Assembly (NCBI GenBank): GCA_964407035.1
Contig: CAYOTZ010000001.1
Location: 12,482 to 44,481, forward strand
Reading direction: 5' to 3'
DNA length: 32,000 nucleotides
Source of the DNA: an uncultured Methanosarcinales archaeon
GTDB taxonomy: Archaea > Nanobdellota > Nanobdellia > Woesearchaeales > B29-G15
Part shown: one piece after another, positions 1-32,000 of the stretch
How positions within the stretch are numbered: the first letter of the stretch is position 1
Layout: the number at the start of each line of letters is the position of its first letter
The notes under the pieces: model-generated
What the model was told of the DNA's origin: nothing
Seen by the model: the letters and a program-made list of their open reading frames with translations, nothing else
Database searches by the model: none
Translations under genes and position numbers: made by a program

Positions 1-573
1 CTCAGCGCCAGTTACTTTTGTTTCCAAACTAGTCAGCTCATCACCCATTAACAACTCAAATTTTCCATCTGCATCCTGCTTGATCAGTGCGTATTTCTGA
101 ATTACAGGAGGGTACAAAGTAAGGGTTTTTCCATCAACTTTAATCCTCTGTTGTCTCCCAAGCTGAACACCGTAGTTTATAGATTCCAAAGTGAATTTGC
201 GTATTATCTCTTCATCTTCGCTATTAAAGTTTATTATATCATAATCAGGAGGCAATAAATAGAAATTTGTTGAGTGCTTTTCTTTTGTTAGGAGTATCCT
301 AAAATGGTTCAATCTTGTTGGTTTCAACACAAGGCACGGGCAGGGGATATTGAAAGGATATGAATTGTCATTACAGTTCCTTATGTTGTTAATGAAATCT
401 TGAAAGAAAGAGATAGCAGATGTCTTATCAAGTTCTGTTATGTCAGAGGTTTCATTAGGTGTCATGTTCAGTATCGGCTTTCCCGCATCTCTTATCATGG
501 GCCCAAAAATTGATATTGCAAATATTAATAACAATAATGCAAGCGCCCATTTCAGCAGCTCTTCAAAGGTCAT
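1..573 (-). CDS. Membrane-anchored hypothetical protein (C-terminal end runs off the window); paralog of the 763..2100 product
   Basis: Hand translation of the minus strand from the ATG at 571-573 gives MTFEELLKWALALLLLIFAISIFGPMIRD... and stays open to position 1. It is absent from the ORF track because no stop lies in the window. ELLKW plus a hydrophobic helix, FFQDFINNIRNC, PCPC and FYLLPP align with ELLKW, FFENYLEALEKC, ACKC and IYLLPK of the 445-aa neighbour. Confidence 0.6.
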   Translation of the reverse strand, partial: MTFEELLKWALALLLLIFAISIFGPMIRDAGKPILNMTPNETSDITELDKTSAISFFQDFINNIRNCNDNSYPFNIPCPCLVLKPTRLNHFRILLTKEKHSTNFYLLPPDYDIINFNSEDEEIIRKFTLESINYGVQLGRQQRIKVDGKTLTLYPPVIQKYALIKQDADGKFELLMGDELTSLETKVTGAE

Positions 574-710
574 AGTATCCTCTTGAGAAAATCTATTATT
601 CCAAGCGACTTATTTGTGAATAAGTGGAATATGAAGAGCAGCAAAAGGGCAGCGAACACAGCTAATACGAGAAGCACTAACCAGTGGGGTAGGTCGCCTC
701 TTTTGTTCAT
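570..710 (-). CDS. Micro-protein (46 aa) with a single TM helix
   Basis: Hand translation gives MNKRGDLPHWLVLLVLAVFAALLLLFIFHLFTNKSLGIIDFLKRIL*. Its TGA overlaps the ATG of the downstream gene (ATGA at 570-573). It is below the ORF-track length cutoff. A TATA-like aaatttaaat lies upstream. Confidence 0.45.
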   Translation of the reverse strand: MNKRGDLPHWLVLLVLAVFAALLLLFIFHLFTNKSLGIIDFLKRIL

Positions 711-762
711 ACCTCTTCATTAATTAATGTTCTATTTAAATTTATTGCTGTTAGCTACTCAG

Positions 763-2100
763 TTATTTAACAATATCGAGAATAACATACCTACTGTCGG
801 TATCCCAATCAGAATCATCCAATGCTACTATTTTATTGCCTGAGTATTCATCTAGCTGATAAAGGGCTGTAAGTGAAATATCATCAGCGCGATTAAAAAA
901 GATACTGGAATCTGCGATTTCAAGGTCAAAATATTTATAAGGGGATTCAGCATTCGGACAATATCCTCCAGAAAAAACATAATAATTGGTAAATACACAC
1001 ACTTTGCAATTTTCCTCGTTTGGCAAGCATTCCACTGGAAATTTATCACATTTTTCATTGTCTCTCAAATAATTGATGAACCCTAAACACCCATAATCTT
1101 TGACACCTGGTGTGGAGGATTTAACCAAGAATCTAACATTAACGCCAGTTATAGTAGCATTATAGAAATCTTTCTCTGGCCAAATGTAATTTGAAGCAAG
1201 CTGCTCAGGATATTGGTAGCCAAGCACCTGAGTGTTCTGTGAGCTGTTTTTTATTACTACATAGCTGTGCTCAGGGAAGTCTTCTGTAAACACATGTCTG
1301 GAATTGTCACTTGCTGCCTGCCTGATAAACTCAACAAAGTTGTTGAACTGCTCTTTACCTTCCTGCATTTTAGAGCAAGAGGGCATCTTATTTAAGGAAA
1401 GCCTGTTATCATTGGGAGTTGAGTGGACTATAACTCTGTCCAGGTTCTCTTCAAAGACCTGCACGAGACGCACACCCCAGATGTTTTTACTGTCTGTGGA
1501 ACTCAAAGGGAGAGAATCTCCATATTTTATATTAAGTGTACCATCGTTATTCCCGTCAAACAAGATATATTTCCACCACATTGGTAACCAAAACAAGTAA
1601 TTCAAATCTTTTTTGGGTATATTATATGTAGAGTCCTTACTATTCACAGGAGCTATAACAAAAGATTGAATATTATAATGCAGCTCTTTGCTTATTAATG
1701 CTTGCTCTTCAAGCTCCTCCTCGCTACTAAGATTAGCATTCTTGGGCAGAAGATAAATCTTAGATATCTTATCTTGTTCAGATGGGTTAGGCATAATAAT
1801 TATCATTTTCATATCCAATAAGGGTGTAGCATCCACTACATCGCACTTACATGCAAGAGGTGGTAAAAAATCATATTCTTCATGCAGGAAATCGTAGCTA
1901 AAACACTTCTCCAATGCTTCGAGATAATTCTCAAAGAAGAGGATGCTGAATCTGTGCCTGGTTATATCTATAGTATCATTAACCTTTGGAGGGTTATAAT
2001 CTGGCGCTTTATAATTTCTGTACATAAGGAATACACCACCGCTCACAATAGCAAGGAATAGCACAGCAATAATCCACTTCAACAGCTCATTCCATTCCAT
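763..2100 (-). CDS. Membrane-anchored, Cys-rich hypothetical protein (445 aa)
   Basis: Long ORF with an N-terminal MEWNELLKW followed by a hydrophobic helix. The C-terminal part is Cys-rich (CDKFPVECLPNEENCKVCV...GGYCP), which fits an extracytoplasmic location. Starts 4 nt after the upstream stop. I recognise no family. Confidence 0.75.
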   Translation of the reverse strand: MEWNELLKWIIAVLFLAIVSGGVFLMYRNYKAPDYNPPKVNDTIDITRHRFSILFFENYLEALEKCFSYDFLHEEYDFLPPLACKCDVVDATPLLDMKMIIIMPNPSEQDKISKIYLLPKNANLSSEEELEEQALISKELHYNIQSFVIAPVNSKDSTYNIPKKDLNYLFWLPMWWKYILFDGNNDGTLNIKYGDSLPLSSTDSKNIWGVRLVQVFEENLDRVIVHSTPNDNRLSLNKMPSCSKMQEGKEQFNNFVEFIRQAASDNSRHVFTEDFPEHSYVVIKNSSQNTQVLGYQYPEQLASNYIWPEKDFYNATITGVNVRFLVKSSTPGVKDYGCLGFINYLRDNEKCDKFPVECLPNEENCKVCVFTNYYVFSGGYCPNAESPYKYFDLEIADSSIFFNRADDISLTALYQLDEYSGNKIVALDDSDWDTDSRYVILDIVK

Positions 2101-2104
2101 TTTT

Positions 2105-3043
2105 TTAGCCCAGTTTAGTGCATTGCTGTTCCAGTATATCCTCTTCAGAAAAGGGGCTTACGACTATTCCGTAGCTCCAGTTTATATCAGCAGACGGCCC
2201 ACCAATAAAGCCAGCACCAGCGCCAATAGCAGCTCTGAAGGGTGCTTTCAATGCTATGGAAGCTAATTTCGAAAGTATTGTAGTTGAGCCACCAGTGAGG
2301 AATGTTGTTGCTGCTGTGAAAACAAAACCGCCAATTGCTGAAAGACCTGAAACAAGCCATTTGTCCCAGAAGCCGCGCTCCTTGCCATAAACCAGCAGAA
2401 CAGTATACGGCAGAGATGTGTTAATAAAAGGAAAAGGAAGCTCTTCTTCTAGGAAATCTTCAACTGGCATCCTTGCAAGCTTATTCAAATCTTCATAATC
2501 CTCAATAGTTGGTGAAACACCATAAATAAACTCGTAGTAACTGCGCTTGTCTCTAAACCGTGGGATGCGATGCGCCATCATGTATGCAGTTAAATTCTTC
2601 AGTAACTTATCTCTAGCTTCACCCTCAAAATCAATATAAGCGCAGATAATGCAGAAGCGCTCTCTATGACCACGAGCGACATTAAAGATGTTGTAGCGAC
2701 CCTCTCCGAACCTGTCCCAGCAATCGTAAGTGGCATTTGCTATCACCTTGTAAATCTCCTCTTCGTCGCCAGTATTTATTATAAACTTCTTGGGCGGGCA
2801 TTTAATATCAGAAACTACAAATGAATCAAATTCCTTAAAGTTCCTTATAGCATTAGCACGCACAGAGGCCTTGCATATAGCATCCTGGCTAGTTGCTTCT
2901 GTTTGCTTCCTTATAAGCCACACAATATACATACAGATTACTAACACAACAACAAGCAGAATAACCTTTACGATAAAACTGTGGCTGCCTTCTTCTCCTC
3001 TCTTATCCCCAAACAAAGTCGCACTTTGCATTTTTAAAATCAT
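2105..3043 (-). CDS. Membrane-anchored hypothetical protein (312 aa) with a Gly-rich hydrophobic insertion near the C-terminus; paralog of 3003..3773
   Basis: ORF with a TM helix (FIVKVILLVVVLVICMYIVWLI). Shares CWxxxGEG, CIxCAxIxF(D/E), YM/YL..R(I/M)P and YY(E/D)(F/Y) motifs with the upstream gene. The true start may be the Met at 3031. Confidence 0.75.
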   Translation of the reverse strand: MILKMQSATLFGDKRGEEGSHSFIVKVILLVVVLVICMYIVWLIRKQTEATSQDAICKASVRANAIRNFKEFDSFVVSDIKCPPKKFIINTGDEEEIYKVIANATYDCWDRFGEGRYNIFNVARGHRERFCIICAYIDFEGEARDKLLKNLTAYMMAHRIPRFRDKRSYYEFIYGVSPTIEDYEDLNKLARMPVEDFLEEELPFPFINTSLPYTVLLVYGKERGFWDKWLVSGLSAIGGFVFTAATTFLTGGSTTILSKLASIALKAPFRAAIGAGAGFIGGPSADINWSYGIVVSPFSEEDILEQQCTKLG

Positions 3044-3773
3044 CTACAGGCCAAAGCACCATCTGCAGATTGTCTCTGCTGTACTTGAGAAAGCTCAAAT
3101 CAAAAGGACCAATTTTAAGCCCGATAGCTCCACCTTTTCTGAAGTAATATATTAAATAATAGGTCTTTGACGTGTCTAATTCGTCTAATTGCTCTGGATT
3201 GGGTGGGTAAACTAAAAGCTTTGTGTTCTGAGGAGAGAAATAATCGTAGTACAGCATGTTCCTGCCAGGCATTCTCTTTAGCTTGAGATACTCAACAAGC
3301 TCTGTTATCTTGTTATATTCAGATTGAACACTCTCATCAAAGCTTATCTTGGCGCAGAGTATGCAGTAAACAGCTGTTGGTCTAAAAAAAGGCACCACAT
3401 GCCACTCACTACCGCCAAAAGGGTCTATCATTCCCTCGCCTGTTTTGAACCAGCATCTCCGCATAACATCAGCCAGCTCAAGCTTTATATCAGCCAGCGG
3501 GTTTTTGGAACTTGACTTCTTTATTACAACCTGCTCCATTTTGCATTTTGGTTCTGAAATAGGTTTTGCATGACCTGACTGTCCTGGTAACTTGTCCCAG
3601 ATAGAAAGCTTTTTAGAAGCTTCCATCAGCATTAAAGAGTTCCTGCAAACATCAGCATCTGTTTTGCTTTCAAACAAAGGTAGAAACTTCACGGCAAGAT
3701 AAATAATCGCTATACCCACAAGAATACCAAGTGTTAATAAGATTACACTGCTGATTGCTAATCCCTTTTTCAT
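3003..3773 (-). CDS. Membrane-anchored hypothetical protein (256 aa); paralog of 2105..3043
   Basis: ORF with N-terminus MKKGLAISSVILLTLGILVGIAIIYL (KG followed by a hydrophobic helix). Carries the CWFKTGEG and CILCAKISFDE motifs shared with the downstream paralog. Confidence 0.75.
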   Translation of the reverse strand: MKKGLAISSVILLTLGILVGIAIIYLAVKFLPLFESKTDADVCRNSLMLMEASKKLSIWDKLPGQSGHAKPISEPKCKMEQVVIKKSSSKNPLADIKLELADVMRRCWFKTGEGMIDPFGGSEWHVVPFFRPTAVYCILCAKISFDESVQSEYNKITELVEYLKLKRMPGRNMLYYDYFSPQNTKLLVYPPNPEQLDELDTSKTYYLIYYFRKGGAIGLKIGPFDLSFLKYSRDNLQMVLWPVDDFKNAKCDFVWG

Positions 3774-3883
3774 TCTCTCAAAGCTCGCAGTATTTTGAAC
3801 AAGATGAATATAGCAGAAACAAAGAAAGCACTCATAACAATTAGGGTGAGCAGGCTTTTGTGTATCAATGACCCCTTTTTCAT
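3770..3883 (-). CDS. Micro-protein (37 aa) with a single TM helix
   Basis: Hand translation gives MKKGSLIHKSLLTLIVMSAFFVSAIFILFKILRALRE*. Its TGA overlaps the ATG of 3003..3773 (ATGA at 3770-3773). A TATA-like ctttttatac lies about 30 nt upstream. Below the ORF-track cutoff. Confidence 0.45.
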   Translation of the reverse strand: MKKGSLIHKSLLTLIVMSAFFVSAIFILFKILRALRE

Positions 3884-3922
3884 TACCTAAGCCAAAGGAA
3901 TAAAGAGTATAAAAAGATTTCG

Positions 3923-4387
3923 TCAGCTACTCAGCTCGTAAAGCTCCAAGTCGCACAGGAAACTCTCTCTCTTCAGCTCCCTAACAATATAGAACACTCG
4001 CCTCTGCCTTATCCTAAATCTCTGCTCAAGCTGTTCCAAGAAAAGGTCTGCATCCTTTATATGCCTAAAAATTGCTTCTGCCATAAACTGGTACTCGTCA
4101 TCAAGCTTAAACACAGAGTTCACACAAGCTGACTTCACCAAGCTATTCTTCAGCTTATCTACATCTTCTGGCTCGCAGCTTACGAAGAGTATGGCAATTG
4201 TGTGGTAACCAAGCTCCTCGTAATTGAGTAGGGCAGTATGCTTCTTTATTAGCGAGTCACGATAAGCCATAAGCTTTGTGTATATTGTGCTGACTGGAAT
4301 GCTTGTTTTCTTGCTCATCTCTGTAAGAGGCTCACGGGCATTCTTGCGCAACTCGGATAGTATCTTGAGGTCCTTTTTCTTGAGCAT
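3923..4387 (-). CDS. Lrp/AsnC-family transcriptional regulator
   Basis: 154 aa. N-terminal HTH pattern LKILSELRKNAREPLTEMSKKTSIPVSTIYTKL followed by an AsnC-type ligand-binding-like C-terminal half. Confidence 0.8.
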   Translation of the reverse strand: MLKKKDLKILSELRKNAREPLTEMSKKTSIPVSTIYTKLMAYRDSLIKKHTALLNYEELGYHTIAILFVSCEPEDVDKLKNSLVKSACVNSVFKLDDEYQFMAEAIFRHIKDADLFLEQLEQRFRIRQRRVFYIVRELKRESFLCDLELYELSS

Positions 4388-4481
4388 TTTTCATCACCAA
4401 CCTATAAATTAGCACCTTTAAATTTATAATTTATCACAAAATTTTATATATCACTATAAAATTATATAATTTTCAGAAAAG

Positions 4482-4489
4482 TTTATATA
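4482..4489 (+). promoter_or_regulatory. TATA-box-like element for the AbrB-PhoU gene, inside an AT-rich divergent intergenic region (4388-4512)
   Basis: tttatata is centred about 27 nt upstream of the ATG at 4513. The region also holds repeated tatcac / tataaa motifs that could be Lrp sites. Confidence 0.4.
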
Positions 4490-4512
4490 TGAATTGTTGT
4501 TTAATTCTTGCT

Positions 4513-5442
4513 ATGAAACGAAGCGTTATCCAACAGGGTGGTAAGACACTAATGGTATCTTTGCCAATAAAATGGGCAAAGAATTACAACATAAACAAAG
4601 GGGATGAGTTAGAGCTAAAAATAGACGGCAACAGGATTTGCTTTTCTGCAAGCGGAGAGTCAAAACCAGAAGGTATTACAGTTAGCTTTGAGGGGCTATC
4701 AGAGAGAAGCATAAGATATGTGCTATCAGGTCTGCACAAGAGCGGTTATGACGAGTTAAACATATTTTATGACAAGCAGGAGAACCTTGAGGTGATTGAG
4801 GATGTTCTGAAAAATTTATATGTTGGTTTCGCAATAGTTGACCAGAGTGACAAGAGCTGCAAGCTAAAATCTCTTTCAAAAGAGCTGCCAGATCAGTTTG
4901 ATACAGCTCTGAGGCGCGCCTTTCTTGTGACCTTGAGCATGGGTGACAGCATAATTGAGGCAATTGAAAAAGGCAAATTCAAGGCACTAAACGCTATAAT
5001 AAATCTTGAGAAAACAAACAACCAGCTAACCAACTTTTGTGAGCGCCTGCTGAACAAATATCCTTTTCTCTTTCCAAAAAAGCAGAATTTTATGTATGTA
5101 GTGCTATGGAACCTTGAAAAAATCTGCGATGACTACAAGTATATATGCAAGAACCTTGCAGATTACAATGGAAAAATCAGCAGAGAGCTCGTTGAGTTCT
5201 TCAAAGCTACCCAGAACCTACTAAGGGGATTTTATGAGTTGTTCTACAAGTTTTCGCTGGAGAAGCTTTCCCAGCTCAACGAAGAGAAGAAGAGAATAGA
5301 GCAGCATCATTTTAAACTCGGTGAAACACTGAAAGGAGAAGAGCTAAAGCTGTGGTTCTATTTAATGAGTGCAATCTACAAGATAGTGGAGTTCTCAGCT
5401 TCTACCTGCGCATTGAGATACACTACCGAGACACAGCAATAA
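4513..5442 (+). CDS. AbrB/SpoVT-domain plus PhoU-like phosphate uptake regulator homolog
   Basis: The N-terminus MKRSVIQQGGKTLMVSLPIKWAKNYNINKGDELELKIDGNRICF is SpoVT/AbrB-like. The remainder is helical and PhoU-like. The track start at 4489 adds MNCCLILA; I prefer 4513 because of TATA spacing. Confidence 0.8.
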   Translation: MKRSVIQQGGKTLMVSLPIKWAKNYNINKGDELELKIDGNRICFSASGESKPEGITVSFEGLSERSIRYVLSGLHKSGYDELNIFYDKQENLEVIEDVLKNLYVGFAIVDQSDKSCKLKSLSKELPDQFDTALRRAFLVTLSMGDSIIEAIEKGKFKALNAIINLEKTNNQLTNFCERLLNKYPFLFPKKQNFMYVVLWNLEKICDDYKYICKNLADYNGKISRELVEFFKATQNLLRGFYELFYKFSLEKLSQLNEEKKRIEQHHFKLGETLKGEELKLWFYLMSAIYKIVEFSASTCALRYTTETQQ

Positions 5443-7516
5443 GCTCAGATATTTTTTGCAGGGAAGCTTCAAGGTTTTGATAGCTTTCATTGTGCTGCTC
5501 ATAGAAGTCACTGTGGTATTTCCTTATATCTCTTACAGCCCGTAGGGCTGCCTTTAACATCCCTTTTCTGTGCCTCTTCATGCTATGCCTTGTTGTCGAT
5601 GACCAGGCACCGCAGAGTGATATGGCACGCTGAATTACTGCATTGTGATATGCAAGCATAAACGCTTCTTTATTTTTTATCTTGGCAAGACCTGTCTCGT
5701 GTGCTAAAGAGTTGAAACTTGCTATATAAGCTGATATTATCTGCTGCTTGTCCTCGTAACTCAACTTTGGGTTGTACTCAATTAGGTTGACAAGATCAAA
5801 CTGTTGAGGCACTATGCTCTTGTCTTCTGTGTCCACTCTAGTAATCACACCATCTTTGCTTATGATGTACTGCTCAGGATGGCTGTCCAGATTAAAACAC
5901 CACTGGGCTTGCTTCAGTGTTTCATAAACAGGCCTGTAATTCTGGATTACAACACGAACCAAGTTCCTGTATTTTACATATGGTGCCTTTGCCTGTATTT
6001 CTTCTACAAGCTCTCTATACAACAATCTTGATTTAACTTTTAATGCAAGGTGCAGCTTGCCACGTTGAGATACGGTTTTCGGGATAGATGCATGTAGCCT
6101 GCCAAGGAAACTGGCTACTTCATAGAGAAAAGGCATAACATCTCTTACATGAGCTGTTTCAATCAACTCCATAAGGGTAATGCCAGGAGCACGCTTCATA
6201 ACATAAACATTCCTCTGCTCATTGTTTATAGTGAAGCTCCTTGGTGCTACAACAACCTCAGGCAATCTAAACTGTTTGAGCCCCTTAATTAATGATTCAA
6301 GAGTGTTTCGCAACTCATACTCCTTCTGAAGCACTTCCAGCTCTGGATTCTCCTTGAATACAAAAGTCGTCTGTAGATATCTGTGAGGTCCAAAGGTGTA
6401 AACAAGGTTGGCTGTTTCGCCTATGCTTTCCTGTTTGAATTTAGGGTTGCCGAGAATCAAGGCAATTACCTTCCCCCATTGCCTCTGCCTAACAGATTCT
6501 TCAGCATCAATTGTTTCAAGAAACAACGAATGGGCAAGATTAAATGCAAGGTCGCGCCTTCCAAACAAACCAATTGCCTTCCAGAAGAATTGCTGAACCT
6601 TTGGCTTGAAGCCATAATGAGCCATATAGAGGTCAGAAAGGAGCCAGGCTGTGCTTACCTTTGACTCGCTAAACAAAAGTCCAATATGTGCAAAAATATA
6701 GGTCATAGGCCCCAAGAAAGGGTAATCTCTAAATGAAGCAGGGAAATTATATGTATACTCCAGCAACTCTCCAGCTTTGAATTGCTTGAGATGCTTATTA
6801 AGGTATTCCATTGCCTTATCAAAGTTGTCTATTTGGAGATAAGAAACAGCAAGCTGACGATAATAGACATTTACATCCTTTGAACTCTCCAGCTCTTTAA
6901 TAAAGCTCTTTATCTTAACTTTGTCCTTTTTAAAGCGATTCTTGATTGATTCTGTAAATTCCCAAAAGCTTTTTTCAGGCAGTTTGGTGAGTGCTAATCT
7001 GTGAGTAATATCTTTTATTAACCATACAAGGTTTGAATATGTCAACAAACCATAACTGAGTATAGGTAATGAAGCTGCTAATATAGAGTAATTCCCTCGT
7101 GCAATAGATGACAGAATATAAGGAAGGTTTAATGCTATAGGCGGTACAAATAATAATGCAACAAATAATGGTTGGTATTTATCCAAAGCTTTATATGCCT
7201 TGTACAGCCCCTGGTGATGCACAGGTAGATTAAGTGGTTTTATACGCTGCCTGATTCTCGCATAGAGGAGAGCACTGTTTAATATGGGACCTGCTAAGTC
7301 CATGATTGAAGCTGGAGCTGCAGGATGATAAACAGCCCAAGGGTTATAATAATTGTTCACCAAAAACCAAGCCCAGTCACCAAAGAAATAAAGTCCAGCG
7401 GAAACAGCGGCACCAGTGATATTCGGATAATCCAATACAAGTCGTTCCAATTTGCTCTTTAAAGCCCTAAGCTTAGAGTCAGAAACCCTATCTTCAAGCT
7501 CCTTCATTGTAATCAT
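5423..7516 (-). CDS. Polytopic membrane protein with a TPR-like linker and a C-terminal APH/choline-kinase-like phosphotransferase domain
   Basis: 697 aa. Several hydrophobic helices lie in the first ~170 aa. The C-terminal half has kinase-like-fold signatures: VYVMKRAPGITLMELIE, LGRLHA, FNLDSHPEQYIISKDGVITRVDTED (compare HGDLHPGN...IDWE). The catalytic-loop motif is divergent. Confidence 0.55.
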   Translation of the reverse strand: MITMKELEDRVSDSKLRALKSKLERLVLDYPNITGAAVSAGLYFFGDWAWFLVNNYYNPWAVYHPAAPASIMDLAGPILNSALLYARIRQRIKPLNLPVHHQGLYKAYKALDKYQPLFVALLFVPPIALNLPYILSSIARGNYSILAASLPILSYGLLTYSNLVWLIKDITHRLALTKLPEKSFWEFTESIKNRFKKDKVKIKSFIKELESSKDVNVYYRQLAVSYLQIDNFDKAMEYLNKHLKQFKAGELLEYTYNFPASFRDYPFLGPMTYIFAHIGLLFSESKVSTAWLLSDLYMAHYGFKPKVQQFFWKAIGLFGRRDLAFNLAHSLFLETIDAEESVRQRQWGKVIALILGNPKFKQESIGETANLVYTFGPHRYLQTTFVFKENPELEVLQKEYELRNTLESLIKGLKQFRLPEVVVAPRSFTINNEQRNVYVMKRAPGITLMELIETAHVRDVMPFLYEVASFLGRLHASIPKTVSQRGKLHLALKVKSRLLYRELVEEIQAKAPYVKYRNLVRVVIQNYRPVYETLKQAQWCFNLDSHPEQYIISKDGVITRVDTEDKSIVPQQFDLVNLIEYNPKLSYEDKQQIISAYIASFNSLAHETGLAKIKNKEAFMLAYHNAVIQRAISLCGAWSSTTRHSMKRHRKGMLKAALRAVRDIRKYHSDFYEQHNESYQNLEASLQKISELIAVSR

Positions 7517-7533
7517 TTAGAAATAGTTAATAT

Positions 7534-8382
7534 TTAAATGTTTCTTAATAAACTTGCTGCACCGAAAAGCTGTGGCTCCTCAAACTTGGAGTGAAGCACC
7601 TCTGCTTTGAATTCTGTCACTTCTCTTATTACATTGAACATCACTTCAGCAAATAAGTCCCAATTCTTGGTTAAGCCACCACCTATTACAACGCAGTCAG
7701 GGTCAAAAGCAGCAATCAAGCTCCCAACAGCCAGGCCAAGGTCTTTTCCATAACTACTAAATGCCTCTATTGCTTCTATATCGCCCTGCTCAGCAGCTTT
7801 CTTCATCTCCAGCCCTGAACTAAACCTCGGGCATCTTGCCAAAAGGCCACGCTCAGAAAGCAACACCTCATATGTTTTATATTTGAAGAAATGGTCTCGG
7901 GCTGGCTCATTCCTCAGTACCATCTTGCTGAAGTGTCCTGCATTCCCCAAACCCTTGAATGGCTTTCCTTTGTAAACTATACCACCACCAAACCCTGTTC
8001 CAAGCGTAATGCCGAGCACCAGTTGTTTACCTTTTGCCGCGCCATAGTTGGCTTCACCGAGAGTGAAGCAGACAGCGTCATTCTCCATTACTACTATGGC
8101 GCTTGTATGCTTCTCAAGGAAGCTCTTTAAATTAAAAAAAGCTAGAGGAAGATTTGGTGTTGCAAGCAAAAAACCTCGGAAATAATCAGCAGGACCCGGG
8201 CAGCTCAAAGCAATCTTGTCTGGCTTTTCTTCCAGTTTGTAAATCAATTCGACAAGCGCCTTCAAAAGCTCGTTTCTTGTCTTTGGCGTTCTTATCGTTG
8301 TGAAATTCATTAAGCTTGGAGAATCTAAATACCCTATAACAGCTGCTTTGATTATTGTGCCACCCAGATCTATTGCTATCAT
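7534..8382 (-). CDS. ROK-family sugar kinase (probable glucokinase)
   Basis: 282 aa. MIAIDLGGTIIKAAV phosphate-1 motif, GITLGTGFGGG, VIGGGL. ATGA overlap with the upstream pgi/pmi stop. Confidence 0.8.
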   Translation of the reverse strand: MIAIDLGGTIIKAAVIGYLDSPSLMNFTTIRTPKTRNELLKALVELIYKLEEKPDKIALSCPGPADYFRGFLLATPNLPLAFFNLKSFLEKHTSAIVVMENDAVCFTLGEANYGAAKGKQLVLGITLGTGFGGGIVYKGKPFKGLGNAGHFSKMVLRNEPARDHFFKYKTYEVLLSERGLLARCPRFSSGLEMKKAAEQGDIEAIEAFSSYGKDLGLAVGSLIAAFDPDCVVIGGGLTKNWDLFAEVMFNVIREVTEFKAEVLHSKFEEPQLFGAASLLRNI

Positions 8383-9359
8383 TTCTTCAGCATTTCCTTT
8401 AGTTGCTCTATTATGTGAACAGGTGTAGGGTCTATATTATACAGAGCTGCTAGCTCAACAGATGTCCAGTCACCTGTGTATATCGCAGAAAAAATCCTGC
8501 TGAGCTTGCAGGCACCCTTAACAGCAATAATCGTGGAGCTAACCCCGCGTCTGGCAATCAGCTGCTTCGTAAGCTTCATCCTCTTACTTATTCTTGGATG
8601 TTCCTCTTCGTCCTGGAGTATTACAACATAATAATCTCCGATAAGGTTCTCAAAGCCGACAAGCTCATTATGGTTCATTTCTGGAAGAATATGATAAAAA
8701 GCCATGCTCTTGGCGTTCTCGTTAATCTGGGTTTTCCATCTGTAAGCCACAGCAGAGAACTGCTGAGATGCGTAAATCAAAGGTATCTTCCCTGCTAATT
8801 TCTCAGACAGTGCCTTAGCCATTTCCCTATAAATTGGTTTTCTCAATGCAGTGATTGTTGCTTCTACAAACACTTTTTGGTCTTCAATAAGCTTTGAATT
8901 GCTCAATACCCTCAACATGGGAAAGAACAGTAGAGGTAATGCTGCTCGCGGTTGTATCCCTTTTGGTAGCTCTATAAAGTCCAGCTTGCTCTTTTCGCAG
9001 AGTTGCTTTAACTTGCCATTAGATGATATGCCAATAATCTTGCATCCCTTTCCCATTGCAGATCTGAAGCAACTGATTGTTTCTTCTGTGTTCCCTGAGT
9101 AAGAAACAACGAAAACAAGGTCCTTGTTTGTAACAAAACTCGGCAAGGTGTAGTCCCTTACCACAAACATGGAGGTGTCTGTTTCAAGATAAGCAGAGAG
9201 TAAGCTGCCAGGGATTGCAGAACCACCCATACCACAGCAAACAATATGCCTTACCTTGTCCAGCACTGCTACCGCAGATGCTGATTCCCAACCTTGCTGA
9301 ACATAATCTGGAAACGCATTGAGTTGCTCTTCTGTTTCTTCAAAACTCATCCCTATCAC
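8379..9359 (-). CDS. Bifunctional phosphoglucose/phosphomannose isomerase (SIS domain, archaeal PGI/PMI family)
   Basis: CCGMGGSAIPGSLL and VVSYSGNTEET SIS motifs, plus the C-terminal domain typical of PGI/PMI. The track start is GTG at 9359; the ATG at 9350 (MSFEETEEQ) is more likely. Confidence 0.8.
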   Translation of the reverse strand: MIGMSFEETEEQLNAFPDYVQQGWESASAVAVLDKVRHIVCCGMGGSAIPGSLLSAYLETDTSMFVVRDYTLPSFVTNKDLVFVVSYSGNTEETISCFRSAMGKGCKIIGISSNGKLKQLCEKSKLDFIELPKGIQPRAALPLLFFPMLRVLSNSKLIEDQKVFVEATITALRKPIYREMAKALSEKLAGKIPLIYASQQFSAVAYRWKTQINENAKSMAFYHILPEMNHNELVGFENLIGDYYVVILQDEEEHPRISKRMKLTKQLIARRGVSSTIIAVKGACKLSRIFSAIYTGDWTSVELAALYNIDPTPVHIIEQLKEMLKK

Positions 9360-9465
9360 CCAGTTACAGTGTTGCTTTATTAGTATTTAAGCATTGCTGT
9401 ATGCCAGACAGAAATTTTTATAAATGGATACATAAGACAGGCCCATAATTCAGGTGAGTGAAGAT

Positions 9466-9760
9466 ATGAGAAAGGAGTTTGAGGCGTTTGCTTCAAAGAG
9501 GGATTGCCCCTACCAGGAGCTAATCAAGAATATGTCGAGCGTGTTCAAAGAGTTAGAGCCAAGCAGCACTATCATTTCTATACCAAAAAATAGCCAAGAA
9601 AATTGAAGACAAGCTCCCAAGTAGTGATTTTAACAGCATCTCTGAATTTATAAGCTTTGTATTGAGGTTGCTAATCTACGAGGAAGCGATTTCTGAAACA
9701 AAAGGAGTAAAGCCAACAGGGTAAAAGATAAGCTTAGGAAGCTTGGTTATATTGATTAAA
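9466..9760 (+). pseudogene. Frameshifted ribbon-helix-helix (CopG-like) small regulator
   Basis: It reads in three frames: MRKEF...STIISIPKNSQEN*, then (I)AKKIEDKLPSSDFNSISEFISFVLRLLIYEE...PTG*, then RVKDKLRKLGYID*. The first break is at the A6 run at 9585-9590. A TATA-like tttttataaa and an aggtga RBS are intact upstream. Confidence 0.55.
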
Positions 9761-9796
9761 ATGGGAAAAATATCTCCATATAGTTGTTATAGGTTA

Positions 9797-10102
9797 TAGA
9801 AACACGCACAAAAAATTAATCACAGAGAAAAGCTCTATAACATTGCAGATACGCCTGGGCACAAGGACTTTATAAAGAACATAGTCACAGAAGTGAGCCA
9901 ATGTATGATTGAGCTGCTTCACGAGAAGATAGGCATAACAAATGGTGAAGTGATAGAGATAAAACGAGAGGAGTTGGATGATAAGGAAGCTGGTTTGGTT
10001 ACTATAACAATGAGCAAATCCGTTTACCACAGACTATTTCACATACTGCACAAAACTCAAGACAGAGAAGCTGGCAATTGCAATAAGAAAGTAGAAGTTT
10101 GA
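9797..10102 (+). pseudogene. Gene remnant: translational-GTPase (EF-1alpha/EF-Tu-type) G3-region fragment fused to unrelated sequence
   Basis: The frame reads ...EKLYNIADTPGHKDFIKNIVTEVSQ..., which matches the EF-1alpha pattern [20 protein letters not shown]. There are no G1/G4 motifs, no plausible start, and a stop immediately upstream. Confidence 0.35.
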
Positions 10103-10284
10103 TGCAGTCATAGTTGGCATAAGGTGGGAGGACACAGTATTAGAGGAAAGGAAAGCTTTTTTTCAAAGTGTTATGGCCCTGACCACTGGCATGTGCATCC
10201 TATGTTGAACTGGAACTTGACTGAGATTTGGGATAGCAGAACGCTGGACAAGGAGCAGCTAATGGAGGAGTTGAGAGCTCTCGG

Positions 10285-11475
10285 CTATATGTAACCAAAG
10301 CCGCCAAGCTCCTTGAATTGCTCAACATACCTAGTAAGGCGGAAATAAAAACCTTGCATATCACGCTTATACTTCTCTGTGAAATCTTTGAAACCCTTCC
10401 TGCTTCGCCACCTCGAAACAAGGAACATTGTTGAGCTGTCCCTGTAATGCTGAACAGCAAAAGTCTTTAGATGCCCATGTTCTTTAGCTTCGAATGTTGA
10501 TAGGAACAGGTTAAACCTGCTTAAGGGATGGAAGAACTCGCGCAGCCTGTTAATATTACTCTGGGTAGTCCTTAGCAGCCATTTGTGCTCGTAAAAATCC
10601 GATTTGATTGTGAAGCCCAACCGTGATACATCCTGGTCAGAGTCAATGTCATAGCTCATCTCTGGCCACATACTATAAGTGAATAAGGAGGCTGTTACTG
10701 GAGACTTGTCCTCTCCAAGAAATATGCGAAATGCAGCATCCAGTTTGCTCAAACTCAAAGCGCGGTGCTTTACTAAGTCGACGATACCCGAGCCAACCAG
10801 ATAGCTCAATTCTGGTAGCTCACTTAATATCAGCCGGGCTAATATGAGCCAGCTATGGGGCTGCAACATCTTTCTCATTGAGAAGAACATAGAAAGCATC
10901 TCAGTTCTGGCTTCTTTCGTTACAAGCAGATAATTTGCCTCTTTTAATCTCGTAATGCGCGGTTCTCTACGGTATAGGTCATCAATTGCAGGAAAGTAGC
11001 GTCTGGGATAAGGATAAATCAACGCTTCCTCTACAATAGAGATTAACTGCTTAGGCAAATCCCTGGCTACTTCAGTGTATCCTGAATAGTGCTCTATCAA
11101 GCTATCCAAGGTCTCGCTGGTGAGCCTTGGCAGGTCTGAAGTAATGCACAGCACATACTCCTTTGCTTTTGGCTGTAATGCTGCCAAGCCAATCGCAATA
11201 TTCTCACCGAGGTCGCTTCCCTGCTTGACAAACTCAACCCTGGGTATGTCTGTCAGCAAACGCTCTATTTCCTCTCTGCCCACAACAACAACACGCTCCA
11301 GAGAACTGGCAGAAGCTGCCTTAGCCACGCTCCTTATTAGTACCTCTGATTTGTGGTTAAGGTCCTCCAAAACAAGTAATGGTTTGTAGCACTCCAGATA
11401 TTTTTCAGAACCAGTTATGTCATATCTTTTTGGCTTGCTCGTTTCGTCATACCCTGCAAGAACAATGCACTTCAT
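10285..11475 (-). CDS. MobA-like nucleotidyltransferase-domain protein with an uncharacterised ~250-aa C-terminal region
   Basis: The N-terminus MKCIVLAGY...YKPLLVL...RVVVVG...LCITSDLPRLT resembles the NTP_transf_3/MobA-like GT-A fold. I do not recognise the C-terminal two-thirds. Confidence 0.6.
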   Translation of the reverse strand: MKCIVLAGYDETSKPKRYDITGSEKYLECYKPLLVLEDLNHKSEVLIRSVAKAASASSLERVVVVGREEIERLLTDIPRVEFVKQGSDLGENIAIGLAALQPKAKEYVLCITSDLPRLTSETLDSLIEHYSGYTEVARDLPKQLISIVEEALIYPYPRRYFPAIDDLYRREPRITRLKEANYLLVTKEARTEMLSMFFSMRKMLQPHSWLILARLILSELPELSYLVGSGIVDLVKHRALSLSKLDAAFRIFLGEDKSPVTASLFTYSMWPEMSYDIDSDQDVSRLGFTIKSDFYEHKWLLRTTQSNINRLREFFHPLSRFNLFLSTFEAKEHGHLKTFAVQHYRDSSTMFLVSRWRSRKGFKDFTEKYKRDMQGFYFRLTRYVEQFKELGGFGYI

Positions 11476-11683
11476 TAATTAACTATTGATTAGTGATTCT
11501 TTAAAAATTTTCTTCTTTTTAAACTTTTGACAAATTGTAATAATAAAGAATGGCAATGACAAAAGTAAAAAGAACTTAGGAATACAGATAGATTTATATT
11601 TAAAGTATGTTTAACTAAAATGCAGCTTAAAGTAATTCCTAAGTGGATTTCTTTAAGTTTGTTATGTTTGGAGGTGTTAATAA

Positions 11684-12115
11684 ATGCCAAAGAAGGCAAA
11701 AGAGGGCTCCACTGTTAGTGTGGAATTTGAAGGAAAATTAGAAGACGGAACAGTGTTTGACAAAAGCAAGCCAGACCAGCCGCTTGTGTTCACTATAGGA
11801 GAGCACAGAATTATTCCTGCTTTTGAAAAGGCGGTTGAGGGTATGTCTGTGGGCGAGAAGAAGGAGATAAATCTCAACCCAAAGGATGCTTTCGGTGAGC
11901 GCAAAGAAGAGCTTGTAATTGGCGTCCCAAAGAGTAACTTCCCGCATGACCTTGAGCTTAAAGAAGGTGCATTGATAAGGGTCGGGCTGCCGAACGGTAT
12001 GCAGGCACCAGCAAAGATTGTCAAAATAGCAGAGGACGTTGTTGTGCTTGATATGAACCACCCCTTAGCTGGTAAGAAAGTGAGTTTCAAAATTAAGCTT
12101 ATAGACACCAATTAA
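11684..12115 (+). CDS. FKBP-type peptidyl-prolyl cis-trans isomerase (SlyD-like, with insert-in-flap)
   Basis: 143 aa. GSTVSVEFEGKLEDGTVFDKS...PLVFTIGEHRIIPAFEKAVEGMSVGEKK...MNHPLAGKKVSFKIKLI. A GGAGGTG RBS lies 7 nt upstream. Confidence 0.9.
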   Translation: MPKKAKEGSTVSVEFEGKLEDGTVFDKSKPDQPLVFTIGEHRIIPAFEKAVEGMSVGEKKEINLNPKDAFGERKEELVIGVPKSNFPHDLELKEGALIRVGLPNGMQAPAKIVKIAEDVVVLDMNHPLAGKKVSFKIKLIDTN

Positions 12116-12171
12116 ATATCTAAAAGATTAAGCCTGAGCGCTTTATCATAAAACCTTTTAATCTGATTTTC

Positions 12172-12529
12172 TTAAGTTGTTATGAAAATCTCGGATGGGG
12201 CACTTACAATACCTCTCTTTATGTGTCCTGTATATCTATTGAAGCTCTCATACTGAGCGTGGTGTGAATGTGCAGCCAAGGTTTATCATCCAGCATAGCT
12301 ATGTTGCCATTCAGCACATCCTATCTCGAGATTCGCCTTTATCAGTTTGGAGCTATTACTCTCTATTTGAAGGATTATAATTGGCAAGCTCTGCTTCTGA
12401 TAGAGCATCTATGTCAGGAACAACGTCTGTTGTTATTCCAAGTTCACTACACAGCTTTATCAGGCAGCTAACAATCTCTTCGCCAGACTCTAACCTAACA
12501 ACAGAGCTATCAAGCTTTTTGTATCTCAT
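12172..12529 (-). pseudogene. Decayed PPC/DUF296-family gene (multiple frameshifts and stops)
   Basis: Hand translation gives MRYKKLDSSVVRLESGEEIVSCLIKLCSELGI...DALSEAELANYNPSNRE*. Other frames then give NGNIAMLDDKPWLHIHTTLS and GHIKRGIVSAPSEIFITT*. Concatenated, these match the DUF296 pattern (LepGedl...iGal..v.L.yyd...Gnia..dgkp.lHlH..l...GGHl..g.v..t.Ei.i). Confidence 0.6.
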
Positions 12530-13442
12530 TTTTCATTAAGTAAGCTATCGTTTGTTTGAGACCCTGCTCGAGTTTCACGCTCGGTTTATAACCGAGATGC
12601 TTGCTTGCTCTGGTTATCATAGCCAAGGAGTGCTTTATATCACCCTTCTGGGCTTCCTCAAACCTAATCTGAGAGTTAGAGTTGCAGAGCTTGATTACCA
12701 TCTTAGCCAAATTTAGAATTGAAAAAGATATTCCAGAACCTATATTGAAGATGCCGTTAATTTTGCTCTCTGCCGCTGATAGCATTGCATTCACTACATC
12801 CTTAACAAACACGAAATCCCGTGTCTGGCTGCCATCACCATATATCACCAGGTTTCTATTAGCCAATGCATTGGCAATGAACTTTGATATAACACCAGAG
12901 TAATCATTGTTCGGGTTTTGCTTTGGCCCATACACATTGAACAGGCGAAGGCAAATATAGTTAAGCTTATGAGTTAAGGAGTATGCTTCGCAGAAATGCT
13001 CAACAGCGAGCTTTGAGGCAGCGTAAGGGGTTAATGGTCTTGCAGTTGTTTGCTCTGTTAAGGGTAGCTTTTGCGAATCGCCGTAAACAGCAGCGGAACT
13101 GGCAAATATGAGTTTAGCTCTGTGCTTTAATGCAGCCATGATAATGTTGTGGCTGCCTTGCATATTCACTTTAAAGCATCTCTCTGGTTCAGCGACTGAA
13201 AGCTGGATAGAGCTGACAGCAGCAAGGTGGAAGATAAAATCAAGCTTGGGTAGGCTGTTTGTTAACTCTTTGTCTGTTACGCTTGCCTTAATGAATCTCA
13301 CTTTGAGACCCTGCAGGTTTCTCAAGTCGCCATTACTCAAATCGTCTAATACTATGACTTCGTTGTCAGAATGCAGTTCAGATGCGAGGTTAGAGCCAAT
13401 AAAGCCAGCACCACCGGTTATTAGTACTCTTTTGTCTTTCAT
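12510..13442 (-). CDS. NAD-dependent nucleoside-diphosphate-sugar epimerase (UDP-glucose 4-epimerase-like SDR)
   Basis: 310 aa. VLITGGAGFIGSNL Rossmann motif and YAASK catalytic motif. Extended-SDR architecture. Confidence 0.85.
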   Translation of the reverse strand: MKDKRVLITGGAGFIGSNLASELHSDNEVIVLDDLSNGDLRNLQGLKVRFIKASVTDKELTNSLPKLDFIFHLAAVSSIQLSVAEPERCFKVNMQGSHNIIMAALKHRAKLIFASSAAVYGDSQKLPLTEQTTARPLTPYAASKLAVEHFCEAYSLTHKLNYICLRLFNVYGPKQNPNNDYSGVISKFIANALANRNLVIYGDGSQTRDFVFVKDVVNAMLSAAESKINGIFNIGSGISFSILNLAKMVIKLCNSNSQIRFEEAQKGDIKHSLAMITRASKHLGYKPSVKLEQGLKQTIAYLMKNEIQKA

Positions 13443-13478
13443 TCAGGGCAAGAAAGGGATAGCAGTATTTAAAAATAA

Positions 13479-14462
13479 CTATTTGATATTCACTTCAGAG
13501 GAATCTCCAACATTCAGCACCTTGAACTGCCCGCTCACCTTTGCATAATCGCCTACCAAAGAGTCAGTTAACATCTCGTTCCTTATGTCTGCATAAGAAT
13601 TGATTATGGAGTTCTTGATTATTGAGTTGGCAACAATTGCACCTTTGTCTATCGTCACATAAGGCCCTATTATGCTGTGCGATACCTTTGCAGTATCATG
13701 TATAAATACCGGCGGAATAATGGAAACGCCTTCCCGTTTCCTGTAATAGCCACTTGATTTCGTCAGAAGATACTTGTTTGTCGCCAGTAGGGTTTCTGGT
13801 TTGCCACAATCATACCATCCTTCTATCGGGAATACAGTGAGCTTGGCTCCCTTTTCTACCATCAACTGAAATGCGTCTGTTAGCTGGTATTCGCCTTTTG
13901 TCTTTATGTTTTTTGCTATTATCTCGCGGAGGCACTCGAACATGAGTTTTGAGTTTTTTATCACATTCACACCTACAATAGCAGGCATTGGCTTTACAAA
14001 GTCGGGTTTCTCTATAAGATTGGCAACAAAAGAGCCATTGAGTTCAATAACCCCCCAGCGTCTTGGGTCGTCTACCATTTTCACACCTATCGTGCCGTCA
14101 TGCTCTGTTTTCAACGCCTCACTAAAGTCACCTATGAATATAGTATCTCCATATATTATCAGGCAGGGCTGATCTTTTACAAACGGCTCTGCTAATAGTA
14201 TAGCATGTCCAAGCCCCTTTCTCTCTGGCTGCTCGGCGAACCAGAATCTCATATTGGGATAAGCGCGATGAACATATTCCTTTATCTGCTCGCCCTTGTA
14301 TCCAATTATCAGCACTGCTTCTGTTATGCCTAGGTCAAGAATGCTGTCAAGTATGTGGGCAAGTATTGGCTTGCCAGCAACATTCAATAGTGCCTTTGCA
14401 ACTGTGTGAGTGTGCGGCTTCAACCTTGAGCCGACACCAGCTACAGGAAGTATTGCCTTCAT
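13479..14462 (-). CDS. Sugar-1-phosphate nucleotidyltransferase with a C-terminal left-handed beta-helix
   Basis: 327 aa. MKAILPVAGVGSRLKPHTHTVAKALLNVAGKPIL (GxGxRL signature). The C-terminus has hexapeptide-like repeats (SIIGPYVTIDKGAIVANSIIKNSIINSYADI). Confidence 0.85.
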   Translation of the reverse strand: MKAILPVAGVGSRLKPHTHTVAKALLNVAGKPILAHILDSILDLGITEAVLIIGYKGEQIKEYVHRAYPNMRFWFAEQPERKGLGHAILLAEPFVKDQPCLIIYGDTIFIGDFSEALKTEHDGTIGVKMVDDPRRWGVIELNGSFVANLIEKPDFVKPMPAIVGVNVIKNSKLMFECLREIIAKNIKTKGEYQLTDAFQLMVEKGAKLTVFPIEGWYDCGKPETLLATNKYLLTKSSGYYRKREGVSIIPPVFIHDTAKVSHSIIGPYVTIDKGAIVANSIIKNSIINSYADIRNEMLTDSLVGDYAKVSGQFKVLNVGDSSEVNIK

Positions 14463-14476
14463 AATTCACCACCCTA

Positions 14477-15945
14477 TTACCAGCAAATACCTTCGTAATT
14501 CTTGCCGGTTCTTTTGTTAAGGAACTTCATACCATCAATAAATATTTTGCCCTTGAAAAGCTGCTCGTTACGCAGCTCCGGCCATTCTGTTACTCCAATA
14601 ACAACATCTGCGTTTGAAATGGCATCATCAAAGTTTGGACTGTAAGCTAAGTTCGGGAATAACTTCGCCATGTTGCGCTCTGCAGCAGGGTCATAAGCAA
14701 TAACCTCAGCGCCCTCTTTCAACAGCTCTTTTATTACTGTTATGGCAGGGCTTTCTCTTATATCATCTGTGCCAGGTTTGAAAGCCAAGCCAAGCACAGC
14801 AACACGCTTGCCCTTTAAAACGCCAACGCGTTTCTTGGCAAGCTCCACAAGCTTCTTTGGCTGCTCCTCGTTAACTCTCCAGACTGCCTCAAGCAACAAG
14901 GGTCTTACTCGAAGCTTTTTCCCAAGCTGTATAAGAGCTTTCACATCTTTCGGAAAACAGCTACCACCAAAACCTCTGCCAGCATTGAGAAAGCTCCTGT
15001 TTATCCTTTTGTCCAAACCAACTCCGTCCATTACCTCATATACATCTATACCGAGCTTCTTGCACATGTTGCCAATCTCATTTGCAAATGATATCTTTGT
15101 GGCTAACAGGCAGTTTGAAGCGTATTTTATCATTTCGGCTGTTTTTATGTTGGTCTTATAGAAAACTGTGTCGAATTCCTTGTAAATGAACCTTATCGCC
15201 TCGTAATCTTCGTCATTTCCCACGCCGATAACAATCCTGAAAGGGTAGAGGAAATCCTTTAGTGCTAAACCCTCCCTGAGAAACTCAGGCACCATCGCTA
15301 TTCTGAAATCTGAGTGTCCGGCATTCTCTGATATCAAGCGCTTAACAAGACCCTCTGTGGTGCCAGGCAGCACAGTGCTCTTAACAACGACAATATGCCC
15401 TTTCTTGTGTTTTAAAATAGCTCCCAGCTGGCAGCAACCTGCTCTAAATAACCGAGATATTGATTGCCTGTTTCTGTTGAAGGAGTGCCGACAGCTATAA
15501 AGGTAGCATCTGAATTCATCACAGCATCCTTTAAACTTGTCATGCAGTTGAACATCTCATCTGGTAGCTTCTCAAGCAAATCCTGCAAGCCCTCCTCATA
15601 TATGGGTGCTCTTCTGTTCGCTATCTTTCTTATTTTATTTTCGTCAATATCAACACAGATAACACGCCTGCCACGATGGCACAAGCCAACAGCAGTCACC
15701 AAGCCAACATAGCCAACACCAACTATAGATAAATTTACTGGGGCGTTAACAAATCTTGGGCTTAGTTTATAGAGAAGCTTAGCATTTGAGTGAACAAACA
15801 AGCTGTTGTAACCCTGCAGCTCTTTATGTTTTCTTATTAAATCATTTATTAGCACGAGCCTGTGCCTGCTCAAGTGTTCTGGAACCTCTATTGTTAATTT
15901 CTTTTTTCTATCGCCAAACCTAAAGATTAAATCCAGTTTTTCCAT
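14477..15945 (-). pseudogene. UDP-glucose/GDP-mannose 6-dehydrogenase-family gene split by a single-nucleotide frameshift
   Basis: The N-terminal ORF (track 15412..16008) has IVGVGYVGLVTAVGL...FIAVGTPS...LGYLEQVAA and then hits a stop. In the other frame the sequence continues QLGAILKHKKGHIVVVKSTVLPGTTE into the 14477..15373 ORF. The frame change maps to about 15430-15431 (a CC that would be CCC). The likely start is MEKLD at 15945. Confidence 0.8.
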
Positions 15946-16038
15946 TTTTTTATTTCTTATATTTTGTTTTTTATTTTTGTAAAAATGTTCATTTAAATAT
16001 CTTACCATTATCTTACCATATCCTACTTTTTAGAAAGA

Positions 16039-16047
16039 TTTATAAAA
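16039..16047 (+). promoter_or_regulatory. TATA-box-like element for the RHH-nucleotidyltransferase gene
   Basis: tttataaaa is centred about 26 nt upstream of the ATG at 16069, in a 60-nt divergent intergenic region. Confidence 0.45.
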
Positions 16048-16068
16048 GGCAAGGGTATATGTTTAACT

Positions 16069-16881
16069 ATGAAAGAGAAGATTTCAATAACAATAGAAGA
16101 GAACATTCTCAGAGAACTTGATGCCCTCATTGATAATATTGTCATAAAGAACAGGAGCAATGCTATTGAATTCCTGGTGAACAAAGCCCTCGGGCAAAGC
16201 AAGACAGCTGTGATACTGAGTGGGGGCAGCCCAGATTATCTCAGGATTAGTAAAACAGAGTTTCGTCCAACTGCAAAGATTAACAGCAAGCCGTTGCTGC
16301 AGCACAACATAGACAAGCTTAAGCTGTGCGGCTTTAAACATATCTACATTATTGCAAGGAAGCCAGTTCTGACTGCGATTTTTGGGGTGTTGAGCAACAA
16401 GGAAAACCATGACATGAATTTCGAGTTTGTACAGGAGCCAGAATCAAGGGGCACTGCTTTCTCACTGAAACAACTGAAGGGTAAGCTGAACAGTCCTTTC
16501 ATAGTGCTATATGGCGACATTGTAGCTGCCAATTTGGAGCTAATCAGCTTGTGGAAATCCCATATAAGAAACAAATTCACAGCAACCCTATTGCTGACCA
16601 GCTCACCTGAGCCAAACAAAAAGGGCGTTGTTGAATTGGAGGGAAACAGAATTGTTAGATTTATTCAGAAGCCGAGCAAGACAGAGCTTTATATCGGCTT
16701 TTCTTCTGTTTTTGTTGCCGAACCATCAATAATGGACTATGCTGGTGATTGGCTCGAGCTCGATATATTTCCTCGGATGGCTGCTGAAGGATTGCTTGGC
16801 GGATTTGTAAGCTCACAGCAGGTAATACACATACACAGCACAAGTGACAAAAACAGAGCTTCCAGCGTAGTGGTGCGTTAG
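16069..16881 (+). CDS. Fusion protein: N-terminal ribbon-helix-helix (CopG/NikR-like) plus a sugar-nucleotidyltransferase-like domain
   Basis: MKEKISITIEENILRELDALI...NRSNAIEFLVNKAL is the RHH pattern. It is followed by AVILSGGSPDYLRIS...RPTAKINSKPLLQHNIDKL...IYII...VLYGDIV, a GT-A NTP-transferase layout with a degenerate GxGxRL loop. Confidence 0.7.
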   Translation: MKEKISITIEENILRELDALIDNIVIKNRSNAIEFLVNKALGQSKTAVILSGGSPDYLRISKTEFRPTAKINSKPLLQHNIDKLKLCGFKHIYIIARKPVLTAIFGVLSNKENHDMNFEFVQEPESRGTAFSLKQLKGKLNSPFIVLYGDIVAANLELISLWKSHIRNKFTATLLLTSSPEPNKKGVVELEGNRIVRFIQKPSKTELYIGFSSVFVAEPSIMDYAGDWLELDIFPRMAAEGLLGGFVSSQQVIHIHSTSDKNRASSVVVR

Positions 16882-16883
16882 AT

Positions 16884-16891
16884 TTTTAAAT
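16884..16891 (+). promoter_or_regulatory. TATA-box-like element for the 5S rRNA gene
   Basis: ttttaaat is centred about 24 nt upstream of the predicted 5S 5' end. It begins 3 nt downstream of the stop codon of the upstream CDS. Confidence 0.45.
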
Positions 16892-16911
16892 GAGGATTTA
16901 TTGCTGATTGC

Positions 16912-17026
16912 TGGAACGGCCATAGCGACCTGGATATACCCGATCCCATTCCGAACTCGGAAGTCAAGCAGGCTCGCGTTCTGGTAAGTACTGTGCTGTG
17001 CACGGGAACTCCAGATCGCTGTTCCA
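16912..17026 (+). rRNA. rrf: 5S ribosomal RNA
   Basis: The sequence TGGAACGGCCATAGCGACCTGGATATACCCGATCCCATTCCGAACTCGGAAGTCAAGCAGGCTCGCGTTCTGGTAAGTACTGTGC...GCTGTTCCA contains the conserved 5S core (GCCATAGCG...CCCGATCCCATTCCGAACTCGGAAGT.AAGC). The terminal helix TGGAACGGC/GCTGTTCCA pairs. A T-rich tract follows. Confidence 0.9.
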
Positions 17027-17070
17027 TCTTATTATCCTCTTTTCTCAGAAAAAAATAAATATGATTAATA

Positions 17071-17604
17071 GTGCCTAACCCAAGCATGTTCATTCGCACA
17101 AAGAATATCAATAGTAACCACTACGCCTATATTGTAAAGAATTTCTGGACAGACCAGGGCCCAAGACAAAAGGTCGTGGGTTATGCAGGGAAAATGGTTC
17201 GTTTAAATCCGATAAGAGAGGTAGAGCTAAAAGAGTTGACTGGGATAAAACCAGAGGTGTTTTTCAAGAATAACAGCTGGGAAGAAATTGCAGAGCTGCT
17301 CATAGTAAGAGAATTACTAAGGCACGGCTTCAGCAAGAAATTCAGCAAGAAAGAAACTCTATTAGTTTTAGACAGCATAACAGTGGACATAAGTAAAAGG
17401 AAGGTAAGGCAGGGAAAAAAGAGAGTGGCTTTAGCGATGAATGAGGGTTATCTCTGCGATTGGAGCTTGGAAGAATTGCTAAAGTTGAGCAAAACAAAAC
17501 ATCCTAAACCAGAGAAGGTAGCTAGCATAATACTGGAGAGCGGTTTGAAGATAGAAAAAACAAACTTTGTTTTAGCTTACAAAAAACTCACAGCTCAACT
17601 GTAA
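17071..17604 (+). CDS. Hypothetical protein (177 aa)
   Basis: ORF only; basic, with no family recognised. The start is uncertain: GTG at 17071 or ATG at 17086 (MFIRTKN). N-terminal motif HYAYIVKNFWTDQGPRQKVVGYAGK. Confidence 0.5.
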   Translation: MPNPSMFIRTKNINSNHYAYIVKNFWTDQGPRQKVVGYAGKMVRLNPIREVELKELTGIKPEVFFKNNSWEEIAELLIVRELLRHGFSKKFSKKETLLVLDSITVDISKRKVRQGKKRVALAMNEGYLCDWSLEELLKLSKTKHPKPEKVASIILESGLKIEKTNFVLAYKKLTAQL

Positions 17605-18658
17605 AACTCTTTTGTTTCTTATTAACCTTAACTACCCCAGGTTGGCGTTCCAGCCAAGTATATGCAGCTTTCCATCCTTGTTTCATTGCAATATCTTTTG
17701 CTTTTGAGATTAGTGAGGACAAAAGCTCATAGTTCTCATAGATAAGCTCGCCCTTTCTTCTGTCCTCTTCCACAGACGACTCAAGCTCTTTTATGTGCTG
17801 TTTCTGTAGGTTTAGCACACGCTTGAGCTTCTCGCTTTCACCATTATGTTGCTTCACTTTATATTTTAGCAGGCAAAACTCTATCATACTGCTCAAACTG
17901 TTGAAACCTTTCTGTTCAAATTGAGAGAGAGTGACAAGCTGATAAGAGCTTAGGAAGAACGGTTGCTCTGTCTTAATGTAAAGCGTGGGGTTGGTTGGTT
18001 GGTTTATGAAAGATTTAAGTTCAGTATAAAGTTTTTTAGCATCAACAGCTGCTGCTTTAAGCCCTTGTTCGTATCCTGCCCTCCTGCATATTTCCTCTGC
18101 GTAAATCCCCCCTAAACCGAGCTGAACAGCAAGCAGCTTTGCAATTTTCTCTTTTTTGTTATCATTAACAAGCTGCTTGAACTCTCCAAAAGTTAACATA
18201 AAGCCGAGATTGAATGGAGGCTCGGTATAAGGCAACCCGCGCTTTAATTCCCTTGACTGCCATTTCTGCGTTGAGTAGAGTGTCTTTATAATACCATTAG
18301 AATCAACCAACAGCAGATTGCCTTTGCTGAACAGCTCAATTATCAGCTGGAATTTGTCCAATTTATGAAGAGTGAGTTTTATTATTCTCTCGCAAGCGAC
18401 TTGACCAACACGCATGACTTTGGCATTTGCGATGTGTTTGCGAAGAGACATGGCAAAGTTCGTAGCTTGAGGAGTTGCATACTTAAGCTTGTCAGATAAA
18501 AAAATCAAGCCTGGAAGCACAATATTGAGATTGAGAGAGTTAGAGCATTTGAAAGTGAAGCTGCTGTCAAGCTGGTAAATCTTTGTAATCCTTTTACCAA
18601 CCAGCTGTTGAAGTTCATTAACTATATTGGTAATGTCAAGTGAGGTCAGCTGTAGCAT
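17588..18658 (-). CDS. NFACT-family (FbpA/Rqc2-like) protein: N-terminal and HhH portion only
   Basis: 356 aa. MLQLTSLDITNIVNELQQLVGKRITKIYQ matches the NFACT-N start. LAVQLGLGGIYAEEICRRAGYE is the HhH motif. A coiled coil follows and then a stop, so no NFACT-R/DUF814 region is present. Confidence 0.75.
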   Translation of the reverse strand: MLQLTSLDITNIVNELQQLVGKRITKIYQLDSSFTFKCSNSLNLNIVLPGLIFLSDKLKYATPQATNFAMSLRKHIANAKVMRVGQVACERIIKLTLHKLDKFQLIIELFSKGNLLLVDSNGIIKTLYSTQKWQSRELKRGLPYTEPPFNLGFMLTFGEFKQLVNDNKKEKIAKLLAVQLGLGGIYAEEICRRAGYEQGLKAAAVDAKKLYTELKSFINQPTNPTLYIKTEQPFFLSSYQLVTLSQFEQKGFNSLSSMIEFCLLKYKVKQHNGESEKLKRVLNLQKQHIKELESSVEEDRRKGELIYENYELLSSLISKAKDIAMKQGWKAAYTWLERQPGVVKVNKKQKSFTVEL

Positions 18659-18716
18659 AAACAGAAAGATGGAGCTGGGATTTAAAAAGCTTTACAAAGA
18701 GTGGCAGACAAAAGAT

Positions 18717-18724
18717 TTTTATAA
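18717..18724 (+). promoter_or_regulatory. TATA-box-like element for the coiled-coil/wHTH gene
   Basis: ttttataa is centred about 26 nt upstream of the ATG at 18747. A second box (ctttttaaat on the minus strand, about 18680-18690) sits about 25-30 nt upstream of the divergent NFACT start. Confidence 0.4.
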
Positions 18725-18746
18725 TCGTGAGCATAGCAGTTCAAAC

Positions 18747-19352
18747 ATGGGGTTTTTGTTCAATAAAAAGAATAAGCTACATTCTGTATTTAACAAAATA
18801 AAACAGGACATAGCCAATATAAGTGGCTGGATTAATTATCTCAAGAACAACCACGAAGTGCTGGAGCATAAGCACTGGTATCATGTGGAAAGAACAAAGA
18901 AGCAATCAGAGGTGCTACACAACAGGATTAATGAGCTAAAAAAGGAGAACGAACAGCTAAGAAAGGATTTCTTTTTGATGATGGATTACATAAAACTGCT
19001 GCACAATGAATTTAAGCAGCTAAAAACAGCCCAGCAAACAGCAGATGCCACACTCAGTGATAACTACCAACCAATAGAACCTATCATAAGCAGAGAAAGT
19101 AGGGAAGTGATAATCAAGCAAGAGGGGTTGACAAAAGCCGAGAGAGCTCTGGTAGCATTACTGCACAACTCTAAAGAACCAATGACATACAAGCAACTCT
19201 CTGAGTTGACCGGGCTTAGTTACGGCACCCTTAAGAACAGAATGGCAAGCATAAAGGGGAAGGGCATCAATGTTCTCTACAAGATAAACGATAAAGGAGA
19301 GCGCATCTTCTTCTTGCCTGAAGAGGAAAAGATAAGGGTATCTGGCAGGTAA
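18747..19352 (+). CDS. Coiled-coil protein with a C-terminal winged-HTH-like domain
   Basis: The track ORF starts at 18627, but that overlaps the divergent NFACT start by 32 nt. The ATG at 18747 (MGFLFNKKNK) has proper TATA spacing. The C-terminus LTKAERALVALLHNSKEPMTYKQLSELTGLSYGTLKNRMASIKGKG is HTH-like. Confidence 0.6.
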   Translation: MGFLFNKKNKLHSVFNKIKQDIANISGWINYLKNNHEVLEHKHWYHVERTKKQSEVLHNRINELKKENEQLRKDFFLMMDYIKLLHNEFKQLKTAQQTADATLSDNYQPIEPIISRESREVIIKQEGLTKAERALVALLHNSKEPMTYKQLSELTGLSYGTLKNRMASIKGKGINVLYKINDKGERIFFLPEEEKIRVSGR

Positions 19353-19404
19353 TTCCCCAGCGTTGACTTTAGTTTGACGCTCGGTGGAACAAACAATGGG
19401 GCTG

Positions 19405-19506
19405 TGTAATGTGTGTCATGCTTTTCGTGTCACAAAAAGATTACATAAGACGAGAAGTATGTAATGTAATAGCTACATGTAATAAGTGACACACATTACA
19501 TGACAC
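19405..19506. repeat. Motif-dense region: a perfect 14-bp inverted repeat plus reiterated GTGTCAY and TGTAAT motifs
   Basis: tgtaatgtgtgtca (19405-19418) is the exact reverse complement of tgacacacattaca (19487-19500). GTGTCAY occurs at 19413 and 19427 on the plus strand, and as its complement at 19486 and 19500. (A)TGTAAT is reiterated at 19405, 19460, 19465 and 19478. Confidence 0.7.
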
Positions 19507-19515
19507 CTAACGCAG

Positions 19516-20586
19516 CTATTTGCTATAAGGAATACCGATTTTAGACTGCTCCAACCCCAGCGGGAAATCTGGCACAATTCTAACAAGTGTCTCCACTTTG
19601 GGTTCTGTACCCGGGAACACGCCAGAGCTTATTTTGCGGCATATGGTTGAGTAATCTTCGGTTGATAGGTAAGCCTCGTTGCTCAAGAAGAGAAGATTTG
19701 CAGTTGTTTCGTAATCTGACAACTCAACAGAGCGAATAACATTATCTTCTACTGGCAGAAGAGCAGTAGCTTTCTCGTTTATACCTTGAAGAATGTTAAA
19801 TAGGGTTTCACACCATTTTCTGTAGTTTGGTTTAACTCGTGAAGAGCCAACAACCTGCAGAGCAAGCTTATCTTGCCAGCCAATTGTCGCTTTTGTTGCC
19901 TTACCTTGTATTGGTTTGCCGACACTTTTCTTTTTGTAATCTTCAAATGGTTTAATAATACGCTGAGTTATCAATTCGCTCTGTTCTAGCAAAATGTAAA
20001 AAGAGAGTGCGTTCTCAGGTGTTAAATCAAAGAGCTGGTTTACAAGGGATACCCTAAGGTAACCCTCACTGTATCTTTGTTTTAGCTTTTTCTCAGGGAC
20101 ATGAATGTTACTCAAATTAAGTTTTCTGCTAATGTGCTCTCTCGTAACGAACTCCTCTAAACTCTCATACAGATTCAGTAGAGTAGGTAACCTTATGTAA
20201 TACTTATTTTCATTCAGCACAAAACTCTTAACAGTATCTTTGAGATAGCTGTTGAGCATAATGCCTGCCTGAACAAACCTCTCTGATAGCCACAACCAGC
20301 GCTCCTTGTGAGCAGTTGTTGTGCGCTTTCGCTTTGGTATCGTGATTTTTATATTTCCTAAATCCAACTCCTGCTCCCGAGTGGTTAAATAATACATATT
20401 CACAGAGTGGCGAAAGCTGTCGCAAAGTCCATCATACAGCTTTAACCTATGCTCTGCCTCAAGTATCTTCTCTTCCAGCTCTGAGCCGAGCACACCAGGG
20501 GACTCTGGTAGCTTTAATTCTTCAAAATCAGGGTATATATCTATCTCCAAAAAACCTTTATTTAGCTTAACCATGCATACTTTCAA
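19516..20586 (-). CDS. Hypothetical protein (356 aa), no recognisable family
   Basis: A long uninterrupted ORF with typical codon composition. It has no TM segments and no motif I recognise. Confidence 0.6.
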   Translation of the reverse strand: MKVCMVKLNKGFLEIDIYPDFEELKLPESPGVLGSELEEKILEAEHRLKLYDGLCDSFRHSVNMYYLTTREQELDLGNIKITIPKRKRTTTAHKERWLWLSERFVQAGIMLNSYLKDTVKSFVLNENKYYIRLPTLLNLYESLEEFVTREHISRKLNLSNIHVPEKKLKQRYSEGYLRVSLVNQLFDLTPENALSFYILLEQSELITQRIIKPFEDYKKKSVGKPIQGKATKATIGWQDKLALQVVGSSRVKPNYRKWCETLFNILQGINEKATALLPVEDNVIRSVELSDYETTANLLFLSNEAYLSTEDYSTICRKISSGVFPGTEPKVETLVRIVPDFPLGLEQSKIGIPYSK

Positions 20587-20639
20587 GTAAAGCAGACTTT
20601 TAAATATTATCCGATAGATTTAAAAATTACTTCAATAGA

Positions 20640-21650
20640 GTGGTGATAGTGGAGATTGAACAGGCGCTTGTTATTCACTGCAAGCTATCTGGCCCGAGAA
20701 ATATTAAGGAGAATATTAGGGCAGTTAAACAACCACTTATAGAGTTACTTAACAAGCATGGTCTACACATTAGGTATGTTGACCGCATGCTGCCTTATGA
20801 TGCAGTAAAAACATTTGCTGCGGATGATATGCTGATAGTTATTCTGGGCGGCGATAGTGCCAATAAATACACCATCCAGGCACTCTGCGAATCTAACTTA
20901 GCCCGAAAAGTGGTTCTTGCTGGATTCAGATTCGGCAGCGGTAATGACTTTCTCAGCATGTTGAACATAAACTCAAACAGGGACGCATTCACAGCATTAA
21001 GGGGATTCTTAGCAAACCCGGAGAGATACTCAAAAAGAATCGATTTACTTCAGGTTAGCTTGCCAGATTACCAGTGTATAGAATACGCTGGGTTTATGGC
21101 TGGTTTTGGTATTAGCGCTGCTATATCGCACAGAACAAGCAATTTTATGAAGAGATGTCTGCCTGGCAAAGTGGCTTACAGGATGGCTGTGAACAAGGTG
21201 CTTTTGTTGGACTATATTAAACTCAGCTCTGAAGTAACAGTTTTAAGTGATGAAGGAAAAACACTTGAGGATAACTTAATATCCCTTATGGTAACAAATG
21301 GTAAGTATGCTGGCGCAGGCATGCAACCAGTGCCATGGTCTGTTCCCTGGGACGGCACAGCAGAGGTATTTGCAGTTAACTATATTAACCCAGTGAGATT
21401 AAACTTTATATTTAACAGGGTGTACGATGGTAGTCATACAGAGCTGGAGGAGTGCCACTTCATCTCAGGTAGGCAATTTACTATAATGCTAAAACCAGGG
21501 TTGCTACTCCAGTTAGACGGCGAAGTAATTAAAAAAGAAAAGCAGGCACTAAGGGTAGAAAAGGCAGAAATTGAAGTGCTTGAAAGTTTGCTCAACTCTG
21601 TTTATTTACCGGTTGAAGAGGTAGCTGAGAATGACTCTGCAGCTGGATGA
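20640..21650 (+). CDS. Diacylglycerol-kinase-catalytic-domain (DAGK_cat/YegS-like) lipid kinase family protein
   Basis: 336 aa. LIVILGGDSANKYTIQAL (compare GGDGT) and FRFGSGNDFLSML (compare P.GTGNDFAR). GTG start. Confidence 0.7.
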   Translation: MVIVEIEQALVIHCKLSGPRNIKENIRAVKQPLIELLNKHGLHIRYVDRMLPYDAVKTFAADDMLIVILGGDSANKYTIQALCESNLARKVVLAGFRFGSGNDFLSMLNINSNRDAFTALRGFLANPERYSKRIDLLQVSLPDYQCIEYAGFMAGFGISAAISHRTSNFMKRCLPGKVAYRMAVNKVLLLDYIKLSSEVTVLSDEGKTLEDNLISLMVTNGKYAGAGMQPVPWSVPWDGTAEVFAVNYINPVRLNFIFNRVYDGSHTELEECHFISGRQFTIMLKPGLLLQLDGEVIKKEKQALRVEKAEIEVLESLLNSVYLPVEEVAENDSAAG

Positions 21651-22686
21651 GATAACAAAGTTAGCAGTAAAACTTATTAGATTTAGAACTGTTTCTGGCA
21701 GGCATAGGGAAGCTGAAACCTGCTTTAGATTCATAAAGGACTATCTAAGAAATAGGAAGATAGTATTTAGGCACTATGTTTCCAATAGTTTCCATAGTAT
21801 AGTAATCAGTCAGGGTAGAGAGTTACACAAGAGATACGCATTGCTTGGTCATATAGATGTCGTGCCTGCCCCGGCGTGTATGTTCAAACCTGTTATTAAG
21901 AATGGCTTGCTTTACGGTAGAGGAGCAATAGACATGAAGAGCCAGATAGCTGTTATGCTTTATCTCTTCAAGCACAACCTACCAGACAACACTGCCTTAT
22001 GGTTAACCTCAGATGAAGAGCTGGGCGGTGAGAATGGCGTAAAAGAGATACTAAGGCAAGGGCATGGTGCTGATTTTTTTATTGCGCCAGATGGCGGTGA
22101 CAACTTCAAGCTAATAACAAGGGAGAAAGGGCTTATGTGGATAAAGATTACTGAAAAGGGCAAATCAGGGCATGCAAGCAGGCCCTGGGAAGGGGAAAAT
22201 GCCATAGAGAAACTCATTACCAAGTTGAACAGCTTATCCAAATTTTTCCCTAGTGACAACAAAGACAAATGGGTCAATACAATGAGCATAGGTGTAATAA
22301 AGGGAGGAAGTGTTGCCAATAAGATACCAGAGAAAGCAGAAGCCATAGTTGATATACGCTTCACAACAAACTCTGAGCAGATCCTTAAAGAGCTAAGCAG
22401 AATAACAGATTTTAAACTCATAAAGCTGGGTGAAGTGTTTGAAACTGATGAGAGCAACAAGGATGTGAAAAGATTGGCGGCTACGATGGAGAGCGTGTTG
22501 GGCAAGAAAATAGGATGCTGTTACGAACACGGCGCCTCTGATGCGAGACACCTGGCAGAGAAAGGCATCCCTTGTGCTTTATTTAACCCAGAGGGTGGTG
22601 GTGCTCATACAAAAGAAGAGTATGTTCGCTTGAAATCATTAGAGCCCTCTTACAGAATACTAAAGCAGTATTTAACTGGTGGTTAA
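21631..22686 (+). CDS. M20-family metallopeptidase/deacylase (ArgE/DapE-like)
   Basis: 351 aa. LLGHIDVVPA, TSDEELGGENG, GKSGHASRPWEGENAI, HGASDARH. The start overlaps the upstream gene by 20 nt. Confidence 0.85.
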   Translation: MTLQLDEITKLAVKLIRFRTVSGRHREAETCFRFIKDYLRNRKIVFRHYVSNSFHSIVISQGRELHKRYALLGHIDVVPAPACMFKPVIKNGLLYGRGAIDMKSQIAVMLYLFKHNLPDNTALWLTSDEELGGENGVKEILRQGHGADFFIAPDGGDNFKLITREKGLMWIKITEKGKSGHASRPWEGENAIEKLITKLNSLSKFFPSDNKDKWVNTMSIGVIKGGSVANKIPEKAEAIVDIRFTTNSEQILKELSRITDFKLIKLGEVFETDESNKDVKRLAATMESVLGKKIGCCYEHGASDARHLAEKGIPCALFNPEGGGAHTKEEYVRLKSLEPSYRILKQYLTGG

Positions 22687-22687
22687 A

Positions 22688-23380
22688 ATGTGCTCAGTTT
22701 ACTGGCGGCAGCATGTCAGCCTGATGATTAGATTCGCAGAGAAAGAATTACAAAAATTAGAAGAGCTAATCTATAGAATGGACAGGGATAGTTTAAAGAC
22801 CAAACTCAACTTTCTTAACCATCTAAGAGTCAAGCTCTACTATAAGTATATAGAAACAGGCCATTATGGTCTAGCTTACGAGATAGGAAAAATGGCGTAT
22901 ATGACAGCGGTCGCATACAACCTACTGGGAAAAAAAGAGCTAATAAAACCAGCACTAGTGACCGCAATTAACAATCTTGAAATTGCAGCTGCTGACGCAG
23001 AGGAAGCACTTGACTTTGGCATAGCAGATGTAATAGACCCTTTTGAAATTCACAAAAACTCATTGTATTATATGGGTTGTGTGCATCTCAAACTTGCCAC
23101 CCTCAGCGAGTTGGCTTCTCAAACAGCAACAGAACTCACCCTTGCAGAGAGCTGTTTTGAAGAACTCTTTAACTACCACCTACTACCAGAGTCAATGTAT
23201 GCAGTTATCATTAAACTGAGTGACTTGTACATATTAAAGGGGAATCTGGGTAATGCGAGATACTGCCTTGAGACAGCCAAAGAATTAATATTAGAATTAC
23301 CAAGAGATGAGAGGGCTGAAAAGGAATATACAATAAAAGCAAGAAAATTCAAGCTTGAGGACATAATCAAAATGAATTAA
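22688..23380 (+). CDS. Hypothetical all-helical (TPR-like) protein
   Basis: ORF only. The track start at 22679 is a non-ATG codon inside the M20 stop region; the ATG at 22688 is preferred. The sequence pattern is helical-repeat-like. Confidence 0.5.
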   Translation: MCSVYWRQHVSLMIRFAEKELQKLEELIYRMDRDSLKTKLNFLNHLRVKLYYKYIETGHYGLAYEIGKMAYMTAVAYNLLGKKELIKPALVTAINNLEIAAADAEEALDFGIADVIDPFEIHKNSLYYMGCVHLKLATLSELASQTATELTLAESCFEELFNYHLLPESMYAVIIKLSDLYILKGNLGNARYCLETAKELILELPRDERAEKEYTIKARKFKLEDIIKMN

Positions 23381-23382
23381 AG

Positions 23383-24216
23383 ATGGATATTGCTGTAATT
23401 GTTGTATTTATTGCTAACCTTATTGCCTATCTTCTTTTTGCAAGAAAGGGGCTTGCGAATAAAGCACTAAGAGGGTTATGGCTTGTCTTTATGTTGGCGC
23501 TTCTGTTGAGATTATGGTTGCCTATCCATGCGCATATTGTCTACACAGACGAAATAGAGCACATGAGTTATGCTAAACAATTGTTAACTGAACACAGTGC
23601 GAATGGCTATTCGAGACAATCTGCTTGGCCCATAATACTCGCTCTTGCCTTCGCTTTAACACTCTTTTTTATGCTGCACCTGCTCACTGCCTATTTTCAG
23701 GACAGACTGTTCTTAAAGATATACGCAATACTGATACTTCTGGCAGCAATAGGAAGCTTAGAGATACCAAAAATGTTCAGGCATTCCAGTTATCTTAATA
23801 CTCTACCATTTGTTTTAGTGCTTGTGTTTGCTATTACCACCCCTACTGCCAGAGCAATGTTCAGCTCTAGGGAGTTGATTTTGGAGACAGAGCTGGTCAA
23901 CCGCCTTAGTAACTATATACCAGAGAGATGTAGCTTGATAATGAACCAGCCAGTTATAGCACACTTTGCTGGCTTGGAAGCGTTCGATACAGAAGGGCTG
24001 CTGAAAGACAGGAAATTCAGAGAGTGGCTGTTCAACCACAGGGCTTGTGTTTTGTTCTTAGAGGATTACACCTGCACAGTTCGCTGGCCATTCAAAGAAC
24101 GAGATTTCTGTGGGCTTGTAAAAAAGAATTTCGGTCCGAGCAGATTCGCAGATATATGCACTAAAGGCTTTTGCTACAGTATTTACAAACTCAGAGGATT
24201 TCAACAGCAAAATTAA
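23383..24216 (+). CDS. Integral membrane protein (about 5 TM helices) with a Cys-containing C-terminal domain
   Basis: Multiple hydrophobic helices. The first-loop motif HIVYTDEIEHMSYAKQLL is faintly reminiscent of GT-C glycosyltransferases, but the protein is much shorter than those. Confidence 0.55.
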   Translation: MDIAVIVVFIANLIAYLLFARKGLANKALRGLWLVFMLALLLRLWLPIHAHIVYTDEIEHMSYAKQLLTEHSANGYSRQSAWPIILALAFALTLFFMLHLLTAYFQDRLFLKIYAILILLAAIGSLEIPKMFRHSSYLNTLPFVLVLVFAITTPTARAMFSSRELILETELVNRLSNYIPERCSLIMNQPVIAHFAGLEAFDTEGLLKDRKFREWLFNHRACVLFLEDYTCTVRWPFKERDFCGLVKKNFGPSRFADICTKGFCYSIYKLRGFQQQN

Positions 24217-24655
24217 AGTGAACACTAACCAAATCGCCCGGCTTGGCGTTTGGTGTCATAACACCAACCACTTTGACTGCTCTGCCATTTATCTCAACTT
24301 CCAGATAGCTGCCCCTGTTTGCTATTACCTTTGCCTTGTACACCCTGCATAACTTTTTGAAGCTCGCTGTAGCTCTGCTGTAGCTACCGTCGCCGCTGTC
24401 AATGAATGTGTTATGGTGCACTATGAAGTATTCACGCACCCTATCCTCACTCCAGAAGTTATCACCGTAAATCTGCTTCATTCGCCTAAACGCCTCTTTG
24501 AATATCCCTTCAAGTTGCTCTCTGGTAAACTCTTTGTTATTGCTCACTGCCTGCTTTATCATATCAAGCTGCTGCTTTGTTATGCTGCCCTTTTCAAACA
24601 GCGCACTGGCACAGGGGTAGGCGTATTTCAAGAATAAAAGCTCGGCGTTACCCAT
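24191..24655 (-). CDS. Two-domain protein: uncharacterised helical N-domain plus a HypC/HupF-like OB-fold C-domain with an internal Cys
   Basis: Residues ~102-154, LCRVYKAKVIANRGSYLEVEINGRAVKVVGVMTPNAKPGDLVSVHFNFAVEIL, align without gaps to the adjacent HypC sequence MCFAIPGKVVKVEKDKATVDYFGEERIADVSIINCKPGDYVIVSGGFVVEQV. There is an 8-nt overlap with the hypC stop. Confidence 0.7.
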   Translation of the reverse strand: MGNAELLFLKYAYPCASALFEKGSITKQQLDMIKQAVSNNKEFTREQLEGIFKEAFRRMKQIYGDNFWSEDRVREYFIVHHNTFIDSGDGSYSRATASFKKLCRVYKAKVIANRGSYLEVEINGRAVKVVGVMTPNAKPGDLVSVHFNFAVEIL

Positions 24656-24851
24656 TTTTCAAACTGTTAAGCATAGCCTCTGCTTCCTGCTTTGGCACCT
24701 GCTCAACAACAAACCCGCCACTAACAATTACATAATCCCCTGGCTTGCAATTAATTATAGAAACATCTGCTATCCTCTCTTCGCCAAAGTAATCCACAGT
24801 GGCTTTATCCTTCTCTACCTTGACAACTTTGCCAGGGATAGCAAAGCACAC
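24648..24851 (-). CDS. hypC: [NiFe]-hydrogenase maturation chaperone HypC
   Basis: 67 aa. N-terminal MC(F/L)AIPGKV, then PGDYVIVSGGF. Confidence 0.9.
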   Translation of the reverse strand: MCFAIPGKVVKVEKDKATVDYFGEERIADVSIINCKPGDYVIVSGGFVVEQVPKQEAEAMLNSLKNG

Positions 24852-25172
24852 TCATTCCACCTCTACTTTGAGTAGTTTGATATGCTGACCTTCTATCACC
24901 CTGGGCACAGCACTGCATTTCGGGCATTCAAAATATGTGTGCTCGTGAGTTCTCAGCAGCACTTTTGGCGGACCTCTGTAACCGCACTGGCACTGCACAA
25001 CAGCTGGCTTGCGTCTATACTCTATTTGCCAATCCACCATCTCGTTCAAGGTTGGCTTTAGATCCTCTAAGGGTAGATGCGCCAGATCGCCTACCTCCAC
25101 AACTATACTGCGGACCTTGCCATGCTTCTTTGCTTCGTCTATTATCTGTTTGGCTATTATTGTTTCGTGCAT
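24852..25172 (-). CDS. hypA: [NiFe]-hydrogenase nickel-insertion protein HypA
   Basis: 106 aa. MHE N-terminus and a CxCG...CPKC zinc motif. Confidence 0.9.
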   Translation of the reverse strand: MHETIIAKQIIDEAKKHGKVRSIVVEVGDLAHLPLEDLKPTLNEMVDWQIEYRRKPAVVQCQCGYRGPPKVLLRTHEHTYFECPKCSAVPRVIEGQHIKLLKVEVE

Positions 25173-25191
25173 GTGTCAGTGTAGCGAAAAC

Positions 25192-25578
25192 TCATTTAAT
25201 AGCTTTGCGCTGAGCTGTAATTCGGGATAAGAGCTTGACAAGCTTCTCTTTTGCTTCTTTAAGCTCTCCAGCTTTTGGTATTCCAATAATAATTAGCTCG
25301 TCGAGCATATTGAGCTTCTTCATAAGGGTTAGCCACTGGAATAAATCAAAGTCGTGTGCAGTCACTGTGTTTGTTTGCTGTAACTCTGATAAGTCCACCA
25401 AGCGAACATCTTCCAATCCTTCAACCACATCCACAACAATCAATGGTATGGTTATCTCTATGTGCTCCCATTTATAGCATTGCACAAACTCGAAGCCAGG
25501 GATGGTGAGCTGCTTACACAGCTCTAATGCCCTAGAATCGTCTTTTAAGTATGGATTACCCAAGCAGTAAACTCTCAT
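25192..25578 (-). CDS. Hydrogenase maturation endopeptidase (HycI/HoxW-like)
   Basis: 128 aa. VYCLGNPYLKDDSRALELCKQL (GN..(x)DD motif) and TAHDFDL. ATGA overlap with the large-subunit stop. Confidence 0.85.
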   Translation of the reverse strand: MRVYCLGNPYLKDDSRALELCKQLTIPGFEFVQCYKWEHIEITIPLIVVDVVEGLEDVRLVDLSELQQTNTVTAHDFDLFQWLTLMKKLNMLDELIIIGIPKAGELKEAKEKLVKLLSRITAQRKAIK

Positions 25579-26861
25579 TGTCGCTCAAGTTTAAGCTTAA
25601 GGAAGTGAGTGCTGCAGGATATGCAAGGGTCATATGCCCTAATCAGCTTCTCCAACTCAAGCTTTATCTGCCTCTCATTCATATTAAGTATTCCCGGCAG
25701 GAAGAGTTTAACATCCTCTTCTATATTGTGCAGGTTCTGTGAAGTTGGCGTAATAATGTTGCAAGCTTTAATCTTGCCAGTTGCACTAAGGGTATAATCA
25801 TGTATTAAAACGCCACGCGGCACCTCTGTTGCAGAAACCCCTCTGCCTGCTTTGAGTTTTATCTGCTTCGGTTTCTCGTTCTTTATCTTGAGATTGAGTA
25901 GTATCTTAAGCGCTCTGTTGTAAAACTCAAAAATCTCTATCGCCTGAGCAAAGTTGTTGGCAAAGGGGCTGAAGCTTGGAAAGCTATACCTAGAAGCTTT
26001 GACAAACTGCTTTGCCTCGCTGCTAAGCTTGTCGTAGTGTAAGTTGAGTCGCGAGAGGGCAGATGTCATATAACTCTGGCCAAGAAATAGGGCTTCTTTA
26101 GCTGTAGTCCCCTTTTCAACATATTCGTTAATTTTTCTGTGATAGTCCTTGATATTGAATTCCTTGTTGTTCAGCATCGCTGTAAGTTTGTCGTCAAAGA
26201 AAATTGAATTTGAACTCCTTGATAAGGCAAGGTGCTCGCATTTTCTTTCAAACTCGGGTGCTTTCAAGCTCCCGAACAGTTTGACAGTGCTAACTACCAA
26301 TGGCTTTAGTTTTTTTAGCTCAGCTACGAGCTGGTCAAGCTCTGACTGCGAGGGTAACTTAGTAAAGCCGCCGACTATTGCTTTGACAGCATGAATCTCC
26401 CTACCGCCTATCACTCGCTCTATACGGTTAAAGCCCATCTTAAGTTTCAATGCTGTTCTCAGCAAATCCTTGTCGTGCTCTGTAAATTCAAGTGCAGAGC
26501 TAACCCCGTAATAGTCAGGCAGTGCTAAGAAGTAAAGATGCAGCAAGTGGCTCTCTATAATATTGCCTATCAGCAGCAGCTCGCGCAGGGCTTCTGTTTG
26601 CTTTGACACCTTTATGCCCAGTGCTTTCTCTATAGCCCTAAGTGCACCGATTATATGCGACTGCGAGCAGACGCCACAGATTCTCGAAGATATGTAATGA
26701 GCTTCTTCTGCCTTTCTGCCGATAAGTATGCCCTCAAAGTACCTTGCGCCTTCAACCACCCGAAGCTCCACTACTTCAACCCTCTTGCCCTTTACTTTTA
26801 CATACAGGTTGGCATGGCCCTCTATCTTTGCTATATGTTCCAGCTCTATCTCCTTGCTCAT
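25575..26861 (-). CDS. hydA: [NiFe]-hydrogenase large (alpha) subunit, group 3b-type
   Basis: 428 aa. N-terminal RICGVCSQSH (RxCGxCxxxH). C-terminal DPCISCSTH (DPCxxCxxH), followed by the 9-aa tail FLKLKLERQ, which is expected to be removed by the protease. Confidence 0.93.
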   Translation of the reverse strand: MSKEIELEHIAKIEGHANLYVKVKGKRVEVVELRVVEGARYFEGILIGRKAEEAHYISSRICGVCSQSHIIGALRAIEKALGIKVSKQTEALRELLLIGNIIESHLLHLYFLALPDYYGVSSALEFTEHDKDLLRTALKLKMGFNRIERVIGGREIHAVKAIVGGFTKLPSQSELDQLVAELKKLKPLVVSTVKLFGSLKAPEFERKCEHLALSRSSNSIFFDDKLTAMLNNKEFNIKDYHRKINEYVEKGTTAKEALFLGQSYMTSALSRLNLHYDKLSSEAKQFVKASRYSFPSFSPFANNFAQAIEIFEFYNRALKILLNLKIKNEKPKQIKLKAGRGVSATEVPRGVLIHDYTLSATGKIKACNIITPTSQNLHNIEEDVKLFLPGILNMNERQIKLELEKLIRAYDPCISCSTHFLKLKLERQ

Positions 26862-27622
26862 CTCAAAACCCCCTTGTGATATCTTTTTGAAGTGCCTGCG
26901 AATACAGAAAGCGCGTTTTTTATCTCTGATAGTGAAATGCCCTCTTTCCTGAAAAGCTTAACCAGGGCATTGACATTCGCTTCTTTCATAGGCCCGCGAC
27001 AACCGTAACAGGGATAACCCTCGTTAATGCATATTGAATTACAGCCGCCGTAAGTCAAAGGCCCAAGACAGCGCTCACCTTTTAACAGGAGACAAATGTT
27101 GCCGTTCTTCTTACACTCAACGCACACTGGCTCTTCTTTAAACAATGGCTTTTTGTCAAGCAACAGAGCCTTCATCAACTCGATAAATTCCGAGCCAACT
27201 ACAGGACAGCCGCGCAGAGCATAGTCTACCTTTACATAACAATCCAAGCCGCGAACATGATGCGCTGAATCGATGAACGAAGGGTTAGGGTAAACGCATG
27301 CCCTTACCCTGCCTTGTTCCATAAAGTCACGGATAGAGGCGACGCCACCGTAAGTAGCACAAGTTCCCAGAGCTACAAGCACTTTAGATTTCTTTCTTAT
27401 CTCCATCAGCTGTTTAATCTCTGCTTCCATCACCACTGTGCCTTCCACTATTGCTATATCCACCTTACCATGATAGTATCTCTCTTTGATTAATGGAAAG
27501 TGCTTTATCTCAAAGTGGCTCATGAGTTTTATGAAATCAGCACCGAGATTAAGCAAACTAACCTGACAGCCCTCGCAGGAGGTTAAGCTGTATATGCCAA
27601 CTTTTGGTTTGTGAGTTCTCAT
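26858..27622 (-). CDS. hydD: [NiFe]-hydrogenase small (delta) subunit, group 3b-type
   Basis: 254 aa. VGIYSLTSCEGCQVSLL N-terminus, GTCATYGG, and a Cys-rich C-terminus (CVECKK...CLGPLTYGGCNSIC...CYGCRGP). Confidence 0.92.
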   Translation of the reverse strand: MRTHKPKVGIYSLTSCEGCQVSLLNLGADFIKLMSHFEIKHFPLIKERYYHGKVDIAIVEGTVVMEAEIKQLMEIRKKSKVLVALGTCATYGGVASIRDFMEQGRVRACVYPNPSFIDSAHHVRGLDCYVKVDYALRGCPVVGSEFIELMKALLLDKKPLFKEEPVCVECKKNGNICLLLKGERCLGPLTYGGCNSICINEGYPCYGCRGPMKEANVNALVKLFRKEGISLSEIKNALSVFAGTSKRYHKGVLR

Positions 27623-28407
27623 TTTGTTTCCATACCCCTAATTTTGTCGTAACTGAAAACTGGCCCGTCCTTACAGACATACAAGCCGTCAATCATACAG
27701 TGGCCGCATTTGCCTATGCCGCATCTCATTAGACGCTCCATTGAAATGTATATTTGCTCATCAGTAAAGCCCTGGTTCAATAGGCACTTCACAACGAATT
27801 TTATCATTATTGGTGGTCCGCAAACAAGTGCCACGCTATTCTTGTTTATTAATTTTTGTTCTTCTATTAAACTGGTTATCAAGCCGCAGCTGTAGCGCCA
27901 CTTCTTTGTTGGGTGGTCAACTGTCAAATACAGATTGAACATCAAGCCCCACTCTTTTAGCTCGTGCTGGAAAAGCACATCATTTGGAGTCCTAAAACCA
28001 AAGAACATGTTCAGACTGGCAAAGGTTTGCCTGTGCTTTAAGGCATAATGCACAACGCTCCTTAAGGGGGCTACACCTGTGCCGCCACCTATAAGGTAAA
28101 CATGCTTGTTCTTGAATTCTGATACAGGGTAGCCATGACCATAAGGTCCGCGCACACCTATCTTTTCGTCAATGTGCATTCTGTGCATAGCTCTTGTAAT
28201 ATTGCCAACAGCACGCACGCATACCTCTATGTAATCTTTTGAATGTGAGCAAACAGACATCGGCGCCTCACCATAATGCGGCAGGAAAAGCTCTACAAAC
28301 TGACCGGGCTGGTTATCACAACTATAAGCCAGACGAAACAGTTTTATACCTTTAGCTAAGTTCTCAATTTTCAGTATTTTTACGAATTTAGGGATGTAAG
28401 GGTTCAT
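27619..28407 (-). CDS. hydG: Hydrogenase gamma subunit: FAD/NAD(P)-binding oxidoreductase with a C-terminal 2Fe-2S site (AsrB/PyrK-like)
   Basis: 262 aa. GQFVELFLP, PMSV, LIGGGTGVAPL, C-terminal CGIGKCGHCMIDGLYVCKDGPVF. Confidence 0.9.
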   Translation of the reverse strand: MNPYIPKFVKILKIENLAKGIKLFRLAYSCDNQPGQFVELFLPHYGEAPMSVCSHSKDYIEVCVRAVGNITRAMHRMHIDEKIGVRGPYGHGYPVSEFKNKHVYLIGGGTGVAPLRSVVHYALKHRQTFASLNMFFGFRTPNDVLFQHELKEWGLMFNLYLTVDHPTKKWRYSCGLITSLIEEQKLINKNSVALVCGPPIMIKFVVKCLLNQGFTDEQIYISMERLMRCGIGKCGHCMIDGLYVCKDGPVFSYDKIRGMETK

Positions 28408-29351
28408 AAATCAATCACCAGTTCCACCATATTAACATTCGCTGGGCAGATAATAGAGCATCTACCGCAGCCAACACAGCTATTGCTCCACACGAGTTTG
28501 TGGTAGTATCTGTGTTGCATTCTCTCTGAGTGCCGTCTCCTGAACCTTATGTTGCCTGCTATTCTTGTGAAATCCTTTAACTGGCAAGAGTCCCAGCTCC
28601 TTTTCCTTATACCCTTGCACAGGTCAAGCTCTGAAACATCGATAATGTCAAAGCACATGCATGTGGGACATACCAGTGTGCAACCACCGCAGGCAAAGCA
28701 GCTCTTCGCGTGTTTCTCCCAGCTCTTGCTCTTGCGATAATCATCCAAATTAGCTATTCTTTCTTTGAACTCTGCCAGTTTTTTGTTTAGTTTAAAGTTC
28801 GGTTGTTTTGCTGGTAGGTTGTCTTCTTTTATCCTGTTCGTTTTTAGTAATGCCCTCCCTTTGTTGCTGCCACTTTTCACATAATAACCATCGCCTTTAG
28901 GATATAAGGCAATGTCAAACCCTGAGTCAAGCTTATAACTCTGGAATACAGCACAAAAACATGTATCAAGCTGTGGCTGCTGGCATGCCACTGCTATTAT
29001 GGTTAGTTTGGCTCTACTTGCCCTGTAGTAGGGGTCTGCTGGCTCTGCCAACATGAACTCGTCTGACAACTTCAGAGCATTAACATCGCAAGGTCGGGCA
29101 CCGAAGATTATCTTTTGCTGAACATCCATAATTTGTTTAGTGTTTGTTCTGCTGAAAATCATTATTGGCTCTTCCGGGGGCATAACAAACTGCTTCAGAG
29201 AATACAAACTGAGTGTAAAGTTTAGGGTGAGCTGACCCTTTTCTGTTATTCTCTCAAAATCGTAAAACTCATCATGTTTAACTGGAGCGTAAAGCTCGTT
29301 TGTTTTGGCTAACTTACCCAGAAACAAGAGGAGCTGGTATTTTGACAGCAT
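28404..29351 (-). CDS. hydB: Hydrogenase beta subunit: 4Fe-4S ferredoxin-domain protein (AsrA-like)
   Basis: 315 aa. CFACGGCTLVCPTCMCFD and CVGCGRCSIICPANV cluster motifs. First gene of the ATGA-coupled hydBGDA series. Confidence 0.9.
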   Translation of the reverse strand: MLSKYQLLLFLGKLAKTNELYAPVKHDEFYDFERITEKGQLTLNFTLSLYSLKQFVMPPEEPIMIFSRTNTKQIMDVQQKIIFGARPCDVNALKLSDEFMLAEPADPYYRASRAKLTIIAVACQQPQLDTCFCAVFQSYKLDSGFDIALYPKGDGYYVKSGSNKGRALLKTNRIKEDNLPAKQPNFKLNKKLAEFKERIANLDDYRKSKSWEKHAKSCFACGGCTLVCPTCMCFDIIDVSELDLCKGIRKRSWDSCQLKDFTRIAGNIRFRRRHSERMQHRYYHKLVWSNSCVGCGRCSIICPANVNMVELVIDL

Positions 29352-29383
29352 AAATCACTGTTTAAAAAAAGTTGTTTTTATAG

Positions 29384-29755
29384 TTATTGGTTATCCTTGC
29401 TGAACAATTGGACAAGGCTTTTACCGTAACTCAGCAAACAACCTGCACCTTCTTCAATTAAACCCTTAATCCTATAACCTGCACTACCAAGTTGGAACTT
29501 AGCTGTTATCGGCTGCCTGTAGCCAGCCACTGTATCGACAAGGTAAGGGATTTTAGCCCCCAGGGTTTGTTCAACTACTATCTCCAGGTTTTCTGGGTAG
29601 GGATACCAAGCTGTGCGCTGCTCTATAGCATTCAATCTTGACTGTAACTCTACAGGTGTCATAAGGCTCTCATGGAGCCACATGCCAACTGCGACTGAAG
29701 ATGCAGCAACTGTAGTGATTGCTATAATCTTAACAAGTTTATTAGCAAGTCTCAT
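29384..29755 (-). CDS. Hypothetical N-terminally anchored protein (123 aa)
   Basis: ORF with a signal-anchor-like MRLANKLVKIIAITTVAASSVAVGMWL. It ends 32 nt upstream of hydB and may be co-transcribed with it. Confidence 0.5.
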   Translation of the reverse strand: MRLANKLVKIIAITTVAASSVAVGMWLHESLMTPVELQSRLNAIEQRTAWYPYPENLEIVVEQTLGAKIPYLVDTVAGYRQPITAKFQLGSAGYRIKGLIEEGAGCLLSYGKSLVQLFSKDNQ

Positions 29756-29857
29756 AAAAGAATTTCCTGTAATAAAAATTTAAATTTTTGACTGTTGAAA
29801 ATCTGAAAATATTTCAGTTCTACTTCTTTTTCTTCTTTGTGCGGCATCCTATAAAAC

Positions 29858-30526
29858 TTATACCTTTGTTTTGAATTTCAAAAAAGCACTCGCAAACCTT
29901 TCCAGAATCTCTTCTGGATTGGCTGATTTAGCCACTTCTGAAGCAGATAGTATGCCTACAGCTCCCAACCTGAGTGCTGTTTCCACATCCACAGCAGTTC
30001 TAACTCCAGCACCGACAAGCAGTCTTGTTGTTTCTGTCTGTAGCTTGGCTGCATTCGCTATCAGCTCTGGTCTTGCTGAACTAACTGAAACATTGCCGCC
30101 TATTAGCTCAGGCGGCTCTATTGCTATGAAATCGGGTTGGAAGTTTAATATCTGTTGTGCTTCTTCTATATCTGCAGTGCAGACAACTGTTACTAAGCCA
30201 AGCTGTTTACAGCGCTCTATCCTTTGCTTTATGGCCTCTAAGCCAAGCTTGTGCTCTGAATGATTTATGAGGGAACCTGTAATACCTGCGTCCATCATCG
30301 TCTCAATGTTAATCCAGCCAGTGTACTTGCCGAAAGGATAAGCATCCACATGTTGGGCAAAGATAACAGCGTCTGTTTTTTCTCTCACCATGCGAATATC
30401 TGCTGCCTGGGGACAAACAGCAATCTTAAGTCCATACTTTTTAGAAATCTTTGCACATGCCTCTGCTATTCTTACTGCTTTAGCACCGAACGCTTGCTCA
30501 TATGTCTTTAGGTTAATAACTATCAC
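29858..30526 (-). CDS. tpiA: Triosephosphate isomerase, archaeal short type
   Basis: 222 aa. IVINLKTYEQAFG, FAQHVD, LINHSEHKL, IAIEPPELIG. The length and motifs match archaeal TIM. GTG start. Confidence 0.9.
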   Translation of the reverse strand: MIVINLKTYEQAFGAKAVRIAEACAKISKKYGLKIAVCPQAADIRMVREKTDAVIFAQHVDAYPFGKYTGWINIETMMDAGITGSLINHSEHKLGLEAIKQRIERCKQLGLVTVVCTADIEEAQQILNFQPDFIAIEPPELIGGNVSVSSARPELIANAAKLQTETTRLLVGAGVRTAVDVETALRLGAVGILSASEVAKSANPEEILERFASAFLKFKTKV

Positions 30527-30560
30527 AAAGAAGAAGATTAAAAAAGAGAATATTTAAAGT

Positions 30561-32000
30561 TTATGTTATTGTAATCTCTCTGTAAACAACCCTCTTAGTG
30601 TAGTCATTACTTACCACTACCCTTAATCCGTAAACACCAGGTGGCGTTGTGGTAGGAATTCTAATGTATAGCTGCTTCAACTGGCTATAGTCCCCTATAT
30701 TGAAGCGTTTCGTTGCCACTCTCAACCCTAATTCAGTTATGGTTGCAGTTATCTTCGCCTGCTTTGCCTTTACATTGCCAGAGTTTTCAACCTTAACTGT
30801 TAGCACTACAATGTCTCCTGGTTTTACCCTATGCTCACTCAATCGCACCATATCAAGCTTGAAGTTCTGGTAGGGCTCTTCAGCAACAACAACCCTTACT
30901 GTAATACTGGTCACTGCTTTACCGTCTGAAGCTGTAACCTGCACAAGATATGTGCCTGCATCTCCACGTTTGGTCTGCCAGAGACAGTCGTTACCAACCG
31001 GCTCTGAGATGGTTACAGTAAGTTCGTCATTGTCAGGGTCACTTACCACAGGCATTATTCTCACAAGCTCGCCCTCTATCACATAAATCTCTTGTATTGG
31101 CTCTATGACAGGTGCGTGATTACCGCTTTCTAAAACTGTGATTGTGAAGTTTCTAATAGCTATACCTCCTCTATTGTCACTCACCTTAACATAGCTCTGG
31201 TAAAAACCTGAGCTAGTAAAGTTTGTCTGCCAGACGCTATTTGAATCAAGCGGTGAGCCAAACTCAAAAGTCAACATATCCCCGTCGTAGTCCCATGCGC
31301 GCGGCACAACAGTTACCAAGTCGCCTTCTGTTACTGTTATGTTGCTTATCGGTTCAAGCACTGGTGCGTCGTTCACGCAGTTCTGGTCAACATCATCCAG
31401 CAGCTCCTCTGCTCCCGGATGTATGCTTGCGTTATTATCATTACAGTCAATATCAGCATTATATCCGTCATTGTCTCTGTCATTTGGATTGGTGTCGCAG
31501 GCATCGCCTATGCCGTCGCTGTCTGTGTCCTGCTGGTCCGGATTGCAGACAAGCGGGCAGTTATCTTCCATATCTGGTATGCCATCATTATCATCGTCAG
31601 GGTCGCAGGCATCGCCCATGCCATCGTTGTCTGTGTCCTGCTGGTCTGGATTCGGCGTTAAAGGGCAGTTGTCTGCTGTGTCTAAAACACCGTCATTGTC
31701 GTCATCATCGTCGCAAGCGTCACCCATGCCGTCACTGTCTGTGTCTTGCTGGTCTGGGTTTGGCGTTAAAGGGCAGTTGTCTGATGAATCTGAAACACCG
31801 TCATTATCATTATCATCATCGCAGACATCACCTATGCCGTCCTGGTCTGTATCTGATTGGTCTGGGTTTGGCGTTAAAGGGCAGTTATCTTCTATGTCTG
31901 GGACGCCATCATTATCATCGTCAAGGTCGCAGGCATCGCCCATGCCGTCGTTGTCTGTGTCCTGCTGGTCTGGATTCGGCGTTAAAGGGCAGTTGTCTGC
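30561..32000 (-). CDS. Large surface protein (N-terminal part off-window): thrombospondin type-3 repeats, two Ig/cadherin-like domains and a CARDB-like C-terminal domain
   Basis: The frame stays open to position 32000 ([19 protein letters not shown] precedes the track Met). It holds reiterated DNCPLxxNPDQxDTDxDGxGDxCDxDxDNDGxxD units. These are followed by APV(L/I)EPI..I.V.EG..V segments, then [24 protein letters not shown]. Confidence 0.85.
31465..32000 (-). repeat. Tandem 108-nt (36-codon) coding repeats of the TSP3 region
   Basis: ggcgttaaagggcagtt recurs at 31654, 31762, 31870 and 31978, exactly 108 nt apart, with a diverged copy at about 31546. Positions 31619-31680 and 31941-32000 are nearly identical, with 1 mismatch seen. 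Confidence 0.85.

Follow-up and report, generated by a model that had tools for sequence, protein, structure and literature searches.

A conserved operon of prepilin-like proteins in DPANN archaea that may encode type IV filament subunits directed at murein walls

Organization of the six genes and the upstream regulator

What is built from six consecutive, tightly packed genes when each product carries one N-terminal hydrophobic helix and none has a match in Pfam or NCBIfam? The question is raised by one end of the window, by which we mean the whole 32-kb stretch of DNA that was analysed. All six genes are on the minus strand. The first, at 3770..3883, is an ORF for a 37-aa mini prepilin-like protein in which MKKG is followed by the helix. 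It is followed by genes for a 256-aa protein (3003..3773; MKKG, then the helix) and a 312-aa protein (2105..3043; ..GDKRG, then the helix), paralogs 1 and 2 of family F, with the same head, predicted to be disulfide-rich; the former was assigned by profile search and an AF2 model and the latter by paralogy and an AF2 model. Next are the 445-aa paralog 1 of family N (763..2100), assigned by paralogy, which has a signal-anchor helix and 10 cysteines but no [KR][GA], a 46-aa ORF (570..710) coding for MNKRG and one hydrophobic helix, and paralog 2 of family N (1..573), a 431-aa protein that the window edge cuts off after codon 191. All six ORFs described in a sequence-only reading of the window are present, the last as part of a longer gene, and the junctions are also as described there: 4-nt ATGA overlaps at 3770-3773 and 570-573 (from the coordinates), and gaps of 4 nt at 2101-2104 and 52 nt at 711-762. 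Only the 41-nt overlap at 3003-3043 hinges on a start that is uncertain, because the 312-aa gene could begin at the ATG at 3043, at an in-frame ATG at 3031 or at a TTG at 3019, and either of the latter two gives a shorter overlap.

The gene at 3923..4387, on the minus strand and 39 nt upstream of the 37-aa ORF, codes for an Lrp/AsnC-type regulator, as had been claimed; its product matches HTH_24 with 25 bits (cutoff 21.9) and the NCBIfam Lrp/LrpA/LysM models with E=1e-9 to 1e-11, Lrp itself with E=9e-11. In the close relative L003 the Lrp gene and the next gene overlap by 4 nt. This gene is probably either the first gene of the operon or its regulator. The genes flanking the cluster in both the window and L003 code for a ROK sugar kinase and a SIS-domain isomerase, and in L003 a polysaccharide deacetylase adjoins RPA. 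The GC content is uniform.

The complete operon and its conservation

Leftward extension of the contig was possible through contig L001, which matches the window without a single difference over 4500 nt and revealed 7-8 further single-helix proteins beyond the window. The L001 operon has 13 genes, coding for products of 37, 256 (family F), 312 (family F), 445 (family N), 46, 431 (family N), 131, 106, 243, 346 (Amidase_3), 177, 165 and 522 aa, and downstream of the last are RPA, YdjM, RadA and RFC. All 13 genes are tightly packed and each product has one N-terminal helix. Thus, what had been taken for a six-gene cluster is indeed tightly packed but is the promoter-proximal part of a 13-gene operon.

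Comparable loci, 38 in number and one of them in the complete genome CP061211.1, were collected from a scan of GTDB genomes, and nearly all are labelled Pace-, Woese- or Nanoarchaeota. The order in these relatives is PLAT (a polytopic protein of ~720 aa), small K, N, 7, 7, 9, mini-K, F, 10, 11, 12, 13, RPA, RadA, where K stands for a small protein whose leader is K[KR][GA] and each number denotes the ortholog of the operon gene in that position (7-13). This order is kept in about 30 DPANN genomes, so that conservation of synteny is established: F, 10 and 11 are adjacent in 30 of the 38 loci, gene 9 lies directly before F in 29 and RPA is present in 27. RadA is only 55-59% identical among the ~27 genomes in which the cluster occupies the same position beside RPA and RadA. 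L003 retains the window's own gene order. The alignments on which orthology is based reach far past the membrane helix for N, 9, 10, 11 and 13. The mini-genes have counterparts too. The 37-aa protein is absent from the public protein collection; an ORF of 35-53 aa with K[KR][GA] and a helix is found directly upstream of the family F gene in at least 13 other loci. The 46-aa ORF is annotated as a gene on six public contigs, and a small K[KR][GA] protein of ~50 aa precedes the family N gene in related loci. We take the system that the operon would serve to be confined, among DPANN archaea, to the Pace-, Woese- and Nanoarchaeota.

Families F and N

The products had been described as orphans of no known family that form two paralog pairs with conserved cysteines. 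The pairs are weak but real (E=7e-8 for the 312-aa against the 256-aa protein; E=1e-8 for the 191-aa fragment against the 445-aa protein), and for the full-length 431-aa protein against the 445-aa protein the values are E=2e-15 and 22% identity. The orphan status holds for the Pfam and NCBIfam searches, and the four large proteins have no match in PHROGs either, but the 256/312-aa pair belongs to an unnamed family of more than 2000 clusters. A profile search (clusters at 50% identity) gave 2316 family F relatives at E<=1e-3, of which 601 reached E<=1e-10; with few exceptions the relatives come from Pacearchaeota, Woesearchaeota or Nanoarchaeota. Cysteine conservation was borne out for this family across 60 members, in which C43, C77, C137 and C251 never vary and at least 90% have C107 and C140. 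The AF2 models have a β-sheet head behind an N-terminal helix of 50-52 residues, residues 5-56 in the 256-aa protein (pLDDT 88.5, pTM 0.82) and 20-69 in the 312-aa protein (pLDDT 78.9). Foldseek with the two models gave no match to a characterised family, no pilin and no PDB match of any kind, and the 256-aa model had no fold match in BFVD. Family F would be a conserved core subunit with a disulfide-stabilised head of unknown fold. The 312-aa protein also has a Gly-rich hydrophobic insertion at ~230-283, modelled with pLDDT <50, that is present in most family F members and absent from the 256-aa paralog; this insertion could retain family F in the membrane and not in a fibre.

For family N, the sole match of the 445-aa protein in a 5.8-billion word-indexed search was itself, and an iterative search begun from it reached only L001-L003. 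Iteration from the 431-aa protein tied family N to ~200-aa proteins in the equivalent position in 24 loci, with the alignment spanning to about residue 110. Since only one of 20 family N members has the [KR][GA] motif, this family is more likely to be an uncleaved bitopic assembly or anchor component.

The leader motif

A prepilin-like [KR]G before the helix, which the sequence-only reading had pointed out, is found in four of the six window proteins and is lacking in the 445/431-aa pair. In comparable loci [KR][GA] precedes the helix in 249 of 293 cluster proteins (85%) as against 44 of 122 control proteins that also have an N-terminal anchor (odds ratio 10, p=3e-22). Because of this difference the motif is not there by chance. 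Among the 249 motif-bearing proteins K is at -2 in 233 and N at -3 in 145, giving the consensus x-N-K-[KR]-[GA] ahead of a hydrophobic helix, and the motif is present in 117 of 147 family F representatives. No cluster member matched the pilin or class III signal HMMs of Pfam and NCBIfam, and a profile of the N-terminal 34 residues retrieved generic membrane helices and no pilins. In three of the four motif-bearing window N-termini polar residues come right after the G (KG-SLIH, RG-EEGS and RG-DLPH), which is atypical of archaeal pilins.

Pilus machinery and a peptidoglycan hydrolase

Co-occurrence with a prepilin peptidase and a pilus ATPase was found in relatives but not in the window organism's own neighbourhood. 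T2SSE was detected near the relatives' clusters with 40.4 bits (cutoff 24.9) and Peptidase_A24 with 45.1 and 35.7 bits (cutoff 26.5); in one locus (L048) PF00437 was also obtained from an independent gene call. Within 10 kb, 22 of the 38 loci have the ATPase and 12 have the A24 peptidase. In nine loci the ATPase directly adjoins PLAT and the order is ATPase, PLAT, cluster. PLAT itself gave no T2SSF signal and no PDB sequence match. Neither the ATPase nor the A24 peptidase nor a PLAT homolog is in the 32-kb window, in L001 or in L003, and we assume that the motor genes of the window organism lie elsewhere in its genome.

The most informative feature is just beyond the window, where the cluster turns out to include a peptidoglycan hydrolase. 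In the window organism subunit 10 (346 aa) has an Amidase_3 domain (53.2 bits) with H164, E179 and H241, which we take to be the Zn ligands, and E316, presumably the catalytic residue. In relatives it is subunit 9 that carries the domain, either SLT (68-79 bits), Glucosaminidase (51-79 bits) or Peptidase_M15 (38 bits), so the hydrolase type (SLT, GH73, M15 or Amidase_3) is swapped between lineages. These proteins are 300-400 aa long. The best NCBIfam matches of the SLT and GH73 domains are the BB0259-type and FlgJ models, at scores far below their cutoffs, and the amidase weakly matches the phage endolysin family phrog_435 (E=2.7e-6). Hydrolysis is not universally required, since subunit 9 has no hydrolase domain in 16 of ~30 loci and the catalytic Glu of the L003 amidase is replaced by Val. 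Murein synthesis genes are missing from the window and from every examined locus. In the passages retrieved from two papers, SLT-domain proteins of small-genome Pace- and Woesearchaeota are read as a sign of bacterial hosts and these lineages are treated as having no murein wall (PMC8204110, PMC9723730).

Proposed function and alternatives

What the analysis itself shows is the content and conservation of the genes, the statistics of the motif, the domains assigned and the folds predicted. On these grounds we are fairly confident that the cluster is a module that supplies the prepilin-like subunits of a TFF-type system. A dedicated and possibly pilus-like cell-surface assembly, as the sequence-only reading had suggested, is supported by the gene order, the motif, the nearby ATPase and peptidase and the AF2 models; of the outcomes that would have refuted it (confident matches to well-characterised families, N-termini predicted to be ordinary Sec signals or non-membrane, and a gene order conserved nowhere), none occurred. 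Signal cleavage, filament formation and the target remain inferences. Most subunits would be made with the short x-N-K-[KR]-[GA] leader and ~20 hydrophobic residues, the A24 prepilin peptidase would remove the leader, and the T2SSE-family ATPase together with PLAT, the candidate platform that adjoins it in nine relatives, would pull subunits from the membrane by their N-terminal helices for assembly into a fibre or short pseudopilus, expression being probably under the control of the Lrp-type regulator. The subunit bearing the hydrolase, 10 here and 9 elsewhere, would bring that activity to the structure. No murein is known from these archaea, which makes a bacterial wall the most likely target of the structure, whether it serves attachment, penetration or feeding; the structure is probably used to attach to or pierce bacterial hosts. 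That the wall it targets belongs to a bacterial host or prey can be put forward only tentatively, whereas the reading as a whole, a DPANN-specific type IV filament subunit set aimed at murein walls, is the one that we favour with some reserve.

It is possible, though we think it unlikely, that the helices are ordinary signal anchors of an uncleaved complex that stays in the archaeon's own membrane and forms no fibre. Such an extracytoplasmic complex might be a scaffold of the wall or S-layer, might serve division or envelope remodelling, or might form a bindosome-like array. The absence of pilin HMM and fold matches, the motif-less family N, the extra hydrophobic segment usual in family F and the lack of an ATPase or peptidase in the window, L001 or L003 are all in its favour, and at least 10 different single-copy subunits in fixed order are complex-like rather than homopolymer-like. 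However, the positive-inside rule falls well short of explaining a conserved N at -3, K at -2, [KR] at -1 and [GA] at 0; the ATPase and A24 peptidase recur near the cluster with the ATPase-polytopic-cluster order in nine loci, and leader-plus-helix proteins of only 35-60 aa fit pilin-like subunits and not enzymes or scaffolds.

A filament system may also be granted and its hydrolase assigned to the archaeon itself or to general feeding with no living host attacked, either by opening an unknown murein-like layer of its own for assembly, just as FlgJ or VirB1 open the bacteria's own murein so that the machine can assemble, or by releasing muropeptides from dead cell material. The resemblance to flagellar-assembly hydrolases, the flanking kinase and isomerase and the deacetylase beside RPA in L003 are compatible with this. 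We regard it as improbable because that resemblance is far below the model cutoffs, no murein synthesis genes were found in any of the loci examined, and the retrieved parts of PMC8204110 and PMC9723730 take the SLT proteins to be aimed at bacteria. An integrated virus or mobile element, with the small membrane proteins and the endolysin-like amidase as a lysis or entry module, is suggested by the phrog_435 match and the numerous small unannotated membrane proteins. It can hardly be right: nine other cluster proteins scanned had no significant PHROGs match, integrase, capsid and terminase are absent from every locus, the GC content is uniform, and the chromosomal position is shared by ~27 genomes whose RadA proteins have diverged so far.

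Comparison with known systems

The filament subunit set that we favour was compared with archaeal TFF systems, namely, the Aap, Ups and Epd adhesive pili, following the classification of Makarova et al. 2016 (PMC4858521) and bioRxiv 10.64898/2026.04.22.720090. Alike are the secretion-type ATPase (T2SSE) with an A24 class III signal peptidase, the several proteins in which a short basic leader with G/A at its end comes before ~20 hydrophobic residues, and the ATPase adjoining a polytopic membrane protein. Unlike them, the DPANN system has a ~720-aa polytopic protein without T2SSF, TadC or FlaJ signal, at least 10 subunit families that match no known pilin model or fold, its own leader consensus N-K-[KR]-[GA] and a subunit bearing a peptidoglycan hydrolase, and in the window organism an Lrp regulator precedes the subunit operon, which is apart from the motor genes. 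Neither of the two sources mentions peptidoglycan hydrolases or the loci of these lineages.

Large SLT proteins of up to 3000 aa are described in the retrieved passages on Pace- and Woesearchaeota as fam00969 (Castelle et al. 2021, PMC8204110) and GH23 (Vigneron et al. 2022, PMC9723730). The lineages, enzyme class and proposed target, bacterial walls, are the same, whereas the cluster proteins are of 300-400 aa and are encoded in a conserved set of pilin-like genes with pilus motor genes next to it, a link that those passages do not report. The machine-dedicated hydrolases FlgJ, BB0259 and the lytic transglycosylases of VirB1/EtgA type are likewise SLT or GH73 enzymes encoded within the locus of an envelope-spanning machine; the DPANN hydrolase differs in that it is tethered by a prepilin-like helix, its catalytic domain is swapped by lineage, its producer is not known to have murein, and its domains score far below the FlgJ and Borrelia BB0259 cutoffs.

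Saccharibacteria (CPR) use type IV pili in episymbiosis (PMC9894109, PMC11623550). They belong to another domain of life, no homology has been shown and the archaeal system is without experimental data, so that ultra-small, host-dependent cells and filament-mediated attachment to a bacterial host are an analogy of lifestyle only. Bacterial pseudopilin and minor-pilin operons (T2SS GspG-K, competence ComGC-GG, T4P FimU-PilVWXE) contain several different prepilin-like proteins, each in single copy and in fixed order. No sequence or fold similarity to them was detected, and the DPANN cluster is archaeal, with Cys-rich heads and mini-subunits of only 35-60 aa. Yet it too is a fixed-order, single-copy and heterogeneous set of prepilin-like proteins, which suggests a short heteromeric fibre or a tip complex rather than a filament of one major pilin.

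Six minus-strand genes at the window edge and their continuation

All six minus-strand ORFs that had been proposed from the sequence alone are present; they encode proteins of 37 aa (3770-3883), 256 aa (3003-3773), 312 aa (2105-3043), 445 aa (763-2100) and 46 aa (570-710), and the start of a 431-aa protein (1-573). The junctions are also as had been described, namely, ATGA overlaps of 4 nt each at 3770-3773 and 570-573, gaps of 4 nt at 2101-2104 and 52 nt at 711-762, and a 41-nt overlap at 3003-3043. This last overlap requires ATG 3043 as the start of the 312-aa gene; ATG 3031 and TTG 3019 are other in-frame starts, and a clear ribosome-binding site was seen at none of the three. Each of the six products has exactly one N-terminal hydrophobic helix. 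The two paralog pairs of the sequence-only reading are real but distant: the 191-aa fragment in the window matched the 445-aa protein with E=1e-8 and the full-length 431-aa protein matched it with E=2e-15 (22% identity), and the 312-aa and 256-aa proteins matched each other with E=7e-8 (23% identity). Nothing significant was found for the six proteins in Pfam or NCBIfam, nor for the four large ones in PHROGs. The 37-aa ORF has no entry in the public protein collection, yet in at least 13 related loci an ORF of that pattern, 35-53 aa long, lies directly upstream of the 256/312-type gene.

An extension of the contig leftward had been called for, and it revealed that the operon continues past the window edge to 13 genes. 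Exact look-up of the 445-aa protein led to a 31-kb ENA contig (L001) that matches the window without a difference across the compared 4.5 kb. In L001 the 431-aa gene is followed by genes for proteins of 131, 106, 243, 346, 177, 165 and 522 aa, overlapping or a few bases apart, and downstream of the operon are RPA, YdjM, RadA and RFC. All 13 operon products have a single N-terminal helix. The best-supported conclusion is that the six window genes are the front of this 13-gene operon.

The gene upstream of the cluster (3923-4387, minus strand) that had been read as an Lrp/AsnC regulator appears to encode a protein of this type, to judge by a match to HTH_24 (25 bits) and by alignment of residues 2-130 to NCBIfam Lrp-type models (E about 1e-10, with scores far under the cutoffs); HTH_AsnC-type scored 24.4 bits, just below its cutoff of 27. 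The C-terminal RAM/AsnC_trans_reg domain was not detected by Pfam in this protein and was detected weakly in the ortholog from the close relative L003. Regulation of the cluster by this protein is inferred.

Several features of the surroundings were recorded. The archaeal neighbors of the cluster include RadA, RFC, RPA, sugar-nucleotide enzymes and a [NiFe]-hydrogenase of apparent group 3b type, and the GC content is about 0.40. An operon in the window at 24191-29351 (minus strand) resembles that of a group 3b (sulfhydrogenase-type) [NiFe]-hydrogenase, with large, small, FAD/NAD and 4Fe-4S subunits and a protein with a HypC-like C-terminus. A 697-aa protein (5423-7516, minus strand) has N-terminal membrane segments, only a weak TPR match and no family; the position of its gene is kept in L001 and L003, in the order PGI, ROK, 697-aa gene, PhoU/AbrB, Lrp, cluster. 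It was considered as a stand-in platform protein and rejected, having no similarity to the ~720-aa candidate platform of other genomes. The UDP-glucose/GDP-mannose dehydrogenase is split over two minus-strand ORFs (14477-15373 and 15412-16008): the N-terminal NAD-binding domain begins in one of them and ends in the other, which also contains the central and C-terminal domains. A frameshift, a pseudogene or a misassembly could explain the split. The 925 nt at 9360-10284 contain no ORF of 100 aa or more and include the EF-1α-like fragment 'TPGHKDFIKN'; they look like a pseudogene remnant because the EF-1α and PAPS-reductase genes are intact nearby in L003. At 11677-12115 near-coextensive ORFs of 143 and 144 aa lie on opposite strands; the plus-strand ORF is the real gene (FKBP_C in the L001 annotation) and the other is its shadow. 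A thrombospondin type 3 (calcium-binding) repeat protein is encoded at 30561-31943 (minus strand; 142 bits), with no signal sequence visible at its listed start, and in the related locus L033 a 1136-aa bacterial TSP3-repeat/Big_13 protein adjoins the pilin-like cluster.

A large family in a conserved gene order

The window proteins had been called orphans. They match no Pfam or NCBIfam family, but they are not orphans: the 256/312-aa pair belongs to a family (family F) for which a full HMMER search with the 256/312 profile against 1.84 billion representatives gave 2316 relatives at E<=1e-3, of which 601 reached E<=1e-10. It was the full search, not word-indexed searching, that exposed the family: the 445-aa protein returned only itself in a word-indexed search, and a 60-sequence family profile returned only two proteins, probably because the candidate list filled up with Gly-rich and hydrophobic words. 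Several large unnamed families gain annotation handles; family F alone comprises more than 2000 clusters at 50% identity. The alignment of 60 members has the N-terminal consensus x-K-K-G followed by a hydrophobic helix, and in agreement with the conserved cysteines noticed earlier, C43, C77, C137 and C251 are invariant; C107 (in C-W-x3-G-E-G) and C140 (in C-x-x-C) are nearly so. No Pfam family is matched consistently by these 60 members. Most members have a Gly-rich hydrophobic insertion, which is present in the 312-aa paralog and absent from the 256-aa paralog. AF2 predicted for the 256-aa protein (pLDDT 88.5, pTM 0.82) an N-terminal helix at residues 5-56 and an α/β head on a β-sheet, and for the 312-aa protein (pLDDT 78.9, pTM 0.74) a helix at residues 20-69 and the same head, with pLDDT <50 over the Gly-rich residues 230-283. 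PDB sequence profile searches with family F and with its N-terminal 34 residues gave no significant match; an archaellin N-terminus (E=1.7) and a geopilin (E=1.4) appeared among generic membrane helices, and these searches carry no weight either way.

One genome per GTDB species was scanned with a 4-sequence sub-alignment, the broad alignments being too divergent to yield patterns. The scan found 38 loci, nearly all labelled Pacearchaeota, Woesearchaeota, Nanoarchaeota or "archaeon" and including the complete genome CP061211.1; a scan with the 445-aa protein gave no match. Two of the three contigs with bacterial labels are probably mis-binned because both carry archaeal RPA and one also RadA: L031 is labelled Dojkabacteria (cluster, RPA and RadA) and L037 is labelled 'bacterium' (cluster and RPA).

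A gene map was built by iterative searches seeded with the 13 operon proteins; here N denotes the 445/431-aa pair and its relatives, K and mini-K small proteins with a K[KR][GA] leader, PLAT the ~720-aa polytopic membrane protein, and 7 to 13 the orthologs of those operon genes. In relatives the order is ATPase (not always present), PLAT (~720 aa), small K, N (~200), 7 (~120), 7 (~60), 9 (150-370), mini-K (35-47), F (~300), 10 (~115), 11 (~155), 12 (~165), 13 (~265), RPA, sometimes YdjM, and RadA. In the window organism it is Lrp, mini-K (37), F (256), F (312), N (445), K (46), N (431), 7, 8, 9, 10 (with Amidase_3), 11, 12, 13, RPA and RadA. Gene order, which the sequence-only reading had singled out as a check, is conserved: F, 10 and 11 are adjacent in 30 of the 38 loci and 9 is directly before F in 29, with RPA in 27, PLAT in 26 and RadA in 22. 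For N, 9, 10, 11 and 13 the ortholog alignments extend to residues 95-225, far beyond the helix; for 8 and 12 nothing but the helix is aligned, and these two are unreliable. In L003 (RadA 88% identical) the genes, Lrp and Amidase_3 among them, are arranged as in the window. The RadA proteins of the other genomes are only 55-59% identical and, therefore, the cluster is old and chromosomal. The same layout was obtained from independent gene calls on a Logan contig.

Leader motif, motor genes and a candidate platform

The [KR]G N-termini noted earlier are found in four of the six window proteins (MKKG, MKKG, GDKRG and MNKRG), and a short basic leader ending in G or A before a stretch of about 20 hydrophobic residues is present in 117 of 147 family-F representatives. 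Among cluster-family proteins 249 of 293 have [KR][GA] just before the helix, against 44 of 122 other N-terminally anchored proteins in those loci (odds ratio 10, p=3e-22). In these 249 proteins position -3 is N in 145, position -2 is K in 233, position -1 is K or R in all, position 0 is G in 152 and A in 97, and Q is the commonest residue at +1 (54). This sharply conserved register is not explained by the positive-inside rule alone and fits a peptidase recognition site. Curated pilin and class III signal models in Pfam and NCBIfam were matched by none of the window and L001 proteins nor by the 60 family members. Cleavage of the leader by an A24 peptidase is an inference for which there are no biochemical data. 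Family N has the motif in just 1 of 20 members, and the 445/431 pair itself is without it; family N is more likely an uncleaved bitopic component, a reading that again rests on the sequences.

Co-occurrence with motor genes had been suggested as a further check, and such genes were found in relatives. Near the cluster these encode a T2SSE-family ATPase of ~765 aa (PF00437, 40.4 bits, cutoff 24.9), in agreement with precomputed Pfam annotation, and a prepilin peptidase, a membrane protein of ~290 aa that matches Peptidase_A24 (45.1 and 35.7 bits, cutoff 26.5). Within 10 kb of F the ATPase is found in 22 of the 38 loci and the peptidase in 12. In nine loci the ATPase is directly before PLAT and PLAT precedes the cluster; archaeal type IV filament loci usually have the ATPase next to the platform (PMC4858521). 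No ATPase, peptidase or PLAT was found in the window, L001 or L003.

PLAT (L016 4268-6442; orthologs in 26 of the 38 loci, such as L019 4211-6340 and L038 6491-8644) is highly conserved (55-75% identity) and lies between the T2SSE ATPase and the pilin-like cluster, where a platform is expected. It looked PilC/FlaJ-like. However, its identification as such a platform by sequence found no support: 14 members did not match T2SSF even at E=10, there was no match in Pfam, NCBIfam or PDB sequences, and BLAST found no internal repeat. Therefore, the platform role rests on position only, and PLAT is a candidate for a non-canonical platform protein. That the ATPase and PLAT would extract and polymerize the subunits is likewise inferred. 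A trio of small polytopic paralogs (~160-177 aa, without a Pfam match) adjoins PLAT or the ATPase in 14 loci (L016 2216-3813, three genes; L038 19028-20521; L040 3-1415), and two coiled-coil-like proteins of ~130 and ~294 aa (L016 15956-17254, where they are divergently oriented) adjoin the ATPase in 15-18 loci. These may be accessory components.

Peptidoglycan hydrolase domains on the subunits

The product of operon gene 10 (346 aa, outside the window; L001 14272-15312, L003 13650-14669) contains an Amidase_3 domain (PF01520, 53.2 bits against a cutoff of 27). H164, E179, H241 and E316 of the L001 protein align with solved PDB amidases; in this family the first three are the Zn ligands and E316 is the catalytic Glu. 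The three ligands are conserved in L001 and L003, and E316 ('FVLELGN') is replaced by Val in L003 ('ALVLGN'). Therefore, the L003 protein may be a murein binder that does not cleave; there are no activity data.

The window lineage has a short subunit 9, and it is subunit 10 that bears the fused Amidase_3 domain. The orthologs of subunit 9 have an N-terminal module in common, to which a C-terminal catalytic domain is joined in about half of the loci; the type of this domain varies by lineage: an SLT lytic transglycosylase (68-79 bits) in L016, L009, L012, L013 and L021 by Pfam and in L017 and L011 by NCBIfam, a GH73-type glucosaminidase (51-79 bits) in L004, L010, L018 and L022, and an M15 D-Ala-D-Ala peptidase (38 bits) in L006. 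Sixteen short versions (147-184 aa) are too short to hold such a domain, and the long forms in L025 (344 aa) and L028 (396 aa) had no Pfam or NCBIfam match. Both hydrolase carriers have the prepilin-type leader (35 of 36 in family 9 and 33 of 35 in family 10). Recruitment of four unrelated murein-cleaving domains to the same machine argues that murein is the real substrate; the cautions are that a hydrolase domain is missing in many loci and that the L003 amidase has Val at the catalytic position. That the wall of a bacterium is the target is inferred.

Interpretation and comparison with known systems

The proposal, made from the sequence alone, of a dedicated and possibly pilus-like cell-surface assembly is supported and extended. 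The best-supported interpretation is that the products of the 13-gene operon are the prepilin-like subunits of a type IV filament (TFF) system which is specific to DPANN archaea and has a murein hydrolase among its parts. It is also possible that the products remain uncleaved and form a membrane-anchored envelope complex; the motif-less family N, the unmatched signal models and the lack of motor genes in the window, L001 and L003 leave room for this, the leader register and the ATPase and peptidase in relatives speak against it, and we hold it to be unlikely though tenable. A filament system that uses its hydrolase on the archaeon's own envelope or for scavenging, and not for host contact, seems to us quite unlikely. 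An origin in a virus or mobile element is very unlikely and was rejected on the PHROGs result and the conserved chromosomal position.

The filament system may be carried further, to a previously unrecognized host-piercing organelle of Pace-, Woese- and Nanoarchaeota, a TFF-derived needle or tip complex. Interchangeable hydrolases (SLT, GH73, M15 and Amidase_3) on its subunits would open the bacterial wall, the glycine-zipper-like insertion of family F would enter the host membrane, and the non-canonical ~720-aa platform would stand in for PilC/FlaJ. We regard this as speculative and, on present evidence, improbable. If true, it would be direct genomic evidence that very abundant uncultured archaea live on bacteria, with the genes of the contact apparatus named.

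Pace- and Woesearchaeota belong to the most widespread of the uncultured archaea, and their hosts and means of contact are unknown. Genes that were "hypothetical" now form a defined conserved locus of ~15 genes with motor parts (ATPase and prepilin peptidase), a leader motif and a bacterial-cell-wall enzyme, and this locus offers a concrete and testable candidate for the apparatus by which a very abundant group contacts its hosts. Three questions become testable: do these archaea attach to bacteria or to other archaea, which proteins make up the contact structure, and can a type IV filament machine work with a platform unrelated in sequence to PilC/FlaJ? SLT-domain proteins of small-genome Pace- and Woesearchaeota have already been noted and were read as pointing to bacterial hosts or predation (PMC8204110, PMC9723730). 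Peptidoglycan, transglycosylases and the loci of these lineages go unmentioned in the census of type IV pili in archaea from 2016 and in a 2026 preprint on the diversity of archaeal TFF systems. We did not find a description of the cluster in the literature on DPANN pilins, class III signals and hydrolases, which is no proof that it is undescribed.

The closest functional analogy is with the type IV pili of Saccharibacteria that drive episymbiosis (PMC9894109, PMC11623550). Unlike known TFF systems, the DPANN cluster has subunit families that match no known family, a candidate platform that is non-canonical, a leader with its own consensus, N-K-[KR]-[GA], and subunits that bear interchangeable murein hydrolases.
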